A stretch of 64,000 nt of DNA from a virus (lineage: Duplodnaviria; Caudoviricetes). Location of the stretch: the IMG/VR virus record IMGVR_UViG_2851924183_000002, positions 10,130 through 74,129 of that record, one strand, 5' to 3'. Positions 1 to 64,000 of the stretch are shown one piece after another. The notes under the pieces were generated by a model. The model had not been told where the DNA came from, made no database searches, and was given only the letters and a program-made list of their open reading frames with translations. Position 1 is the first letter of the stretch. Each line of letters opens with the position of its first letter. Both the position numbers and the translations under genes were made by a program.

Positions 1-194
1 TCAGAAATTAACTTTGTCATAGCTGCAATGTCGGCAATACCGATATAACAACCTGGTTCCAACTTAGCTTGTGACTCAACATACTCAATTGCTGTCATTT
101 GATGCATAACAACTTTTTTAAGTTTAAGTTCTGTCTGACCATCAACAAGTTTCAGTGCAACGGGTAATTCACCTTCAATTTCTAAGCGGTCCAT
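1..194 (-). CDS. Probable tail assembly chaperone, truncated by window edge
   Basis: ATG at 194 overlaps the tube stop (TAATG); open frame MDRLEIEGELPVALKLVDG... to position 1; position after tube gene. Confidence 0.6.
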   Translation of the reverse strand, partial: MDRLEIEGELPVALKLVDGQTELKLKKVVMHQMTAIEYVESQAKLEPGCYIGIADIAAMTKLIS

Positions 195-571
195 TACATT
201 GATTCCTTCATCATACTAAGTGCAAACATCGATAAATTACGACGAGTTTCACCTTCAACAGAGAATGAGTCACTTACTTCAGTTGAACTGCAATCAAGAT
301 AAGTTTCACGGAAACCGCCTTCAGGGTTTTCTACGGTGATGCGTGCATCTTCGATATTGTCCCAATCGATAGTGTCTTTACCATTAGGAATAACAACGGA
401 AATACTTAGGTTGTACGATTTCACACCTTGAGTACGGTATTTGTTTACGCGTTTGCGATTCATTGTGGCAATAGGTTTACGACCAGTTCCTTTTTGCGCT
501 TCACAACTTACGCAGTCGTATTCATTGCCATCAACAATGAGAACAATTGCACCAACTGCAACTTCAGCCAT
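194..571 (-). CDS. Tail tube protein
   Basis: 125 aa beta-rich protein downstream of sheath in a Mu-like tail module. Confidence 0.75.
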   Translation of the reverse strand: MAEVAVGAIVLIVDGNEYDCVSCEAQKGTGRKPIATMNRKRVNKYRTQGVKSYNLSISVVIPNGKDTIDWDNIEDARITVENPEGGFRETYLDCSSTEVSDSFSVEGETRRNLSMFALSMMKESM

Positions 572-630
572 TTTTAAAGCCTCTTATTAAGGATGCCTTA
601 CTTTTACATGTGCTTTCTTATTTTAATAAC

Positions 631-642
631 GGAACACTTTCC
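631..642 (-). promoter_or_regulatory. Late-activator (Mor/C) box upstream of tail tube
   Basis: GGAAcactTTCC, 25 bp from -10-like AAAAGT (600-605); one of four boxes with identical spacing. Confidence 0.7.
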
Positions 643-675
643 AAAAAAAAGCCCCCAATAAAGGGGGCTTTTTTT
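643..675. terminator. Bidirectional intrinsic terminator after Gp49-family gene
   Basis: A-run-GCCCCC-aataaa-GGGGGC-T-run. Confidence 0.85.
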
Positions 676-706
676 GTTTTCATAATAGAACTCTTTGCTT
701 ATGAAA

Positions 707-1069
707 TTACTCAATTTGTTTTGAGGTACGGTAAAGTTGTTCTTTTAAAAGATAACCTTCAAGTTGCCAAATTTTATTAAGTGCATTTTCATAAGCAAGC
801 TTTTGTCCAATCAACTTGTCAAAATTTTCAGGACTTGCACATGCTGATTCACCAGTCACAGTAAAGCCATTTTCTAAAGTGAGAATGCAAATAGTTAAGC
901 ATGGTGTGCTTTTATCTTCTTTTGCAAAATAATCTTCATGCGCAAAGATTGGGGCAACATCACCAGTCAAGTAGCGAATTGCTTGTACTTTTGATTCGAC
1001 ATGATCAGGCGTTAAACGTGGAGCATTCAAACTCTTGTCTTGAATTTCTTTTTCAAATTTTTGGTTCAT
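707..1069 (-). CDS. N4 Gp49/Sf6 gp66-family protein (Acb4-like nucleotide sponge candidate)
   Basis: Family motif LTICILTLENGFTVTGESACASPENFDKLIGQKLAYENALNKIWQLEGYLL. Confidence 0.8.
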   Translation of the reverse strand: MNQKFEKEIQDKSLNAPRLTPDHVESKVQAIRYLTGDVAPIFAHEDYFAKEDKSTPCLTICILTLENGFTVTGESACASPENFDKLIGQKLAYENALNKIWQLEGYLLKEQLYRTSKQIE

Positions 1070-1080
1070 GAGTCACTTCC

Positions 1081-2181
1081 CTAGTAAACATTCAACGTTG
1101 CCGCGATAACGTGCATACCACGCACCCAATCCGCAGGGATGGTCGCATTCACACGATAACGATCAGTACTGTCCTGCTCAACAACCAGTTGATCAGCTGT
1201 TTCTTGGACATTTTGTAGAATTTCAGCATCGTCTAATTTTTTAGCTTCAGCTAAGAAGATTGAACGTAAGTTACGACGCTGAGCTGCTGTGTTTTTACGA
1301 CGACGTTCTTTAGATGCAGCAGTACGCATGACTTTACGGACATAGTCAATTACCAGTGCACCATTAATATCTAGCATGATGTCATCTGCTAAACCTGTAT
1401 CTGGATTCTTACGGAATGTAGAAACAGCTCGAATGATTTCAGGCTTGCCGTCTGCTCCTGTTGCAATCACACAAACACCAGCTTTTAATGCACGCTCTTG
1501 ACGCTCAAAAGTAAGCTTGTATTTGTTTTCAACAGGACTAACACCCTCTAAATTTACCCCATTAAATGGTACGGCAGGATCGTTAGAGTCTGCTAAAGCA
1601 GCAGCCATCGCACCAGAAATTTCAGCTTCTTGACCAGTAGCGCCATGATAACAAGCAATAATAACTCGATAACTCGTTTCAATTGGTGCTTGAGCTGCAA
1701 ACGTCGTTGCAGCATCAATGTCAGTAAATGGAATGACTAAAATAGCAGGGCGTTGTTCAATCGCATCACTCACAAAATTTAAATGATCCGTCCATGCCAT
1801 CGTGTCATCACCAACTGTTGGCGCTGTATCTATTGCAAGAATCGTAAAACCTAACGGCTCAATCACTTCTAACGTTGCATCAAGGTCAGCAACTGGAGTA
1901 GCAGGAACTGTTTTATCAATAATGATTGGCATTGCGTATGCATCGACCAAACGGTTTGTCTTAACAGCAGCCTTAATCATGCGAGTGACTTTACTATCCG
2001 TACCAATTTTTTCATCAGCATCCGATGTATCGTAAATTGCAATTGGTTGATCCAACTCTTTAGGATCTGTCGTTACAAATAATACTTTTTGTTCATTTGG
2101 AATAAGACCAGTACGCTGAGTATTAATATTTACTGCGGTATATACACCAGGTGTACGAATACCAGATTGAACACCACTCAT
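1081..2181 (-). CDS. Contractile tail sheath protein (short form)
   Basis: N-terminal IRTPGVY and C-terminal RVNATIPADWVRGMHVIA typical of Mu gpL-like sheaths. Confidence 0.88.
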   Translation of the reverse strand: MSGVQSGIRTPGVYTAVNINTQRTGLIPNEQKVLFVTTDPKELDQPIAIYDTSDADEKIGTDSKVTRMIKAAVKTNRLVDAYAMPIIIDKTVPATPVADLDATLEVIEPLGFTILAIDTAPTVGDDTMAWTDHLNFVSDAIEQRPAILVIPFTDIDAATTFAAQAPIETSYRVIIACYHGATGQEAEISGAMAAALADSNDPAVPFNGVNLEGVSPVENKYKLTFERQERALKAGVCVIATGADGKPEIIRAVSTFRKNPDTGLADDIMLDINGALVIDYVRKVMRTAASKERRRKNTAAQRRNLRSIFLAEAKKLDDAEILQNVQETADQLVVEQDSTDRYRVNATIPADWVRGMHVIAATLNVY

Positions 2182-2182
2182 A

Positions 2183-2791
2183 TCAATTTCCTTCTTTGAG
2201 TTCAACTAAATCACTTGCAACTGGTTCTTCATGTTGCTCAAAGACATAGTCAAAATTAATTCTTTCGATTGTTGTTTCAGTCTCTTGCTCTTCACGATCT
2301 CGATTAGAAGCAATGATTGTGTATTGGGTTGTAAATTCTTGAGATAAAACACTTAATGATTGACTTCGAACTTTTGTGTTGAAAATGGTTTTTGTTTTAC
2401 CAAGTTCTAAAGATGCGAGTCCTTTAATACCTTGAGAAGACAAGTCGTTTCCAATTAAAAGCCTTTGAACAAGATCAAGCATTGAAAAAGTACCAATGTC
2501 CGAACCCGCACCATGACGACGAGCTTCTTCATTTCTAACGGATTGCGCACCAACCAAAACTACAAAAGTGATCGGGTATTCAGTTTTGTTATAACTGATT
2601 TTCGTTGGAGTACCTGAACTTACAAATGAAACCCATATCGCTGGAAATGTTTTGATAAAACTCAGCGTGTCATCATCAAATTCACCACCATAGGTTTTTA
2701 TTTCACGAACCCAAGGCCAGACTTTATTTTTAATCTGGTCTGCCATTTCATCTTTAAGAGCTTGTTCAATAAGTGCTAAATTTAAATTCAC
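2183..2791 (-). CDS. Mu gp37-like tail terminator (DUF1834)
   Basis: TYGGEFDD...FPAIWVSF...EEARRHG motif; synteny. Confidence 0.8.
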   Translation of the reverse strand: MNLNLALIEQALKDEMADQIKNKVWPWVREIKTYGGEFDDDTLSFIKTFPAIWVSFVSSGTPTKISYNKTEYPITFVVLVGAQSVRNEEARRHGAGSDIGTFSMLDLVQRLLIGNDLSSQGIKGLASLELGKTKTIFNTKVRSQSLSVLSQEFTTQYTIIASNRDREEQETETTIERINFDYVFEQHEEPVASDLVELKEGN

Positions 2792-3216
2792 CAGCTTCGT
2801 CCCCCAAAGTCACGTCTTCCGACAGACAAAACAACACTGTTGTTAGATGTCTGAACTGGTGAGCTTTCACCAACAGGTGAACCACCCAATGCAATAGTTC
2901 CTTTTGAAATTTCTTTTAAGGACTTTACTGCATTTTCATAACGGGTTTTGATTGGATCATTATCAGACATAGCACCAGTGCAAGCATGGTAGCGTGCCAT
3001 ATGACACGCTAATGACTGAAGAAAAGGAGGGGTGGTTTGCAACGGCAAGGAGTAACGCGATGCAATATAACCTTCGATTTCGCTGTTTGCCTCATTCATT
3101 GCAGCATTCAACTTATTCATGTTAATTACATCTTGATAAGGTTGCTCATTGTCCGTTAGTTCAATAAGTTGACGCTCACCAAATTTTTCAATCATTGCTT
3201 CAAGCGTTGCAAACAT
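2788..3216 (-). CDS. Mu gp36-like head-tail adaptor (DUF1320)
   Basis: EIEGYIASRYSLPL...LACHMARY...RYENAVKSLKEISKG. Confidence 0.88.
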   Translation of the reverse strand: MFATLEAMIEKFGERQLIELTDNEQPYQDVINMNKLNAAMNEANSEIEGYIASRYSLPLQTTPPFLQSLACHMARYHACTGAMSDNDPIKTRYENAVKSLKEISKGTIALGGSPVGESSPVQTSNNSVVLSVGRRDFGGRSW

Positions 3217-3227
3217 ATCGTTCCCCT

Positions 3228-4136
3228 TTAAGCAGCAGAACCATCGGAGCCGTAAGCAGTTTGCCAGTGGCCATAACCAGCCGCACCGCGTGCTTCAGCA
3301 CCAAACTTAAATTCACCCTCGGTGAAAACCGAATCAGATTCAACTGTTGTTTGTTGAACAAATTCAGGCTTTTTACGTGGTTGATAAATAAATGGTTTTA
3401 ATGGTTTTGTTGTATCCAATAAGAACCAAGCATCTGGACTAGTTAACCATGCTACAACAACGACTTTGGCAGTGCCTTTGTATAAATTGGCTTTACCATC
3501 ATCTAATCGATCAGAGTTAATTAACGCATTTGCAGTTGCTTCTAATGCTGGTGGGACAAGTAATAGATTTGGATTGACGTTAAGAGGACGACCATCTTCA
3601 TCTTTCATACTCATAAGAGCAGTACGGGCTTCACCATATGATGCCGCTGCTGCTTCTTGGGATGCAGCAGATAGCTTTTTAGTCCCTTTATTGCTTACAC
3701 CCGATTTACCAACGGGGTGATTAGTCGCAAAGAATGGTTTACCGTCATAACATTTTTCGGTAAATCCTTTATTTACAGCAGTGAAAACCAACTCGTCAGG
3801 CCACTGTTTTGCCGAGTGCCCAGCACCTTGTGCTTGTGCTGAATAGATGCCAAGTTGATCATCTTCAATATCATCGCGTTTTACCGCAATAGTAGCTTCA
3901 TATGGTTTATTAACCAGAATGTAAGTATATTCAGATAGTTTTTTGATTTGCTTTTTACCGACCCATTCTTTCATACCTGGAAAGTTAGACAACCACGTAT
4001 AGTCGTTGTATTTCCCTGAACTTGGTACTTCTGAAGCAATATCTTGCCATTGGCTTGGAGCAGCAGCAAATGCACCGTTAAAAGCTCGACTTAAACCTAG
4101 AAAGATTGCTGAAATTACAGCACCGTTAATTTTCAT
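3228..4136 (-). CDS. Major capsid protein (Mu gpT family)
   Basis: YTWLSNFPGMKEWVG, CYDGKPFFATNHPV, terminal WQTAYGSDG. Confidence 0.93.
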   Translation of the reverse strand: MKINGAVISAIFLGLSRAFNGAFAAAPSQWQDIASEVPSSGKYNDYTWLSNFPGMKEWVGKKQIKKLSEYTYILVNKPYEATIAVKRDDIEDDQLGIYSAQAQGAGHSAKQWPDELVFTAVNKGFTEKCYDGKPFFATNHPVGKSGVSNKGTKKLSAASQEAAAASYGEARTALMSMKDEDGRPLNVNPNLLLVPPALEATANALINSDRLDDGKANLYKGTAKVVVVAWLTSPDAWFLLDTTKPLKPFIYQPRKKPEFVQQTTVESDSVFTEGEFKFGAEARGAAGYGHWQTAYGSDGSAA

Positions 4137-4543
4137 GCTACCCATACTCCTTCATTTGTGATTTCTAAAACAACACCACCTTCTGATTTGGTATTTGTTG
4201 CCGATGTTTTGCATACAGTTTTTGAATCGTGGATGTAGCATTTCTTACCAACCAAAGATTGAACAACTGCATCTGCACTAGCGTTATCAAATAAAAAGGC
4301 TGAATGTGTACGCACCATCACAAACACGTCTCCATCAGCACCACCAGTGTTATCAATGGTTTCATCAAAGATACCTAGATAGGTGAGTCCCGTTGCTGTT
4401 TTACCTGGTTCAGCGAATCCTGTTGAACCAACAACAGCTATATGCCCTGCAAAACAAATAGCGTTTGCTTTTACAGCAACTTGAATAAGGCCTAAATCAC
4501 GACGTGGTGTTTGGCGATCAGATCCACTTAAAATACTGCTCAT
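4133..4543 (-). CDS. Capsid decoration/cement protein
   Basis: Lies between protease and capsid; DNTGGADGD...VGKKCYIHDSKTV...GVWV. Confidence 0.7.
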   Translation of the reverse strand: MSSILSGSDRQTPRRDLGLIQVAVKANAICFAGHIAVVGSTGFAEPGKTATGLTYLGIFDETIDNTGGADGDVFVMVRTHSAFLFDNASADAVVQSLVGKKCYIHDSKTVCKTSATNTKSEGGVVLEITNEGVWVA

Positions 4544-5613
4544 GCGCCAGCTCCTAAATCAATGCCCATTTGCTTAGCTACTTCAAAATCTTCAGGTGTG
4601 TATTGACCTTGCTTTTGATGATTAGCAGCAATTTGAACGGTTTGTGTTTGTTGTTGACTTAATGCTGCGATTTTTGGCAAATCATCTAAGTATGACTTCA
4701 CAAAATCTGGGTTAGTCTTCGCTTGGTCTTTGACCCAATCAACAGTCGCCTTACCTGTCAATCGACCATCTGAGCAAGCAGCTAAAATGAGATCATCAAT
4801 TTCTTTTGCTTGTGCATTTGCCGTTACAGTGGTTGCTTGAGCTAACGCTTCTTTATGCACCGCCATTGGTACATATTTGTTTGGGTCGGGTTGTGCCTGG
4901 CTATTTGCAGCTAATTTAATTTGATCAATTGCAGAGACAGCATCAAATAAGTTTTGAGCATTAGCAGCAATTGTCGTACCTGTTTTTTCTGCAATCTGAT
5001 TGGTCAGTTTGCTGAGTTCTGCCATAATGTCTTCAGCAGTTGCTGAAATCGGCAGATTCAACATCCAACGCAGACGTTCTAATAAATCTTCGTTCATTTC
5101 TGAATCCTGAGATGTTGTTAAAAATTCTTGTGCAGCTGCTGCAAGCTTGGCTTCAGGCAACTGATCTAAATTTGGAGTGTTTGTTAATGCGACGCTATGT
5201 AAGCCGAGGATGGTTCCAGTGGTGTCATAGAAGAAGACTGGAGATATGTATTTGTATTCACCCGAATCGATAAAGCCTTGAGCTTTTTCGGTCCATTCAA
5301 ATTGAGTACTACATAAGCCAACTCCTTCTACATAGGTAAAGCCATTTGGTTTTAACCATCCAGCAGCAGGAGCAGGTTCGCCTTTTTCTTTAGCAATTAA
5401 TGTGCTGTGTTCATAATCAATGACGAGATCAACACTACGTTGATTTAACACAGCAACCATTTCACGACCATGTTCAGGCGTTAGAATCCATGCAGGCGCA
5501 TCAAATGGGCGACCATCGATACCGCGAAATTCACCTTCAGGTATAATCACAAAATGTTCAGACTGTGCTGATAAGCTCATTGAGCATGCAGCAACTAAGA
5601 GTGTGCGCTTCAT
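4540..5613 (-). CDS. Prohead protease/scaffold (Mu gpI)
   Basis: IDYEH, APAAGW, EYKYISPVF, ALTNTPNL motifs. Confidence 0.92.
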   Translation of the reverse strand: MKRTLLVAACSMSLSAQSEHFVIIPEGEFRGIDGRPFDAPAWILTPEHGREMVAVLNQRSVDLVIDYEHSTLIAKEKGEPAPAAGWLKPNGFTYVEGVGLCSTQFEWTEKAQGFIDSGEYKYISPVFFYDTTGTILGLHSVALTNTPNLDQLPEAKLAAAAQEFLTTSQDSEMNEDLLERLRWMLNLPISATAEDIMAELSKLTNQIAEKTGTTIAANAQNLFDAVSAIDQIKLAANSQAQPDPNKYVPMAVHKEALAQATTVTANAQAKEIDDLILAACSDGRLTGKATVDWVKDQAKTNPDFVKSYLDDLPKIAALSQQQTQTVQIAANHQKQGQYTPEDFEVAKQMGIDLGAGA

Positions 5614-5671
5614 ACTTCTGCATCTAACTTAAGAAACATGAGTATGAAAAACTTAAGAGGGGATTAGTGTT

Positions 5672-5683
5672 GGAATACGTTCC
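5672..5683 (-). promoter_or_regulatory. Late-activator box upstream of protease gene
   Basis: GGAAtacgTTCC, 25 bp from CATACT (5641-5646). Confidence 0.72.
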
Positions 5684-5816
5684 TTATTTTTCACTTTTTA
5701 TAATTTGCGCTGTAATGCGTTCTAACGATCAATAGATATTTCATTCAAGATTCATCGATTTAATTTTTATAAGTGCATCAATAACAATCTAACGACTATC
5801 TAACGCTATATTTATA

Positions 5817-6293
5817 TCAATCAAATAGTTTTTGATAGAAATAATCAACATCATCATAGATGGCGCTCTCAGCTTCTGACTGTAAATTACCATTTTCATC
5901 TATAGGCATAAATGGTCGCGCTGGAATATCTCCCCACGGTAATGGACCACCACGAGAAGATTTTCCATATTGCCCTTGTTTAGCACCAAATTGATGAGTC
6001 GGTGCTTTAGGATCAGAGCTGCTGATACTTGCTTCGGTATCATTAGAATCTGGCTGAATACTGTCACGAAGTTGACCAGACTGACTTAAAATTTTACCAG
6101 CCTTGCGTCTTGCCTCTGTGACTGGGCTAAGTCCAGCCCATCCAGGGCGACCTTGAGCATCAAAGTTATCTTCAACGATAGTCAAAAAACTTCCTGCTAT
6201 TGCAGAGGTCAAATCCTTTGGACGGTTTATTCCTAAAGCAACTCTAGTTAGCTTTTTGACCAATACATCATCATTGATTTGTATCACGCTCAT
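5817..6293 (-). CDS. Virion morphogenesis protein (Mu gpG family)
   Basis: NFDAQGRPGWAGLS, GKILSQSGQLRDSI, HQFG, IPARPF. Confidence 0.9.
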   Translation of the reverse strand: MSVIQINDDVLVKKLTRVALGINRPKDLTSAIAGSFLTIVEDNFDAQGRPGWAGLSPVTEARRKAGKILSQSGQLRDSIQPDSNDTEASISSSDPKAPTHQFGAKQGQYGKSSRGGPLPWGDIPARPFMPIDENGNLQSEAESAIYDDVDYFYQKLFD

Positions 6294-6309
6294 AATTTAT
6301 ACTGTTCCT

Positions 6310-6390
6310 GAGATGGTAGTTTCCTAATAGAAAGGTTACGGTCTAGCAAAGTCTATTCAGTATTATGCTGTGCAAGTCAGCCACCATCTC
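6310..6390 (+). ncRNA. Candidate tRNA-like small RNA convergent with the MuF gene
   Basis: Closing stem GAGATGGT/ACCATCTC, TTTC-ctaata-GAAA hairpin, T-arm-like GCTG-TGCAAGT-CAGC; upstream TTGATT-18-TATACT (6274-6303). Confidence 0.55.
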
Positions 6391-6391
6391 C

Positions 6392-7708
6392 TTATCTGAT
6401 CAATTCATAGTGCGTAGCATTCAATCCATCTTCAATTGCACCATCCAATATTTTAAAGATACTCACAATTTCTATTACGCCATTCTGTACTCGCAATGAA
6501 AGCTTGATTACCTTTGGATCTTTCTCATCTAAACTCTTAAGAATGTACAGAACACTATCATTTTTTACATCGTATAAAACAGTTTTAACGTTAGCGATGA
6601 GAATAGGTAATTCTTGCCATTCAGCCACGCTTACCGCATCACCAGCATTTTTATGGCGCTTGGCTTTTTTCCCAATGAGAAGACGATCTTCAACTGTAAT
6701 GATAGGACTTTCAATTGTTTGTCCTTTTTTAAGCAAGTATGCAACTTCTTCCGCTTGGAACACACCAACCGTACTTGTTTTACCTTGAGATTTAGCAAAA
6801 CTTAGGGTGTTCTCAATAAATGCATAATGGGCTTTTTGACGAATAGGGGCGGTTAAAACTTGTTGGACTTGCTTTAAACCTTCCATATCTCCTAAGTACT
6901 TTCGAGCACGCTCTGTCAATACTTGGTCCACAGCATAGCTTGTTGCTGGTGAGCTGTTGAATCCAGCCGCAGGGCTAAAGCTTATGACTCCATCTTTAGT
7001 TGGAATGTCAAAGCGTTGACGTGTCGCATAAACATCAGCACCTGTAAAACTATCTACGCCAATTTTTTCAGAATATTGAGTCTGATAACCATCACTACTT
7101 AAAATTTCTTTACCTTCAACTTCACGTTCAGATCTAGCAATAACACGGCAATTACAACCAAATTTTGAAGGAGGGTAGGCAGTTGTCCAAAACGGGTCGT
7201 CAGCTCTTAAAATACGACCATTCCACGATTTATGCTCTTCACGATAGTTCACCATCGTAATGTGTCGATACTCCCAATAAGGACGTGTATCAATAGATTC
7301 CATCATTGCTTTATAACGCCCAGCACTAAAAGCCGAACGCATATTGGTGTGATAAATCGTTCGCAATCGACGTGGAGATCCAAGCTGTACTTCTTGCTCT
7401 TGACCAGCTGGATTAATCACAGTTTTTTTACCCCACCAACCTTTTTCTTGAAGTATTGGGGTAATTTCAGCTTTCCACTTTTCAAGACTTTGACCTTTTT
7501 CCAAAGCCGTGATTAATGATTTCTTAATGTCCTGCAACAAGTCTAATTTAGCAACTTTTGCCACAGTGAATGCACGACTATGTGCGTCATCTAAGGTTTG
7601 ATGCCAATCCCATCCGATTTTATAACCTTTGTTTTTTAAGTATTGAATCGCTTCTTCGGGTGGTTTATGAAATAGAGCATTCAATTCAGGGCGTTGAGGT
7701 GTGGGCAT
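6392..7708 (-). CDS. MuF (gp30) head morphogenesis protein with C-terminal PBECR-like extension
   Basis: RAFTVAKV, GSPRRLRTIYHTN, PPSKFGCNCRV; extension RH..GD.VS..EW..LP..I....VLYD....VLYI. Confidence 0.88.
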   Translation of the reverse strand: MPTPQRPELNALFHKPPEEAIQYLKNKGYKIGWDWHQTLDDAHSRAFTVAKVAKLDLLQDIKKSLITALEKGQSLEKWKAEITPILQEKGWWGKKTVINPAGQEQEVQLGSPRRLRTIYHTNMRSAFSAGRYKAMMESIDTRPYWEYRHITMVNYREEHKSWNGRILRADDPFWTTAYPPSKFGCNCRVIARSEREVEGKEILSSDGYQTQYSEKIGVDSFTGADVYATRQRFDIPTKDGVISFSPAAGFNSSPATSYAVDQVLTERARKYLGDMEGLKQVQQVLTAPIRQKAHYAFIENTLSFAKSQGKTSTVGVFQAEEVAYLLKKGQTIESPIITVEDRLLIGKKAKRHKNAGDAVSVAEWQELPILIANVKTVLYDVKNDSVLYILKSLDEKDPKVIKLSLRVQNGVIEIVSIFKILDGAIEDGLNATHYELIR

Positions 7709-9288
7709 TATTCAACCTCAGCTTCAGCACTTAAGCGACCAAGCATTTCACAAGCAAAGATCAGCTGCGTTAATTTCTCTTGAAGGGCAGGTTCATCATC
7801 GTGTGGATGTAGCTCAGAAAGCAGATGAAGTACTTCTTCCTCATTGCTACCAGCTTGAATTTTCTTAACCAATTCAGTAAGCCATTGCTCCGAAATGACC
7901 TGGCTATTTTCGTCTTGTTCCTTTAAAAGCAACCGCATCGCTTGATCTTCTAACGGAACATTTGCAGTATTCGCAGCTAGTGATTGCGTTAGAAGTCGAG
8001 GAGAAAAAGTATTGGCTGCAAGATTACGAAAATCTGAATTCATTTCTTTCGATTGTTTTGTTAGAACCTCTTCATTTTCATCCGTAGGCATTGGTATGCC
8101 AGTTCGCTCATGTGCCCATCGAACAGGAATTTTCATACCGTTATCGACTAGAGCACCAATCGATTCACTGAACGCCTTTAAGTCTTCCGTTTCAGTCAAA
8201 TCAAAGTAGAATTTTGGATAACGATCAGGTGTAATATTTGGATAATTCAAACGCATTAAATGCGTAATTAATGAATCATTAATTGATCTTGCAAGCTGTT
8301 TAGAATCCGATTTAACAATGACTTCAAATTGATTTTCATGTGTTTGGCTTTGTGCATTAGTACTGGTTTTACCATCAGCCTGGCTAAGTAAAGTCCCACC
8401 CACAATAATTTTTGATTGGGTTTGCTCACACCATTTGATTAACGCCATATGATTATCAGTGTCACCATTTGCAGCACTTTCAAAATCAATGGTCATGCCT
8501 TTCGGAATAATACCTCCAGCATTACGTCCGATACTCATAACAGCGCGTAGCAGTGTCATTTTCTCTTCAGCTGTTGCGCCTTCAGCATATTGACCGATAC
8601 GAATTGGCAAGCCATAAATTTCTAAGAATTCCATGACATCACGAACGCCATAGTTTTTAAATAAGAAAGGCCAAGATAAAACACGATGTAAACCTGATCG
8701 TGCAATATATCCAGACTTCGCTTTATGACGATGAATAAACCAACCAAAATCCCAAAACTCAGCACCTTCCATTGATCCATCATTAAGACGTAGTTCATTG
8801 GGGCGATCAACAGGAGTCATAAAATTGCGTGCTAATTGATGCTCAAAACTTGCAGGTAGCCATAGTGAGCCTATACGTTCCCATTTGATTTCTTGGCAGC
8901 TGTAGCCATGACCAACCGCATCCATTGCATCAAACAAGAACATTTCAAAATCTTGAATCTCATCAATCCATTCTTTAATTTCTTCAGCAATCTTTTTTTC
9001 TTGGTCCGTTGCATTCTTGGGAGGGTTTATTCCCCAAGGCAAGCCATTTACACCTTTCCGACGTTTGTCCATTTCACTAAAGATATGACCATCACGTTCT
9101 TCCATATCTGCAAAAAGATCAGCTTGAGCTTGAAGACTACCTTGTTCAGCACCGAGGAGTAATTTATGGAGGCGTGCAGGCGTTAGACCAACAACAGGAT
9201 GTTCTTGCCACTGATTTGTTAACCAAGCCACATCAGAGGTCTGAGTCGTTTCTAACGCTTGTTTTTGAGATTTATCTTTTTTAGCCAT
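7708..9288 (-). CDS. Portal protein (Mu gp29, DUF935)
   Basis: HPVVGLTPARL, LFADMEERDGHIFSEMDKR, FLEIYGLPIRIG, GGTLLSQADGK. Confidence 0.93.
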   Translation of the reverse strand: MAKKDKSQKQALETTQTSDVAWLTNQWQEHPVVGLTPARLHKLLLGAEQGSLQAQADLFADMEERDGHIFSEMDKRRKGVNGLPWGINPPKNATDQEKKIAEEIKEWIDEIQDFEMFLFDAMDAVGHGYSCQEIKWERIGSLWLPASFEHQLARNFMTPVDRPNELRLNDGSMEGAEFWDFGWFIHRHKAKSGYIARSGLHRVLSWPFLFKNYGVRDVMEFLEIYGLPIRIGQYAEGATAEEKMTLLRAVMSIGRNAGGIIPKGMTIDFESAANGDTDNHMALIKWCEQTQSKIIVGGTLLSQADGKTSTNAQSQTHENQFEVIVKSDSKQLARSINDSLITHLMRLNYPNITPDRYPKFYFDLTETEDLKAFSESIGALVDNGMKIPVRWAHERTGIPMPTDENEEVLTKQSKEMNSDFRNLAANTFSPRLLTQSLAANTANVPLEDQAMRLLLKEQDENSQVISEQWLTELVKKIQAGSNEEEVLHLLSELHPHDDEPALQEKLTQLIFACEMLGRLSAEAEVE

Positions 9289-9348
9289 AACAAAAAGCAC
9301 AATACGAGATTGTGCTTAGTTTGGGGCAGGCTTGTATATATTTAGAGT

Positions 9349-9360
9349 GGAAGTACTTCC
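9349..9360 (-). promoter_or_regulatory. Late-activator box upstream of portal
   Basis: GGAAgtacTTCC, 25 bp from CAAACT (9318-9323). Confidence 0.72.
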
Positions 9361-9363
9361 TAA

Positions 9364-9822
9364 TTATAGGCACTTGTCATCAACAACAATATATTCAAAA
9401 AGTTTGATTTTTTCTGCATCGCCTACCTGTTTGTAGTATTCCAATGCATCAAATGCAGCGTTACAAATTTTAGAATGATTTAATGATCCAGCAGATAATA
9501 AAAAATATTCTTGTTCTGCACTTTGTGCTTTTTCAAGTAATTCTTCCCTGGTTGGATTAAGGTAGTGTATTAACGATAAAAAAATACCTGCAACTAACAT
9601 TCCAGGCAAAAAACCTTGAGCAAAAGGCTGTTTAACTTTCCCTTGTTTTTTGAGAAAAAATCCTGTTCCCAACCAAACAGCAAGCCACAAAAAAATAAAT
9701 ATGTAGAGTGAGGCACCTTGGGTCAAATATGCATCTTTCATTGCTAAGAAAGCCAATACCAGTACAAAGCCTATAGTTAATGCCCCTATAAGCAATAACA
9801 CCCATCTAAATATTAATTTCAT
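9364..9822 (-). CDS. AT-rich 3-TM membrane protein (moron) between terminase and portal
   Basis: Three hydrophobic helices plus a soluble C-terminus; AT-rich upstream region with TATAAT and GAAGGG RBS. Confidence 0.75.
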   Translation of the reverse strand: MKLIFRWVLLLIGALTIGFVLVLAFLAMKDAYLTQGASLYIFIFLWLAVWLGTGFFLKKQGKVKQPFAQGFLPGMLVAGIFLSLIHYLNPTREELLEKAQSAEQEYFLLSAGSLNHSKICNAAFDALEYYKQVGDAEKIKLFEYIVVDDKCL

Positions 9823-9885
9823 ATAACCCTTCAAAATTTATTATAAAAAATTAATTTTAGTTATTTTTTTTAAAAATCAAAAGGG

Positions 9886-11409
9886 TTAAATAAATGTTCG
9901 TTCTGATGAAAAATCGAAATCTTCAAAACTTGAATTTTCATGACTAGGCAACGGGGTGAACTCATAAGGCGCACTAGGATTCTTGCTGGCATAATCAGCG
10001 AGTAAGTGAGCAATACCACTATCACCATGTCGTTTCTTACCATCTGCACCCGTGGTACGGACATCAGGAATACGCGCTACGCCTTTGACTAATACGAATG
10101 CACGGTGGTCATCCATAATATCTTTGTCTTTAGGCATGTTAGCAATATCACCATCTTCTAACGCAGCTTTAAAGTGAGGTGTATGTTCACGATACCAACC
10201 TTCAGACAAATGAATTGCTTCAATTTTGTCACCAAACGCAATTTGCATGGCTTCAGCTAAATAACCACCATTACCTGTAGCATCATGTGCACCTTTACTA
10301 AAGTTAGGCAACGCCTTAGCAATCAACTTAAAGAGCTGCTCTTGTTGCTTGTAAGGCATATTAGATAGTTCAAGTACAAAAGGGCAGTGCTTTCGAGTGT
10401 CCTGGTACTCAATCAAAGGCCAAAATACACATAGATCCGAACGTCGAGCAAAATCGAGTCCATAATAACTACGGTATTTTTTAGGAATTGAATCTAATAA
10501 TGGTTTAATTACATCATCAAATAATATTTTAATTTCACTATGACGCGCTTCTTCAGTCCACGTTTCAAAGCCTTTAGGCGCTGACCAACGAATTACAGGA
10601 ATATCTTTTTGGCGCTGTTCTAATAAACCTTGAGATAACCAACGACCACCGCCTTTAGATGGAATAACATCAAGCTCTTCATCTGCTGCATCGCCATAGA
10701 AACTATAAACATCATCAACCCATGCTTGTTCTTCTTCAGGTTTATATTCAATGCCCTTACGTAGGCAGACTCGTTTATATAGGCCTTGATCAACAGCTTC
10801 ACGGAACGTTGTACGGTGTACTGAGCCTTTACGCTTACCAGCACGGATTTCTTTAATGAGTTCATTGAATGGATTATCTTCGCCATCGTGCGTGCTGATC
10901 ACGCGCACACATCCACCCCAAATCAGCAAGGCAAGAGCTGCTTTTAAAAGTTCATCTAAATTTTCATGGAAGCCAGCTTCATCAAGTATGACTCGACCTT
11001 GACGACCACGTAAGTTGGATGGTCTGCTTGTTAAGGCTTCAATACGTCGACCAGAGTTAGGGAACCGAATAATATAAGTTTGAATATGCTTATCACCATC
11101 TTCCCAAACACTTTCTTCAATTTCAGTTGCAGCAGCATCGTAGGCTTTAGCCCACATTGCACAAGCCTGGATAAATTCAACAGTCATGTCTTTGTTATAA
11201 CCTAGGTAATAACAATTTTGACCGCCTTCAGACATTGCATCTAAAACTGCATCGGCAGCTTCAGCCCATGTCAAACCAATACGACGTGACTTTTCAGCAA
11301 CCTTCAGCTGGCTTGTATCAGCAATCCATTCCTGTTGATACGGCAATAGAACAGCAGGAACATCACTATTAAAATCAGGTGCTAGTACTGGATTGATAGG
11401 AGCATTCAT
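9886..11409 (-). CDS. Terminase large subunit (Mu gp28)
   Basis: EKSRRIGLTW Walker A, RVILDEAGFH Walker B, GLDFAR, RHGDS nuclease motifs. Confidence 0.95.
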   Translation of the reverse strand: MNAPINPVLAPDFNSDVPAVLLPYQQEWIADTSQLKVAEKSRRIGLTWAEAADAVLDAMSEGGQNCYYLGYNKDMTVEFIQACAMWAKAYDAAATEIEESVWEDGDKHIQTYIIRFPNSGRRIEALTSRPSNLRGRQGRVILDEAGFHENLDELLKAALALLIWGGCVRVISTHDGEDNPFNELIKEIRAGKRKGSVHRTTFREAVDQGLYKRVCLRKGIEYKPEEEQAWVDDVYSFYGDAADEELDVIPSKGGGRWLSQGLLEQRQKDIPVIRWSAPKGFETWTEEARHSEIKILFDDVIKPLLDSIPKKYRSYYGLDFARRSDLCVFWPLIEYQDTRKHCPFVLELSNMPYKQQEQLFKLIAKALPNFSKGAHDATGNGGYLAEAMQIAFGDKIEAIHLSEGWYREHTPHFKAALEDGDIANMPKDKDIMDDHRAFVLVKGVARIPDVRTTGADGKKRHGDSGIAHLLADYASKNPSAPYEFTPLPSHENSSFEDFDFSSERTFI

Positions 11410-11954
11410 TATTTGGCAATTCCTAAGATTTCTTTACGAATAGTGGCAGCAGCTTTAGGGGACAAGCCTCCTTTTTTAGCAATCTCTTCAACAGACTTAG
11501 CCACCTTTTCAACTCGATCACGTACATCAAGCATCCATTTCTTTTGACCAATAGATGCTTGAGCCAAAGAAGCGATGCCTTTACCACATTGAGAAATAAG
11601 AGCTAAACGTTTTGCAGGATCAACGCCTTCACTGCCTGCTTCCTGTAAAGCAATTAAGGTGTCAAATAATTGAGTCTGCATAAGTGAAAGTACAGCTTGA
11701 GTGCGCATATCACTATCATCAGGTGCAGCTTCTGAAATCATAATTGCAGCTTGAGTACTCGCTTGAACAGCTGCTAATTTCTGTTCTAACTTCTGACCAT
11801 AACGATGAACACTTGATTTACTCACGTTATAGCCACGTTCAGCTAAGAGTTCAGCAATTTCTACATAGCCACAAAACCCTTGATCACGGAATCGTGCATC
11901 AAGCCACGCTTTGTCTTCAGCATTTAATTGATCAATTGCAGATGGCTTTGCCAT
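11409..11954 (-). CDS. Terminase small subunit (Mu gp27, DUF3486)
   Basis: GYNVSKSSVHRYG HTH, terminal IRKEILGI. Confidence 0.88.
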   Translation of the reverse strand: MAKPSAIDQLNAEDKAWLDARFRDQGFCGYVEIAELLAERGYNVSKSSVHRYGQKLEQKLAAVQASTQAAIMISEAAPDDSDMRTQAVLSLMQTQLFDTLIALQEAGSEGVDPAKRLALISQCGKGIASLAQASIGQKKWMLDVRDRVEKVAKSVEEIAKKGGLSPKAAATIRKEILGIAK

Positions 11955-11956
11955 GG

Positions 11957-12268
11957 CTAGACTCCCCAATATTTGGCAGGGCGTGCAATCCCAGCAGGAC
12001 AATCAACTGTGTATTCAACAACATCAATACCGTTAGAATTTAATGTTGAGTGCCAGTGCCCATCAGGCAGACGCTTAATATCGACCAATTCTTTATTTTC
12101 TAAATAGGCCAATTGAGCATGGAGTTCGTTGGCGGTAGCGTCTGGATAAATGGCTTGAACCACAGTCAGAACTAAAACGTCCATTGCACCCAGTGGTCGG
12201 GCATTGTTCAGTGCATTCAGTAACAACCAACGCATGTTTTCACGACGTGCTTTTACGAGATCTGTCAT
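11957..12268 (-). CDS. Mu gp26-like winged-helix protein
   Basis: RRENMRWLLL...LAYLENKELV...GIDVVEY...PAGIARP. Confidence 0.75.
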   Translation of the reverse strand: MTDLVKARRENMRWLLLNALNNARPLGAMDVLVLTVVQAIYPDATANELHAQLAYLENKELVDIKRLPDGHWHSTLNSNGIDVVEYTVDCPAGIARPAKYWGV

Positions 12269-12612
12269 TGTTTATTCATTCCTTGGCGTATTTGAACGTT
12301 TTCAATTTTTAAAGCCAAAGCATCAAGCTTGACTTCAATCAGCGTTTGGCCGCGAATATAGTCTTCACGAGCAACATAGACATGTGGCAAATCAATCTGA
12401 AACTTATAAAATTTTCGTTCTAGATCACGAATGTCGTCATGGTTCTGTGCGGATTGCTTCGCAACATCCTCAAGTCGGTTCTGCATCACTTGAAAGTTGT
12501 TATTGAGATTTGTTTCAATGCGTCCCCATAGAATTTTGATGGTTGCGATGACAGTACTGATCATCACAATCAAAATCATGATCCATTGATATAAATCCAT
12601 TTGAATAGCCAC
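12265..12612 (-). CDS. Mu gp25-like membrane-anchored coiled-coil protein
   Basis: N-terminal TM, coiled coil, LPHVYVAREDYIR motif; synteny. Confidence 0.65.
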   Translation of the reverse strand: MAIQMDLYQWIMILIVMISTVIATIKILWGRIETNLNNNFQVMQNRLEDVAKQSAQNHDDIRDLERKFYKFQIDLPHVYVAREDYIRGQTLIEVKLDALALKIENVQIRQGMNKQ

Positions 12613-12622
12613 ATATCACCCC

Positions 12623-13009
12623 TTAACCAACAAAGGCTTGAAGGACTGAACGACCACTGTTCAGCATGCTAATTAAAGAATCGATAAACCAAGACACCGT
12701 GGTATGCCAACCTGACCAGATTTGCTTAATTTCTGCGTGAGTTTCTAAGTACTCTTTAATCATGAACTCCAGCACAGCTTCTTTTTTGGCAAGACCTTTG
12801 AGAACACCTTCATTCTCTACAGCTTGCATATATTTTGCGGTGGCTTGAAACATGTCATATACCGCTAACGAGGTGAGCTTAATATTGGTATACGTCTTTT
12901 GGGTGGCCGTAATACCTGCTTCAACGGTTTCGTTGATATGCCCGTAATTTTTTAGAACATAGTCTGCAAGATTGATGATTGCAGTTTTTGAAAATGTGAC
13001 TTTTGGCAT
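12623..13009 (-). CDS. Hypothetical lysis-region protein
   Basis: 128 aa; EGVLKGLAKKEAVLEF motif resembles holin-associated phage proteins. Confidence 0.6.
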   Translation of the reverse strand: MPKVTFSKTAIINLADYVLKNYGHINETVEAGITATQKTYTNIKLTSLAVYDMFQATAKYMQAVENEGVLKGLAKKEAVLEFMIKEYLETHAEIKQIWSGWHTTVSWFIDSLISMLNSGRSVLQAFVG

Positions 13010-13114
13010 TTTGAATACTCTTCTTTATTCGCTTTGTGGTTTGGATTGGATGGCGTATGCCGTCTAATAAATCAAACAGGGCATACACCACCACGACTAC
13101 AGGACGTTTGCGTA

Positions 13115-13723
13115 CTAAGACTTCAATGACCATGATTGAACGCCTTTACTTTGGTTCAAATAACGCCCAGCGAAACCACAGAATGCAATCCACGCAATCA
13201 CATAAACACGAATGTTTTCGGGTAGTATGGCAAGCAATTCTGGCGGGATAGGCGTTGTAGCAAAAAACACAATTAAGCCAAAGCACCAGTTGCTGATCCA
13301 CTTCCAACTGGCACGCCAGTTATGCACTAAGAAGTCATTATTTACAGTACTAGCTACGCCCATGACGTACTCTTGACGCACAGTCTGAAGATTGGATTCG
13401 CTCTGCTTAAGTTGCTTCTTAAGACCAATAATCTCTTGGATATGACGATTAACGACTTGACCCTCTTTGATCAAAAGTTGGTCTTTGTCACTAAGGGTTA
13501 ACGCACTCTCATCTAAACGACTTTCAAGAGTAGAGATGTTTAAACGCAACTGTTGAATTTTGTCCGACTCGTTGGCATTTACAATCAACTGAAGATCTTT
13601 TTGCCCAGTTTCATATCCATGCCGATAGTCTGCATTGCCACGCTTTTCAACCTGTTCTTGAACGCCTTGCTGAATACGGGTTTGAATCAATGAATGAGGA
13701 ACTTTAGATTTTTTATGGCTCAT
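13115..13723 (-). CDS. Holin-like protein with long N-terminal coiled coil
   Basis: C-terminal LVHNWRASWKWISNW...GRYLNQ 2-TM holin-type domain; follows endolysin; GAGGA RBS before ATG 13723. Confidence 0.65.
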   Translation of the reverse strand: MSHKKSKVPHSLIQTRIQQGVQEQVEKRGNADYRHGYETGQKDLQLIVNANESDKIQQLRLNISTLESRLDESALTLSDKDQLLIKEGQVVNRHIQEIIGLKKQLKQSESNLQTVRQEYVMGVASTVNNDFLVHNWRASWKWISNWCFGLIVFFATTPIPPELLAILPENIRVYVIAWIAFCGFAGRYLNQSKGVQSWSLKS

Positions 13724-13734
13724 GATCAGATTCC

Positions 13735-14211
13735 TCAAAGTTCAAAATGAGGTGAGTCATATTCACCTTTTTCACGGTAATTACCATCGTTGTCCCAATC
13801 TGCCCCCCAGCGAATGGATACACCTAATTCTTTGGCCGCGGTAAACATGGCTTGAGCCATTTGGTCAAACTTAGATAAATCATTCCAGTCCACAGGGTAG
13901 GGAACCAAATCAACAGCACGACCCGTAACATGCTTACTGTCGAGAGGATTCTTCAACCAAGTCACTTTGGCTGCTTTAGGTAGGGCATATTTTGCAGGCA
14001 CACCTTTCGCTGTACATTGTGCAGCAGTACGGCCTTTGCCATAGTTGATGTAGCATTGCTCTTTCGTGCGCACACCCTCAACAACCATGAAGTCCTGCGG
14101 CGTGATTTCAATGGCACGCTTCACAACTTTGATTAAATTGGCATCTACACCTTCAAGACGACCCAAACTCAGTTTGGATAACACAAACTTCTTTTTTAAC
14201 TTTTCAGACAT
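13735..14211 (-). CDS. Endolysin, M15 L-Ala-D-Glu peptidase
   Basis: SKHVTGRAVDL and DSPHFEL zinc motifs, IRWGADW. Confidence 0.93.
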   Translation of the reverse strand: MSEKLKKKFVLSKLSLGRLEGVDANLIKVVKRAIEITPQDFMVVEGVRTKEQCYINYGKGRTAAQCTAKGVPAKYALPKAAKVTWLKNPLDSKHVTGRAVDLVPYPVDWNDLSKFDQMAQAMFTAAKELGVSIRWGADWDNDGNYREKGEYDSPHFEL

Positions 14212-14270
14212 TTAATAAACCCTTATCTAACATTGTGTCAGTTTCGAGGTTTAGCGATTAGGTTTGTATC

Positions 14271-14282
14271 GGAACACTTTCC
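14271..14282 (-). promoter_or_regulatory. Late-activator box upstream of lysis operon
   Basis: GGAAcactTTCC, 25 bp from GAAACT (14240-14245), immediately after a terminator hairpin ACCGCC-cgaa-GGCGGT. Confidence 0.75.
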
Positions 14283-14333
14283 ATAAAAAAACCGCCCGAA
14301 GGCGGTGAGATAAAGAGTGCGATTGAAATGGAG

Positions 14334-14771
14334 TCAGGCTAATTGTGAAAACATATCGAGTTGATTGCTTTGTTTCTTATTTTCGGCAGGGCTGACTTGA
14401 TTCTTACGAACTTGCCTAATCCAACGAGTAGTAACATTATATTTTTTTGATAATTCTCGTTGAACTTGTGCGGTAGCACCTAATTCTTCAAGATCCTGTT
14501 CAATACGTTTATCACGTAAAATACTTATATATCTGTCTGACTTTGGAATATAAACAATAACACCATTCCAAAATTGACAAAGTTTTTTGAGATTATTAAA
14601 GCCAAGAAGCTCTGCGAGCTCATGGCTTTCGGATATTGATTTAAGAGGAGGGAAACTATAATCAGAACCGCCATAATGCTTGATTAGAATCATAGCGGTT
14701 CTGTAGTCAGTGAGCTGAATAATCAGCCGAAGGTTGTCTGGTAGTTTATCTAGGTACTCGTCTTGTTTCAT
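14334..14771 (-). CDS. Mor/C-family transcription activator
   Basis: HYGG, VYIPK, RDKRI, LSKKYNVTTRWIRQV HTH; position before lysis genes. Confidence 0.85.
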   Translation of the reverse strand: MKQDEYLDKLPDNLRLIIQLTDYRTAMILIKHYGGSDYSFPPLKSISESHELAELLGFNNLKKLCQFWNGVIVYIPKSDRYISILRDKRIEQDLEELGATAQVQRELSKKYNVTTRWIRQVRKNQVSPAENKKQSNQLDMFSQLA

Positions 14772-15168
14772 TGTTGGCCCGCTTCGCTTTGTACTCCAAT
14801 GCCGCAACTATACGCCACAGTTCATTTTCCGTACAAAATTCTAACGCGTCTTTTTGAAACATTTGTTTAGCAATGCCTTTTGCGTAGTTCCAATGCAGCT
14901 TATGCTCGGTCAAATGGGCCTCAATTTTTCCGATTAAAGCCTCCTTTGATAGTTTCACTTTGGGCTTATTCCCAAAATTACGCTTAGAGAATCCAAGCTG
15001 ATCCAGATGCTGAATGACTTTTAACAAGTCATCCATTGTCATATCTTTGGCAGAACGCTTACCAGTGACATGCTGGAGCATGTCACGGTAGGTATCCTCA
15101 TCAAGGTTCAGCGCTTTTTTACCCATATGGATTGTGGCTAAACGATCATTACGTGAGGATTTTTTCAT
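14746..15168 (-). CDS. gemA: GemA/gp16-family regulator (DUF1018)
   Basis: IHMGKKALNLDEDTYRDML...GKRSAKDM. Confidence 0.88.
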   Translation of the reverse strand: MKKSSRNDRLATIHMGKKALNLDEDTYRDMLQHVTGKRSAKDMTMDDLLKVIQHLDQLGFSKRNFGNKPKVKLSKEALIGKIEAHLTEHKLHWNYAKGIAKQMFQKDALEFCTENELWRIVAALEYKAKRANNETRRVPR

Positions 15169-15467
15169 ATAGGTTTCCCCATATGGTGGGTCGGCAAAAT
15201 ATTGGTATCTTGCTGTTCGACTTTAATATCGTGATACATAACCTCTATGTATTGAAGAATTAAATCTTTAGCACTGTCTAGATCATTTGCAGATGCAAGA
15301 AACCCAGCCACTGCTGTACCAGCAATACAAAATGCAAATTCGTCTGCATCACGTTCGCTAACGTTCGCCATTTGAGAATGCATTGGCACAATCATATTAT
15401 CAAAAATACCTTCGGCAATTTCTTTTGGTGAACCTTGTACTATTTGTTTTTTCGTTTTGTTCATCAT
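15165..15467 (-). CDS. Hypothetical early protein
   Basis: 100 aa ORF translationally coupled in the early operon. Confidence 0.65.
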   Translation of the reverse strand: MMNKTKKQIVQGSPKEIAEGIFDNMIVPMHSQMANVSERDADEFAFCIAGTAVAGFLASANDLDSAKDLILQYIEVMYHDIKVEQQDTNILPTHHMGKPI

Positions 15468-15874
15468 GCTGCAAACTCCGTGATAAGTTCAATTGACTCA
15501 GATACTTTGATTAGGTGGTTAATGGCCCTAGTCGCACTAGAAAAGTAGGGTAGGCGGTATTCATATTTATCATCCAGATCTGGATGCTCTCTGTAGGCTT
15601 TACGCTTACCGTATATTTTCAAAAGTTTGTTTTTAAATGTAGGCTTATATTTGCTAACGAAGTAAGGTGCCAGATACTTAGCCTCAGGGTGTTCACTACT
15701 TTCGGTACACCAACAGCCTTTAACAGTATCATTCACGAATATACCAACAACGAGTTTCATTTTGTGGCGTTGAATGCGTAATGAAATTTCATAACCATCG
15801 CATAAAAGCTCAACACGGCTACAGGTGTCCAGTTCTTTGATAGCAAATTCTTTTTGTTCTTTACTTAACTTCAC
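15464..15874 (-). CDS. Hypothetical early protein
   Basis: 136 aa; VELLCDGYEI...LVVGIFVN motif seen in Mu-like early genes. Confidence 0.7.
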   Translation of the reverse strand: MKLSKEQKEFAIKELDTCSRVELLCDGYEISLRIQRHKMKLVVGIFVNDTVKGCWCTESSEHPEAKYLAPYFVSKYKPTFKNKLLKIYGKRKAYREHPDLDDKYEYRLPYFSSATRAINHLIKVSESIELITEFAA

Positions 15875-16021
15875 GATGTTTCTCCAAGGCTAATAACAAC
15901 TTCTGGTGGCAACTTGTCTAAATCTTCAATTTTGATCATGGTTTTCCTAAATTTTGGTCAAAAAAATCCCGCCAAAAGGCGGGACCTTTTGTTTTGTTAA
16001 ACAGTTAAGATGAAAATCTCA

Positions 16022-16294
16022 TCAATTCAGAGCATCCTTTAATGCTTTACTTGCCTTAAATACTGGGCTTTTTGAAGCAGCAATCGTGATTGCTTCACCC
16101 GTCTGAGGATTACGCCCTTGACGTTCAGCACGATCTGTCACTTTAAAAGTACCAAAGCCTTTTAAATCTACAGATCCACCATTTGCTAACGTATCAATAA
16201 CAGCAGTTTCAAAAGCTTGAAGGCTTGCTGTAGCTTGAACTTTGCTAATACCAGCAGTAGAAGCGATGTGTTGAATAAGTTCAGATTTGTTCAT
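16022..16294 (-). CDS. hup: Phage-encoded HU DNA-binding protein
   Basis: MNKSELI...GFGTF...RQGRNPQTGE...PVFKASKALKDAL. Confidence 0.95.
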   Translation of the reverse strand: MNKSELIQHIASTAGISKVQATASLQAFETAVIDTLANGGSVDLKGFGTFKVTDRAERQGRNPQTGEAITIAASKSPVFKASKALKDALN

Positions 16295-16329
16295 AGTTTT
16301 ATATCCAATTAAATTAATATTGAAGGTTG

Positions 16330-16947
16330 TTAAACATTTGCAAAATCGAGCGAAATCGCTTGATATTTGCCTTCTGCATCACGCTCATAAAAGCGCACAT
16401 AATTCTTACTATCTGTGACAGTGATACTTTCACTGATTGCATCCATTGCACGTAGCCACTTCTCATCCCGAATATCTAAACGACGCAAGGTCAGGACACG
16501 ACCAGTTGAAATTTTTCCTTCCTTATCCACTTGAAAGGCATCATTGATCAATACGCGAATATTGTCGTTAGAACCTGTAGCCCACTCGGAAATACATTCG
16601 TCAATTAAAGCCTTAGCCGCTTGAAGGCTTTCATCAAAACGAATACTTTCTTGGCTTTGACGCACAATCTTGTATTTACCGTCAAAGCTAAACAACGTTA
16701 CATTGCCTTTACTACCACCAATTTGAACGCCATGCTGTTCAGCAGAAAGTTGGATAAATGCCGCAATGTCTTCAAAAGATAACTTTTTAAAAGCCAACAT
16801 CTCTTGCTGTAAAACCTTCGCACCACTAATTAAACGTTCAACCAAATCACTACGTTCAATATCCATAGCCTTGATCTGATCAACAGGAATCAAACGGCCT
16901 TTTGCATCAATGCGGTATCCTGCTGGAATTTCTGTTACTGCGTTCAT
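16330..16947 (-). CDS. DUF3164-family protein
   Basis: KGNVTLFSFDG, AAKALIDEC, AFQVDKEG, YVRFYER. Confidence 0.88.
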   Translation of the reverse strand: MNAVTEIPAGYRIDAKGRLIPVDQIKAMDIERSDLVERLISGAKVLQQEMLAFKKLSFEDIAAFIQLSAEQHGVQIGGSKGNVTLFSFDGKYKIVRQSQESIRFDESLQAAKALIDECISEWATGSNDNIRVLINDAFQVDKEGKISTGRVLTLRRLDIRDEKWLRAMDAISESITVTDSKNYVRFYERDAEGKYQAISLDFANV

Positions 16948-17171
16948 AAATATCCCACTTTCTTAAAGTTATGTTTCGAGTCATTCTCGATTGCAATTTG
17001 GCAATCAATGCAAAGTTTTACGTTACCCAGAGCACGTCGCTGCTCTGGAATTTCATTACCGCAGTCTTCACATGCATGAGCGCTGGGTTGGTCAAAATTA
17101 GGACGGTTATTGAGAGTGCTTAAGATCAACTCGTCATTCTTGTCGTTTGCTAAATCGGCTAGATCTGCCAT
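16944..17171 (-). CDS. TraR/DksA C4 zinc-finger protein
   Basis: MADLADLA, CEDC...IPEQRR...CIDCQ. Confidence 0.9.
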   Translation of the reverse strand: MADLADLANDKNDELILSTLNNRPNFDQPSAHACEDCGNEIPEQRRALGNVKLCIDCQIAIENDSKHNFKKVGYL

Positions 17172-17180
17172 TACTACCTC

Positions 17181-17522
17181 TTAAGTGATTCTTTTTTTAA
17201 CGCAAGCATGTGGACACTTTTGACATGCTCGCCAGTGGCGCATTTCTACTGGATTTTGTGTTGGTGCTTCACGTTCATGAAAACCAATACAAGCCTCTGG
17301 GGTTATTACTTGGTCTAGGTGAGGGCAGTGAATACTGCCCAACACCCGCATAACAATCTTTTCTAGGCGGTCTGTACTGCCTACATATTTTCCCCGTAGT
17401 GCCAGTGACAAACTAGGTCGGGCATAGCCCAATTCATCCGCAACTTTTTGAATCGTGCCCAGTTGCTCAATACGTTGCTCAACAAGCTGAATCCATTTCG
17501 GTTTAGGTGTGTTGCAAGACAT
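17181..17522 (-). CDS. HTH protein with Cys-rich C-terminus
   Basis: VADELGYARPSLSLALRGKY; CPHL...HWRACQKCP. Confidence 0.75.
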   Translation of the reverse strand: MSCNTPKPKWIQLVEQRIEQLGTIQKVADELGYARPSLSLALRGKYVGSTDRLEKIVMRVLGSIHCPHLDQVITPEACIGFHEREAPTQNPVEMRHWRACQKCPHACVKKRIT

Positions 17523-17721
17523 AAGTGAGTACTCCAATCAGAACAATATTGATTGCGAGAAGCAGTGAAATGACTTGCTTACTCCGTACCTGTGTTTCAT
17601 TCAGCTCAAGTTCATTTTGTTCAGCTAAGCGCTTAAATTCATTACGTTCTGTGAACAGTCGAATTCTGTCCTGATGAATAAATTCATGTAGTTCTGGGTC
17701 AATCTGTGCTTTAAGATTCAT
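17503..17721 (-). CDS. Small coiled-coil protein with C-terminal TM
   Basis: 72 aa, coupled ORF in early operon. Confidence 0.65.
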   Translation of the reverse strand: MNLKAQIDPELHEFIHQDRIRLFTERNEFKRLAEQNELELNETQVRSKQVISLLLAINIVLIGVLTYVLQHT

Positions 17722-18424
17722 CGTTCATTTCCTCTTGTTCATGTAACAAAGTGCCGTGTTTCATTTCTTCTTCGAGTTCAGGGCGCTCTGTAAACATCAC
17801 TTGATTTGTATTAGGGTCAAAGACTTGTTTCGCTCTTTGAATTTGAGGGGGATTTGGGCCTGTATCCATAACTGGTAAAAGTCTATATTTAGCTTTACCA
17901 CCTGCATTATTTGCAGGTCGAGTTAATGTTAAATAACCTGCATGGTGTAATGCCCGAAGGTATTCATTCGCTGTTTCTAATTTGATAGAAATCTCATCAT
18001 TCGAAGCCAGTTGAATAAGCTCATGCGCATTAACAGCTTGTTTAGTAATGCGTAAAGCATTCCACATTGCTTTGTTACCAGTTACGCTTACCACTACTTT
18101 TCCATCCTTAGAAATAGACGGCACTGTGTAGCCTAAGTCATTAACTAGCATGAAATATTTTCTTTTAATCGACTTACTATGATCGTAGACTTTAGCTTCA
18201 CGTAGAATTTGCACCACATTGGCTTTCACAAGGCTTGCAACAAATCCACGCGCACTTTCGTATTTCATTTGCCCCAGTTCAGCCACTTGTTCAATCGTGA
18301 ACTCTTCACGATGTTTACGAATAGCAGTCCAAGCACGTTGGCGCGGTGATTGATATGGTTGTCCTGCTTTCATAGTGTTGATTTCCAGTCCTATAGTGAA
18401 TGAATTGTTTTTACCAGTTTGCAT
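17711..18424 (-). CDS. Tandem winged-helix DNA-binding protein (B3-type)
   Basis: RQRAWTAIR and NKAMWNALR repeats, YLRALHHAGYL, TGPNPPQIQR. Confidence 0.75.
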   Translation of the reverse strand: MQTGKNNSFTIGLEINTMKAGQPYQSPRQRAWTAIRKHREEFTIEQVAELGQMKYESARGFVASLVKANVVQILREAKVYDHSKSIKRKYFMLVNDLGYTVPSISKDGKVVVSVTGNKAMWNALRITKQAVNAHELIQLASNDEISIKLETANEYLRALHHAGYLTLTRPANNAGGKAKYRLLPVMDTGPNPPQIQRAKQVFDPNTNQVMFTERPELEEEMKHGTLLHEQEEMNDES

Positions 18425-18437
18425 GAATCAAATACCC

Positions 18438-19199
18438 TCAAAAGCTACGTGGCTTAGGGCTTTCGCCAGTCACGAAACCATCAGGTAACAGCTCTTTAAG
18501 CACTTGTTTTGTGATATGGGGTGTACCTGCTTCTAACGCTTTTTCATTCAGCATTTCTAAATTGGTCGAAACACGTCGAGTCGATCCGCGCACTTGGGCA
18601 AGCAACTGTTCCAGTACAGGTGCATCAATCTGAAGTTGTGGCGCATAAATCGAAGCCAACAGCGTTACATCGTTCAGATCGGCAGGAAGGGCGGTGACCC
18701 AGTTCAAAATACGCCCATGAAAGCGCTCCCATTTCTCCAACTTACGCGCCAGCATTTCTTCACCGATGATCAAGAAAGTTCCTTGGCTGCCTTCGTAAAG
18801 ATCACGGATAATTTCGACTTTATTGCCCTGCACAAGATGGTCAAACTCATCAATGATCAGTGGTCGTCCAGACTTCGCCAGTTCACTGGTGGCAAGTTCC
18901 ATCATTTCTGAAAGTGTTGCAGGGTACGGGATACTCATTTCCCGCAATAGCGCTTGCAGAAAGGCTTTCTTGGTATAAGTACTTTTTACTTGAACATAAA
19001 AAGCATTGGTTTTGGTCGCCACATAGTTGGCTGCGGTAGACTTTCCAAATCCACTTGGACCATAAAAAGCGGAAATGCCTGGCAACAATGGATTGCGGTC
19101 CATGGTACGTTTCACCGCTTCATAGCACTGTGAAATATTTCGAATCTGAGCAATACCTGAGTTGGAAAAATTGACATCTGCATTCATTTGCATCACCAT
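18438..19199 (-). CDS. Transposition AAA+ ATPase (MuB analogue)
   Basis: GPSGFGKS Walker A, LIIDEFD Walker B; follows transposase. Confidence 0.9.
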   Translation of the reverse strand: MVMQMNADVNFSNSGIAQIRNISQCYEAVKRTMDRNPLLPGISAFYGPSGFGKSTAANYVATKTNAFYVQVKSTYTKKAFLQALLREMSIPYPATLSEMMELATSELAKSGRPLIIDEFDHLVQGNKVEIIRDLYEGSQGTFLIIGEEMLARKLEKWERFHGRILNWVTALPADLNDVTLLASIYAPQLQIDAPVLEQLLAQVRGSTRRVSTNLEMLNEKALEAGTPHITKQVLKELLPDGFVTGESPKPRSF

Positions 19200-19242
19200 A
19201 AAATAATAAGTTGTTTGTAATTAGTCGGTATTGCAGTACCGA

Positions 19243-21384
19243 CTAGCCTTGGCGCTGAGCTAAATATTTACTTAGTTCAGCGTCATCTTCTTCTAGTTGC
19301 TTAAACTTTTTAGATGTTTGATACATCTTCCAAAAGTTCTGATTTTCTTGTGATAGTTCATCACCTCCATTTATTTGCTTATCAAGTTCTATCCAGCGTT
19401 GAACTGGGCTTAAAGTATTCAGTGGCTCTGCGTTAACACTTGGCTCACTTACTACATCTTTGAAATAAATAGCTTCTGTCTCTTGTTTCACAGACAAAGC
19501 ATTCAGTTCTGCCATTAATTGCTCATGCTTATTGGCATTAAAAGGAATCACATTTTGGTTCTCTATATGTTCAATCACACGTTGCGGATTCACTTCTTGT
19601 AAAACCTCATCCTGTTTCAGAGCCAAACGACGTAGGCGACCATCAGCTCGTTTTTGACGTGCTTGTTCCACTTTAGTTTGTGGGAAGTAGGCGCGTTTAT
19701 TGGCATTCCAGTACGCATGGCAAATCAAGCGTCCATCTTCATCACGCACAGTAATGCGGTCAGCATTGTGGATGTCATAACCCACGAGTACAGTGTCACC
19801 GTGAAATTCTGCAAGCTCTTGACTAAAGTAACGGTTACCAAACAGCTCAATCTCACCACGTCGAACCTTACGTTCCTCATAAGGGCGGAACAGGTCTTCA
19901 GCGTCCCAATCTTCCACAAGGTCAATCGGTGCTCCCATGTCTAGCGCTTCATTCCATGCCTCTAACGGGCTTAAATGACGCTTTTTAAAAGTTACTGGGT
20001 CAGTAATACGCTTTAGGCTGCTATGCGGTTTATTGTTATAGTTGTTGACGACTTCATCAGCAAAAGCGAGAAAATCAGTCCAACTAATCAGGCTTTTTGA
20101 AACCCCAATTTGTCTAATTTCACTGCGGGTCAGCTTAAACATCTTATTACTAGCTTCTGCATCCATGTCCTTACCAATGTATGACGGTAATTTCTTGGCA
20201 GCTTTAACCCATAAGGTTTGGTGGCTACGTTCTATAAGTCCTTTCGCTTGCGAGTTATAAGGCAGGGCATGGCTCATTTCAGTATTCAAACGCGCCAATA
20301 CACCACGACCTTTTGCCCCCATCATTTGGTTCTTATAGCCTGAACCGTTATCCACATAAAAAATGGCTGGAATACCACACTCACAAGCACTCATGCGCAC
20401 TGCATCCAGTACGGCCCAACCACTTTCAGCTAGGTCTATCGACCAACCCACCATGCGACGTGTCGCCACATCAATGATTGCTGTAATTTCAGGTCGAAAA
20501 GGCTTGCCATGCATCGGGTGTGCAACTTCAGCATCAAAACAGTGACCATCTGCCGTATAAACATCAGTCGGTAAAAGCTGCTCTGTATCTCGACGGATAA
20601 ACGGCAGTAAATTTTTCAATTCACGATTGCCCATACGTCCGCGCTGTGCTTCTACATTGCCCATTTTTTCTTTAATAAAGCGATAAGCCTGGTTGTAAGT
20701 AGGGCAAGTCACGCCTTCTTTTAGGTAGTTTGGAAGCAATTCCAACACCGCTGGCAAAGTCGGCTTCTGTGGTTGAGCATAAAGTTTGAGTAAATCCATT
20801 GCCCAATCAGGTACATCTGACTGACGTGCTTTCGGTGCAAGCACACTCATCACATTAATCTTATGGGTCTCGGCATCTTCAACTGCTTTAATCCAATCGA
20901 ACACGCTACGACGGCTTACTGTACGATCTGCACCAGCCTTAGCATTTGCTTTGCTCACAGCATCCTGCATTTCAGCAGGTAATGTTTGAGCTTCAGCATC
21001 AGCAATAAACTTCTCAATTGCTGGAGTCTTTTTCGTACCTTGTTTAATTTGCTGTTGGATATAACGCACAACAAATAAACGGTTTTCAGCCACTTCACGT
21101 TGCCAATTCAATAAAGTAGTTGGTTCCTGAAGTTCAACTTGAGTACTTAATTCGGTACTTTTTTCAGTAACAATGAGTTCGCTTTTAATCTCACCAATAG
21201 AAATTAAAGTTCTTAATTCGCTACTAATTTCGTATTCCTTTCGGATTCCGCCTTTTCCTCTGCTTGGAACTTCTCTATACTTCCAATTATTAGCTTTAAC
21301 TAGATATTCCCAACCTCTTCGCGTGGTTGGGCAACCATCTAGGTTTAACGCTAATAGATCAGCAATGCTGTAATGCGTTTTCAT
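19243..21384 (-). CDS. Mu-type DDE transposase
   Basis: N-terminal Mu HTH (GKGG..KEY), YTADGH, FYVDNGSGY, KGLIER, Mu transposase C-terminal domain. Confidence 0.95.
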   Translation of the reverse strand: MKTHYSIADLLALNLDGCPTTRRGWEYLVKANNWKYREVPSRGKGGIRKEYEISSELRTLISIGEIKSELIVTEKSTELSTQVELQEPTTLLNWQREVAENRLFVVRYIQQQIKQGTKKTPAIEKFIADAEAQTLPAEMQDAVSKANAKAGADRTVSRRSVFDWIKAVEDAETHKINVMSVLAPKARQSDVPDWAMDLLKLYAQPQKPTLPAVLELLPNYLKEGVTCPTYNQAYRFIKEKMGNVEAQRGRMGNRELKNLLPFIRRDTEQLLPTDVYTADGHCFDAEVAHPMHGKPFRPEITAIIDVATRRMVGWSIDLAESGWAVLDAVRMSACECGIPAIFYVDNGSGYKNQMMGAKGRGVLARLNTEMSHALPYNSQAKGLIERSHQTLWVKAAKKLPSYIGKDMDAEASNKMFKLTRSEIRQIGVSKSLISWTDFLAFADEVVNNYNNKPHSSLKRITDPVTFKKRHLSPLEAWNEALDMGAPIDLVEDWDAEDLFRPYEERKVRRGEIELFGNRYFSQELAEFHGDTVLVGYDIHNADRITVRDEDGRLICHAYWNANKRAYFPQTKVEQARQKRADGRLRRLALKQDEVLQEVNPQRVIEHIENQNVIPFNANKHEQLMAELNALSVKQETEAIYFKDVVSEPSVNAEPLNTLSPVQRWIELDKQINGGDELSQENQNFWKMYQTSKKFKQLEEDDAELSKYLAQRQG

Positions 21385-21653
21385 AAAGCACATTCCTTGT
21401 TGCTGTAACGTGGGTATATACGTTTGTTATCAATCGTCCAACGGTCTGGAAATAGCTCGTGCAAAGGTTTTCCCAGAAAGTTAGAGATAACAATCTCGCC
21501 CTTTTTGCTTGGGTGATACAGTGCATTACGAACTGTCCTGTCAGACATTCCGTAATCTTTTGCAAGCTGAGTAACGCTCTTTCCACGACGTTTAATCTCA
21601 GCTTCAATACTGTATCTATCCCATTGTTCTGTGGGGTTTTGCTCTAATCCCAT
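21381..21653 (-). CDS. ner: Ner-like HTH regulator
   Basis: WDRYSIEAEIKRRGKSVTQLA...ISNFLGKPLHELFPDRW; AAGGAG RBS before ATG 21653. Confidence 0.88.
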   Translation of the reverse strand: MGLEQNPTEQWDRYSIEAEIKRRGKSVTQLAKDYGMSDRTVRNALYHPSKKGEIVISNFLGKPLHELFPDRWTIDNKRIYPRYSNKECAL

Positions 21654-21720
21654 GTGAACTCCTTGCCTTTTTAGGCATTTTTTTAACTCGCTAGATTGGG
21701 TAATTACCCTTTCTAAACAA

Positions 21721-21774
21721 AAGATACTTCGTAAAAACTTCGTAGTCAACACTTCGTAATTCAAATTACGAAGT
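21721..21774 (-). promoter_or_regulatory. Early promoter with repressor operator repeats
   Basis: TTGACT-17-TATCTT on minus strand; ACTTCGTA at 21726, 21737, 21751 and inverted at 21767. Confidence 0.75.
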
Positions 21775-21796
21775 ATTTTTTGAAGGATATTTCTAA

Positions 21797-22711
21797 ATGA
21801 TTGATAAAAAACAGAATAAAGAATTTCGTAATTTTGATTTTGGAACTGTCCATACTTCGCAATTCAAGGAGTTTAATTGCGAAGACGAATTAACACCTAT
21901 TCAGGCTCGTATGTATTTTTTGATGATCAACAGTTCTATGCCTAGAAGTCCTGATGAGTCTTTATATGGTTGGTGCGGGCGTATAGGCTTATCAAATTCA
22001 ACAATTTTTGGAATTTTTAAAAAGAATAATAAAAATATGCACTTATCCGTTGCACAGAAAATTTCTGAAGCCACTGGTGCAAATATTGATTGGGTACAGA
22101 AGGGAATTGGGGAGCCGTTTGAGCAACAAGAAACTAAGCTGCTCGAAGAAATCAAACCGCTAGATACAGTTTCACGAGATCACCACGATGATGGTGTTGA
22201 AATAGGAAAACTTACTAAGAAAAATGACTACATTAATAGCGAAGGTATGAGCCTACACTATTTACGAGAAGCCGTTCGAATTCATAGAGATATCTGTAGC
22301 TCGGCTCGTTCTTCTGAACGAGGCGAATTTGAAAATGGAGAAATGTTTTTACATATATATGAATATTTAGTGGGTAAAACTGAAAATAGGTTGCGTTATC
22401 CAATAGAGATTGCATTTGTTATTGTAGAAAAGGCTTTAAAGAACATCTCAGATGATAAGACTAGGCTGTCAAATAGGTGGATGGCAATGATCATATCTAG
22501 TGTTGCAGAATCTCTTCCGCATAAAATCTCTGTTTTTTCAAATAGATTTTCTAGCTATGACAATAGAAGTCATCATTTTTATATGGATATTCACGAGACA
22601 AGAAATTTTATTCGTAATGAATGGAGTGATGAGTTATTTCAGTATGAAGTAATCAATAACTTAATAGAAGAAACATTGAACTATTATGAATATCTCACTA
22701 ATGAAAGATAA
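21797..22711 (+). CDS. Prophage repressor (HTH), atypical C-terminus
   Basis: Divergent from ner at the phage end; LYGWCGRIGLSNSTIFGIF...ISEATGANIDWVQKGIG HTH; start codon uncertain. Confidence 0.7.
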   Translation: MIDKKQNKEFRNFDFGTVHTSQFKEFNCEDELTPIQARMYFLMINSSMPRSPDESLYGWCGRIGLSNSTIFGIFKKNNKNMHLSVAQKISEATGANIDWVQKGIGEPFEQQETKLLEEIKPLDTVSRDHHDDGVEIGKLTKKNDYINSEGMSLHYLREAVRIHRDICSSARSSERGEFENGEMFLHIYEYLVGKTENRLRYPIEIAFVIVEKALKNISDDKTRLSNRWMAMIISSVAESLPHKISVFSNRFSSYDNRSHHFYMDIHETRNFIRNEWSDELFQYEVINNLIEETLNYYEYLTNER

Positions 22712-22713
22712 TT

Positions 22714-22915
22714 AGTGCAAAATGAAAACTAAAAAAAAGACTAATCCAAAGAAATCCTAAAATTCAGTGCAAAATAAAGGGCAAATCAAGTTAATCCTGG
22801 TTTGCCCTTAAAAAATCTTCAAATGCTTGTCAGCTCTAGCTTTCATCCCACATCATCTCAGAACTTCCCGAATCTTCCCATATCAGTCCAGTGCAGAATC
22901 AATTAATAACTCACA
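22714..22915. repeat. Mu-like left end: transposase boxes and terminal CA
   Basis: AGTGCAAAAT at 22714 and 22766, AGTGCAGAAT at 22890; ...AATAACTCACA ending at 22915. Confidence 0.75.
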
Positions 22916-22945
22916 CTTCCCCAGAAATGCACCAAGATTTCCCCA

Positions 22946-23971
22946 ATGAAAATCCCAAAGCCCGTAAAAAGAGGCGATGTTTACCGTATTCAAATCCAAA
23001 TTGATGGAAAAAGAATCTCCTGTACCCGTGACACTATTAAAGAATGTGAGCATTGGGCTGCGACAAAATTTTTAGAGTCAAAAATTGCTACGAAAGAAGT
23101 AGAGCAAGGGATAAAGCCTAAATTTACCTTTAGAGAGTTGGTCGATCATTATTATGAGCACGTTGGCCAGTTTAGGGAGTCCAAGAGTTCAAGGAATTGG
23201 ATTAAAGGACAGGTTAGTACCTTTGATGAGAAATTTGGCTTTCTGTCTGGTACATCGGTACATGATATTTCTCCCAAGCAATTAACCAACTGGCGTAATC
23301 GACGTTTGACTCAAGTTGGGGCAAATACTGTTTTAAAAGAGATCTCTTTTTATAGCGCAATTTTTACCTATGCTCAGAAAGAGCTATTTCTACTCGATGA
23401 CAATCAATGGATGCTCATTACCAAGCCGAAGAAACCTAAGGCCAGATCTCGACGGATCCATCCGTCTGAAGTTGCACTGGTGCTGAAAGCACTAGATTAT
23501 GAAGTCGGTGATACACCGGTTTTACCGCAGCACTATGTTGCTTGGGGTTTCTTATTTGCCTTAGAAACTGCCTTACGTCGTGGTGAGCTGATTTCACTAG
23601 AAAAGAAGGATGTGCATGAACGTCATATTCATCTGCCTAAAACAAAAAATGGTGAACCGCGCAATGTACCTTTGTCTGAAGAAGCCAGGGCACTACTCGA
23701 TTTAATTAAACATGATGGAAAGAAAGTTATTCCACAGACTGAAAATGCCTTTCGGTTGATGTGGGAAAAGAGAAAAGCAGCGATTGGTCTGAATGGTTTG
23801 CACTTTCATGATACGCGCCATGAGGCGATTACGCGTATGGTACGGGTGCGTAAATTGCCAGTAGAGATTTTAGCGAAAATTACTGGCCATAAGAAAATTG
23901 AAGTCTTGGTAAATACTTACTACAACCCAAATGCTGAAGATTTGGTGGAAGCATTTAATCGAGAAAATTAA
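22946..23971 (+). CDS. int: Tyrosine integrase
   Basis: ETALRRGE (R), TKNG (K), FHDTRH (HxxR), TGH...YY. Confidence 0.95.
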   Translation: MKIPKPVKRGDVYRIQIQIDGKRISCTRDTIKECEHWAATKFLESKIATKEVEQGIKPKFTFRELVDHYYEHVGQFRESKSSRNWIKGQVSTFDEKFGFLSGTSVHDISPKQLTNWRNRRLTQVGANTVLKEISFYSAIFTYAQKELFLLDDNQWMLITKPKKPKARSRRIHPSEVALVLKALDYEVGDTPVLPQHYVAWGFLFALETALRRGELISLEKKDVHERHIHLPKTKNGEPRNVPLSEEARALLDLIKHDGKKVIPQTENAFRLMWEKRKAAIGLNGLHFHDTRHEAITRMVRVRKLPVEILAKITGHKKIEVLVNTYYNPNAEDLVEAFNREN

Positions 23972-24005
23972 ACCCGCACAAGGCGGGTATTTTTAATTCT
24001 TTTAC

Positions 24006-24284
24006 TTAGTTTTTTCTACGGTTATGGGTGCGTGTGTTCTTGGTGAGCATGGCATCTGCCATTTCTGGATCGTATAAATGTTTCCCACAAGTTCCCTGGT
24101 TAATAGTGGCCAGTTTGGTTCTAACGGTCGTGTTAGATAAACCATACTTTTTAGCAAGTTCTGATGCCGACACGAGTTTACGTTTACCCAAATTTAATGC
24201 AGTCACTTTGCCACCAAAAAGCTTTTGCCCCAATAAAATTTCAGGTGCTCGGTCGGCTTCAACCGTAATCACATACTCAGCCAT
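24006..24284 (-). CDS. Excisionase-like DNA-binding protein
   Basis: Convergent with int; SASELAKKYGLSNTTVRTKL HTH. Confidence 0.65.
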   Translation of the reverse strand: MAEYVITVEADRAPEILLGQKLFGGKVTALNLGKRKLVSASELAKKYGLSNTTVRTKLATINQGTCGKHLYDPEMADAMLTKNTRTHNRRKN

Positions 24285-24359
24285 TTATGCCTCCCTGTTT
24301 TTCTATTGCGTGAAATTGTGCATGAGTTAAGTCTATAGATTTACTGTTGTTTTGTATTT

Positions 24360-26994
24360 TCATGAGTTTGGGCTTCCTGAAATGGCAGGATTTTGGAATA
24401 TCCAACAACGAACGGTATGTTCGCGTAAGGTTTTGTCCTCCAGGGCATTCTTAACTTCATCTGCTGGATAACGGTGGCTTTTAACTACTCGGCTCTTGTC
24501 GACAAATTTATAGCGTCGGCTGGCGGTTAAAAGATTCTTCATTTCTTTAATGTCTGGGAGCTGCTGATAGTTCTTCGCAGCGACTTTGTAGACTTCGTTC
24601 AAGTTGATGGCAATTTGATGTGCGTCATGGTCAAAATGGTTAATAGAAAACTCGGTAGACCGGCTTGAATTGAGGTATTCGTAAACGTCCCAAAATTGCT
24701 CCACCAATGGATGGTCACCATTGAGCTGTTTCACACGTTCATGCGCCATATCGAGTAGCATGTCTTGGGCTGCACAGACTTCTTCAAGGTCAATGACGTC
24801 ATGCAAAATGTGTTTGGCCACAGCATCTATGAGTGCCGAAACCTGTGCATGGCAAAGGGCAATACGTGTATGGGTAATGCCATTGTTATGAAACTCTTTT
24901 TCGGTTTGCTCTAGTTTTTCGGCATAGGTTTTAAGAAAGGCGTCCTCATGACGGAGGCAATGGGTCATGTAGGTGCAAAGTACGTGTCAGAATTGCTTCA
25001 GATGCCTGAATAGCGGTGTTTTGGCTAATCATGATTGCACCACGAAACGGAGGCTCATAGGTCTCATTTCCTGCGGTTTTTAAGCCTTTTGAGCGAATTG
25101 CACGGCCGTTATAGGCGTCTTTTAATTCATCCCATGAAAACTTAGGCTTACCCACAGAATTACCGTTTTGGTCGTTACGGTCGCCCTCAATGAGTACGAC
25201 AGGTAAGTTTGAGATTTGAGCAAAGTTACGATACACCGCAACATTGGTCGATTTGTTTGCATCGAAACCTTCATAGTCTGGTCGACCTGAAAGTTTCCAC
25301 ATAAATTCGATTAAACGTGACTTACCTGCACCCGCTTCACCGACGATTTCTATAAAGGGGAAAGAGCTGTGCATAGTGCGGATTTGCTCGGCAAAATATG
25401 AGCCTGTCCACCATGCTAAAGCGACCAGACCTTTGGCACCACGCACGCGGTAGAAGTCTTTCCACCATGTCGGTTTAAATGTGGACTTTGGGTTTAACTG
25501 AACATTTGGACTGTTGGCCAAGGTTTTTAATTCGATACGTCCGACTTTGTAGAAGTCATGGTCATTTATGTCGATGACATGTCCTTTATAAACCGCGTGT
25601 TTGTTGAAAATATAGGCCTGATATTCTTTGCTGTAGCCAATAAAGTCGATGGTTTTAACTTCACGTAAACGCTCGGTTTGATTTTTCATGAAGGTGAGTA
25701 GTTGATGGTCATTCCCCGTCCACCATGCACCTACCTGGACCGACAATAAACGCGGGGCAAACTTACCCCGTGCGGAAATTTGGTCTGCGGTAAAGGTCGC
25801 TTTGGCCTCGCTCTCCGGGTTTAAAATTTGGAAGTAGTACCAGGACTCATCGGTTATTTCATTCCGCTGAAAATACAGAGGGTTGAGCTGTCGATTACAG
25901 ATTTCGGAAACCGCAGCACACTGCTGGAGTGCGAGCTCTCGTTTTTGGTTATCGAGAAGTAAATCGCGCTCTGGATCTGCCTCGATGCGTTCCAGTTCTT
26001 TAGTGTATTTGTCCATGTCGAGATTAAACCAGTACAAGCGGAAGTTATGAATAAACCAAAAGGTTTTTCTACGAGCATCTTTATAGTTATAGATGAGTAG
26101 ACCTGCTTGCTCAGGTGATTCAGCTATGTGCAGTTCGCCATAATGTTTGTACTGGTCACGGTATTCGGAGTGCAGTTGGTCGCGTTGGTAGAGGTCGTTC
26201 CAGTCTAACTGACCAGATGGCAGGGCTGCGGTGGAGTTCCACTTTTCCTGTAATGCACGGAGGTGAAACTTCTTAATGGCTTTTTTGCCCGCTTTGTCGT
26301 TATCAAAAGCCCAACGTAGGCGCGGTCGGTCTTTTTTAAGTTCGATACAACGGTCGGTAATTTGCTTGAGAATGAGGCTTGGATAGTTTGAGGTCGAAAG
26401 CGTAGCAATACTTGGTTGTTTGCTAAAACTCAGGGCAATTGCGTTAAAAATACCTTCTGTAATCCAAATAGACTGTGCATTACACAGGGTGTCGAGCTGT
26501 TCTAACGTCCATGCATGTCCTTCGTACTTACCAATAAAGTTTGCTTTTTGACGTCCGAAGCGCTCTGGACGGTCGATAAAGCGTTCCCAATAAATACCAC
26601 TTGCCAGTTTAAAGCGAATGGTTGCGGTGACTTCGTTTGGGTATTTGAGGTCGTTTCTAAAGAGTTCCTGCGTGTACAGACCTTTGAGCATGTTTGGGTC
26701 GAAACCACGGGCATGGAGTAGGTAGGCATCTGCTGCGGCATTTGGATTTTCTTTGGTACGCGGAAAGTCTTTTGACCAGTCTTTAAAAAGGTCTTCGCAG
26801 ATTTCTTTGACGTGTTCTTCATATCCGCATTTGTTTAAGCGGGCGCACTTGACCACACGCGGGTTGACTGCATGTGTGTAGAGTTCTTTTTTACCGCAGT
26901 TCGGGCAGATGCCTTGACGATACCATTCTCCAACGCGTTTAAAGCTGAAGAGCTGATTCAGTTTTTCGTCTATGAGAACGTGAATATTTGACAT
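24360..26994 (-). pseudogene. Zn-finger/TOPRIM/helicase replication protein split into two overlapping ORFs (24946..26994 and 24360..24968)
   Basis: CPNCGKKEL Zn finger, ITEGIFNA and AFDND TOPRIM, GEAGAGKS Walker A; frame changes at 24967-24977. Confidence 0.8.
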
Positions 26995-27086
26995 TTAGAC
27001 CCACTAAAATTTAACGGCTTAACTGTTTGAGTTTGTGTATTTTTTTGCATTTTTGTAGCAATGCGATGTTTATTAAAATGCTTTCA

Positions 27087-27278
27087 TTACAATTGCGCAT
27101 CGCTTGGAGGGTCTTGTAGTTCGGGATGATGTTTCACCATAAAGTCACGGATATAGATGGCAATTTTGGTGTCATTTTCGAATGCAATTTTCTTGAGGGC
27201 TTTTAACTGTTTTTTCGTCCAACGCACTTGGGTTAGTTCGGTGTGTTTTGGTTTTGTTTGAATGTTTGTTGAAGTCAT
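27087..27278 (-). CDS. Small Cro/Cox-position DNA-binding protein (RHH-like)
   Basis: Divergent from cI; TQVRWTKKQLKALKKIAFENDTKIAIYIRD. Confidence 0.65.
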   Translation of the reverse strand: MTSTNIQTKPKHTELTQVRWTKKQLKALKKIAFENDTKIAIYIRDFMVKHHPELQDPPSDAQL

Positions 27279-27370
27279 GCGAAAATCACCATAAATCGTA
27301 CTTAGATACTTAGTGTTTCTAAATTTAGTACTATTTATGATGCTTTATAAGTGCTTTTTTAGGAAAAAGT

Positions 27371-27712
27371 ATGAAAAATGATGATTTAAATACTCGCGGT
27401 ACACGTTTGCGAGATGAACGGAAGCGTTTGGGGATACAAACTCAAGAAGAACTTGCGGAAATACTTGGGGTAAAAAAGAACTCTATTGGACGTTTTGAGA
27501 AGCACAATGAGCCGCTGAATACTGACTATTTAGACAAGCTCGAAGCTCACGGGTTTAATATTCATTTTATTTTATGGGGTGAACAACCTGTAAAAAGTGG
27601 GGAGCTCTCTGAGGCTGAAGTAAAGCTAATAGAGCTGTACCGTCAGACGCGTGAAGAAATGCGTGGGGGATTAGTTTCACTTATTGAAACTTATGCGAAT
27701 CAATTTAAATAA
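27371..27712 (+). CDS. XRE-family immunity repressor
   Basis: RLRDERKRLGIQTQEELAEILGVKKNSIGRFE...FNIHFILWG. Confidence 0.9.
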   Translation: MKNDDLNTRGTRLRDERKRLGIQTQEELAEILGVKKNSIGRFEKHNEPLNTDYLDKLEAHGFNIHFILWGEQPVKSGELSEAEVKLIELYRQTREEMRGGLVSLIETYANQFK

Positions 27713-27732
27713 TTTTTAAATCACTAATAAAT

Positions 27733-28671
27733 ATGTCAATAATTTTACAAGTATCTGCGTGGGTAATTTTAGCAGTTGGTTTTTTTGCACTGGGTCATAA
27801 GTTTTTTCCAAATTTAAAAAATTGGTTTACTACAGGAAAAGTTAGCTATGTTTGGTTAATTTCAATCACTTTAGGTTTGTTTGTATTGCTGACATATCCA
27901 ATTTTTTTCAATTGGTGGGCAGTAAATTTCTGGAATGTTCCTGAAAATGAACTTACAGATTTTACTAAATTAGGACCACTTGGTGATATTTATGGAAGTT
28001 TGAATACAATAGTTTCATCTATTGCATTATGTGCAATTGCATTCACTACTTATCTTCAAGTTATTTCCTTAAAGGAAACAAGAAAAATTACTACTGAGCA
28101 AATGGATGAATCTAGAAATGCAATTTTTGCGACTAAATTTTATGCATTACTTAACTACAAAGATGAGAAGTTAAAAACACTAAGTGTAAAGAGAGATGGG
28201 ATTGAATATTTTGGATGTCAAATTTTTGATTTTTATTTTTGTTACTTTGATAACCTCTTTAAAAAAGAGTGGAAGGAATTAACTACATATATTGAGCAGG
28301 ATATATATTCCCACATAAGAAAGTGTGATTTAGAAGTAAACGATGGAAAAGAATTTTCTGATTGGTATGCACATTTTTTACAAATAGCTAATTTAATTGA
28401 TTTTATTAATACAAGCGATTTAACAGAGAAAGATAAAGACTTTTATTTTAATGTATTACGCTCGTCAATGACGATGAGAGAGCAAATAACTTTATTTTGG
28501 ATTGCACCTGTAACACCTCAAGTTTACGCTAAGTTAAAAAATGGCAGAATATTTAATCTATTTTTTAACAAAAAACTCGTTCACTATGGAATACAGTTTT
28601 ACCAAGATAAAAATTTTGAATCTTTTAATTGGCAAAAAGTATTCGATGAAAAAAAAGAAACCCTAGCCTAA
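27733..28671 (+). CDS. Membrane-anchored putative abortive infection protein (putAbiC-like)
   Basis: LGPLGDIYGSLNTIVS, FATKFYALL, YFNVLRSSMTMREQITLFW; AT-rich. Confidence 0.65.
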   Translation: MSIILQVSAWVILAVGFFALGHKFFPNLKNWFTTGKVSYVWLISITLGLFVLLTYPIFFNWWAVNFWNVPENELTDFTKLGPLGDIYGSLNTIVSSIALCAIAFTTYLQVISLKETRKITTEQMDESRNAIFATKFYALLNYKDEKLKTLSVKRDGIEYFGCQIFDFYFCYFDNLFKKEWKELTTYIEQDIYSHIRKCDLEVNDGKEFSDWYAHFLQIANLIDFINTSDLTEKDKDFYFNVLRSSMTMREQITLFWIAPVTPQVYAKLKNGRIFNLFFNKKLVHYGIQFYQDKNFESFNWQKVFDEKKETLA

Positions 28672-28684
28672 GCTAGGGTTTTCC

Positions 28685-28900
28685 TCATTTATTCTTTACC
28701 GCCTTTGAGATTTGGGCGACTTGATAGTGAAGTGTGTTGAATAGAGCCGTTAATTCTTCACCCGTGAGTGGGTGGTCTAAATGCATTTTTGTGAGTGCGG
28801 AAAGCATTAGTTCTAAGTTTTCAATTGGGAATTTAACTTCTTCCAGTATTTGTTCGGCAGTCATGTCTTTATGGCTGTTAATTTCTATTGTTGAGTGCAT
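28685..28900 (-). CDS. Hypothetical helical protein
   Basis: 71 aa with GGGGAG RBS; shares the bidirectional terminator at 28658-28683. Confidence 0.65.
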   Translation of the reverse strand: MHSTIEINSHKDMTAEQILEEVKFPIENLELMLSALTKMHLDHPLTGEELTALFNTLHYQVAQISKAVKNK

Positions 28901-29072
28901 TGCTCCCCCTGTCTATTGATCATGGGTATATTTTCTAAAATATCTTTAACAAAATATAGGGTAGTGCGACTTTCAGTGTCGCACTACTTACTGATTTTAT
29001 GACGTTTTTAGTACGACTTTAGGCGAAGCCTTGAGCTTGGTTTAGTCGTGTTTTGGGTGGGTACACTCATGA

Positions 29073-29267
29073 TCAGCTCCCCATAAATAAAATAGAAAAG
29101 GTCATGACAGCCATGCTTAGAAATACTGTGGCATCGACAAAGTTTTTGAGGAGTTTTTGCTGTTTGAGTTTTCTTTGACGCTCGAGATATGCCTCTAGGT
29201 CATAGATAGGGGAATGTTCTTTTACTTTTTTTGAAGTGTGCGAATGCATTGAAGCGAATGTTTTCAT
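29073..29267 (-). CDS. C4-regulated small protein with C-terminal TM (icd/kil position)
   Basis: ATG 29267 with RBS overlapping the b2 target ACTAACAGG. Confidence 0.65.
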   Translation of the reverse strand: MKTFASMHSHTSKKVKEHSPIYDLEAYLERQRKLKQQKLLKNFVDATVFLSMAVMTFSILFMGS

Positions 29268-29325
29268 TGGCTTGTTCCTGTTAGTCAAGTTTTAAACCTG
29301 ACACCAACACTTTCCACGGTATTGG

Positions 29326-29401
29326 TGACAGACTGAATAGGGGTGGAAATACCGTACTAACAGGTAACGGCCAGCCGAAGCTGCCCTATCCAGCCTGCCA
29401 T
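29326..29401 (-). ncRNA. C4/CI-type antisense immunity RNA
   Basis: Outer stem GGCAGGCTGGATAGGG/CCCTATTCAGTCTGTC, CAGC-TTCG-GCTG hairpin, loops CCTGTTAGT and TTTCCAC complementary to flanking target pairs. Confidence 0.85.
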
Positions 29402-29582
29402 AAAAGGCACAGCCGAATTTTACGCAAAAAAATAGCCGCATGGGCGGACTTTTTACGCCTGTTAGTGTTTTTAGGTTTCCACGCCTAACCACAGATTTTG
29501 CTGTGGTAAATTTAGAGTAGCTTAGATACTATATGCGCGTCAATACTTTATAAAAAATTGTGATTTGGGTGGGGGGTTGGGG

Positions 29583-30623
29583 ATGGGTGAGGAATTAAAT
29601 TTAAGCTGTCATAATGATACTGAACGCTTCAATAAAATAAAGTCAGAACTTTCATCTTTGAAAGATTTAATATCTAAAACACTAGATAAAGTTTGTGTTC
29701 CTATTGATCAAGCAGGATATTTTGAAAAATTATTAATAGATATAGACGAGAAATTTAATGAAATTTTTGATTATATTGAAAGACTTAATGTAATTTCAAA
29801 AACACTTGAGATTGAAATTGAAAATCTTATTTCCTTAAGTGGAGAGGAGATAAAAAATATAAGTGATTTTAATCATTTTAAGGCTTTCATTCTTGAATTT
29901 AAAGTCAAAATTTTAGTTTTAGCTAGAAGTGTTTTGAAAGACTTTCAAATTCAGACATATAAGGATTATAAGGGGAAGTCAGAAGAGCTTGTTGACGTGT
30001 TAAAGTCAAAAGAGGAGATGCTAAGTCTTAAAATTAATCATCTTAATACATTGATAGATGATCAGAAAAATATTAAAGTCCATAAAATTTTTGAAGATGA
30101 TTCAACAAAATTTAGATTAATAGCACGCTTCTATGAATTTGCATTTTATTCAATAGTGGGTGTATTGATACTCTATTTTTTAGGCTTAACATTTTATGTA
30201 AATAATTTTAATTTTTTATTTATTGAAGCCGATTTTCCAGAAAAAATTCATGGCAAACTTTCGCCAGAGTTTTATATTCAAAAAGTATCCCTGCTAGTAC
30301 TTTCTACAACACTTGCGGCATTTCTTTTAAAACGTTCGTTTATGAACCGTCGTTTGGCTGATGATGCCTACCGCACAGCTAAAGAGTTAGATGCACTTCC
30401 ACGATATATGGAAGGTATGCCTGAAGAAATGAAAGAAAAAATTCGCTTTGACCTTGCTTATAAGTACTTTGGTAATAGTATTCACCACGAAAGTTATACA
30501 GGTGGTGAGAACTTGATGCATGAAAACATTAAAGCTAATACAGACTTTATTAAAGCAGTGAAGGATTTGTCGCCAAAGGCAGAAGCACCAAAGGATGATA
30601 AATCACCGAAAGATGCGGCTTGA
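29583..30623 (+). CDS. Coiled-coil + 2TM protein, paralogue 1
   Basis: Long helical N-terminus, two TM, RRLADDAYRTAKELDALPRYME...RFDLAYKYFG. Confidence 0.8.
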   Translation: MGEELNLSCHNDTERFNKIKSELSSLKDLISKTLDKVCVPIDQAGYFEKLLIDIDEKFNEIFDYIERLNVISKTLEIEIENLISLSGEEIKNISDFNHFKAFILEFKVKILVLARSVLKDFQIQTYKDYKGKSEELVDVLKSKEEMLSLKINHLNTLIDDQKNIKVHKIFEDDSTKFRLIARFYEFAFYSIVGVLILYFLGLTFYVNNFNFLFIEADFPEKIHGKLSPEFYIQKVSLLVLSTTLAAFLLKRSFMNRRLADDAYRTAKELDALPRYMEGMPEEMKEKIRFDLAYKYFGNSIHHESYTGGENLMHENIKANTDFIKAVKDLSPKAEAPKDDKSPKDAA

Positions 30624-30730
30624 TATTTTATATTTAGTGTTTGTAACTGATTTTATTATAGAAAAATTTTTAGCTTAGATGCTATACGAACTTCAATATT
30701 TTAAAGAATGTGACTTAAGTTGAATTTAAC

Positions 30731-31762
30731 ATGATAATAGATGAACCAATAAAGAATTTAATTCGTAATACTAGTAGCGATAATCAGAAACTAATAGAAA
30801 GAATTAAAGATGATAATATGAAGATAAAATCAAAAATTACTGTTGAAATTGAAAAGGTGATAGATTACTTAGAGGAATTAAAAGACGGTAAGCATATTGA
30901 TTATCAAGCCAGTGATAAATATCCTGATTTGTTTGATCTTAATAAACACTTGATAGGTGGATGCGTCAGGCAAGCCGCAAGGTTAAAAAGTATAATTGAA
31001 AGTATTGAAACAGATAGTGAAAACTTAGATTATTTATTTTCAATATCCCTTCCTTTAAAAACTGTAATCAAGGAGTATGATGAGGAAAATTACTATTTAA
31101 TGCCAAATGATTTGGCTGTAACGAATGCTAGTTTATTTTCTATGGAATCATTTATCACAGCATTAAAACGTGAAAAAGATAATTACAGTCGAGTAATAAC
31201 AGATGAAATTAGAAATATAATATTACATGCTGATGATGAAATAAGTAGATTTCGTCGTATTAGAAATATAGCAGATAATGCGAAAACTGAGAATATTTAT
31301 GATCAAGCTGTTACTAAATATCGTGGTTTAGAAAAAGATTATAGATGGTATTTCTATTGGGCACTTGGACTAACGGTAGCAATTTCGTTAGGGACATTTT
31401 TTCTAAAAAAAGTATTAATTCCAGCTTTTCTTGGAAATGTTGAGTTTTGGGTACTTAAGGCTTCAATAATAGTAGTCGGAGTTACTTTAATTACTTATTT
31501 TTTAAAGCAATCTACTCATTATCAGCGTCTTGCAGACCAAAACTACCAAACCCAAGTAGAGCTACAAGCATATCCAAGTTTTATGGAAAGCATACCAACT
31601 GAAGAGGCCGCTTCGGTACGTAAAGAACTTGCGCTGAAATACTTCGGTCGTGAAATAGATGGAGCTGCTCATAAAGATATGAGTAACCTGATCTCTGACC
31701 AATTGAAAAGCACAACAGAAATGGTGAAAGCTGCAACTGATGTGTTGAAAGTTAAGGGGTAA
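30731..31762 (+). CDS. Coiled-coil + 2TM protein, paralogue 2
   Basis: Same layout; QRLADQNYQTQVELQAYPSFME...RKELALKYFG. Confidence 0.8.
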   Translation: MIIDEPIKNLIRNTSSDNQKLIERIKDDNMKIKSKITVEIEKVIDYLEELKDGKHIDYQASDKYPDLFDLNKHLIGGCVRQAARLKSIIESIETDSENLDYLFSISLPLKTVIKEYDEENYYLMPNDLAVTNASLFSMESFITALKREKDNYSRVITDEIRNIILHADDEISRFRRIRNIADNAKTENIYDQAVTKYRGLEKDYRWYFYWALGLTVAISLGTFFLKKVLIPAFLGNVEFWVLKASIIVVGVTLITYFLKQSTHYQRLADQNYQTQVELQAYPSFMESIPTEEAASVRKELALKYFGREIDGAAHKDMSNLISDQLKSTTEMVKAATDVLKVKG

Positions 31763-31765
31763 GGT

Positions 31766-32524
31766 ATGGCTGCGAATGTTGATGCTAAAGTAGATTTTAC
31801 TGCTATTCTGAGTGAAATCATGAAAAGTGAATATGGTTTAGTTTTCATTTGCTCATTACTTTTTATAATTGTTCTAGCTGCATTTTTATACATGTTTGGC
31901 AAGTCAGGAATAATTTCACACTTTAAAGTCTACTCTGAATATAGTAATAAAAAATATCTGAGAGAAATTGAGCAAAAAGAAGACCTTTTGAATGATGAAG
32001 CATTAAGCGAATTTAAAGGCGATATGGAATACCATATCAAAGTTTCTAAACTTGAAAACTTCTTAAAATTTAAGAACAAAGATATAGATTTACTGAAATA
32101 TATTATTTCATGCAGGGATTCTCAAAGAGCAATTCGTCTGTACAAAAAAGGCTGTGAGTATTTAGAAAAAGATAAAGAGACAAAAACATATAAGTTAAAA
32201 CCTAAATATACGAAAGAGAGTATAGAACTCCAAGAAAAGAGAACTCCTTATATGTACTTTGGTATAAATGGTATAGGTGGCCTACCAATTTTTTTAAACC
32301 TTATTTCTAGTTTATTTCCAGAGCTTATTTCTTTTAATTTTAATGTACTTGAAAGCATTTCTTTCTTTATAGTCTTTTTTATCATATCGCTAGTGTATAC
32401 ATTCAGAACTTTGAAACCATTTGCCGCGCTTTACTTTTTAGAGATAGAAAAAATAGATGAAAGTCAGCAAGAAAGAAATATTGCTAAGAATCCTGTCTTA
32501 GTTAAAGAAAATAAGGTTGGATAA
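31766..32524 (+). CDS. 3-TM hypothetical membrane protein
   Basis: 252 aa, AT-rich, starts 3 nt after the previous stop. Confidence 0.75.
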   Translation: MAANVDAKVDFTAILSEIMKSEYGLVFICSLLFIIVLAAFLYMFGKSGIISHFKVYSEYSNKKYLREIEQKEDLLNDEALSEFKGDMEYHIKVSKLENFLKFKNKDIDLLKYIISCRDSQRAIRLYKKGCEYLEKDKETKTYKLKPKYTKESIELQEKRTPYMYFGINGIGGLPIFLNLISSLFPELISFNFNVLESISFFIVFFIISLVYTFRTLKPFAALYFLEIEKIDESQQERNIAKNPVLVKENKVG

Positions 32525-32537
32525 GGAGCGGTAAAAT

Positions 32538-32855
32538 ATGATTTACGCTTTGATGTTTGGCTTAGGTATTTGGTGTGCGATCCCAGTACTTATGATTTGG
32601 TATTTGCTACTACCGAAAACTTACTTCCTGACTTTTAATGGTGAGACACCTTCACGGATGTCTATTTTTACACACCATTTCTTATCGATCCTTACGCTGT
32701 TTATGATTCTCGGTTTAGGCATCGAAACGGCAGTTAAGTATCCTGAAGGCACGATCGCGCCAGTATTCTTCTTATTGTCCATTATTTTAACACTCATATT
32801 TTGCGTGTACTTTGGGCGCAATAAAATCAATTTGGGTGATAAGAGAAGAGTATAA
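32538..32855 (+). CDS. Small 3-TM membrane protein
   Basis: 105 aa, AAGGAG RBS. Confidence 0.75.
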   Translation: MIYALMFGLGIWCAIPVLMIWYLLLPKTYFLTFNGETPSRMSIFTHHFLSILTLFMILGLGIETAVKYPEGTIAPVFFLLSIILTLIFCVYFGRNKINLGDKRRV

Positions 32856-32981
32856 AAATAAACGTGAACTGAGTCGGAATTAGACTAAAGAGGGTTAAAC
32901 AATTTGTATTTTTGTAGATAAAAATAAGTAGCTTAGATACTATTCCCTTGCATTTAAAATTAATAATTAGGGGGAAGTATC

Positions 32982-33176
32982 ATGAGAAATATATCTAAAA
33001 AAATCTGTCTAGGTTTAATCCTTTCTGTGGGGTTTGCTTCTATCGCAGATGCAGGGCGTGGACGCCAACCATGCTCAGGTTCTAAGGGTGGAGTTAAACA
33101 CTGTACCGCAGAAGGAAAATTTATGTGTAGAGATGGTTCAGTTAGCCAGTCTAAAAAGAGATGCACAGGAAGATAA
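32982..33176 (+). CDS. YdcA-like secreted Cys-rich peptide
   Basis: Signal peptide plus [12 protein letters not shown]...[16 protein letters not shown]. Confidence 0.8.
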
Positions 33177-33191
33177 TTCTTAAGGAGAATT

Positions 33192-33467
33192 ATGATGGGT
33201 TTTAATTTTAGAAAAAGTTTTAAAATTGCACCTGGCGTAAAACTTAATGTATCCAAAAAAGGAATCAGTAGTGTTTCTTTAGGTGGAAAGAGTGCAAGGG
33301 TAAATTTAGGAAAGAAAGGAACTAGGACTACAGTCGGTATTCCTAAAACGGGTCTTTCATATTCTTCATATTCGCAGTATGTTCGAAGCAAACCTAAAAG
33401 TAAAAGCTCTGTTCATTGGATTTGGATTGGAATTATTGTTTTCTTTATTTTGATTTGGATTTTCTAA
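33192..33467 (+). CDS. DUF4236-domain protein with C-terminal TM
   Basis: GFNFRKSFKIAPGVKLNVSKKG...TVGIPKTGLSY. Confidence 0.88.
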   Translation: MMGFNFRKSFKIAPGVKLNVSKKGISSVSLGGKSARVNLGKKGTRTTVGIPKTGLSYSSYSQYVRSKPKSKSSVHWIWIGIIVFFILIWIF

Positions 33468-33531
33468 AAGCTCTTTACGAGCTTTTAGTTTTATAGATGT
33501 AGGAAATATTCTTGGGTAGATAATTCTAAAG

Positions 33532-33675
33532 TCACCACCATCTTAGTGCCGTAATAATATACGAACACCGCCAGATGATCATACATAAGATAATCAGAAA
33601 ACTAACTTTCCAGTAGCCATATTTTTCCATGATGACCTCTAAACTTTTAACGATTAATGCTATACTTTCAGACAT
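33532..33675 (-). CDS. 47-aa membrane peptide (type I toxin-like)
   Basis: MSESIALIVKSLEVIMEKYGYWKVSFLIILCMIIWRCSYIITALRWW; TAAGGA RBS inside a hairpin. Confidence 0.7.
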   Translation of the reverse strand: MSESIALIVKSLEVIMEKYGYWKVSFLIILCMIIWRCSYIITALRWW

Positions 33676-33748
33676 GATTTGATCCTTAGTTGGTGTAAGG
33701 CTTGAATACAGAAACCTCAAAGACTGTGAATCTTTGGGGTTTTGCTTT
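33672..33748 (+). ncRNA. Candidate antisense RNA over the RBS/start of the 47-aa peptide
   Basis: Extended -10 TGCTATACT (33658-33666) and terminator AAACCTCAAAGA-ctgtgaa-TCTTTGGGGTTT-TGCTTT with a G.U pair on this strand. Confidence 0.6.
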
Positions 33749-33865
33749 GTCTGGTGAGTCTATTTTTGAAAGAAGCATTTTTCACGGACTTCAATTTGTT
33801 AGAGGGGATAATACAAATTGACTTTTCTTATTTTGGAAATGAGCTTTCAAGTTGAAAACTTGCAT

Positions 33866-33946
33866 TTAATTTATGAAATATAAGAAATAAATACTGATAG
33901 AAATACAGCCAATCATAATGCCCATGAGAAAAGGGTAGATCCACAT
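33866..33946 (-). CDS. 26-aa hydrophobic peptide
   Basis: MWIYPFLMGIMIGCISISIYFLYFIN; starts immediately after the previous stop, GGGAG RBS. Confidence 0.45.
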   Translation of the reverse strand: MWIYPFLMGIMIGCISISIYFLYFIN

Positions 33947-34108
33947 TTAGATCTCCCTTGCTCGCACTTTATCAATACAACGTTCAATCATGCTGTGCTC
34001 TTGTTTTAGCAAGCTTTGCATACGAATGTATTGATAGTCCAAAATCATCCATAAAAGAACCAAAGCCACCACAAACAAAACAATAAAAATAATTCCAAAA
34101 TGAATCAT
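33947..34108 (-). CDS. 53-aa single-TM peptide
   Basis: MIHFGIIFIVLFVVALVLLWMILDYQYIRMQ...; ATGA overlap with the TraR-like gene, GGAG RBS. Confidence 0.6.
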   Translation of the reverse strand: MIHFGIIFIVLFVVALVLLWMILDYQYIRMQSLLKQEHSMIERCIDKVRAREI

Positions 34109-34305
34109 CGGTATAAACTCCGCTTTAACTCTAAATTACTCTGGCAAGCAACACACAAAGTCACTGCACCATACTTTTGACGTTCTGGTGGAATGTCATT
34201 CCCACATTCTTCACACTCAGAAAGTGAAGGCTGTGAATAGTCCTTAGGTTGGATACGAACCTGTTCTAGCTGGCGTTGTTGAGCGATATCTATAATATCA
34301 GCCAT
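34105..34305 (-). CDS. TraR/DksA C4 zinc-finger protein
   Basis: MADIIDIAQ...CEECGNDIPPERQ...CVACQ. Confidence 0.88.
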   Translation of the reverse strand: MADIIDIAQQRQLEQVRIQPKDYSQPSLSECEECGNDIPPERQKYGAVTLCVACQSNLELKRSLYR

Positions 34306-34573
34306 GACGACTCCGAAGCTGGCGTGCGTCATGGTTAATGATGTTTCTTGCAAGCGCACATTGTGAAAGAGGAAGCTTGATAGCGGGGTTAGGTGTAGCT
34401 GATGGGGAAATCGTGGCAGCCCATTCCAAATGAGCCCGACCAGTCCAACCACATTCAAGGTTTTGGCACTGTCCATAAAGTGTTTTTAAAAGCGGATTTT
34501 CAACTTGAGAATGCCGAATAATCACTTTAGATCCGCAGTGCGGACAAGCATTCTGATTTCTTGTATTTGCCAT
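34298..34573 (-). CDS. ogr: Ogr/Delta late activator
   Basis: CPHCG...YGQCQNLECGWT...ISPSATPNP. Confidence 0.93.
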   Translation of the reverse strand: MANTRNQNACPHCGSKVIIRHSQVENPLLKTLYGQCQNLECGWTGRAHLEWAATISPSATPNPAIKLPLSQCALARNIINHDARQLRSRHG

Positions 34574-34715
34574 ACGTGACCTGTTCTCGGTTTATCGTAC
34601 TTATTGTATAATAAAAGTATTATATATGGTGATTTAATGTTGATTTATGTACGAAATATCGTTATTTTAATTAGACCCTCTTGATAGCTGCTCAGTGAAT
34701 AACTGGCAGCTTTTT

Positions 34716-36023
34716 TTATTTTTCGCCTTTGGCTTTTTGAATACGAGCCCACTCCCGATTTAATGCCACTTGAGCCGTCTTTTTACTCTTATAAGTGCGT
34801 ACCAATATCAAAGGCTGGCTTTGGTCACCTACCGTCATAAGCTGAGGTTTAGGCTTTGCCGAATACCATGTTTTTACACCAGTATAGGTTTTATAGTTTT
34901 TCGCTTTTCTTTGCCCTGAACCTGTCTTGGTCTTTTTCTCTTGCTCAATTTTAGTCGTGTCATCAAACAGTATGGAAACATCGTCAGCATTAGGCAGTTG
35001 TACCTCTAGCTCTATACGTGTGGTATAGCCTGAAGATTCGTTTAAGTCATGGGTAATGGTTTTGCCTAGCCAAACGATTTCATCGATCTGAGCCTTTAAA
35101 CCCACAAATGAAAACTCTTGCTCCGGGAGTAAATCGGGTCGACCTTTGGCCAAGGTATAAGACAAAGATTGCTCAGCCCGTTTACATCGTTTTAATTCAG
35201 CTAAAGCGGCCAGTTCGGCTGTTTTCTTGTCACGGTGAATAAAGCGAATTTCTTTAGGGTTATCCGTATGACTACCGACAATCACATACAGCTTTTCACC
35301 CTTTTTCGGGCTGTGATAATAGGCTTTTACACACTCCACTTTGTCATGACTTTGCCCATAAGAATATGAGTGTTGGTCACCGTCAGATCTGACCAGTTCA
35401 ACTGCAGGTAGGTCGAGCCCTGAACTGGTCTGTGCCTCACCAATGGGAAGTAAAAGAAGGGTATTGTTTTTGACTGTTGCAATCGCATCGTGTTCATCGG
35501 CTATGCGGGTCATGATATTGGCATCGGAGTCATTCTGGTCGATATGTGAAACCTTACGACTGCTTAAACTGCTGTGTACCATCACTTTTAAACCATAGTC
35601 AAAGGCCAATGCCTGGAAAATTTCTGCTATGGTCTGTTGGTGGAACGATCGCTCTCGCTTTTGACGAAATGCTTCTGCAAGGTCGGTACTTTCAGCCGAT
35701 ATTCTCAGAACATCTGGGGCACCAGAATGTGAACCGCCCGTGACCAAATAAGACCCTTTATACATCAGGCCCGTGTCCGACCAACCGAGCCAAACTTTCA
35801 TTTCTGCACCGACAGAAGGAATTTCGAGCGCGTTGTCACTGTCGTCTAAAGTGAGGTCGACACTATCTGCCACCATTCCTCGGTTGTCTTGCAAACTCAG
35901 TCCAACGAGACGCGATGCCAAAGTCGATGAAATATCAATATCATTCACGGTAATGCGGTAAATAGCATGCGGATAGTTATTGAGGCTTGTATATTGCTCA
36001 GTGTTAGAGGGCATAAAACTCAT
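34716..36023 (-). CDS. Baseplate hub (P2 gpD) with C-terminal repeat
   Basis: LSLQDNRG..AD, HSGAPD, HIDQNDSDANIMTR. Confidence 0.92.
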   Translation of the reverse strand: MSFMPSNTEQYTSLNNYPHAIYRITVNDIDISSTLASRLVGLSLQDNRGMVADSVDLTLDDSDNALEIPSVGAEMKVWLGWSDTGLMYKGSYLVTGGSHSGAPDVLRISAESTDLAEAFRQKRERSFHQQTIAEIFQALAFDYGLKVMVHSSLSSRKVSHIDQNDSDANIMTRIADEHDAIATVKNNTLLLLPIGEAQTSSGLDLPAVELVRSDGDQHSYSYGQSHDKVECVKAYYHSPKKGEKLYVIVGSHTDNPKEIRFIHRDKKTAELAALAELKRCKRAEQSLSYTLAKGRPDLLPEQEFSFVGLKAQIDEIVWLGKTITHDLNESSGYTTRIELEVQLPNADDVSILFDDTTKIEQEKKTKTGSGQRKAKNYKTYTGVKTWYSAKPKPQLMTVGDQSQPLILVRTYKSKKTAQVALNREWARIQKAKGEK

Positions 36024-36460
36024 AAAATGAGACCCCCAAGACTTAACAATGCCTGACCTGTAGCACCCAACAGTTTCTTGGTAGTGTCTTCGGTGATGAT
36101 TAAAGAGACGCTAAACGTAATTTTTCGGGTACCGCCATTATGGAAAAAGTTGGAACGGGTTTCCTGAACGTCCTTAATAATCACCAACCCATAAATCTTT
36201 CCAGTCCCTTCAATTAAAATGTACTGCTTACCTGTGTCACCCATGTTGCGTAGCATATCGAGCGAGTTTTGGTAGCCCGTAATTTCAGGATAAATTACAC
36301 CGGATAAATTGATGGTTTCTTCATCTTTTCCAGTGAACTGATAGGCAGGGGTATTGCCCACACGGCTGTTACTTGGATGTCGCCAAGCCGTTGAGCGCTG
36401 TAGCTCTTGATAAGATGCGGTCGAGAGTTGAAATACGAATAAACCAAGTGCCATCATCAT
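36020..36460 (-). CDS. Tail protein (P2 gpU)
   Basis: MMMALGLFVF...YQELQR...WRHPSNSRVG. Confidence 0.93.
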   Translation of the reverse strand: MMMALGLFVFQLSTASYQELQRSTAWRHPSNSRVGNTPAYQFTGKDEETINLSGVIYPEITGYQNSLDMLRNMGDTGKQYILIEGTGKIYGLVIIKDVQETRSNFFHNGGTRKITFSVSLIITEDTTKKLLGATGQALLSLGGLIL

Positions 36461-36465
36461 GTGTC

Positions 36466-39042
36466 TTACTCCCGATCTGTCAACATACGACGGATCAGCG
36501 CACTGCGTTCCCGATCGCGCTGGGCTAAAGCTTGGCGTACTTCATTGGCAGCGTTGTGTAAAACACCTTTACCGCTGTTGTCGATGTGAATCTGAATATT
36601 GTCGCTATTATGAATCGTGATATTCCTATGGTTTTGAATAGGCGTTGCTCTCTGAAATTTGGGTGCATTTTGATTCCAAGCATCGTGGCCACTCATCGAT
36701 TTTGATGGTTGGGTATTTCCCTTTGAGGCGCTTGCACCTATCAAAGGTTGTTTGGTGCCTGAGCCCACTGTTGGCATAGCACTATCAAAGACGCCAAGCG
36801 TTTGCCGATACTGACTCTGTAGGGCAGGTGTGCGGTTATTCAGTCCTACACCTATACCATCGACAATATGACCGCCCATGCCTGCCATGACACGGCTCGG
36901 AGAGTGAATATCCATTTTCTTCCGCATAAAGTCGGGCATGAAATTGGTGACTTGTGACCAAATACTTTGCAGCCCAGGGAACATTGATTTAATTCCGTTG
37001 ATTAAACCTTTCACCAACATGCTACCAAAGCCAGTGAATTTAGCGGGAAGCTCTATGCCAAACCAAGAAAGGACTTTGGCAAATATAGAATAGAACAAAC
37101 CTAATGGTGACCAGTTTAGGATGAGTGCACTTACACCTAAAATCCCACCACTAAAAGCGGTTTTGATGGTTGACCAAACGTATTTAAAGAAACCTGAAAT
37201 TGGCTCCCAATTGCGGTAGATGAGATAGGCAGCACCTGCTACCGCAGCGACTACCCCTAAAATAACTAAACCGACAGGGGAGAAAATTGCACCTAAGGCA
37301 CCAAAACCAATCCCTAAAGCGCCGAATGTCATTTTTAAAATAGCTAACGGCCCTAGCAAGGTCACAATACCCAGCACAAGCGCTGATATACCACCCAGTA
37401 AAACAATGCCTGCGACTGCCACTTTGGTGAGGGTTGCAGCAAGTGCTGGATTTTCTTTTGCCCAGTTACGGACGTCATTGGTAAACGTACGTACTTTGAG
37501 GATTAAACTATTTAGTGGTGGCAGTAGGACGTTACCGATATCGATACCTAATGCAGCCACGCCATTTTTTAATAATTTGATATTGTTCGCCGACGTTGCT
37601 GCACGTGCTGCATACTCTTTTTCCATGGAGCCGGCATACTGGCTTTTATCTGCTACCAAGCCCAGATTCTTCTCAAGGGCGCTCATGTTGGTGAGCAGCG
37701 GTGCGATCGCACTCAATGACTCTTTACCAAATAAATCTGAAAGAACGGAAGCCTGTTTGTATTTGTCTAAGGCAGCAATCTGCTTTAACACCATGAGAGT
37801 CGTCCCGTTGGCATCTTTTTGCATGTCTTTTGCGACTTTGCCATAGTCCAAACCAAGCTCTTTATAGGCTGAGATTTGCCCCTTAGTTGCAGACTCGCCC
37901 GCAACCAAGGCCAACATAGTATTTTTAATACCAGTCGCAGCAATTTCCTCTTGAATACCCATACCTCGTAAGGTCGCACCTAACGCGGCAATACTAGAGG
38001 CAGCAAAGCCTCCGACTTCACCAAGGGGTCCAATCCTTTGTACAATTTCTAAAATGCCTTTGGCTGCTGCTGGGGTATTGTTGCCTAAGTAGTTAATTTG
38101 GTCGGCTAGGGTGGTTACTTGTGCCTGTGACATCCGAAAAGCTGTTCGTAGTTCAGCCATCGACTGACCAGATTCTTCAGCCGAAATATCGAAGGCTACA
38201 CCCATTTTTACAGCCGTTTCAGCAAAGGTGGTGAGCTCCTTACTTGCAATACCGGACTGCGCACCAGCGGCGACAATCGCAGCAATGTCCTTGGCTGCCA
38301 TAGGCAAACGAGTCGACATTTCAACAATTTCATTATTAATGGATTTGAACTCAGCTTCGGTACCGTTAAAGACCTTTTTGACATCGGCTAGAGAGGACTC
38401 ATAATCGATGGCCAGTTTTACGGGCACAGTCATGGCTGCCGTGCCAACACCTGCCACCATTAAGCCTTTTTTGGCGAAGTCTGAACCTTTTTGTAGGATG
38501 GCTTGGGTTTTGGCAAAACGCTCTTGCGCCTTACTGTTTTTATCCAAGGCATCACGACGTTTATTCAACTCCATGGTGGTGAGGTGGATTTTATTTTTAA
38601 GCGCACTTTCTTCGTCAGTGAGCTGTTCTACACCTCTGGATAGTTTGTCGACATTGAGTCCAGCTTTTTGCAAAGTTTGGATATGGTTTTGCAATTCGTT
38701 ACGTTGGGTGGTTTCAGTACTCTTGAGCCGGCGAATCCCTTGTTCGAGGTTTTTAATTTTGTTGAGTTGAGTCTCGGTTAAGGTGTTACCGTTTTTTTGT
38801 AAGCTTTGTAGTTGCTTTAATTCACTCCGATACTCTGCCGTTTTATTGGCTGTAGCCTCTAAGGCAGTTTGCGTTTCCTTATAGCGGTTGATATGGCCTT
38901 GTTGATCCTGAAGCGCTTTAAGCTCAGTACGCGTTTTTTTAAAGGCGGTACCGAGGTTCTGTGAGCCACCAATAATCGCCTTCATGGGGCCAGACATATT
39001 GTCCTTTGCGTCAAAAAAAACGCGTAAATTTAAGGTCGACAT
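36466..39042 (-). CDS. Tail tape measure protein (P2 gpT)
   Basis: Long helical Ala/Gly-rich protein, YESSLADVKKV, TM segment, IHSPSRV. Confidence 0.92.
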   Translation of the reverse strand: MSTLNLRVFFDAKDNMSGPMKAIIGGSQNLGTAFKKTRTELKALQDQQGHINRYKETQTALEATANKTAEYRSELKQLQSLQKNGNTLTETQLNKIKNLEQGIRRLKSTETTQRNELQNHIQTLQKAGLNVDKLSRGVEQLTDEESALKNKIHLTTMELNKRRDALDKNSKAQERFAKTQAILQKGSDFAKKGLMVAGVGTAAMTVPVKLAIDYESSLADVKKVFNGTEAEFKSINNEIVEMSTRLPMAAKDIAAIVAAGAQSGIASKELTTFAETAVKMGVAFDISAEESGQSMAELRTAFRMSQAQVTTLADQINYLGNNTPAAAKGILEIVQRIGPLGEVGGFAASSIAALGATLRGMGIQEEIAATGIKNTMLALVAGESATKGQISAYKELGLDYGKVAKDMQKDANGTTLMVLKQIAALDKYKQASVLSDLFGKESLSAIAPLLTNMSALEKNLGLVADKSQYAGSMEKEYAARAATSANNIKLLKNGVAALGIDIGNVLLPPLNSLILKVRTFTNDVRNWAKENPALAATLTKVAVAGIVLLGGISALVLGIVTLLGPLAILKMTFGALGIGFGALGAIFSPVGLVILGVVAAVAGAAYLIYRNWEPISGFFKYVWSTIKTAFSGGILGVSALILNWSPLGLFYSIFAKVLSWFGIELPAKFTGFGSMLVKGLINGIKSMFPGLQSIWSQVTNFMPDFMRKKMDIHSPSRVMAGMGGHIVDGIGVGLNNRTPALQSQYRQTLGVFDSAMPTVGSGTKQPLIGASASKGNTQPSKSMSGHDAWNQNAPKFQRATPIQNHRNITIHNSDNIQIHIDNSGKGVLHNAANEVRQALAQRDRERSALIRRMLTDRE

Positions 39043-39056
39043 TGGTGGGAATACCT

Positions 39057-39529
39057 TCACTCGTTGGTTTGATTACGCTCTAAAGCTTTTTGGTGCCACA
39101 TAAATAATTCGCTGAGGCTCATTTCTGCGAAGTCGCGTGGTGACCAGTGGAAGACCAAAGCTATGTTGGCCATGACATCGGGAATACTGTCTATAATTGG
39201 ATATCGGTCGCTGCACGTTGCGACTTCGGCATCAAAAAATAGATGATGTGACCTGCAATTTGACCAAGATCAACTGGGTCTAAAAGGGGCATTGCTTCAC
39301 GTGGGATTTGTGGCCATACACATTTGGGAATGATTTGGCAGAGTGCATTTACATCGGAACGGTAAATGTCCTGGAGGGAGAGTCCAGAAAGTGCGACCGT
39401 ACCTGGCTTACGAATCATAATTTCCGAAATGGTTTGTCCACCAACTTGAATTGGTGTTTCAAGGGTGTATTGGGCTTCGTTTGGGTTTTTGATTACTTCG
39501 AGGTTTTCTGCTTGTTGTTGCATATTCAT
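39057..39529 (-). CDS. Tail chaperones gpE (39191..39529) and gpE+E' via -1 frameshift
   Basis: TTTTTTG slippery site at 39233-39239; -1 frame is open to ...VMANIALVFHWSPRDFAEMSLSELFMWHQKA, stop at 39057. Confidence 0.88.
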
Positions 39530-39591
39530 CGCGTTTGAATTCCTAAGTTTAAAAAAGACCTACTGCATAAAATTGTGCAGTAGGTCGGGCA

Positions 39592-40107
39592 TTACAGACC
39601 GCAGGCTTTACGCTGTGCTTCTAAACGATCGACACCGTTGACGATTTCTTTCATGGCCAAAGTATCGATTTCAATTTCTTTATTGCCGTTGACCGTAAGC
39701 TTGTAATAGGTCCATTTGGTTTTAATGGTTTGTTCAGTGTCATCACCAGGCTTTTGGGTACCCATACTGATTTCTTCATGACGACCACGAATCACAACTT
39801 CGACAGGAGTGACTGCACCTGTGTCGTCTTGTTGATATGCACCAGCGAAGCGTAGTAAGACGCCAGAGGCAGAGGTAATGCCGAACTGACGTAGTGATGT
39901 CAGATTGAGACCTCCGATTTTCCATTCAAAATCGATAGAGTCTTCAGACATACCTTGGTCGATGGCAACAGGGCCATTCATACCACCACCTCGCCAGTTC
40001 TCGAAGTTACGTCCTAAGGTTGGAAGCGTACATTCCGCAACTTCACCGACCAATGATTCAGCATCATTGAATAGGTTCATGTTTTTAAGTTTGTTTGGTA
40101 ATCCCAT
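39592..40107 (-). CDS. Major tail tube (P2 FII)
   Basis: LPNKLKNMNLFND, RGGGMNGPV. Confidence 0.95.
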   Translation of the reverse strand: MGLPNKLKNMNLFNDAESLVGEVAECTLPTLGRNFENWRGGGMNGPVAIDQGMSEDSIDFEWKIGGLNLTSLRQFGITSASGVLLRFAGAYQQDDTGAVTPVEVVIRGRHEEISMGTQKPGDDTEQTIKTKWTYYKLTVNGNKEIEIDTLAMKEIVNGVDRLEAQRKACGL

Positions 40108-40145
40108 GTGTGTTTACTCAAATAGGGGGAGGACAAATCACAGCT

Positions 40146-41321
40146 TTATGCTGTGATTCGTGCGCCAAAATCTGCGAGGTAGTCGTCTGTGATCATTTGG
40201 TAGAAGCCAAGATCTTCAAGTGGTGGAACTGGACCGTAGTCATAAGAGAGGCGGAATTTTCCTGCTTTTAAATTTTCTACAGGGTTCTTTGTCTCGTCAT
40301 ACCAAGCTTCACCACCCATGAGGTAGCCGTTATTGGTTAGGTCACTGAGTTTGGCGCGAATGCCCTCAATGAGGTCGCTGGCCAGTGATGGATGAAGTGG
40401 TTTATCGACTGCCCACATATGCGCTTCAGCAACCGTGTCAGCAATGATTTGAGCCGTGCGTGTGTAGTTCTCGAAAGGAAATAGTCCTTCCGCGTCGCAG
40501 GTACGAGAGCCCCAAAAGCGAAAGCCATCTTCACGAATGAGCGTAGTAATGCCATTTGAGTTGAGATAGTCGGCATCTGTGCCAGTTTGCTGTAGATCCC
40601 ACCAGACATCTTTACTAATACCAACAACACCACTGACCGCGACATTGGAAATAACTTTGTGCCAACCTGTTAAATTGTCAATTTTGGCACGTAGCCCCAG
40701 TGCATAAGCTACAGGGGAGATAGCTTCATTTTGCGAAGTCTCGGTATTGAAATGAATGAACTGAGGCCAGATCAGCATGAGTTCTCGTGCAGCAAACGAT
40801 TCACGATAAGCCACAACTTCTTCTTTGGTTCCGCAGCCATAAGCATAGGCATAAGCGAAAGCACGTAGCTTTTGTGCAGTGCTCGCCAGTGCTGTCGTTA
40901 CTGCTTGGGTATCAAGTCCTGGTGCACCAATTAAACGAGGAGTCACACCCAGTTTTGCTTTTGCCGTGAGTAGGGCTTTTAAGCCTGTGTATTGACCTGA
41001 AGCTGTTGTAGTTCCAATGACAAGTGAACTTTGTTCTGCTTCTGTCTCAGCGCTATCCACACGGACAACTACAACCGTTGTATTGGTTTGGTCGACGATC
41101 GCTTGTAGCGACGACTTTAAGGTACCTAACTTTCCTGCTTTACCAATCACGCTTTGGATATTGGTGATGAGGATAGGTGTATTGAGTGGAAAGGAGGTAG
41201 CATCCGCATCTGAAGCGGTTGCAATCAAACCGATAATACTGGTGGCCACTGTACGGATCGAACGCGTACCGTTATTGACCTCTGCAACACGGACACCGTG
41301 GTGATATTCATCTAATGCCAT
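40146..41321 (-). CDS. Tail sheath (P2 FI)
   Basis: YHHGVRV, GWHKVISNV, GFRFWGSRT, PVPPLEDL. Confidence 0.95.
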   Translation of the reverse strand: MALDEYHHGVRVAEVNNGTRSIRTVATSIIGLIATASDADATSFPLNTPILITNIQSVIGKAGKLGTLKSSLQAIVDQTNTTVVVVRVDSAETEAEQSSLVIGTTTASGQYTGLKALLTAKAKLGVTPRLIGAPGLDTQAVTTALASTAQKLRAFAYAYAYGCGTKEEVVAYRESFAARELMLIWPQFIHFNTETSQNEAISPVAYALGLRAKIDNLTGWHKVISNVAVSGVVGISKDVWWDLQQTGTDADYLNSNGITTLIREDGFRFWGSRTCDAEGLFPFENYTRTAQIIADTVAEAHMWAVDKPLHPSLASDLIEGIRAKLSDLTNNGYLMGGEAWYDETKNPVENLKAGKFRLSYDYGPVPPLEDLGFYQMITDDYLADFGARITA

Positions 41322-41394
41322 AGGGCAACCTTTTGTTGATGTTCTAGTTCATCAAAAGGCTTACATACAAAACCCCACGTTTTAAGCGCGAGGT

Positions 41395-41417
41395 TTTGTA
41401 AGAGGGTATGCTACAAA
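41395..41417. promoter_or_regulatory. Ogr box (F operon)
   Basis: TTTGTAagagggtatgcTACAAA. Confidence 0.8.
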
Positions 41418-41698
41418 TTGGAGTTTATTAAAGACAGAACATCAGGATTGTTTTTCAAAAATTCAGCCAGTTTTTCTTCTGGTGTTTCCACTTGCTGAAC
41501 TTCAGGCTTTTGGATCAGTTCCCATTTGAAACCATTCCAACGTGGCCATTGTTCTTCAGACCATTCAGAAGGTGGTGCTATCTCGACACAACCTGCAGGG
41601 ATAGCAAATACACCAGGTTCAAGTGGTGACTCATTGGCTATTGTCTCTCCAACAAATAAACCTGAATAATTGGTTTGATACACGGTAATCTGATTCAT
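41411..41698 (-). CDS. Tail fibre assembly chaperone
   Basis: VYQTNYSGLFVGET.A.ESPLEPGVFAIPAGCVEIAPP. Confidence 0.8.
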   Translation of the reverse strand: MNQITVYQTNYSGLFVGETIANESPLEPGVFAIPAGCVEIAPPSEWSEEQWPRWNGFKWELIQKPEVQQVETPEEKLAEFLKNNPDVLSLINSNL

Positions 41699-41708
41699 GT
41701 TTCATTCC

Positions 41709-43085
41709 TTAATAGCGGATACAGGCAAGCCATGCGATGTTACGTGGTCTGTTTTCATTTGCAGTGGGTACAACACGCGATGCATCAAATGTTGCTGTGA
41801 GTAAGCCCCAATTTTCACCTGTTGAAATTCTTCCAGCCGCTTTTTCACTTAGAGAAAAAGCGCCAGTATATGAAGATGCGGGCACTCTTGCACCTGACCC
41901 ACCAGGTGTGTCACCTGTAATGTTTCGAATTGCATCACCTTGTTTGCTGCCGATTAAACGACCAACATCAATACCACGTCCATCATCTGCATAACGTGGA
42001 AACTCTGCACGTGCATCAGGCACGTTAAAAGTATTTACGCCATCGCCAGCACCATAATAAATACCGATTGCAGCAAATAGATCTGCATAAGCAGTCCGAG
42101 AATAAGCTGCACCATTACATTTTAATAATCGGTAACCAGTCGGGATATTTTGTGAAGCCAAAGTGATAACAGTACCAGGTGGACAGTCATTGTATCTCGC
42201 CTCATCCGAACTCATGACACCTAAGTTCTGGCGTGCTAAAGGTTTATTTAAGATGTCGGAAAGGTTATTTTTTTGAGCCAAAGGATAAGGTGCAGCTCCT
42301 AAAGGTTCATTTTGAACAATCAGGATTTTGGCCCCAGCATAAGCCTTACCCAAAGTAATTTGCGTATTTGAGGTTGCAAGCCAACCATTGGCACCAACTT
42401 TGTTGGTAATACGTTCGCCATTAATGTACACCGCTGCACCACGGGTAGTCGTGCTAGTGAGATCTACAATAGTTTGGTTAGCAACTAGCGATTGCTCTTC
42501 TTCAACTGTATTAACAAAGACGTCCGCATTAGAAGCATCATCCCACTCTATGTCTCCTTCAATGTTCGATTTTTTCTTCAGAACTTGACCAATCGTTCCA
42601 CCCGGGAAAAAATATGCTGTTGTCAAAGTATTCATGATCCAACTGTGTGTCGCAGTAACCACGTTGGGATCAATTTTTAACTCAATACTGTCACTGTTAC
42701 TCACAACAAATGGAATGCGATATGCAGAGTCACTGAATGCACCATCACTTAAAGATGGTTTATGTACTTCAGGTGTATTACCAATCATGAGCATATTGCC
42801 ATTTCTGTCAAATACAGCAATTTCACGAACGACAAAACTCGTTGTTTCAACGGGAATAATTAACTCTGCAGTGAATAAATTTTCATTTTCTGGATCTTGG
42901 TATATTCGGTTGACTGGTGCACGAAACCGTTCACGTTTTAATTGTTTCATCGTCGGATTGGGTATGATTTCATTACCGTTTCCATCACCAACAGCCATAT
43001 GGGTGATTTCAATTTTTGAACCCGTAGCCTCGGCACTTGCTAATAGCTGCAGACCTATTGTTGTATGAATAGTTTTATATAACAT
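41709..43085 (-). CDS. Tail fibre (P2 gpH-type N-terminus, collar domain)
   Basis: THMAVGDGNG; CNGAAYSRTAYADLFAAIG...TFNVPD; ENRPRNIA. Confidence 0.92.
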   Translation of the reverse strand: MLYKTIHTTIGLQLLASAEATGSKIEITHMAVGDGNGNEIIPNPTMKQLKRERFRAPVNRIYQDPENENLFTAELIIPVETTSFVVREIAVFDRNGNMLMIGNTPEVHKPSLSDGAFSDSAYRIPFVVSNSDSIELKIDPNVVTATHSWIMNTLTTAYFFPGGTIGQVLKKKSNIEGDIEWDDASNADVFVNTVEEEQSLVANQTIVDLTSTTTRGAAVYINGERITNKVGANGWLATSNTQITLGKAYAGAKILIVQNEPLGAAPYPLAQKNNLSDILNKPLARQNLGVMSSDEARYNDCPPGTVITLASQNIPTGYRLLKCNGAAYSRTAYADLFAAIGIYYGAGDGVNTFNVPDARAEFPRYADDGRGIDVGRLIGSKQGDAIRNITGDTPGGSGARVPASSYTGAFSLSEKAAGRISTGENWGLLTATFDASRVVPTANENRPRNIAWLACIRY

Positions 43086-43125
43086 TCTAAAAATTCTCCA
43101 ATCTTATAATTCCACAATGTTCAGG

Positions 43126-45204
43126 TCATGCAGGATAATTTGGTGTTTCGGGTTTCGGAGGGCGAGTTGGATTGACTGGTAATCCAGGAATAGGAGTACC
43201 TGTAATTTCACTTTGTCTTGTTTGACTCATATAAGCTTTATCTGCAAGCCAAAACCGTTTAAGCGTGTCTTCTGGCAGTACAACTAAGCCATCTCGCATG
43301 ATTTGGTTATATGCCCAGATATATTGCTTTGCGACGTTGTACTCTTTACCAAGATAGGCACTACCCATAATGGCTTGCCAAACCTTAGGGCCATCATTGA
43401 TTAAGTCATATTCAGGGTTTACTAGCTTTCCTAAGAAATTATCAGGAACAAATCCTGCTAAGTAATGTACTAAGTCCGCTGGATATCCCAATTCATCAAT
43501 TGCTGAGGTAAATCCCCGAAGCGCTTTATTAAACTCTCCGACGATCAACCAATCGTATGTTTCAGTTTGAATGAAATCCAAATTCGGATAACGATAATGT
43601 TCAATTGGATAATTCATGATTGAAGCAATGCCACTACCTTCACCTAAGATGCTTGGTAAAAAGAAAAGTGTGGAGACCTGAGCCTTAGGATAATAATCCC
43701 TGACTACTGCGCGTATGCGACGCACGGAGTTGCCCAGCTCCTCTTGCAAGAAAAGCAAATATTCTTGTTCTGTCGCCCCTGAAACATCACTCATCCGATC
43801 GGCAATTTCTGGTGCATACAAACCTGTTTCGTTATTAAATTTAACCTTTGTTGGATAGTCATAAATACACGGTTTATCATTGGGATTAATCCACCACCAC
43901 GGCTCACCTACTTGCATGTAAGGAGTATGACCTTCATTATTTAAAATGCCTGCAAACTCGATAAAGACTTGTTGTAGCCAATTCATTGCTTCAGGAATAC
44001 AGGGACTCAGCAAATAACTAGGGGGTTCATAACCTGTATATGCATAATTGTTATCCCAATCCCGCTGCGTCCAACTAAGCTCTGCTGCTTCACTATAAAT
44101 CTCGTATGAAATAGAAAAAATCATTTTCATGAAATGTTTATGTGCTGCACGGGCAAAATGGGTATGCCAAATTGTTGCTTCTCGGTTCAAGTAAGAGTCG
44201 AATTGGTCGTCACCCGGACCGCGTCTGACGATAAACCGCTGTTGTTCTATATCCCAACGGGAATCATAAAAATGAGACATTCCACAATAGTGATTAATAA
44301 AACCTCGATAACCTAAGTCATAGCAGTTTTTTATCAAGCGAGCTGGGTTCACATTGTAGCTATCGTCATAGCCAGTACACATGCCTAAAGTATGTTGTGG
44401 AATACTTAAAGATTTACGCTTATACGTGCTATTGCTTCCAGTACATCGAATCTTGCTAACATGCAATTCACCTTGTTGTGGTCGCTCCAAAGGATCACTT
44501 AACTCAGCATTAAATCCATGGGTTAAACATCCAATAAAGATACGGTGAATGTCTTCTTTCGGAAATGGAATGTTCTGCTCATAACCACTGACTACAGTGT
44601 TCCAATCAATCGTGATATCGGCATGGGTTGCTGTTAAAGTTACTGGATCAGCAAGATTTGCTAATCGTAAATAGTAAGGTGATTGGCCTGTTTCGCTATC
44701 GTCATTAACAATAATCGTCATGACTAACCCGAGATGTTCATTATCAATTGCAGGCACATCACCTGAAGTATCGATAGAAAAAGATAAAGTACAGTTTCTA
44801 AAATCACCTTTTGTTTCATAGGCCAAATATGGGTGCATCGCTTGATCTTCACTAAAGAAAATAGCTGCAGCGAAATCGTTTTGACGTCGTGAAGTAAAAT
44901 AGACATCAAAAGCATCTTCAGCCTCACCCACAAGGCAGAAGGACATACTTCGTGGCCCATCAATTGTCCAGCAGTCGGCGGAAAAACGAGGGATGGTACT
45001 TTCAATGATATGAAAAGCTTCTTGAGTGGAATCTTGGCCTAAATAGTTGCTTATCTCTGTTATTTGATCTTTCAAAAAAAGAGTTCGATTTCCTAGTGCT
45101 TTTGCTTGTTCATTCATGTTGCCATTAATGCCGCCCAAAGCTAATTCATTTTTTTCAAGTAAACGAATTGGGGACCACTCTGATTTACTGATTATTTCAC
45201 TCAC
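43126..45204 (-). CDS. Second tail appendage: fibre-type anchor fused to a TIM-barrel domain
   Basis: GGINGNMNEQAKALGNRTLFLK anchor; TGYDDSYN, LGYRGFINHYCGMSH, QVGEPWWW, DFIQTETYDW. Confidence 0.75.
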   Translation of the reverse strand: MSEIISKSEWSPIRLLEKNELALGGINGNMNEQAKALGNRTLFLKDQITEISNYLGQDSTQEAFHIIESTIPRFSADCWTIDGPRSMSFCLVGEAEDAFDVYFTSRRQNDFAAAIFFSEDQAMHPYLAYETKGDFRNCTLSFSIDTSGDVPAIDNEHLGLVMTIIVNDDSETGQSPYYLRLANLADPVTLTATHADITIDWNTVVSGYEQNIPFPKEDIHRIFIGCLTHGFNAELSDPLERPQQGELHVSKIRCTGSNSTYKRKSLSIPQHTLGMCTGYDDSYNVNPARLIKNCYDLGYRGFINHYCGMSHFYDSRWDIEQQRFIVRRGPGDDQFDSYLNREATIWHTHFARAAHKHFMKMIFSISYEIYSEAAELSWTQRDWDNNYAYTGYEPPSYLLSPCIPEAMNWLQQVFIEFAGILNNEGHTPYMQVGEPWWWINPNDKPCIYDYPTKVKFNNETGLYAPEIADRMSDVSGATEQEYLLFLQEELGNSVRRIRAVVRDYYPKAQVSTLFFLPSILGEGSGIASIMNYPIEHYRYPNLDFIQTETYDWLIVGEFNKALRGFTSAIDELGYPADLVHYLAGFVPDNFLGKLVNPEYDLINDGPKVWQAIMGSAYLGKEYNVAKQYIWAYNQIMRDGLVVLPEDTLKRFWLADKAYMSQTRQSEITGTPIPGLPVNPTRPPKPETPNYPA

Positions 45205-45802
45205 TTAAATTGACTCCATTTAATCTATAACTGCCGTCGAGTAACCAAGTACCATCTAAATACAATCCACCTGCGGCCTGAGCGAACTCAATTTCTTGGC
45301 CAGTAATAACGGCCGCTGCTGTGTAAATACTCGAAGTACTTTCAAGAACGAGTGATATTCCAGTAAGGTGAGAACGTAAATTTTTATAAGTACGGACAAC
45401 TTTCGTTAACTCTTTAAAATCAAACTTACTGATATTATTTTGACTAGTCTTAATAAAAATATTGAATGTATAAGGCTTACCTTGTGGCACCATGTTGAAC
45501 CATTCTTGTACGACAATTGGAAACCCCAATGAATTAAGCGCGCCATCTAACGATCCAATCGTACCTTTAATACTATGGTTCTTCAGGGAGGTTTGTATGA
45601 CTTGCCGCTTTTGAATTTCGGTCCAATCTTTATTCCATACATCAACTGAACGTTCCCATGCTAACCATGGCAAAACTTCAACTGGTGCATTCAGTGGATC
45701 ATTAAAGCTGCGTATATTTACTTCAATATTTGAAACACGTGAAAATGCACTTTCAAAATTCATTTCAAATTTAGTGGAGTTTGGGGGCAGTAATTTACTC
45801 AT
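45197..45802 (-). CDS. Tail protein I (P2 gpI) with LDG-repeat tail
   Basis: LLPPNST, LPWLAWERSVDVW, KGTIG; terminal LYLDGTWLLDGSYRLNG. Confidence 0.92.
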   Translation of the reverse strand: MSKLLPPNSTKFEMNFESAFSRVSNIEVNIRSFNDPLNAPVEVLPWLAWERSVDVWNKDWTEIQKRQVIQTSLKNHSIKGTIGSLDGALNSLGFPIVVQEWFNMVPQGKPYTFNIFIKTSQNNISKFDFKELTKVVRTYKNLRSHLTGISLVLESTSSIYTAAAVITGQEIEFAQAAGGLYLDGTWLLDGSYRLNGVNLSE

Positions 45803-46710
45803 GTGTCCACCTTTGAAATATTAATGCTGGTGCAATACGCAACTTGGCCGATTGAAGTATCGATATTGCTTGCAGGTGAAATCAAATTGACACGGCTGAC
45901 ACCTGCTTGGTGGAGTGCTTGGTAAATCCCAGACAATGAAACGCCATCATTAAATGAATGGACTTTTTGGATATATTCTTCTGTGGCTTTATAGCAACTG
46001 TTCAAAACGATAGTTTCATCTGGACCTTCATCAATATAAATTTCTGCTTCAATGATGTAATTGATAATAGATGCCGAATAAATAATAGGACGATCTGTCA
46101 AAGGGCGAACTGATTTAGCATTCAAAGCTGTATTCACAACATTTAAAAGGTCTTCTGATGCAGTACCATTGCCTTCAGTAGAAAGCACATAGATATTACA
46201 AATACCCATTGGGTTTTGGTTTTCATCTAATGGCGCATAAGGATAAATGTCTTTAACCCGTACATCGGCGTTGAGGCCATGGAAAATGTATGAACCTTCA
46301 CTACCAGCAGTAGTTTGGCCTTCAGGTGCAAGTTGCACACGCTTACGGAGTGATGCATCAGTTTCGTATATAGCTTTTGTTGTTGAGGTTTCAGCAGTAA
46401 TTAATTGGCGTTTTAGATTTTTTTCAGCAGCTTTATGTTCAAGGTCTATTCCTGAAGAATATGCAAGTAATACGGCTTTAGCCGAATCATTGACATGCTG
46501 ACGTACAATCATTTCTCGAAATGCAAAGACTTCTGCTAGTTTGTAAGCAGGATCAGATTCACGAAGTCGTGTATAAGAAATACCAAGGGCATCCATACGA
46601 CGATAATATTCTTGTAGTCCAGCATCTAAAATTGTTTCGTAGTTTATTTGCTCTACAACTGTTGGTTCAGGTAGTTGAGATAGATCAATTGCATTAGTCG
46701 ATTGAGTCAT
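45799..46710 (-). CDS. Baseplate assembly protein (P2 gpJ)
   Basis: IDLSQLPEP, TAGSEGSYIFH, VRPLTD. Confidence 0.93.
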   Translation of the reverse strand: MTQSTNAIDLSQLPEPTVVEQINYETILDAGLQEYYRRMDALGISYTRLRESDPAYKLAEVFAFREMIVRQHVNDSAKAVLLAYSSGIDLEHKAAEKNLKRQLITAETSTTKAIYETDASLRKRVQLAPEGQTTAGSEGSYIFHGLNADVRVKDIYPYAPLDENQNPMGICNIYVLSTEGNGTASEDLLNVVNTALNAKSVRPLTDRPIIYSASIINYIIEAEIYIDEGPDETIVLNSCYKATEEYIQKVHSFNDGVSLSGIYQALHQAGVSRVNLISPASNIDTSIGQVAYCTSINISKVDT

Positions 46711-47051
46711 GTTGAAGCGCCCATTGTTAATGGAATTGATAATTTATTGATGTCTGAAGAACCAACAATTTGCATTTCTAGATCCAATTGGAAACGGCTA
46801 TTTTCTGCCTTAGAAAAATGAGCATTGATCAGTTTGATTCGGTCTTCCCAAGTCAAAATGGCTGTAGCACTTGCGGCCATCACTTGAAGGCGGACAGCAT
46901 CATTAAAGGGTTGATCGAGCAATTTAAAAATCATAGAACCGTATTCACGACGCATCACTCGGCTGCCAATGGGCGTAAATAAAATGTCTTGAATGGATTG
47001 TTTAATGTGAGGAATGACCTCGAGGCTTTGACCAGTTTCACGTGACATCAT
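46707..47051 (-). CDS. Baseplate wedge (P2 gpW/gp25)
   Basis: HIKQSIQDILFTPIGSRVMRREYGS. Confidence 0.95.
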   Translation of the reverse strand: MMSRETGQSLEVIPHIKQSIQDILFTPIGSRVMRREYGSMIFKLLDQPFNDAVRLQVMAASATAILTWEDRIKLINAHFSKAENSRFQLDLEMQIVGSSDINKLSIPLTMGAST

Positions 47052-47677
47052 GCTTTTGACACTCCTGTATCTGATCCACCAGATTGAACCCCACTATGCT
47101 TGTGGTTTTTAAGACTAATGCTTCCGGCATTCACATCAGATTCTGTACTGAAGTTGCCAGTAGAGTGACTGCTACCTTGGATCAATTGGCTGCCACCTAC
47201 TGTATTATTTCCAGTCATGGCAGTACTGCCATTGACCTGTAAATTACCGTTAATGGAGGTATCGCCATTGATCGTGATACCTCCAGATGCAGTAAGAATG
47301 GCCGTTCCTCCATTGGGGAGGATGGCTTGTAATGAATGATTAGCAGTGTCATAGCTGATCATGGCCCCATCCTCATAGACTCTTAATTTAATATTTGGGT
47401 TCAATGATGGAGTCGGAAAAGATTCATTGTTTAAACCAACCAAAACAATGCCGAGGGCAAGCTCACCAGTTGGGCTGAAGACGACACATTCCTCATTGAT
47501 GCTAGGTAAGTCATGACTTAGGTCTGCACCTGCGCGTAAATTAAATAGACGTAATTCATCGGTCACGATATCGCCGAGGTCGACTGTGACGGTATGAAAA
47601 GGTTTAGCAGGGGTAACGCTTTTAATTCGTCCTAAACGGATCAAATTTTCTAAGCGGCGATGGATTTCAGCACTCAT
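47048..47677 (-). CDS. Baseplate spike (P2 gpV)
   Basis: RRLENLIRLG, terminal HKHSGVQSG. Confidence 0.93.
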   Translation of the reverse strand: MSAEIHRRLENLIRLGRIKSVTPAKPFHTVTVDLGDIVTDELRLFNLRAGADLSHDLPSINEECVVFSPTGELALGIVLVGLNNESFPTPSLNPNIKLRVYEDGAMISYDTANHSLQAILPNGGTAILTASGGITINGDTSINGNLQVNGSTAMTGNNTVGGSQLIQGSSHSTGNFSTESDVNAGSISLKNHKHSGVQSGGSDTGVSKA

Positions 47678-47721
47678 GTGCCTACTTTGCGTTAAGGGTT
47701 CAAAGCTTGCATTAATGGCAA

Positions 47722-47744
47722 TTTGTAAGAGGGGATATTACAAA
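47722..47744. promoter_or_regulatory. Ogr box (V operon)
   Basis: TTTGTAagaggggatatTACAAA. Confidence 0.8.
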
Positions 47745-47771
47745 TAGAGAGACTTCATTTTGCTCTAAGAT

Positions 47772-48212
47772 TTAGGGCTTTAAATGCCTCATGACTGAGT
47801 CTTCAATCATTTGAATATCAGTTGGAGCAAACCCCAACAATTCACGTTTGGGATAGGTAATGGATGGCCCATTTTTACTGACACGGGCACGTAAACCATC
47901 TTGGTGGATACGAGCTACAAAAACGACATTACTCAGAAAACCAACGCTTACCATCTCGGCATTTGAAAAATTTCTAAAATAACGCTGCGATCGGAGTTTG
48001 GTGAACATTTTACGACGAATTCTTTTGCCTTCGCGTAAACGTCTCGGAGCAAAGCTTGAGCCATCTGGGCCAACTTGTGCCGCAATACGTTGTTGTTGGC
48101 TTTTTCTTAAATCTGCTCCAACCTTTTTATTCAGCTTCGTCATTTCAGCATCGCTGAGTTTATTCAGCATCGGCGTTAGGTATTTGACCAAATCGTCTAA
48201 GTTATCACGCAT
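47772..48212 (-). CDS. Tail completion protein (P2 gpS)
   Basis: LRKSQQQRIAAQ..PDG, MFTKLR, YPKRELLG. Confidence 0.92.
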   Translation of the reverse strand: MRDNLDDLVKYLTPMLNKLSDAEMTKLNKKVGADLRKSQQQRIAAQVGPDGSSFAPRRLREGKRIRRKMFTKLRSQRYFRNFSNAEMVSVGFLSNVVFVARIHQDGLRARVSKNGPSITYPKRELLGFAPTDIQMIEDSVMRHLKP

Positions 48213-48222
48213 GGCTTGACCC

Positions 48223-48750
48223 TTATGGTTTCTTCGCTAAAGGCATTTCGAGTGCGACTATATTTAAAGTTTCAACACTGGTCCACGTTGCTAAGAGGTT
48301 GCCTTGATCATCTAGCAATTCGCATTCGGTTGCAGGTGAAGCGGGTTGGTACTGAGGTTCTTCGGGATAAGAAAAGTTGTAGCCACCATGCTCTTGCAGT
48401 TGAATAATCACACGTTCTGTCAGTTCTAATTCAAACATGACATCGACTTTATCGTTATCAATAAATTCAGCCTCGAACTTCACAGCATCTTTGTTTTTAT
48501 CTAAATTGGCGAGTAACTCTGATTGGTGTACGCGAATCCATTGAAACAGTAAGAAGGCAATCAGGTCAGCATCACCTGTAAAGTCTTGAATGACAAACTT
48601 CACAGGTGAAATACTTTCCATGCCGTAGCCATTTGCAAGCGTAGTACGATAACGACCGCTTTCAATATGCATGCTGAGCTTATCTGGGTTGTCCTGGAGG
48701 AACTTCAGATGACTCACCAAATGTTCGCGCAGACTAATCGGCTTTTTCAT
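48223..48750 (-). CDS. Tail completion protein (P2 gpR)
   Basis: MKKPISLREHL, NPDKL, LELTERV. Confidence 0.9.
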   Translation of the reverse strand: MKKPISLREHLVSHLKFLQDNPDKLSMHIESGRYRTTLANGYGMESISPVKFVIQDFTGDADLIAFLLFQWIRVHQSELLANLDKNKDAVKFEAEFIDNDKVDVMFELELTERVIIQLQEHGGYNFSYPEEPQYQPASPATECELLDDQGNLLATWTSVETLNIVALEMPLAKKP

Positions 48751-49601
48751 GCAGTTTTTCTCTGGTAGTTTGGATCGAGGCGATTCATCACTCGAAGGAA
48801 CTTGCTGTCATAGCCCAGCTTTTTATAGTTGCGACCGTTATATAAGCTAAAGACTGCATCCCAATTCTCTTGGCGTAATGCTTCTAGCAAAGTCCATTTT
48901 TTCCCAGCGACCGTTCCCGACTTAAATTCACAAAAGCGGAGAAAGGCTTCAAACTGTAGGCTTTCACTTTGATAATGCTGCTCTACAAATTCCTGAACAG
49001 AGGAATAACCGAGGTCTTTCCAGTTTTCGCCCATCAATTGAAAGCGCCCCCATGAAGCCGACATCAGAGCAGAGTCTTCATCAATTTGCTTTGCTAAAGC
49101 TAACCGTGTGTATTCGGCAGCATTGCCGTGGTACCCACCTGTTTGGGTATTTATCACATTGGGATATTGGCTCATCATTTTGTCTGCAAAAGCTTTGCCA
49201 CGTTTCTGGCTGAGGTAGAAATACATACGGTGACGTTCAAACAGAATCTTCGGTCGACCATCAGGCAAATACCCTTCGCCTTGTGTTTCAACTTCGGCAA
49301 TCGCACGAATCACAATTTCAGGGACATCAAGCCGTTTTGCACCAATCGTTAAGTCCGCATCTTTTAGATGTTTAGATAGGTCCAGACCTTTGAGGGCATT
49401 CAATGTGGTATTCCCGACAATGCCATCCACTTTAATGTCCATCTTCTTCTGGAATTGAATCACGGCATATTCAGTACTTTCACCAAAGTGGCCATCGATA
49501 GATAGAGGTTTATTATTTTTACCTTTCATGCCATTTTTAATCAGAAGTTGCTGTAGCTCAGAAACGGCTGAACCCTTAGCTCCAAATTTAAGTAGCTTCA
49601 T
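48747..49601 (-). CDS. Modular endolysin (PG-binding + DUF3380 N-acetylmuramidase)
   Basis: DGHFG..TE.AV..FQ, PKILFERH, SASWGRFQLMGEN, YNG. Confidence 0.93.
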   Translation of the reverse strand: MKLLKFGAKGSAVSELQQLLIKNGMKGKNNKPLSIDGHFGESTEYAVIQFQKKMDIKVDGIVGNTTLNALKGLDLSKHLKDADLTIGAKRLDVPEIVIRAIAEVETQGEGYLPDGRPKILFERHRMYFYLSQKRGKAFADKMMSQYPNVINTQTGGYHGNAAEYTRLALAKQIDEDSALMSASWGRFQLMGENWKDLGYSSVQEFVEQHYQSESLQFEAFLRFCEFKSGTVAGKKWTLLEALRQENWDAVFSLYNGRNYKKLGYDSKFLRVMNRLDPNYQRKTA

Positions 49602-49870
49602 GATGGACTCCAAATTAGTTTGGCCACATTTCCTCTGCTGCGAAGCACGATGACAGCAAGAAGCAGTGCAAAGATGGCATCCCATAGGGTGACGGGATCT
49701 TTAAAGAAGAGAATGTGAACCGACTGCCCAAGAAAAGAGGCAATAAGCAATGTTGCCAGCCATGAGTAACCACGATGGAAAGCGGTTTCTTTAGGGCTAT
49801 AACAAGCAATGCGGATACCGCAAATCAGATAGGCCAAAACAGCGATAAATTGAAATAAGAATTCGATCAT
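49598..49870 (-). CDS. Holin (3-TM)
   Basis: Three TM helices, terminal RGNVAKL. Confidence 0.85.
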   Translation of the reverse strand: MIEFLFQFIAVLAYLICGIRIACYSPKETAFHRGYSWLATLLIASFLGQSVHILFFKDPVTLWDAIFALLLAVIVLRSRGNVAKLIWSPS

Positions 49871-50226
49871 GAGGCACCTCCACCTCTAAAAGTCTTCCAA
49901 ATGTCAGACAGTTTGGATGTCTTCACCCAATCAACTGCTTTAATCAAAATGAAAAGTGAAAATGTGGATGCAATAAGCGCTGCTGTCGCATCGCTGGTGA
50001 TAAAAGTTCGGCTGGTAATTTCAGATGCAAGCAAATAGCCAATACCCGTTGAAAGCAGCATCGTGCGTAAGCGCTGCCAAGCAGATAAATCTTTTTCATA
50101 GGTGGCAATAAATGCTGCACCTAAAACAGCGCCGAGTAGGGCATTACCATTAATAAAAGGCAGGATGGAAACGGCACTTAAACTGATAGCTGTTGCCGTT
50201 GTGGTTGTCGTGGTAGGTTCAGGCAT
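49867..50226 (-). CDS. Putative holin (phiCTX-type)
   Basis: MPEPTTT, NALLGAVLGA. Confidence 0.8.
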   Translation of the reverse strand: MPEPTTTTTTATAISLSAVSILPFINGNALLGAVLGAAFIATYEKDLSAWQRLRTMLLSTGIGYLLASEITSRTFITSDATAALIASTFSLFILIKAVDWVKTSKLSDIWKTFRGGGAS

Positions 50227-50228
50227 GC

Positions 50229-50438
50229 TTAATCCCATAAATTAATTGTTTTTGTCATCTGCTGTTGGGCGGGGATATCAGGCAAAACAACCTCAGTGCC
50301 AAGCACCAGTATTGGACCTTGTTCAGCCAAAGCCGGGTTGCTTTCCAACACTGTCTCAGTAACACCAGCGGTTCGACCGTAATAGCGCCAGCAGATCAGA
50401 TCAATCGTGTCCCCCTGAACGGACTTCACTGTTTTCAT
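50229..50438 (-). CDS. Tail protein X
   Basis: QGDTIDLICWRYYG...NPALA...INLWD. Confidence 0.95.
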   Translation of the reverse strand: MKTVKSVQGDTIDLICWRYYGRTAGVTETVLESNPALAEQGPILVLGTEVVLPDIPAQQQMTKTINLWD

Positions 50439-50893
50439 ATCAATTCCACGGTACAGCGACTGGTACCAAGCAAGTCACGAATCGCCCAACGCAAGTTACG
50501 TCGATGTTCATCAATGGTCGGTGACAATTCTTCAGCCCGTTTCTGGCCATCACCTGTGCTGTCATAGCTTCGATATTTTTCATTAATGTCCGCTGCGATC
50601 GCAGAATGAATTGCACGTAAATACAGAAGTTCAGTATTGGGCTTTCCATCGATGGTCGAAGTTGCGAGCTCACTTAGTGCCGATGCTTTAAATTTGAGCG
50701 AGCGTAGTTGCTCATTGATTTCTAACATGGCTGCAATCGCGGCATCTTTTAGACGAGGGTTGGAAATGCTGCCATCTAAACGCACAGATTCCCGGATCAG
50801 ATTCAATTGAAGATTGGGAAAGAACCCATCATTGCTAATCGACTCATCTGGCATGGTTGTAGGTGCATTAAAGCTAAAACCAGTCATAGTCAT
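50435..50893 (-). CDS. Head completion protein (P2 gpL)
   Basis: ISNDGFFP, RWAIRDLLG..RCTVELI. Confidence 0.93.
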   Translation of the reverse strand: MTMTGFSFNAPTTMPDESISNDGFFPNLQLNLIRESVRLDGSISNPRLKDAAIAAMLEINEQLRSLKFKASALSELATSTIDGKPNTELLYLRAIHSAIAADINEKYRSYDSTGDGQKRAEELSPTIDEHRRNLRWAIRDLLGTSRCTVELI

Positions 50894-50982
50894 ATCCTAG
50901 GTGGTCGGTGGATGATGGTTCAGAACAACAACTTAAAAGTTTTGTCATCCCCATCATGCCGACCAGGTGCGGGGGGCACAGG

Positions 50983-51666
50983 TTAAGAAGATGCAGCAGC
51001 TTGCTGTTCTTCTAATTGTTTGGCCAAGAGCTTTTCAGCACGATCAAGGTCTTGTTTACAGCCGACGTTGTCTTTCTTGGCAATCGCTTTTTTCATGTAC
51101 TCAATTGCAGGTACATAATTGTCTTCAGACAGAAAAACTTTCCCAATTGCGCAGTACAACTTGGCGCGAATAGGATCATGTAAGTCAAAACCTTCAGTAA
51201 GTTTTTCAGCATCAAGCAAAGTATTTAAATCAAATACTTCGCTTGCTTTCAGCTTGGTCAATGCAGCATTAGCAATTTCTTCAGCCACAATACTTGGAGT
51301 GTCCCGGCTAAAAGAGTCAGGCATATCTAATCCGTGTTCTAAAGCAAACACAGCAATCTTTAAGCCTTCATGGAACATGCCAGCATCAAAACACCACAGC
51401 ATGATGGTGGTGACAACTTCGTCGTCCACCTTTTGATTGGCCGCCAAAATACCTTCGACATAAGGTTGGTATTTTGGAATCAGTTTGCCTTTAGCTTCAG
51501 CACGGCTTTCATCTGATTTGATATGTGAAAGCAGTGATTTATCATTTTTCAGTTCCGCCAACTGGAGTTGATAGATCGATGCATCATGGCGGGTTGCTCC
51601 AAAGGCATCCGCCTTGGCAGATTTCTCTGCCAAAACGCGAAGAAAGTGGTTACGTGCGTGATTCAT
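50983..51666 (-). CDS. Terminase endonuclease/small subunit (P2 gpM)
   Basis: ARNHFLRV, YQPYVEGIL, IMLWCFDAG, RAKLY. Confidence 0.92.
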   Translation of the reverse strand: MNHARNHFLRVLAEKSAKADAFGATRHDASIYQLQLAELKNDKSLLSHIKSDESRAEAKGKLIPKYQPYVEGILAANQKVDDEVVTTIMLWCFDAGMFHEGLKIAVFALEHGLDMPDSFSRDTPSIVAEEIANAALTKLKASEVFDLNTLLDAEKLTEGFDLHDPIRAKLYCAIGKVFLSEDNYVPAIEYMKKAIAKKDNVGCKQDLDRAEKLLAKQLEEQQAAASS

Positions 51667-51673
51667 TTGTCAC

Positions 51674-52684
51674 CTACAGAACTTCGATGTTTTCAACCAA
51701 AGCCACTTTTTCATAGGCTTCGATCACGTAGTCTTCGTTGCTCGATTGATAGTCTGCAACACGGTTTTTCTCAGGTTCTTCACGAATGAAGCGACGTTTG
51801 CCACCTTCTTGGTAGTAAATTGACAAATTGTCGAGAGAGGTGATCAGGAACGTGTTATCTGGGAAGAAGGGAACGCGAACGGCAGGTAAGCCACCAATTT
51901 GCTTTTGACCTACCAAAACCTGACCTGCAAGCGTGTTTTGGTTGTCTTGATCTTGGTTCAAAATGGCAAAGTTCTTATCGTTCAATAGAGAACGACCGCA
52001 GATCACTACTAGATCCGTCGCATCCTGGTGAACTTCATCAATCAAGCTATCAACAGCTTGCTTCACTAAGGCATCCAAGTTTTTATAGTCACCTGTAGAG
52101 CCCACAGTAATTTTGCCTGAGCCTTGTACGACCTCGGTCATATTGCGTTCAGGGCTGCGGGTACGAATTTTATATAGCCAGCCTTCGTTTACATCTTGCA
52201 GCAATGGATTGGTGTTGCGGTTGGTGGTTGTTGCGATGCTTGTACCGTTCCAGCCAATCATAATGCGGTCTAAGCCAATCGCTTTGGCACAAGCACCTGC
52301 CCATTTTTCAGGGAAGTCGGCAAACTTTGCCCAGGCATCGATTTTTGAATAGAGTAAGGCAATGTCGAAGTCTGTTTTTTGACAGGCATAGGTGTTAGCC
52401 GTTAGACCTGTCGGATCGGATGGATTACGTTTGGCATCACCTGTGGTATCAGTACGACCAGCAATGGTGCTATTTACAGAAAGACCAATGGCTTGACCAG
52501 TTGCCTCAACCACTTCAATGACATTGATACGACCTAAAAACTCGCTTGATAGCTGAATTTTTTCTTCCAACTTTTGTGCCGGTGTTGGTGCAACAGTGAA
52601 CTGAACCGCTGCACTGTCGACTTCGTTAATGCGGGCAACTTCGCCCATGTAGTGATTAAACTTTTTTCGTGTATCGTTACGCAT
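51674..52684 (-). CDS. Major capsid protein (P2 gpN)
   Basis: MRNDTR, LDRIMIGWNG, NPLLQDVNEGW, SNEDYVIE. Confidence 0.96.
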   Translation of the reverse strand: MRNDTRKKFNHYMGEVARINEVDSAAVQFTVAPTPAQKLEEKIQLSSEFLGRINVIEVVEATGQAIGLSVNSTIAGRTDTTGDAKRNPSDPTGLTANTYACQKTDFDIALLYSKIDAWAKFADFPEKWAGACAKAIGLDRIMIGWNGTSIATTTNRNTNPLLQDVNEGWLYKIRTRSPERNMTEVVQGSGKITVGSTGDYKNLDALVKQAVDSLIDEVHQDATDLVVICGRSLLNDKNFAILNQDQDNQNTLAGQVLVGQKQIGGLPAVRVPFFPDNTFLITSLDNLSIYYQEGGKRRFIREEPEKNRVADYQSSNEDYVIEAYEKVALVENIEVL

Positions 52685-52701
52685 GATTAAGAAATTCCGT
52701 A

Positions 52702-53523
52702 TTAGTAAACGACAGCAGCATTACTGCCTGAATGCCCAGTGCTTTCAGGTCGTTTGTTATGATTTGGGTCAGGTTGATGATTGAATGAGTCTGAAAGGGT
52801 GCTGTGTTTTTGCTCAAGTTCGCTATATTGGGTTTTCAGCTCGTTTAGTTCCTGCTGCATTTTTGAGAAAGCCGTACTTTGCTTGCCAAAGGTTTCTGCA
52901 ATTTGCTCGAGTACTTTTTTGACTTCGGTAAAGTTCAGTTTGGCTTCTGCGCCTTGTTGTTCAATTTGCGGGGAGAATAGGTCACTGAACTTCTGAACCA
53001 TTCCAGCAAATAAGCCTTTGCTGTCGTCTTCAAACTCGATTTGAGTTTCTGCAGCAATGGAAAAGGCATTCTTCTCAGAGTTTTCACCAAACTTAGCAAC
53101 CATGCTGGAAAAGCTGAGTTTTTCAGTACCGATAGAAGCAGGGGAATCAGTCACTGCTAGGCCTACTAAATAGGCTTCGCCTTTACCTTGGAAATTCGGG
53201 TCAATTTCGATACTGGTGAAAATCTTCTGACGCTTTTTGTTCATTTCGACCAAGTCAGAAGTTGCGTCAATTTGTGCAAACAATGCCAGCTTCTTCTCAC
53301 CGTTCATGTCGACTTCTTCGGCTTTGACTGCAAGCACATCGCCATAAGCACGGAAGGAAGAATCGGGCATTACACCACGTAGGTGCTCAACCCAAATACG
53401 CGCGCCATATACAGACTGGTTGTAGTTTTTTGCAGCTTGTTCAATCCAAGAGCGTTCAATCACGCGCTTATCAATGGTTTCTCCTTCGACTGCAACACGA
53501 AAGAACTTTGATTTATTTGTCAT
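52702..53523 (-). CDS. Capsid scaffold (P2 gpO)
   Basis: KFFRVAVEGETID.R, YLVGLAVTDSPASIGTE. Confidence 0.95.
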   Translation of the reverse strand: MTNKSKFFRVAVEGETIDKRVIERSWIEQAAKNYNQSVYGARIWVEHLRGVMPDSSFRAYGDVLAVKAEEVDMNGEKKLALFAQIDATSDLVEMNKKRQKIFTSIEIDPNFQGKGEAYLVGLAVTDSPASIGTEKLSFSSMVAKFGENSEKNAFSIAAETQIEFEDDSKGLFAGMVQKFSDLFSPQIEQQGAEAKLNFTEVKKVLEQIAETFGKQSTAFSKMQQELNELKTQYSELEQKHSTLSDSFNHQPDPNHNKRPESTGHSGSNAAVVY

Positions 53524-53603
53524 GGTGTTTTAACCGTTCAGAAATTTGCTCATCAAATAATGAGCATCATTGAAAGTCCGACGGCATTAGTAAATAAATC
53601 TGC

Positions 53604-53626
53604 TTTGTAAGAGGGGATGCTACAAA
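53604..53626. promoter_or_regulatory. Ogr box (O operon)
   Basis: TTTGTAagaggggatgcTACAAA. Confidence 0.8.
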
Positions 53627-53743
53627 TCACAAGGAATGATCTGAGGTAGGAAAACTGAATAATAGGCACAAAAGCAAAAAGCCAAGAACGGCAATTCTTG
53701 GCTTTTTTATTTCCAACCCTTAGATCAAGTAAGGATCAAAAAT

Positions 53744-53923
53744 ATGAGAGATAACAATACTAAATTTTTAGTTAAGTTTCTAGGAGCGACAATGGAAGCT
53801 ATGAACTTAAAACCAGAAAGTTTTGTGAAAATATTCTGGAATCTTGCATTAATTGCTATAGCTCTAATGGCGACAAGAACACTTTTAAATATAATTTCAT
53901 TTTATGTAGGCCTACCTCAATGA
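53744..53923 (+). CDS. 59-aa membrane peptide (not in ORF track)
   Basis: MRDNNTKFLVKFLGATMEAMNLKPESFVKIFWNLALIAIALMATRTLLNIISFYVGLPQ; TAAGGA RBS in a hairpin. Confidence 0.65.
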   Translation: MRDNNTKFLVKFLGATMEAMNLKPESFVKIFWNLALIAIALMATRTLLNIISFYVGLPQ

Positions 53924-54060
53924 TGGAAAAACAATCTAAAAATAAGGAATTACGTACTTGGACTTATGTTGTCATATCCTACGTTTTAATTGGAATTTTG
54001 ATTACTCAAGCTGCACCAATCCTTTTAGCACTTTCTAACCTTATCCAAGTTCTTAAATAA
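53920..54060 (+). CDS. 46-aa membrane peptide (not in ORF track)
   Basis: MMEKQSKNKELRTWTYVVISYVLIGILITQAAPILLALSNLIQVLK; ATGA overlap. Confidence 0.65.
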   Translation: MMEKQSKNKELRTWTYVVISYVLIGILITQAAPILLALSNLIQVLK

Positions 54061-54065
54061 AGCCC

Positions 54066-54088
54066 TTTGTAAGAGGGGATCATACAAA
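54066..54088. promoter_or_regulatory. Ogr box (P operon)
   Basis: TTTGTAagaggggatcaTACAAA. Confidence 0.8.
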
Positions 54089-54132
54089 AGCTAAATCAAG
54101 CTTTGTACAAAGTGCATTGCTTTAATTGGCGC

Positions 54133-55917
54133 ATGAATACATTTGACACCGAACGCTTCGAGCTAACATTTGATAACCGAGTAAAGGCAAAGTTCCTTTA
54201 CTGGATGGGTTGGCGTATCAGCAGCATTGCGGAATACCTACAGGAAAATGAAAAAACCGTTCATTCATGGAAAGCCCGTGACGAATGGGACAAAGAAGCA
54301 CCTGAAGGAATTGCTGCACAGGCACTCGAAGCCCGTTTGTGTACCTTGTATTTGCTCGAGAAAAAAACACCAGGGGATTTCAAAGAAATCGACCTATTAG
54401 AACGTCAAAAAGACAAATATAGCCGACGCGAAAAATACCTCAGTGATGGCGGTAATGAAGCCGACATCAATCCCAAAATTCAAAACCGTAATGCCAAACC
54501 GAAAAAGATGCCTAAGCGAAACTTGATTACGCAGGCCATGATTGAAAAGGTTCAGGCAGATTTTGATGAGGGATTATTTGACTATCAACGTACTTGGTTC
54601 AAAGCCAAAAATCAGCGCTCACGCAATATCTTAAAAAGTCGTCAAATTGGCGCGACGTATTACTTTGGGCGAGAAGCTTTCGTTGATGCGATCACAGGCG
54701 GAGGTAATCAGATTTTTCTTTCTGCTTCCAAAGCACAGGCACACGTTTTTAAATCCTATATTAAGTCCTTTGCTGCTGAGTCGATTGATCTTGATCTACA
54801 GGGCGATCCAATCGTCCTGAACTTTGAAGAAGGTCCACCTTCAGAACTAATATTTTTAGGTACCAATGCCAAAACAGCTCAGGGCTTCCACGGCAATTTT
54901 TACTTCGATGAATACTTTTGGGTACATGGTTTTCAGACCTTACAGAAAGTTGCCTCTGGTATGGCTATGCACAAACGCTGGCGCAAAACCTATTTCTCTA
55001 CGCCATCATCAAAAAGCCACGAAGCTTTTAACTTTTGGACAGGGGAAATCTTTAACAAGGGCAGACCTAAAGATAAACGACTGAATATTGATGTCAGCCA
55101 TGAAGCCTTAAAAGATGGTCGACTCTGTGAAGACAAAATTTGGCGACAGATTGTCACTATTTTAGATGCTGAACGCGGCGGTTGTGACCTATTCGATATT
55201 GATGAATTACGCTTTGAGTATTCGGCAGAAAGTTTTGCCAACTTGCTCATGTGTATGTTCATGGATGATGGACATTCGGTCTTTCCACTTTCAGTTATGC
55301 AGCCGTGCATGGTGGACTCATGGGTACTGTGGGACAGAGACTTTAAACCTTTAGCCCTTCGGCCATTTGGTTATCAGGAAGTATGGGTCGGTTATGACCC
55401 TGCTGAATCGGGTGACACAGCGGGTTTAGTGGTGATTGCACCACCATCGATTAATTATTCAAAATTCCGCCTACTGGAACGTCATCAATTTAAAGGTATG
55501 GACTTTCAGGCGCAGGCGGCTTACATCAAAAAAGTTTGTGAAAACTACCGTGTGACCTACATTGGTTTAGACACCACAGGCATGGGGACAGGGGTTGCCC
55601 AATTGGTACGCCAGTTCTTCCCAGCACTAACCACTTTTAGCTATTCGGTAGAGGTTAAAACAATGTTGGTACTGAAAGCCATGGATGTGGTTCATCAAGG
55701 TCGTTTTGAGTTTGATGCAGGCTGGACCGATGTCGCACAAAGCTTTATGGCCATCAAAAAGACCATGACAGGCTCAGGTCGCCAATTCACTTTTGAAGCT
55801 ACACGTTCAGAAGAAGTAGGGCATGCCGACCTTGCTTGGGCGTGCATGCATGTCTTTGCAAATGAACCACTGGAAGGGCGTAACGTCCACAATACTGCTG
55901 CAATGGAAATATTCTAA
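54133..55917 (+). CDS. Terminase ATPase subunit (P2 gpP)
   Basis: ILKSRQIGATYYF, FYFDEYFW, VGYDPA, GHADLAWA. Confidence 0.96.
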   Translation: MNTFDTERFELTFDNRVKAKFLYWMGWRISSIAEYLQENEKTVHSWKARDEWDKEAPEGIAAQALEARLCTLYLLEKKTPGDFKEIDLLERQKDKYSRREKYLSDGGNEADINPKIQNRNAKPKKMPKRNLITQAMIEKVQADFDEGLFDYQRTWFKAKNQRSRNILKSRQIGATYYFGREAFVDAITGGGNQIFLSASKAQAHVFKSYIKSFAAESIDLDLQGDPIVLNFEEGPPSELIFLGTNAKTAQGFHGNFYFDEYFWVHGFQTLQKVASGMAMHKRWRKTYFSTPSSKSHEAFNFWTGEIFNKGRPKDKRLNIDVSHEALKDGRLCEDKIWRQIVTILDAERGGCDLFDIDELRFEYSAESFANLLMCMFMDDGHSVFPLSVMQPCMVDSWVLWDRDFKPLALRPFGYQEVWVGYDPAESGDTAGLVVIAPPSINYSKFRLLERHQFKGMDFQAQAAYIKKVCENYRVTYIGLDTTGMGTGVAQLVRQFFPALTTFSYSVEVKTMLVLKAMDVVHQGRFEFDAGWTDVAQSFMAIKKTMTGSGRQFTFEATRSEEVGHADLAWACMHVFANEPLEGRNVHNTAAMEIF

Positions 55918-56924
55918 TGTCTGAAACTCAAAACTTGCCTGCTGTGGCGCAAAACAATGCGATTCAAGCCTTTACCTTTGGTGACCCTGAACCTGTCATG
56001 AATACGCATGATTACATGAGTATGTTTCAGGTGTATTGGAATGGGACTTACTATGAGCCGCCAGTGAGTCTTGAGGGCTTGGCAAAGTCTTTCCGTTCTA
56101 CACCTTATTTGTCGACCGCTATTATTTATAAGCGCAATCAGTTGGTTTCTGCATTTAAGCCGAATAAGTTGATGTCTTCCAAAGCCTTTGAGCAGTTGGT
56201 CATGGACTTTTTGGTGTTTGGTATGGGCTATGTGGAAGCAGTAAAGAGTCGTTCAAACCAAGTGGTGCAGGTGACTACGCCTTTGGCCAAATACATGCGA
56301 CGTAAACAAGACCCGAAAGAATTTTTAATGATTACAGAAAACTGGAAGTACCACCATTTTGAGCGTGATTCAGTTTTTCAGGTACGTGAGTGCGATATAA
56401 ATCAGGAAGTGTATGGCACACCTGAATATTTGGCAGCTTTGCAGTCTGCTTGGTTAAATGAGTCTGCGACTTTGTTCCGTCGTAAGTACTATAACAATGG
56501 TTCTCATGCTGGGTTTATTTTGTACCTGACCGATCCGCAGCAGAATGAAGACGATGTAAATAATTTACGTCAGGCACTTAAAGACAGTAAAGGACCAGGG
56601 AACTTTAGAAATCTGTTTTTGTACTCACCCAGTGGTAAGCCCGATGGTATTAAGTTAATACCCGTGTCGGAAGTGGCAGCGAAGGATGAGTTTGCACATA
56701 TTAAGTCTATTACTCGGGATGACATATTGGCGGCTATGCGTACACCACCTCAGTTACTAGGCATTATTCCCAATAATACGGGTGGTTTTGGCTCTATTAC
56801 GGAAGCGCAAGAAGTTCATTGGAATGCGGAGATAGAACCTCTCATGCAAAGAATTGCAAACCCGATTAATGAGTGGTTGGGTTTAAATGTGATACAATTT
56901 TCTAAATTAGGTGTAAAAAAATAA
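55917..56924 (+). CDS. Portal protein (P2 gpQ)
   Basis: AFTFGDPEPV, FRRKYYNNGSHAGFILY, KGPGNFRNLF. Confidence 0.96.
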   Translation: MSETQNLPAVAQNNAIQAFTFGDPEPVMNTHDYMSMFQVYWNGTYYEPPVSLEGLAKSFRSTPYLSTAIIYKRNQLVSAFKPNKLMSSKAFEQLVMDFLVFGMGYVEAVKSRSNQVVQVTTPLAKYMRRKQDPKEFLMITENWKYHHFERDSVFQVRECDINQEVYGTPEYLAALQSAWLNESATLFRRKYYNNGSHAGFILYLTDPQQNEDDVNNLRQALKDSKGPGNFRNLFLYSPSGKPDGIKLIPVSEVAAKDEFAHIKSITRDDILAAMRTPPQLLGIIPNNTGGFGSITEAQEVHWNAEIEPLMQRIANPINEWLGLNVIQFSKLGVKK

Positions 56925-56970
56925 GAAATGTCATTTCGGCAATTGTGGGTACTTAGATACTCTGGTATAA

Positions 56971-57020
56971 TCCATGAACTACATGGCGATTATTTAGATA
57001 ATCGCCATGTAGTTCATGGA
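56971..57020. repeat. Inverted repeat, 23-bp perfect arms with 4-nt spacer
   Basis: TCCATGAACTACATGGCGATTAT-ttag-ATAATCGCCATGTAGTTCATGGA. Confidence 0.95.
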
Positions 57021-57091
57021 GTTTTTCTTTTTTTAGATAGATAAGAAATAGTATAAGTTTTGTAAAAACAATTGAACAAAAAATGCTACTT

Positions 57092-57137
57092 AGATACTAT
57101 GCTTGGAAGTTCTTAAGAACTTCCAAGCATAGTATCT
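57092..57137. repeat. Perfect 46-bp palindrome
   Basis: AGATACTATGCTTGGAAGTTCTT|AAGAACTTCCAAGCATAGTATCT. Confidence 0.95.
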
Positions 57138-57173
57138 TATATGCCCATCATTTATTAAAAAAGGAGGTCTGTT

Positions 57174-57335
57174 ATGAACACTATGGTAGTACCTCGTCCA
57201 GCCGAAAAACGTACCAACCGTCGTGAAATGTCACCAGAACGTTTAGCTACGTTAGTAAATACTGCTGAACAAGCAGCTCAACGTGGTACAGAACGTATGG
57301 AAAAAGTGAGACAGTCTGTTAGTCTTCGAGGCTAA
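57174..57335 (+). CDS. 53-aa protein, candidate antitoxin (not in ORF track)
   Basis: AAGGAGGT RBS; MNTMVVPRPAEKRTNRREMSPERLATLVNTAEQAAQRGTERMEKVRQSVSLRG; stop 2 nt before the toxin start. Confidence 0.75.
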   Translation: MNTMVVPRPAEKRTNRREMSPERLATLVNTAEQAAQRGTERMEKVRQSVSLRG

Positions 57336-57337
57336 GA

Positions 57338-57799
57338 TTGTCTCAATTTGTATTTGCATATCACTCAAAATTTAATAATGACTCAGATTTCAAAGAAGTT
57401 TTTGAGGAGTTTTGCTATTACAAAGAAAATAGTGAACCTCATGAACACCCATCACCTAGACGTCATGCACAAGAAACCTACGAAAGTTTATCTCCTTTGT
57501 TTGGGCGTGATCGTTTCGATAAAAAATACCCTGAAGCTAGTAATCAGAATATTCAACACTTGCACGTAAAGCAACCTCATTCTAAGTGGGACTTTCTTGA
57601 TGGTTCTGCGAAAACCCAATGGGAATGCACCAGCGATAGCTATTTAGTTTATTCTTATTTCGAGCATAACGGTATACATCATTATTTTGTGCTTGAGTTT
57701 TATAAATCAGAAAGTCATGCTCAATATGAGCAGGATGTTCAAATTTTTATTCATGAAGCAGAGCAGTACCGATTGACTCAAATTAATTTGACTGCCTAA
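57338..57799 (+). CDS. YafO-family toxin (mRNA interferase)
   Basis: LFGRD...IQHLHV...W...QWECTSDSYLVY signature; TTG start. Confidence 0.75.
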   Translation: MSQFVFAYHSKFNNDSDFKEVFEEFCYYKENSEPHEHPSPRRHAQETYESLSPLFGRDRFDKKYPEASNQNIQHLHVKQPHSKWDFLDGSAKTQWECTSDSYLVYSYFEHNGIHHYFVLEFYKSESHAQYEQDVQIFIHEAEQYRLTQINLTA

Positions 57800-57889
57800 A
57801 TCACTTAAAAATATTAATTAAAAATAGATAGATACTGCGTATCAAATTATACTTGTGGCTTGAATCGACTTGCTTGCTAATAATTTGAT

Positions 57890-59455
57890 ATGAACCAACT
57901 TGATAAAAAAGACAATGCTGATTTAGACAAAATTGATAGAGATATCAATTTCCATCGAATCATGGTTTTTCTGATTCTTATTACAGCTATATTTTTTTAT
58001 ATGATTTTTATTAATCTTAAAGTTACTGAATCTGCTCAAAGTTGGGGACCAGTAGGCGATTTCTTTGGGGGCATTCTTAACCCAATTTTTGCATTATTTG
58101 CCTTTTACTGGCTGACATATTCAGTTCGACTACAAATTAAAGAGTTAAAAGAAACACGAGTAGAGTTGGCTAAAGCGACTAAAGCTCAAGAAGAGTCAGC
58201 AAAACATCAAGAAGAAATTGCTAGGCTTGAAAGTGAAAACGTAAAAACTCAAGTTGAGATTTTAGAGTTAAATAAAGATACATTGAAGAGTCAGCAAGAT
58301 GCAGCAATTGCACAACAACAACAAATTGCACTTCAAAATTTTGAAAGCCTTTTTTTCCAGTTGTTAAAAGCAAAAACTGATATTACGAATGATATTAGAT
58401 ATTTTAGAACAGCTAAAGGACATCAGGAAGCAGAATTATTTGTTGGAAAAGAAGCCATAAAATATGGTATAGAAGGATTCAAACAATCTCAAACCTCTAT
58501 GGCTTGGGAAGAATACTATCGGCATAACCTCTTAGATTACATGGGTAGTTATTTTCGAATTTGCTATCAAATTACAAAATTAATTGATAATACAGATGAT
58601 CTTAATGGTCATACTGATACTGAACACTACTCTAAAAAGAGAAAAGAATATTTTGATATCTTTAGAGCAACATTGACACAATATGAGCTTGAAGTATTTT
58701 TCTTTAATTGCTTAGGGAAATATGGCAAGGATAATTTTAAGAGTTTAGTTGAAAAATATGGGATATTTGAACATATTCTTTTTGAAAACAATGTTTATGA
58801 TCATAAGGCTATAAATAAAATATCTAGATTCGCGTATAAATATAATGGAATTGCTTTCGAAGATAGTGATGCATATAAATCTTATTTTGATGAGTTAAGT
58901 CGAATTAAATTTGGTTTGAGTGAGAAGGATTTTAATAGTATTTGTATAAAACTAAAAGATGTAAAGTTCATTTTAAATTTAAACTCAATTAGAGTTGCTG
59001 CATCAATTAATTCACTAATTTCTTGGAAGATGAATGAATTAATTTTCACGGAAAATAACATTGAAATTATTAAGGAAAAATCTATTTCATATTATAAAAA
59101 AATTAATGAAATTAAAGATTATGAGGGGTATATAAAAGAGTATAAGAGTATGATTGAGTATGTTGAAAATTATTTTAAGGTGGAGGGAAGAGAGCCAGTA
59201 TATTATGAAAAAGTTAGATGTAATTCAGCTTCAATTTACTCACTATCTGATTTGGATTCAAGTATAGACGTTTGCAAAGAACATATCGAGCAAAAAAATA
59301 ACTACTTAGGAATGATTGATTCATTCTTGGAGGAGCTTAGAAAAAATGAATATACGGAAACCGTACTAACAGTTATTAAATACAACATTGATTACTTAGA
59401 ATATTGTAAATATATGAATAACAATGAAGAAAAACAACAAAAGAAAAGTGCCTAA
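57890..59455 (+). CDS. Putative abortive infection protein (putAbiC family) with C-terminal extension
   Basis: WGPVGDFFGGILNP, QNFESLFFQLL, GSYFRICYQITK, YFDIFRATLTQYELEVFFFNCL. Confidence 0.8.
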   Translation: MNQLDKKDNADLDKIDRDINFHRIMVFLILITAIFFYMIFINLKVTESAQSWGPVGDFFGGILNPIFALFAFYWLTYSVRLQIKELKETRVELAKATKAQEESAKHQEEIARLESENVKTQVEILELNKDTLKSQQDAAIAQQQQIALQNFESLFFQLLKAKTDITNDIRYFRTAKGHQEAELFVGKEAIKYGIEGFKQSQTSMAWEEYYRHNLLDYMGSYFRICYQITKLIDNTDDLNGHTDTEHYSKKRKEYFDIFRATLTQYELEVFFFNCLGKYGKDNFKSLVEKYGIFEHILFENNVYDHKAINKISRFAYKYNGIAFEDSDAYKSYFDELSRIKFGLSEKDFNSICIKLKDVKFILNLNSIRVAASINSLISWKMNELIFTENNIEIIKEKSISYYKKINEIKDYEGYIKEYKSMIEYVENYFKVEGREPVYYEKVRCNSASIYSLSDLDSSIDVCKEHIEQKNNYLGMIDSFLEELRKNEYTETVLTVIKYNIDYLEYCKYMNNNEEKQQKKSA

Positions 59456-59471
59456 GAGGCACTTTTCTTTT
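59440..59471. terminator. Bidirectional terminator
   Basis: AAAGAAAAGTGCC-taaga-GGCACTTTTCTTT. Confidence 0.8.
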
Positions 59472-59486
59472 GCTAAAATCGAAGTT

Positions 59487-60321
59487 TTACCCCTCAATCA
59501 TATGCACATACTTATACCACTCATCCATTAGATCATTTGATTGATTTTCAGTAGGGTAGTAATGGTTTTTGCAATCTTTATAGTGGCGATATTTAGAATT
59601 TATTGACTCAGCAGGTGATAAATTTTGATACTCAATGTACGCAGATAAATAAGCGAAAATATTAGTGTTTGAATTTTTAGAGTAAATATCATTAGTTAAG
59701 AATTGAAAAAATGAAGCTCTCTTTTCTGCTGGGCTATTAGTACTATTAAAATTGAATTTATGGAAAACATTTTTATGGTGATTGTAGAAATGCGTAGAAA
59801 ATTCTGTATCTGTAAAGGAGGTAATTAATCTTAATTCAGAATAGATTAGGAAAATAAATAGAAAAACTTTTTGTGTCTCATTCAAATCATATTTTAATAA
59901 GGAAAACTTATTAATAATTTTAACAAGTTGCCTTGGATTAGGGGAATATGTCTTACATAAGGCTATGAAAGTATGAAGTTCATTTCTCTGAAGGTCAAGT
60001 TGATAATCTTTATTATAGTTATTTAGTATTTCAGCATACCTGCTCCCATCTAAGTCTTTATTTTTCAACATCACAGAAAAATCTATAAACTTCTCAAGAT
60101 AATTTGCAGTACTCGAAAATCCATAAAAATTATTGATCGATTCTTCTAGTTGATTTTTATTCACAGCAAGAATGAATACAACTTTTGGAATGTCAAAAAA
60201 GTGCTTGATACGTTCGATTAGGCGAATCGCAAATTCAGGTTTACAGCGGTCAAGTTCATCAACAATAAAGACTAAAGGTTTTTTCTCTTTTTTTGTAATT
60301 TCAGCAAGTTGAGCTTTAAAG
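59487..60321 (-). pseudogene. KAP-family P-loop NTPase, 5' half missing
   Basis: PLVFIVDELDRCKP Walker B, IKHFFD, YLEKFID present; no Walker A; frame begins at the IS end. Confidence 0.85.
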
Positions 60322-61360
60322 GGCTTTGTTGCACAAACATTCAAAAGCTAAACTTCTTCCAAGTTATCTAAATTTAAGTGGCAACTTGGGTGTGAGGTCG
60401 GCCTAAATCTGTAAATTTATTTAATACGGCCACACGTGCATGAATCTCATTGACTTGGCTTTGAAAGTTTCTCGCACGGAGTTTATCGCCTAATAATTTG
60501 ATGCAATGCATCTTGGTTTCTATCAGACTTCTGCGATGATAGCCTGACCAATTTTTCCATATTGTTCTTCCTAAACGTTTAACTGTTCGAAGTAATTCAT
60601 TTCGCTCTAGCGAGCTGGTCTTTGTATCTTTCCAAGGTTTCGCATTTTTTCTTGGCGGAATCACCGCATGTGCTTGTCGGTCTGCAATTACTTGACGGCA
60701 TTGCTTGGTGTCATAAGCCCCATCAGTATAGACAGAGTCAATCTGCTCATCTTGTGGAATCTGATCGAGTAAATCACCAAGCACTTGTGAATCACTCACA
60801 TTATTTGTAGTGAGTTGAATAGCGCGTATTTGAAGGGTTTCAGCATCTATACCAATATGAAGTTTACGCCATTGGCGACGATATTCAGGTTGGTGTTTCT
60901 TACGCTTCCATTCACCTTCGCCTAGAAACTTTAAGCCAGTAGAATCGACGAGTAGCTGGAGACCATTACTGCTTTTTTGATAGTTAATTGCAATATCAAT
61001 ATGCTTTTGTCTTCTGCAGATGGTGGAATAGTCTGGTGCTGTCCAATCTAATCTACAAAGATGAATGAGACTTTGCACAAAGCCAGTGACCATGCGTAAA
61101 GAAAGACGAAATAAGGATTTGATCATTAAACAGCATTGGATGGCTGTATCTGAATAAGTTTGATTTCGACCATGTTTACCTTTGGGTTGAGCGTACCATT
61201 GAGTCTTGGGATCAAACCAAATTGAGAGATTTCCTCGATTTATTAATGCACTGTTATAAGAAGACCAATTGGTTGTACGATAGATTTTAGGTGTGGGCTT
61301 ATTCATTTGAGAATTATATTGTGGAATAAGCCTTTAGAGATAGGTTTGTGCAACAAAGCC
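60322..61360 (-). mobile_element. IS5 family, IS903 group insertion sequence (1039 bp)
   Basis: 16-bp terminal IRs GGCTTTGTTGCACAAA; flanks GCTTTAAAG and CACGCCAAT do not match. Confidence 0.95.
60374..61306 (-). CDS. tnp: IS5-family transposase
   Basis: TTNWSSYN, LLVDSTGLKFLGEGEW, TDGAYDT, GYHRRSLIETKM. Confidence 0.96.
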   Translation of the reverse strand: MNKPTPKIYRTTNWSSYNSALINRGNLSIWFDPKTQWYAQPKGKHGRNQTYSDTAIQCCLMIKSLFRLSLRMVTGFVQSLIHLCRLDWTAPDYSTICRRQKHIDIAINYQKSSNGLQLLVDSTGLKFLGEGEWKRKKHQPEYRRQWRKLHIGIDAETLQIRAIQLTTNNVSDSQVLGDLLDQIPQDEQIDSVYTDGAYDTKQCRQVIADRQAHAVIPPRKNAKPWKDTKTSSLERNELLRTVKRLGRTIWKNWSGYHRRSLIETKMHCIKLLGDKLRARNFQSQVNEIHARVAVLNKFTDLGRPHTQVAT

Positions 61361-61573
61361 CACGCCAATTACAAGATGGATTTAGAGATCGCTAAATTGA
61401 AACGATCTCTATGAATCACACACCTTATGAGTTTCAAAAGTTGAGTGGTGTATTAGTTCACTAAATATTGAAAACTGATTAACGTATCCTGAGTAAAGAC
61501 AAAATAAAGGTCATGTGGGAGTTGTCCTACATGACCTTTTCTAATAAACGATTAGCTGTATTAGCTATGACGT

Positions 61574-61927
61574 TTATTTCTTAAACTCAGTAATCTGGAT
61601 CGGCTTATCTTTGACAAACTCGACAATGCCTTCACTTCCTTTGATGTGAATCGATACGCCTTTGCCGTCCGTCATAAACATACCGCTTGCGGCTGGTGCA
61701 CTTTTCAGCATGAATGTTCGATCTGAGTTATCCGTCATCATCGCTGTTTCAAAATTATCAGATGACTTCAGTTCAATGGTTAAATCCATTGGTCCTGTGA
61801 AGTGAATCACTTGTGTTTCTGCAGTATTATTGCTTGATGTGTTTTCTTGAGTGACTTTTCCTGTTGGTGCAGAAGTACAACCCACTAAGGCTAAAGTAAC
61901 GAGTGTTGCACCTAAAGCATTTTTCAT
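61574..61927 (-). CDS. Lipoprotein, possible MliC/ACP-like lysozyme inhibitor
   Basis: LVGC lipobox; LKSAPAASG motif; downstream hairpin 61506-61539. Confidence 0.65.
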   Translation of the reverse strand: MKNALGATLVTLALVGCTSAPTGKVTQENTSSNNTAETQVIHFTGPMDLTIELKSSDNFETAMMTDNSDRTFMLKSAPAASGMFMTDGKGVSIHIKGSEGIVEFVKDKPIQITEFKK

Positions 61928-62136
61928 AAAAATGACCTTTTTATATATAAATCATAAGTCCATATATACTATTTGGTATATCTTAAGTTTAAAAGTTTGC
62001 TTTACATTCGCTTTACATAAATGGAGTTTTACGTTGTATAAACGTACTGTTATTCACCTTAAGCGGTTCAAAATACGGTTTAAAGTATTCATTCAAACTT
62101 TACACAACAGAGTAAATTGATATTTAAAAGTTCAAT

Positions 62137-62643
62137 TTATTCAGTGGCATTAAATGCGTCATGATAACTGACAACGCCCTGAGGTATTTCTCCATTGAAA
62201 CTAAGGGATTGAAAGTATTCGCTAGGAACGCTAGGTAAAACCAACTCTAGATAAGGTCGAAACCCAAAGCGATGATAATAATTGGGATCCCCTAGTAGAA
62301 CACAGCCTTTGGCACCCAGTTGTTTTAATTTTTCAAGGGATGCCTGCATCAGCTGTGACCCAATGCCCAAACCTTGTTTAGTTGGGTAGACAGAAATTGG
62401 GCCTAGGCCATACCAACCAGTTGTACCTGTCGAGATAGATACAGGTGAAATGGCGACATGACCGATAATTGAATCATCTTCAACAGCAACTAAAGAGATC
62501 GGGAGTTGACCACTTTTTCGGAGACTGTTCACAATGAATTGTTCCGTATGGCTGGTATGTTCTGCATTTAAAAATGCAGCGCGAGTCAACTTCTCAATGC
62601 CTTCAATATCTTCTGGCTGTTCGTCTCGAATCGTGATGTTCAT
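62137..62643 (-). CDS. GNAT N-acetyltransferase (YhbS-like)
   Basis: WYGLGPISV...QGLGIG, VLLGDPNYYHRFGF. Confidence 0.92.
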   Translation of the reverse strand: MNITIRDEQPEDIEGIEKLTRAAFLNAEHTSHTEQFIVNSLRKSGQLPISLVAVEDDSIIGHVAISPVSISTGTTGWYGLGPISVYPTKQGLGIGSQLMQASLEKLKQLGAKGCVLLGDPNYYHRFGFRPYLELVLPSVPSEYFQSLSFNGEIPQGVVSYHDAFNATE

Positions 62644-62704
62644 TAAAAAATCCTTATGAGTATTCGTGTAGTATAAAGTGAGCTACTTTTATGAAGACTT
62701 AACT

Positions 62705-64000
62705 TCAACCCACTCTAAATAGCTCCGACCAGTTGCTTAAATAGGCAGGGGAGCGATTGCACTGATTCATTTGCCAAGGTTCTCTTTTCTCATGGCAAAC
62801 CCCTAAAGAAATCATACTTTTACCAAAACGTTCAGTAATAGCATCCATGGTATTGGAGAGTTCTTCACGGTTATTTTTATGGCTATAGTCGGTAAAAAGA
62901 TCATGCACAAATTTAGATTTATCCATAATTTCCAAAAGGACGATGCCTGCCTTTTTGTATTTAAACCCTGACTTGTAAATTTGGTCAATGCCTTTCATAG
63001 CTGCTTGTGTAATTTCAAGTAGATCATCGGTATGTTCATGCATGTGCACAATGGTATAGGGCGAGTAACGTTCACTTTGACTAAAACGACCTGTTTGAAT
63101 ATACACCCCGATCATTTTACAAATAGAGCCATCATGACGTAGACGTTTAACTGCACTGGCAACGTATAAGCGTACAGAGGCTTTGATGTCATCAATTTCA
63201 TACACAGCTTGACCGTATGAGCGACTACTAATAATTTGCTTATGTGCAACCGCATCACTTTCAATATTGATGCAAGACATCCCTTGAAGTTCACGGACAG
63301 TCTTTTCCATCACTATGCTAAATTGCTTTTTAATTTCACTCGGCTTGGAGTCGATCAAATCTAAAACCGTATAAATACCCATCGCGTTCAGCTTTTTGCA
63401 GTTCTGTCGACCGACGCCCCAGACTTCACCGACCTCCACATCTGCAAGCATGTATTCAGCAGTACATGGATCCATGTGTGCCAAATTGCACACGCCATTC
63501 AACGCCTTATTTTTCTTGGCTAAATGATTGGCTATTTTGGCTTCTGTTTTGGAACGACCAATTCCAATACAGCAGGGAAGACCAAGCCACTGCCATGCCT
63601 TGTCTTTCATGTCTTTGGCATAGTCAGTGAGGTTAAATAAATACTCATAAGCCGTTAGCTTTAAAAAACATTCATCAATGGAATAGATCTCTTGTTCATC
63701 GGCTGCCACATATTGCCCCAATAACTGCATGAAGCGGCGAGACATTTCCCCATATAAAGCATAGTTACTCGAAAACACTTGAATATTATGCTGCTGGACA
63801 AGTTCTTGAATTTGAAAAAAAGGGACAGCCATGCCAATGCCGAGATCCTTGGCTTCTTGGCTTCGAGCAACCACACAACCATCATTATTACTTAACACAA
63901 TCACAGGACGGTCATTGAGCTTTGGATTAAATACGCGTTCACACGAGACATAGCAATTATTCACGTCAACGAGCGCGAATATTTCAGTTTCATTTTTCAT
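62705..64000 (-). CDS. umuC: Y-family DNA polymerase V subunit
   Basis: LVDVNNCYVSCERVF, VLSNNDGC, YSIDE, terminal W.M.....SPAY. Confidence 0.95.
   Translation of the reverse strand: MKNETEIFALVDVNNCYVSCERVFNPKLNDRPVIVLSNNDGCVVARSQEAKDLGIGMAVPFFQIQELVQQHNIQVFSSNYALYGEMSRRFMQLLGQYVAADEQEIYSIDECFLKLTAYEYLFNLTDYAKDMKDKAWQWLGLPCCIGIGRSKTEAKIANHLAKKNKALNGVCNLAHMDPCTAEYMLADVEVGEVWGVGRQNCKKLNAMGIYTVLDLIDSKPSEIKKQFSIVMEKTVRELQGMSCINIESDAVAHKQIISSRSYGQAVYEIDDIKASVRLYVASAVKRLRHDGSICKMIGVYIQTGRFSQSERYSPYTIVHMHEHTDDLLEITQAAMKGIDQIYKSGFKYKKAGIVLLEIMDKSKFVHDLFTDYSHKNNREELSNTMDAITERFGKSMISLGVCHEKREPWQMNQCNRSPAYLSNWSELFRVG

What the first reader, a model, noticed from the sequence alone, without database searches (positions are those of the whole stretch)
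6274..7708. MuF nuclease-like tail paired with an antisense tRNA-like RNA instead of an immunity protein
Seen: the 98-bp gap between the MuF stop (6392) and gpG holds no ORF. It is almost fully occupied by a folded element on the opposite strand: 8-bp closing stem GAGATGGT(6310-17)/ACCATCTC(6383-90), a D-arm-like hairpin TTTC-ctaata-GAAA, and a T-arm-like GCTG-TGCAAGT-CAGC one base before the 3' stem strand. There is no canonical anticodon arm. A promoter TTGATT-18-TATACT (6274-6303) overlapping the gpG start points at it, and the element ends 1 nt from the MuF stop. Known: MuF proteins are virion-packaged, often carry C-terminal toxin domains, and usually have a downstream immunity gene; this ~180-aa extension resembles PBECR (barnase/EndoU/colicin D/RelE-like) RNases. 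Inference: an RNA antitoxin or tRNA decoy expressed in the lysogen that neutralises or arms a virion-delivered RNase, i.e. a possibly undescribed protein-RNA toxin/immunity module.
Basis: partly seen in the sequence, partly recalled or inferred. Interest (0 to 1): 0.85.

Follow-up and report, generated by a model that had tools for sequence, protein, structure and literature searches.

The report
Anticodon-less tRNA mimic beside MuF RNase
Between head genes F and G of this Mu-like prophage, on the opposite strand, lies a real small gene for a tRNA-shaped RNA without an anticodon loop, and among related phages it is found next to F only where F keeps the histidine loop of its predicted RNA-cutting tail, so it is probably that enzyme's RNA partner, most likely its antidote.

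Summary
The 98-nt F-G gap (6294-6391) holds an 81-nt four-helix element (6310-6390). It is conserved in 23 distinct copies. 12 of 18 base pairs show compensatory changes, and 0 of 500 shuffles reach this.

The E. coli counterpart at the same place is annotated tRNA-OTHER and passes Rfam's tRNA model with the anticodon arm skipped.

F's tail is not a variable toxin extension. It is the family's normal MuF-C/PBECR-type domain.

Of 78 close relatives with a complete F tail, 18 of 18 with the His-bearing loop carry the RNA gene. 60 of 60 without the loop have overlapping or nearly abutting F and G (gap 7 nt or less) and no RNA gene. That needs at least three joint changes on a tree. RNA copies without F exist. 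A His-type F without an RNA-sized F-G gap was not seen.

Transcription, toxicity and the antidote role are untested. This scan has noted the same module in at least eight other genomes. I found no paper describing it.

The parts
6310..6390 (+). Gene for the tRNA-shaped RNA (81 nt from first to last paired base; true ends not mapped)
   Evidence: The covariance model built from 17 copies scores it 114.5 bits. There are four helices, and 98.5% of cells are paired in 23 distinct copies.
6310..6317 (+). P1, 5' strand of the acceptor-like closing stem (pairs with 6383-6390)
   Evidence: 5 of 8 pairs have compensatory changes and 100% of cells are paired on this strand. The eighth pair runs U:A / U.G / C:G.
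6323..6335 (+). D-like arm CCU-AAUAGAA-AGG
   Evidence: The third pair changes U:A to A:U in 3 copies. The loop is AAUAGAA in 20, AAAAGAA in 2 and AAUGGAA in 1 of 23 copies.
6337..6362 (+). Variable arm in place of the anticodon arm: base UAC/GUA plus a hairpin of variable length
   Evidence: All 3 base pairs covary. The insert is 0 to about 15 nt and carries GCAA or GAAA caps in 6 of 23 copies when read on this strand.
6367..6381 (+). T-like arm GCUG-UGCAAGU-CAGC
   Evidence: 3 of 4 pairs covary. The loop is invariant in 22 of 23 copies; the exception, L354, has UUCGAGU, a canonical T loop.
6383..6390 (+). P1, 3' strand
   Evidence: As for 6310-6317. It ends 1 nt before the F stop codon.
6274..6279 (+). 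-35-like hexamer TTGATT, inside G codons 5-7
   Evidence: TTGA is kept in 14 of 15 distinct element-bearing loci at this position. In the fifteenth (L348) it lies in a remnant of the donor's G start.
6298..6303 (+). -10-like hexamer TATACT
   Evidence: TAnnnT in 23 of 23 copies (TATACT 18, TAAACT 3, TATATT 1, TATAGT 1), 6-9 nt before P1.
6392..7708 (-). Gene F (438 aa), Mu F-type minor head protein
   Evidence: Pfam Phage_Mu_F 74.3 bits and PHROG 220 at E 6.8e-97. It aligns over its full length with JBD30-type F.
6395..6811 (-). F residues 300-438: C-terminal MuF-C/PBECR-type domain
   Evidence: AlphaFold model with pLDDT 91 and pTM 0.84: a helix followed by four strands. Pfam MuF_C gives 15.1 bits, below the 27.6 cut-off. 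BFVD matches to polyvalent-protein domains reach E 7.4e-7.
6638..6664 (-). F residues 349-357 (AKRHKNAGD): the loop that is deleted in relatives without the RNA gene. The His352 codon is 6653-6655.
   Evidence: Alignments. The segment lies in helix 48-55 of the domain model.
6461..6463 (-). Codon of Ser416, in the fourth strand of the domain
   Evidence: The IVS[IV]FK motif is kept in 15 of 15 element-bearing Acinetobacter-type rows of A6. It lies in strand 112-122 of the model.
5817..6293 (-). Gene G (158 aa), Mu G-type virion morphogenesis / tail completion protein
   Evidence: Pfam Phage_tail_S 59.9 bits.

Best explanation
The gap holds an independent small-RNA gene. A sigma-70-type promoter, whose -35 lies in the first codons of G, drives transcription opposite to the late operon. 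The RNA starts at or just before the closing stem (inferred). It folds into a tRNA-shaped four-way junction with an acceptor-like stem, a D-like arm, a T-like arm, and a capped hairpin of variable length where the anticodon arm should be. It is functionally tied to the C-terminal MuF-C/PBECR domain of the virion protein F, in the version that keeps the His-in-helix and Ser-in-strand-4 arrangement predicted for an active BECR-fold RNase. Most likely mechanism (inferred, not shown): the RNA is a tRNA mimic that occupies the RNase's substrate site but offers no anticodon loop to cut. It would then act as an RNA antidote, or immunity factor. It would protect the lysogen and the producing cell from F, and would let hosts or other elements that hold an orphan copy resist F delivered by incoming particles. 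My odds: real RNA gene on this strand 0.9; functional coupling with F's RNase-type domain 0.7; antidote/immunity role 0.4-0.45.
For: Structure: 12 of 18 pairs have compensatory changes and 94-98% of cells are paired. 0 of 500 shuffles reach this, and versions with partners slid by 1-3 columns fall to 26-55% paired.

Strand:
- On the same 17 sequences, 98.4% of cells pair on the plus strand against 94.4% on the mRNA strand.
- 14 cells (19 in the 23-copy set) are G.U on the plus strand but A.C on the mRNA strand, against 1 the other way.
- The RNAalifold consensus energy is -20.1 against -16.4 kcal/mol.
- The variable hairpins carry GCAA or GAAA caps and extra G.U pairs only on the plus strand.

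Promoter: the -10 is present in 23 of 23 copies, 6-9 nt before P1. TTGA of the -35 is kept through a synonymous Ile/Phe codon choice. L003 keeps TTGATA-18-TATACT although its G starts 50 nt further on. L104 (53% GC) has TTGTCA-17-TATAGT.

tRNA likeness:
- The E. coli Mu-like prophage has, at the same place and on the same strand, an 80-nt gene that PGAP names tRNA-OTHER.
- Rfam's tRNA model scores that gene 31.0 bits (threshold 29) with the anticodon arm skipped.
- L059 and L047 show canonical T arms.
- L354 changes the T loop to UUCGAGU together with the D-like loop to AAUGGAA.

F domain: Iyer et al. 2017 (PMC5512222, section 19 read) place Mu F's C-terminus in the PBECR RNase clade. [quoted passage not shown] The model here has H352 in that helix and S416 in the fourth strand.

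Coupling:
- Of 78 relatives with a complete F tail, 18 of 18 with the His loop have an 89-150-nt gap and a model hit.
- 60 of 60 without the loop have a gap of -7 to +7 nt and no hit.
- The deletions come in four forms of 7-9 residues.
- The joint state needs at least 3 changes on a tree of the C-terminal domain and at least 5-6 on a tree of the N-terminal 330 residues.
- Outside this clade, His-type F proteins in L027, L047, L052, L059, L464, L472, L474 and L104 all have gaps of 80-200 nt closed by a long stem.
- Mu, JBD30, PM105, Bhz63 and Kp4852-3 lack the loop and have overlapping F and G.

Asymmetry typical of toxin-antidote pairs: RNA copies occur without F. One is a solo copy in Acinetobacter genome G058. 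Two are tandem homologues on an E. coli island. No His-type F was seen without such a gap. One phage carries two tandem copies behind a single promoter.
Against: - No direct evidence of transcription or strand. The four RNA runs are held only as contigs, which cannot show strand, level or ends.
- No terminator follows the element on the plus strand, so the 3' end must come from processing (assumed).
- The His loop is only about 250 bp from the RNA gene. Co-inheritance as one recombination cassette could give the association without any interaction, and many of the 78 loci are near-copies.
- RNase activity and toxicity of F are predictions. Pfam MuF_C is below threshold for this protein (15.1 against 27.6 bits). 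No PDB structure matches significantly: the best is E 0.18, and RelE/HigB-type toxins only recur among weak hits.
- The late mRNA is fully complementary to the RNA and could titrate it just when F is made.
- An antidote needed during late growth would more simply be co-transcribed with F.
- Orphan copies fit an F-independent function equally well.
- Three cases are unresolved: RS138 (the F reading frame breaks after the His motif), L473 (no His, yet a 140-nt gap and no G) and L471 (broken F).
Confidence: 0.42

Rival explanations
1. The RNA is a partner of F's RNase-type domain but not its inhibitor. It could be a substrate that F processes, a cofactor or guide that arms it, or a cargo that F binds and carries into the capsid and the next host.
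For: The same co-occurrence data as for the antidote reading. Iyer et al. 2017 (PMC5512222, section 19) suggest RNA binding as a role for this domain in Mu. The missing terminator means some nuclease must make the 3' end. Two tandem copies sit behind one promoter and need cutting apart.
Against: Orphan copies without any F nearby are harder to explain if the RNA only works with its own F. No data on virion RNA.
Confidence: 0.2
2. The RNA is an independent moron with its own job, for example a tRNA decoy against host anticodon nucleases or another defence system. It is merely linked to the His-type F tail because both travel on one cassette.
For: It has its own promoter and is oriented against the late operon. 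It sits where relatives have overlapping genes. Orphan copies exist on an E. coli island and beside a CRISPR array. The His loop and the RNA gene are only about 250 bp apart.
Against: There are at least 3 joint changes on the C-terminal tree, with four different small deletions that remove just the His loop. In the L350 group the loop, the RNA gene and sequence constraint on the tail (branch length 1.2) were lost together in situ. The association holds in clades where neither the RNA nor F is alignable at the DNA level.
Confidence: 0.15
3. It is a cis-antisense regulator. The RNA pairs with the portal-F-G late mRNA to control processing, or the ratio of F to G.
For: It is perfectly complementary to the F-G junction of the late transcript. 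The X15 RNA-library contig 5340-6481 bridges G, the element and the end of F, so a form joining them is present in an RNA library.
Against: A cis-antisense RNA pairs whatever its sequence. Invariant loops and junctions (AGUUU, UUAU and UGCAAGU in 22-23 of 23 copies), GNRA caps and a tRNA-type fold point instead to a trans-acting partner. The RNA does not cover G's start codon. This reading does not explain the link with the His loop.
Confidence: 0.1
4. The functional strand is the mRNA strand: a structured spacer in the late transcript that restores F-G translational coupling or marks an RNase cut.
For: Helices fold on either strand. The stem brings the F stop and the G start close together. 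One G.U cell (L098) exists only on the mRNA strand.
Against: 17 of 303 cells are unpaired on the mRNA strand against 5 of 304 on the other. The eighth P1 pair is C.A in 11 of 17 sequences on the mRNA strand. GNRA caps and the conserved -10/-35 exist only on the other strand. The E. coli homologue matches the tRNA model on the antisense strand.
Confidence: 0.05

Closest known systems
Canonical bacterial and phage tRNA genes (Rfam RF00005)
   Same: Acceptor-like stem of 7-8 bp. T-like arm with a G:C closing pair and a 7-nt loop with U at position 1, C at 3, a purine at 4 and A at 5. D-like arm. The E. coli homologue passes the Rfam threshold and is annotated tRNA-OTHER.
   Different: No anticodon arm: a capped hairpin of variable length takes its place. 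The T stem has 4 bp, and 1 nt separates it from the acceptor strand. The linker after the acceptor is 5 nt, not 2. No CCA is encoded. ARAGORN and Rfam do not call the window's copy.
MuF-C / PBECR clade of predicted phage BECR-fold RNases (Iyer et al. 2017, PMC5512222; section 19 and passages read)
   Same: C-terminal domain of a Mu F protein. A helix followed by four strands, with His in the helix and Ser in strand 4. Structural matches to domains of polyvalent phage proteins.
   Different: That paper describes no RNA partner. It calls Mu's own copy inactive. The Pfam model matches this protein only weakly.
MuF polymorphic toxins with downstream immunity proteins (Jamet et al. 2017, PMC5576092; passages read)
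   Same: An N-terminal MuF domain with a C-terminal predicted nuclease in a temperate phage's head module, and a dedicated small gene directly downstream. The tail and its partner are lost or exchanged together.
   Different: [quoted passage not shown] Here no conserved ORF exists: the downstream gene encodes an RNA and points the other way. Supplementary tables of that paper could not be seen.
Type III toxin-antitoxin systems (ToxIN and relatives; PMC8860590 seen as a search listing and abstract only)
   Same: A protein endoribonuclease proposed to be held in check by a structured non-coding RNA encoded beside it.
   Different: Type III antitoxins are tandem short repeats upstream of the toxin on the same strand, and the toxin itself processes them. 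Here there is a single tRNA-shaped unit, downstream and convergent, with its own promoter. The toxin fold and its delivery (a virion protein) also differ.
Colicin D and its immunity protein ImmD (recalled from memory; no call)
   Same: A BECR-fold tRNase whose inhibitor is said to imitate the tRNA substrate.
   Different: ImmD is a protein that imitates RNA. Here the proposed inhibitor is itself an RNA.

Membership tests
tRNA (Rfam RF00005 / ARAGORN) | Recognised by tRNA search programs | tested here: not met
   ARAGORN finds 0 genes in the window. There is no Rfam match at the gap at E <= 10. The E. coli homologue at the same locus does pass (31.0 bits against 29; PGAP names it tRNA-OTHER).
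tRNA (Rfam RF00005 / ARAGORN) | Anticodon arm with a 5-bp stem and a 7-nt loop | tested here: not met
   It is replaced by UAC/GUA plus a hairpin of 0 to about 15 nt that differs between copies.
tRNA (Rfam RF00005 / ARAGORN) | Acceptor stem, T arm with T-loop motif, D arm | tested here: inconclusive
   The acceptor-like stem and a 4-bp T-like arm with loop UGCAAGU are present and covary. Position 2 of the loop is G, not U, except in L354 (UUCGAGU). The D-like loop lacks GG except in L354.
MuF-C / PBECR RNase domain | Match to Pfam MuF_C (PF18819) or a PBECR model | tested here: inconclusive
   15.1 bits and E 0.026, below the 27.6 cut-off. 6 of 24 aligned relatives match at E <= 1, the best at 5.6e-5. 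The E. coli homologue scores 29.9 bits and Mu F 21.0 bits. No PBECR1-5 model matched.
MuF-C / PBECR RNase domain | [quoted passage not shown] | tested here: met
   The model of residues 300-438 has helix 48-55 and then strands 77-81, 86-92, 100-109 and 112-122, at pLDDT 91. The similarity to solved RelE/HigB toxins is not significant.
MuF-C / PBECR RNase domain | [quoted passage not shown] | tested here: met
   H352 and S416. His is present in 17 of 17 rows of A6 that have the loop and absent, by deletion, from 7 of 7 others.
MuF-C / PBECR RNase domain | RNase activity | not testable with these tools
   This needs an enzyme assay.
MuF polymorphic toxin-immunity module | MuF domain plus a C-terminal extension of 100 aa or more | tested here: met
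   Phage_Mu_F covers residues 59-190 of 438.
MuF polymorphic toxin-immunity module | Small immunity ORF directly downstream | tested here: not met
   There is no conserved ORF in the gap. Candidate frames differ between copies.
Type III toxin-antitoxin | Tandem-repeat RNA antitoxin upstream of the toxin and on the same strand | tested here: not met
   A single unit, downstream and convergent, in all copies aligned here; the one exception, L343, holds two tandem copies.
Type III toxin-antitoxin | Toxin of the ToxN/CptN/TenpN families | tested here: not met
   Pfam finds only Phage_Mu_F and weak MuF_C. The PADLOC library was not searched.

The most novel reading that the evidence does not exclude
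Mu-like phages of many bacterial groups carry a two-part weapon-and-shield cassette: a virion-packaged tRNA-directed RNase (F's tail) and an anticodon-less tRNA mimic that is its RNA immunity factor. Orphan copies have been captured by other elements and by hosts. One example is a Mor-encoding E. coli island. Another is a solo copy transcribed in line with a type I-F-like CRISPR array in Acinetobacter. These would serve as protection against incoming particles. If so, this is the first tRNA-shaped antitoxin and the first RNA immunity gene of a polymorphic-toxin-type system.
Probability: 0.3. Interest if true: 0.9.

Novelty: new variant of a known kind. Interest (0 to 1): 0.8.

Why it matters
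If the reading holds, the head protein F of Mu-like phages is in many lineages an injected RNase. F has been studied for decades without a clear role for its C-terminal half. Its safety catch would be an RNA shaped like its probable substrate. That would add an RNA-based immunity mechanism to polymorphic toxin systems. It would give a function to the "tRNA-OTHER" genes that annotation pipelines leave unexplained in 172-175 of 5426 complete E. coli genomes. It would also offer a compact, testable RNase-inhibitor pair. The strict one-way association gives a clear genetic prediction: F with His never lacks the RNA, while the RNA sometimes lacks F.

Tried and rejected
Single-sequence folding gave z-scores of only -1.45 and -1.54, so it supports nothing.

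ARAGORN and Rfam were negative on the window's element.

blastn of F+G against 50,697 phage records found no match.

After filtering for a paired stem, it gave no family member beyond those found with the D-arm motif. That also means the metagenome collection was not really sampled.

RNA runs are all kept as contigs, so they carry no strand, level or end information. A 151-nt contig of X17 starts at 6310, the first base of P1. A contig of X18 ends at 6312. These come from two studies and are at most a weak hint of an RNA end. I do not count them as evidence.

Foldseek of the whole F model against PDB gave nothing. Against PDB the domain model also had no significant match.

A viral-contig scan with the L047 F protein gave few new relatives.

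ARAGORN and Rfam at E <= 1 did not call the gap elements of L027, L029, L047, L059, L033 or L052. Their tRNA likeness rests on my reading of the folds.

My first trait, "any His in residues 331-375", was too crude and mislabelled rows. I replaced it with presence of the aligned loop.

A small conserved peptide in the gap was considered and rejected, because the frames are not conserved.

Spacers of the G058 CRISPR array were compared with the window and all loci. Only one 21-nt match turned up, at 95% (sp17 against L103), so there is no evidence that the array targets these phages.

A likeness between P1 and CRISPR repeat stems was considered. I dropped it because P1 covaries freely between copies.

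Papers: searches for tRNA-like/Mu-like/prophage/antisense, PBECR (4 papers), Sp18/Mu-like/small RNA and tRNA-like/RNA antitoxin/phage/RNase toxin found no description of this RNA. PMC13502914 mentions the Mu-like prophage Sp18 only because it had excised (passages).

Complex prediction was not used because it takes no RNA. Supplementary files were not opened.
Full report
WHAT IS THERE

The window is part of an IMG/VR provirus record. Its left part is the head module of a Mu-like prophage on the minus strand:
- portal, 7708-9300
- F, 6392-7708
- G, 5817-6293
- protease I, 4540-5613
- capsid T, 3228-4145

The closest named genomes with the same F are Acinetobacter species.

On this sequence alone nothing is significant. 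Fold z-scores are about -1.5 on both strands. ARAGORN calls no tRNA and Rfam has no match.

THE ELEMENT IS A CONSERVED STRUCTURED RNA

Relatives of F were collected from viral contigs and genomes. Some have F and G overlapping (ATGA). Others have an 87-150-nt spacer homologous to the window's.

Seventeen distinct spacers align into four helices:
- RNAalifold finds compensatory changes in 12 of 17 predicted pairs.
- With my four-helix structure, 12 of 18 pairs have changes on both sides.
- 0 of 500 column shuffles reach the observed covariation or the percentage paired.
- Sliding the partners by 1-3 columns drops pairing to 26-55%.

A covariance model built from these sequences finds one locus in each of 6 of 151 Acinetobacter genomes. 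It finds nothing in relatives without the spacer. With 23 distinct copies, three of the four helices are 100% paired.

Loops and junctions are almost invariant: AGUUU and UUAU in 23 of 23 copies, and the T-like loop in 22 of 23. No reading frame in the gap is conserved.

WHICH STRAND

Helices fold on both strands, so I used features that do not.
- On the same 17 sequences, 5 of 304 cells are unpaired on the plus strand against 17 of 303 on the mRNA strand.
- 14 cells are G.U on the plus strand and A.C on the other, against one the other way.
- The eighth P1 pair runs U:A (8), U.G (14), C:G (1) on the plus strand, a classic path through a wobble pair.
- The variable hairpins end in GCAA or GAAA in 6 of 23 copies, and in the second copy of L343. 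They contain further G.U pairs only when read on the plus strand.
- The consensus fold is 3.7 kcal/mol better on the plus strand.
- A TAnnnT hexamer lies 6-9 nt before P1 in 23 of 23 copies.
- The TTGA of a -35 lies 17-18 nt further up, inside G's codons 5-7.
- That Ile/Phe codon ends in C in all 14 element-bearing loci where the G start adjoins the element. Element-less relatives with Ile there use ATT about as often as ATC.
- In L003/L348 the phage's own G starts 50 nt further away. A short remnant of another G start, holding TTGATA, still stands 18 nt from TATACT.

IT IS tRNA-SHAPED

The window's copy fails the tRNA programs. The family, however, grades into recognisable tRNA shapes.
- L354 has the T loop UUCGAGU together with GG in the D-like loop, where 20 others have UGCAAGU and AG.
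- In more distant His-type phages the gap holds closing-stem structures. Their antisense strands show canonical T arms (L047, L059) and, in L059, a standard D arm (my reading of the folds). ARAGORN and Rfam do not call them.
- In an E. coli Mu-like prophage, the 80 nt between F and G are annotated by NCBI's pipeline as tRNA-OTHER, on the strand opposite F and G.
- Rfam's tRNA model scores that E. coli gene 31.0 bits (threshold 29). It aligns the acceptor, D and T arms and skips the anticodon arm.
- That E. coli version occurs in 172-175 of 5426 complete genomes.

THE F TAIL

The tail is not an add-on.
- All relatives examined have F of 400-472 aa where the gene is complete.
- JBD30-type Pseudomonas phages align over 100% of the protein.
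- Iyer et al. 2017 (section 19 read) assign Mu F's C-terminus (MuF-C) to the PBECR clade of BECR-fold RNases. [quoted passage not shown]
- Pfam MuF_C matches this protein only weakly. It matches the E. coli homologue above threshold.
- A model of residues 300-438 (pLDDT 91) has a helix carrying K-R-H352 and then four strands, with S416 in the last one.
- It resembles domains of polyvalent phage proteins (E down to 7.4e-7).
- It resembles no solved structure significantly. RelE/HigB/Cami1-type toxins merely recur among the weak hits.

THE COUPLING

In the alignments, the segment around the His is a 7-9-residue loop that is either present or cleanly deleted.
- Eighty close relatives were fetched. 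Two have an incomplete F (L417 frame-broken, L426 cut by the contig end).
- Of the other 78, 18 of 18 with the loop have an 89-150-nt gap and a model hit.
- 60 of 60 without the loop have a gap of -7 to +7 nt and no hit.
- Many of these loci are near-copies, so I counted events on trees. L410 was dropped for a short F, and the window's own copy was added.
- The joint state needs at least 6 changes (5 on well-supported branches) on a tree of residues 1-330.
- It needs at least 3 changes on a tree of the C-terminal domain with the loop columns removed.
- The deletions have four different forms.
- The L350 group is sister to the window's own clade. It has lost the loop and the RNA gene, and its tail sits on a long branch (1.2).

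Outside the clade:
- His-type F proteins in L027, L047, L052, L059, L104, L464, L472 and L474 all have gaps of 80-200 nt.
- Mu, JBD30, PM105, Bhz63 and Kp4852-3 lack the loop and have overlapping F and G.
- Unresolved: RS138, L473 and L471.

The converse does not hold strictly.
- Acinetobacter genome G058 has a solo copy (95.7 bits) with about 25 codons of G and about 18 codons of F around it. There is no F or G gene nearby.
- An E. coli island encoding a RepA-type helicase, SSB, PerC and a Mor-family activator ends in two tandem homologues and has no F.

HOW IT MOST LIKELY WORKS

Shown:
- a conserved, structured, tRNA-shaped element whose selected strand is antisense to the late operon
- a conserved promoter-like site in front of it
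- a one-way association with the His-bearing form of a predicted RNase domain 250 bp away

Inferred:
- that it is transcribed from that promoter
- that F's tail is an active RNase carried in the virion
- that the RNA binds it

The pattern "toxin never without partner, partner sometimes alone" fits a toxin-immunity pair. So does cassette-like joint loss. So does a mimic that keeps the tRNA body but lacks the loop that BECR tRNases usually cut. Jamet et al. 2017 report a small ORF after 89.4% of 191 MuF toxin genes (passages). Here an RNA gene stands in that place.

Weak points of this reading:
- physical linkage of the two features
- the absence of any expression or activity data
- the awkward fact that the late mRNA is complementary to the RNA

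I put the antidote reading at about 0.4. A non-inhibitory partnership gets about 0.2, an independent linked moron about 0.15, cis-antisense control about 0.1, and a sense-strand mRNA structure about 0.05.

NOVELTY

The parts are known kinds: tRNA-like genes, PBECR domains and RNA antitoxins. The combination is not in the papers I could search. Pipelines annotate the E. coli version as tRNA-OTHER without comment.

Earlier reports of this same scan describe the same module in at least eight other genomes and reach the same reading. They are unchecked AI notes and I count them as leads, not support. My reading was recorded before I saw them.

Noticed in passing
L344 1-1430 and 1431-1760 (Acinetobacter genome G058, contig 25): A solo copy of the RNA gene, with its promoter, lies directly after the last of the 24 repeats seen in the locus of a CRISPR array (28-nt repeats, 32-nt spacers; the array runs off the locus's left end). 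It is on the same strand as the array and is followed by a U6 run and a convergent gyrA. Only about 25 codons of G and about 18 codons of F remain around it. One case only, so its meaning is open: a host-kept antidote, or the by-product of recombination at a spacer.
   Followed up: partly
L476 2879-3078 (E. coli chromosome NZ_AP045176.1): An island encoding a RepA-family helicase, SSB, a PerC-family regulator and a Mor-family activator ends with two tandem homologues of the E. coli F-G RNA. They are annotated tRNA-OTHER and tRNA-Tyr, have different acceptor stems, and no F is nearby. ARAGORN calls neither.
   Followed up: partly
L343 1501-1700 (Acinetobacter genome G021): Two tandem copies of the RNA gene lie 4 nt apart in one F-G gap, with a promoter-like site only before the first. 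The second copy has a 10-bp closing stem and a GAAA-capped arm with two G.U pairs.
   Followed up: partly
window 29321-29507, minus strand: Rfam matches above threshold to C4 antisense RNA (69.2 bits) and isrK (50.8 bits), side by side, far from the Mu-like head module. They probably belong to the immunity region of the second prophage in the window.
   Followed up: no
L003 4400-4470 (= L348): Between the RNA gene and this phage's G lies a 16-codon remnant of another G start that still carries the -35. This looks like the scar of a cassette exchange.
   Followed up: partly
window 5614-5816: A 203-nt gap lies between G and protease I. Earlier notes of this scan place a late-promoter dyad there. 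In phage Mu the corresponding gap holds the annotated gyrase cut site. In JBD30 it holds an anti-CRISPR gene.
   Followed up: no
L022 / L417 and L463 (Ralstonia phage RS138): F is cut short at 321 aa in L022/L417. In RS138 the F reading frame breaks just after the His motif, and the annotated G overlaps it by 44 nt. These are either sequencing errors or real frameshifts.
   Followed up: no

Follow-up and report, generated by a model that had tools for sequence, protein, structure and literature searches.

Results

A coupled two-peptide cassette between O and P

The window, by which we mean the whole 64,000-nt stretch of DNA analysed here, is part of an IMG/VR provirus record in which the surrounding genes are P2-like. 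The phage is P2-like; its host is Acinetobacter, to judge from the named homologues and loci. Its minus strand carries genes for the major head protein, the small terminase, two holins, an endolysin, baseplate protein V and the sheath, together with an Ogr/Delta protein in whose translation we count the zinc-finger pattern CX2CX22CX4C, and an Rfam search places a C4-type RNA at 29321-29405. The subject of this work is a small cassette in the interval between the scaffold gene O and the terminase gene P, which we call copy 2; a related unit, copy 1, lies on the minus strand elsewhere in the window (Table 1). All of the elements that an earlier note had listed for copy 2 are present, including two coupled transmembrane (TM) peptides of 59 and 46 aa, the start of ORF2 overlapping the stop of ORF1 (ATGA). 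Each peptide has a single hydrophobic 19-aa window, with Kyte-Doolittle values of 1.89 for ORF1 and 2.20 for ORF2, and the three peptides of the two copies (59, 46 and 47 aa; 1.89-2.20) all fall within the range of small hydrophobic peptides of less than about 60 aa.

Table 1. Features of the two cassette copies and of the genes and late promoters around them (window coordinates)
Feature	Position	Strand	Remarks
Activator box 1, TTTGTAAGAGGGGATGCTACAAA	53604-53626		Ogr-type late-promoter dyad, TGT-N13-ACA; read in sequence
Activator box 2, TTTGTAAGAGGGGATCATACAAA	54066-54088		Duplicate; serves P
Activator box before copy 1	33795..33817		Sequence search and geometry
-10-like hexamer of copy 2, AATAAT	53658..53663	+	32-37 nt from box edge; offset as in late genes
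-10-like hexamer of copy 1, TAGACT	33762..33757	-
-10-like hexamer of P, TTTAAT	54121-54126
-10-like hexamer of O, AATGAT
-10-like hexamer of V, CAAAGT
-10-like hexamer of FI, AAGCCT
Copy 2 leader element AAAGCAAAA	53671-53679	+
Copy 2 terminator-like hairpin	53676-53707		13 bp and 6-nt loop on the plus strand; A-run, GC stem, T-run
Copy 2 CCTTA-N7-TAAGGA small hairpin over SD	53718-53735	+	Followed by TCAAAAAT and ATG 53744
Copy 2 ORF1	53744..53923	+	59 aa; conserved N-terminal 32 aa and one TM segment
Copy 2 ORF2	53920..54060	+	46 aa; charged N-terminus and one TM segment
Copy 2 antisense promoter	53782..53754	-	-35 TAGAAA 53782..53777, 17 nt, -10 TATTGT 53759..53754
Copy 2 predicted cis-antisense RNA	53670..53747	-	About 75-80 nt; ends inferred from promoter and terminator
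Copy 1 unit	33532..33762	-	Hairpin 33745..33708; CCTTA-N7-TAAGGA 33700..33683
Copy 1 ORF	33675..33532	-	47 aa
Copy 1 antisense extended -10, TGCTATACT	33658..33666	+
Copy 1 predicted antisense RNA	about 33673-33750	+
Terminator-like hairpin closing copy 1, AAAAGCTCGTAAAGAGCTTTT	33466..33486		Read in sequence
Scaffold O	52702..53523	-	PF05929, phrog_73
Terminase P	from ATG 54133	+
Portal Q	55917..56924	+
Ogr/Delta zinc-finger protein	34298..34573	-	PF04606, E 1.5e-14

ORF1 has 21 homologues of 37-66 aa, in which the N-terminal 32 aa are almost invariant and the TM part is variable. ORF2 matches phrog_23357 (E 1.1e-15) and, weakly, phrog_8452 (E 0.014), the same family that the copy-1 peptide matches at E 8.6e-12. 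The cassette belongs to two related peptide families. Profile searches over all six frames of the window return no third copy. ORF1 also contains an internal Shine-Dalgarno sequence (SD), CTAGGAG at 53780-53786, ahead of Met17 at 53792, a pairing that could yield a 43-aa form, and the homologues P0009 and P0023 and ORF c of the O-P interval of a relative (L006, described below) begin at the internal Met. Searches of Pfam up to E 1 return no Hok, Ldr, TisB, Ibs, ShoB, Fst or SymE match for the peptides, PADLOC has no match for them, a tblastn search of the phage collection with ORF1 finds nothing, and in the ESM Atlas the peptides fall only in unnamed clusters. From size and hydrophobicity alone, we infer a membrane-active, toxin- or holin-like role. 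We considered the cassette as the primary holin or lysis trigger and rejected it, since the window phage encodes its own holins (phrog_198 and phrog_217) and endolysin at 48747-50238, far from both cassettes.

The cassette is an insertion that duplicated an activator box

The two activator boxes that bound copy 2 differ at 2 of 23 positions and are separated by 439 bp, giving a period of 462 bp; the earlier note, which had spoken of a unit of about 440 bp between near-identical 23-bp Ogr boxes, was right on this point by direct reading. It had also called for relatives in which the O-P interval is empty. Of 25 loci retrieved for their relatives of O, the five closest were examined across the O-P interval; one of these (L005) is identical to the window. 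In two others, L008 and L009, whose O protein is 77% identical, the interval is only about 140 bp and holds one box, with the start of O 80 nt from one edge and the ATG of P 44 nt from the other, and these are exactly the distances of box 1 to O and of box 2 to P in the window. The remaining two are filled differently. In L006 (97%), two boxes about 950 bp apart surround the same leader and five small TM ORFs, and in L007 (96%), which is the same DNA as an Acinetobacter genome (L086), three boxes alternate with two units: box, an unrelated ORF with its own terminator, box, the present cassette, box.

The relatives with an empty interval have one box, and the window therefore contains a 462-bp insertion in which the 23-bp box was duplicated; the single box likewise makes one dyad, common to the divergent P and O promoters, the ancestral state. 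Each added unit brings one more box. The unit is thus present or absent between conserved neighbours in the manner of a moron, empty in L008 and L009 and different in L006 and L007, and the idea of a portable insert bounded by a duplicated box holds. A DNA search of the phage collection with positions 53300-54400 hit 13 records, and in these only the O and P genes on either side.

Both copies have the geometry of Ogr-type late genes

Boxes with at most 3 mismatches occur five times in the window, against 0.00 expected, and they precede the sheath gene, the baseplate gene V, O, P and copy 1. Box 1 is predicted to serve O leftward and, by its geometry, the cassette rightward, and for the box ahead of copy 1, that copy is the only gene within reach downstream on either strand. 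O, P, V and FI, like both cassettes, each have a -10-like hexamer at 32-38 nt, counted from the edge of the box, in keeping with the fixed dyad-to--10 geometry expected of P2-type late promoters; the start sites themselves are predicted. The corresponding sense start would fall at about 53670-53672 in copy 2 and at about 33750 in copy 1. Because this offset is common to all, both cassettes look like late genes, and we propose that both are wired as such under Ogr-type control, a point absent from the earlier note. The idea that box 2 also works leftward, as a long antisense promoter, was dropped because no -10-like hexamer lies at the right offset.

In the P2-like phage Smp131, a single common PP/PO element is described for the divergent P and O genes, and the dyad of P2 late promoters is quoted as TGT-N12-ACA (PMC3931495). 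The window phage resembles this arrangement in encoding a C4 zinc-finger Ogr/Delta protein and in carrying a dyad before its P, O, V and F-type operons, and L008 and L009 resemble Smp131 in that one dyad serves both P and O. The window phage differs in a dyad spacer of 13 rather than 12, a point against our preferred reading, and in the number of box-to-gene junctions, which is six where four would be usual, both additional junctions belonging to the cassettes.

This wiring bears on two of the alternatives that have to be weighed. If the cassette were a classical type I toxin-antitoxin (TA) addiction or abortive-infection module, a stable toxin mRNA would be made constitutively and held in check by a labile antisense RNA, and loss of the prophage, or a shut-off of host transcription by another phage, would free the toxin. 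The anatomy is the same as that of a guarded late cassette, the peptides are small and have a single TM segment, there are two copies in one phage, and the cassette is carried by a prophage with other defence-like cargo nearby, namely a KAP NTPase, a YafO-like toxin and putAbiC domains. Against this stand the sense promoters: both window copies lie behind an activator-dependent late promoter and not a constitutive one, and at other loci one or two terminators precede the cassette and no sense promoter is apparent. The peptides moreover lack homology to known toxins, as set out above. We consider this explanation quite unlikely, and the late wiring suits a guarded late gene more than it does an addiction module of the classical kind. 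The same late-promoter geometry also speaks for ordinary accessory membrane proteins expressed late without any RNA control, acting in lysis timing, exclusion or assembly; for these, the leader hairpin would be an insulator or terminator and the antisense promoter a look-alike arising from a conserved N-terminal coding sequence rich in AT. Evidence bearing on that explanation comes from the leader.

A conserved leader hairpin

Upstream of ORF1, an A-run, GC stem and T-run form a hairpin that a terminator-finding tool calls as one terminator-like site on the minus strand with 14 pairs. We propose that it terminates the antisense RNA and also acts as a 5' hairpin or attenuator of the sense RNA. 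On the plus strand it is followed by T6 and is a good terminator in the sense direction too. This is a difficulty for any model of sense expression, since most late sense transcripts would then end prematurely, some 45 nt downstream of where they begin. To see how far this feature extends we assembled 42 distinct leaders, comprising both window copies, L006 and the loci of the ORF1 and copy-1 families, with exact duplicates collapsed and with L126 and L132 left out, their N-termini being truncated or unmatched. A hairpin of this composition, ending 27-45 nt before the start codon, is present in 42/42 leaders and in 36 different sequences, with per-sequence folding energies from -4.7 to -23.5 kcal/mol. 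A crude count finds at least 6 T within the 9 nt past the GC core in 31 of the 42 leaders on the sense strand and in 32 on the antisense strand, most of the misses being rows in which the search for the GC core took in the A/T arms. The hairpin travels with the cassette even where nothing lies upstream to terminate, as in the window, where no co-directional gene precedes it, an observation that speaks against a mere insulator as the accessory-protein explanation would have it.

The smaller CCTTA-N7-TAAGGA hairpin over the SD has a narrower range. The window contains two instances of the pattern CCTTA-N5-9-TAAGGA where 0.17 would be expected, a count matched by 3 of 100 shuffles; the second instance is copy 1 (33683-33700, minus strand). 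The probability that the SD is paired is 0.78 in copy 2 and 0.80 in copy 1. Family-wide, the pairing is 0.54 against 0.50 in shuffles, with 23 of 39 leaders above their control. An exact scan of viral contigs for CCTTA-N6-8-TAAGGATCAAA returned 56 loci, of which only L041 and L069, lying on the L007 and L005 contigs, have the box and leader; the other 54 are chance matches. Thus, of the earlier claim that structure is conserved while sequence diverges, the part concerning the terminator-like hairpin and the antisense promoter stands across the 42 leaders, and the part concerning the CCTTA-N7-TAAGG hairpin applies to a subgroup only. On the antisense RNA, folding makes the CCTTA-N7-TAAGGA region part of a longer 5' stem-loop.

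A predicted antisense promoter conserved beyond the coding requirement

The antisense TAGAAA-17-TATTGT pair that had been reported inside ORF1 can be read on the minus strand as described. It scores 8/12 to consensus, under the tool threshold of 9, and lacks a TG extension, and a generic sigma-70 scan accordingly gives 0 promoter-like sites in 53300-54400, which is a point in favour of accessory proteins without RNA control. This promoter is among the weakest of the family, and its near twin also lacks the TG. Across the family, the antisense -10 lies inside codons 2-8: a TAnnnT is found 5-15 nt from the complement of the start codon in 42/42 leaders, and a TGn precedes it, making an extended -10, in 32/42. 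Since T, A and T of TAnnnT are fixed by the search pattern, the finding is that every leader has a site there and that TG accompanies it. There are 16 different 9-mers at these sites, TGCTATAAT occurring seven times.

We then asked how much of this the amino-acid sequence would dictate, by resampling synonymous codons with the loci's own codon usage for 40 distinct sequences. Plain TAnnnT occurs in 40 of the 40 against 26.8 expected; the excess counts for a promoter, the high chance expectation for the accessory-protein explanation. The extended -10 occurs in 30 against 3.98 expected, and the antisense -10 uses minority codons (ATA, 15% of Ile, and CTA, 11% of Leu in these loci). The leaders are related by descent, and the 30 of 40 are therefore not 30 independent events; the argument for a promoter rests instead on the free positions varying while the consensus positions stay fixed. 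The previous suggestion of an antisense promoter and hairpin maintained through changing sequence is thereby borne out, well beyond the amino-acid constraint.

With the RNA start set 7 nt past the -10, the predicted antisense RNAs have their first nucleotide between -1 and +6 relative to the start codon and extend 68-88 nt to the hairpin, the distance and orientation always giving an RNA of this length that ends at the terminator. The predicted sense starts sit where the antisense RNAs should end, so that each antisense RNA would complement the entire 5'UTR. On the level of sequence, then, the cassette appears to have the antisense-RNA gene with promoter and terminator that is expected of a type I system. 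The predicted RNA of copy 2 folds into two stem-loops, the 5' stem-loop and the terminator (-29.3 kcal/mol, z -5.3), and that of copy 1 likewise into a 5' stem-loop and terminator (-21.5 kcal/mol, z -2.1). RNAalifold on a MAFFT alignment of 36 predicted antisense RNAs yields no more than 3 pairs, as the aligned hairpins do not fall in register. Twenty sequencing runs contain the queried stretch, all as assembled contigs; among the 4 that were compared, the sole run recorded as RNA has a 7.6-kb contig across all of it, which carries no start, end or strand information.

Taken together, the extended -10 sites, the variation confined to free positions, the constant RNA length, the hairpin retained with nothing to terminate and the presence of two holins and an endolysin elsewhere in the phage lead us to regard ordinary accessory proteins as an unlikely explanation. 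A third possibility is that the conserved RNA is the main product, as a trans-acting phage small RNA or a sense-strand attenuator, with the peptide frame secondary. The stretch from promoter to terminator is indeed the most conserved part of the cassette, the TM part is variable, and the predicted RNA has a two-hairpin, sRNA-like fold. At the same time, all relatives keep the frames open, each with an SD and a start codon, and the peptides form recognisable families, the downstream partner ORF is translationally coupled, and no Rfam family matches, neither Sok, Rdl or IstR nor any similar RNA (nothing reaches the gathering score, and the best sub-threshold matches, at no more than 22 bits, are unrelated). 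We consider this very improbable.

Distribution among Acinetobacter phages

The copy-1 family profile has a match in 38 of 247 Acinetobacter species genomes, and five cultured or assembled Acinetobacter phage records, the cultured phages TCUAN1 and vB_AbaSI_1 among them, carry the family under the annotation hypothetical. Across 24 further loci, the cassette for the most part points the same way as the ORFs beside it; 47 of these flanking ORFs were scanned, and the named PHROG matches are mostly structural or lysis genes. The junctions occupied include those between tail terminator and major tail genes, between assembly chaperone and tape measure and between tape measure and minor tail, as well as the position after the large terminase and, for the copy-1 family, that directly upstream of endolysin-type genes (L127, L130, L133 and L121). 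The cassette family, as had been proposed, is therefore found at many other late-gene junctions of Acinetobacter phages. Co-orientation in late operons, and the position directly before endolysin-type genes, would also suit accessory proteins. Most of the non-P2 loci have no box and no recognisable sense promoter, and often have another terminator just upstream; we infer that expression there comes from read-through of the late operon.

Discussion

Relationship to known systems

Short cis-antisense RNAs with their own promoter and terminator, overlapping the 5'UTR, ribosome-binding site and start of a small-protein gene, are characteristic of SymE/SymR, AapA/IsoA, Hok/Sok and Ldr/Rdl, and in the first of these the SymR promoter lies just inside the coding region. 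The cassette is similar in its predicted 5'UTR-covering antisense RNA and in its peptides of less than 60 aa with one hydrophobic helix. The general properties of type I TA modules are outlined in two papers (PMC2887945, PMC8309996), and two others describe such modules in Clostridioides difficile prophages (PMC6563280, PMC5961336). In contrast to the four systems just named, the cassette has no sequence or profile relationship to them in Pfam or Rfam, and it combines two coupled peptides, an activator-dependent late sense promoter and the setting of a phage moron. By these profile comparisons, it falls outside all known type I families. In the literature that our search covered, we found neither a description of the cassette nor a type I system named for Acinetobacter.

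Prophage-borne type I modules include txpA/ratA and bsrG/SR4 of B. subtilis, and many of the Gram-positive prophage pairs overlap at their 3' ends. The likeness lies in a small membrane peptide (the toxin in those systems) combined with an antisense RNA, predicted in our case, on a prophage; the phylum and the families are different, and we know of no Gram-positive prophage type I module described as wired to a late promoter. Phages also use antisense RNAs to guard harmful or regulatory genes, as do the C4 RNA of P1 and P7 with icd-ant, and sar of P22. Here the resemblance is to a small prophage RNA, made constitutively (a prediction for the cassette), that covers the ribosome-binding site of a gene kept off in the lysogen. 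C4, in contrast, has as its target a processed operon leader within the immunity region, whereas the cassette RNA would complement the whole 5'UTR of a late moron. Finally, bor and lom of lambda and gp15 of HK97 are morons of temperate phages, and classical morons carry a sense promoter that is active in the lysogen. The cassette is like these in being an optional, terminator-bounded unit between conserved late genes, present or absent in close relatives, and unlike them in that its one clear constitutive promoter, as predicted, points antisense.

A proposed guarded late cassette

Overall, we favour the interpretation that this is a late-expressed membrane-peptide cassette guarded by a cis-antisense RNA and type I TA-like in design, to which we give a probability of roughly 0.6. 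Its function may be that of a toxin-antitoxin pair, of a guarded late factor for lysis or exclusion, or another one. What can be observed by comparing sequences is the insertion with its box duplication, the conservation of hairpin and antisense promoter beyond coding, and the late-promoter geometry; that both RNAs are made, that their pairing represses and that the peptides are harmful is what we would deduce from these. The earlier description of a mobile, RNA-regulated cassette family thus survives as regards the insertion, the family and the conserved antisense promoter and hairpin, and fails as regards the CCTTA-N7-TAAGG hairpin, which is not family-wide.

The general course of events on this guarded-cassette model may be sketched as follows. 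A 462-bp moron encoding two translationally coupled single-TM peptides would have inserted into the common divergent O/P late promoter of a P2-like prophage, duplicating the 23-bp box. From a promoter in the first codons of ORF1, facing outward, a cis-antisense RNA of about 75 nt would be transcribed over the start codon, then over the SD and the remaining 5'UTR, stopping at the bidirectional terminator hairpin. Consider then a lysogen, in which the sigma-70-type antisense promoter would fire constitutively and the sense promoter, which depends on the activator, would be silent. Sense RNA arising from leakage would have to pass the terminator-like 5' hairpin, and would be paired over its ribosome-binding site and so remain untranslated or be degraded. 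Late in lytic growth, Ogr would be made, box-dependent sense transcription would exceed the antisense RNA, and the peptides would be produced.

If the antisense RNA and the toxicity are real, the cassette would represent a new type I TA-like family, widespread in Acinetobacter prophages, and a clean natural case of an antisense lock on a late phage gene; duplication of the late-activator box would, in turn, be a way to plug new genes into the late regulon. A broader view sees genus-wide portable two-peptide modules, antisense-locked and switched on late, for which the 23-bp boxes serve as docking joints for recombination and divergent kissing loops block cross-talk between copies. The 5' stem-loops of the two window copies do differ in their loops (CUUGAUC and GUUGGUG), but the two 5'UTRs have an exact 11-nt TAAGGATCAAA in common, over the SD, and their cross-duplexes reach -48 and -52 kcal/mol compared with -130 and -142 for the cognate pairs; the orthogonal pairs that the earlier note had suggested are thus a conjecture. 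We hold this broader view only tentatively and think it improbable in full; if true, Acinetobacter would gain its first type I TA-like family, and phages a new way of acquiring morons. Confirmation of the antisense RNA and of toxicity would likewise draw attention to dozens of small ORFs and RNAs that phage records leave unannotated, and in TCUAN1 and vB_AbaSI_1 a second, ATGA-coupled ORF of 35 aa lies unannotated downstream of the first.

Leaders and starts of the late transcripts

Structure in the leaders of late transcripts extends to the sheath gene, where a terminator-like hairpin lies between the Ogr-type activator box and the sheath -10 element, and where, read from the sequence, CCTTTTG can pair with CAAAAGG across the Shine-Dalgarno (SD) element (window 41373-41393 and 41330-41360, minus strand). 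Thus, structured late leaders are not confined to the cassettes. For both the terminase gene P and the baseplate gene V, the distance from box edge to the first base of the ATG is exactly 45 nt, the ATG comes 7 nt past a -10-like hexamer, and no SD element precedes either start codon at these late junctions of the window. At L009, an empty O-P site with one box, an in-frame TGA stands five codons upstream of the homologous ATG, which is therefore the only possible start there. The P and V late mRNAs may be leaderless.

Cassette surroundings and related small ORFs

The string TTTTTTAYRCCYAAAGAAAAA joins an upstream terminator to the cassette hairpin and recurs in the upstream flanks of many loci of cassette relatives (L103, L109, L111, L112, L117, L128, L129 and L131); it may hold the sense -10 element, or it may be a recombination joint. 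What lies between boxes varies at two loci with relatives of the scaffold gene O: in L006 one leader is followed by five small transmembrane (TM) ORFs of two types, the last of which ends within the next box (reverse complement of 1400-2510), whereas two of the boxes in L007 enclose an ORF of about 80 aa that is unrelated and comes with a terminator of its own (reverse complement of 1260-2510). Two more tiny TM ORFs of 53 and 26 aa, with only weak matches (e.g. PspB-like, E 0.0018), sit at window 33866-34108 (minus strand) between a DksA/TraR-like gene and the copy-1 box. In phages TCUAN1 and vB_AbaSI_1, an annotated small CDS is followed by a second, ATGA-coupled TM ORF of 35 aa (1657-1764 in each of loci L135 and L136), which is unannotated in both records.

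Cargo genes and the C4 region

Cargo past the portal gene spans window 57338-61306, and a weaker putAbiC match lies apart from it. Four further ORFs, all oriented alike (352, 343, 252 and 105 aa; 29565-32855, plus strand), none with a match in PHROG, Pfam or PADLOC, are cargo between the C4 RNA and copy 1. The adjoining Rfam matches to C4 and isrK on the minus strand suggest that this P2-like prophage has a P1/P7-type antisense immunity element.

Features of the window discussed in the text
Feature	Coordinates	Strand	Evidence
Weaker putAbiC-domain protein	27733-28671		
C4 antisense RNA	29321-29405	-	Rfam, 69.2 bits
isrK	29429-29507	-	Rfam, 50.8 bits, barely over its threshold
V start region	47677-47690		-10-like hexamer
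P start region	54121-54135		-10-like hexamer
YafO-like toxin domain	57338-57799		
putAbiC-domain protein	57890-59455		
KAP NTPase fragment	59487-60344		PDC-S20/QatA-like matches
IS transposase	60374-61306
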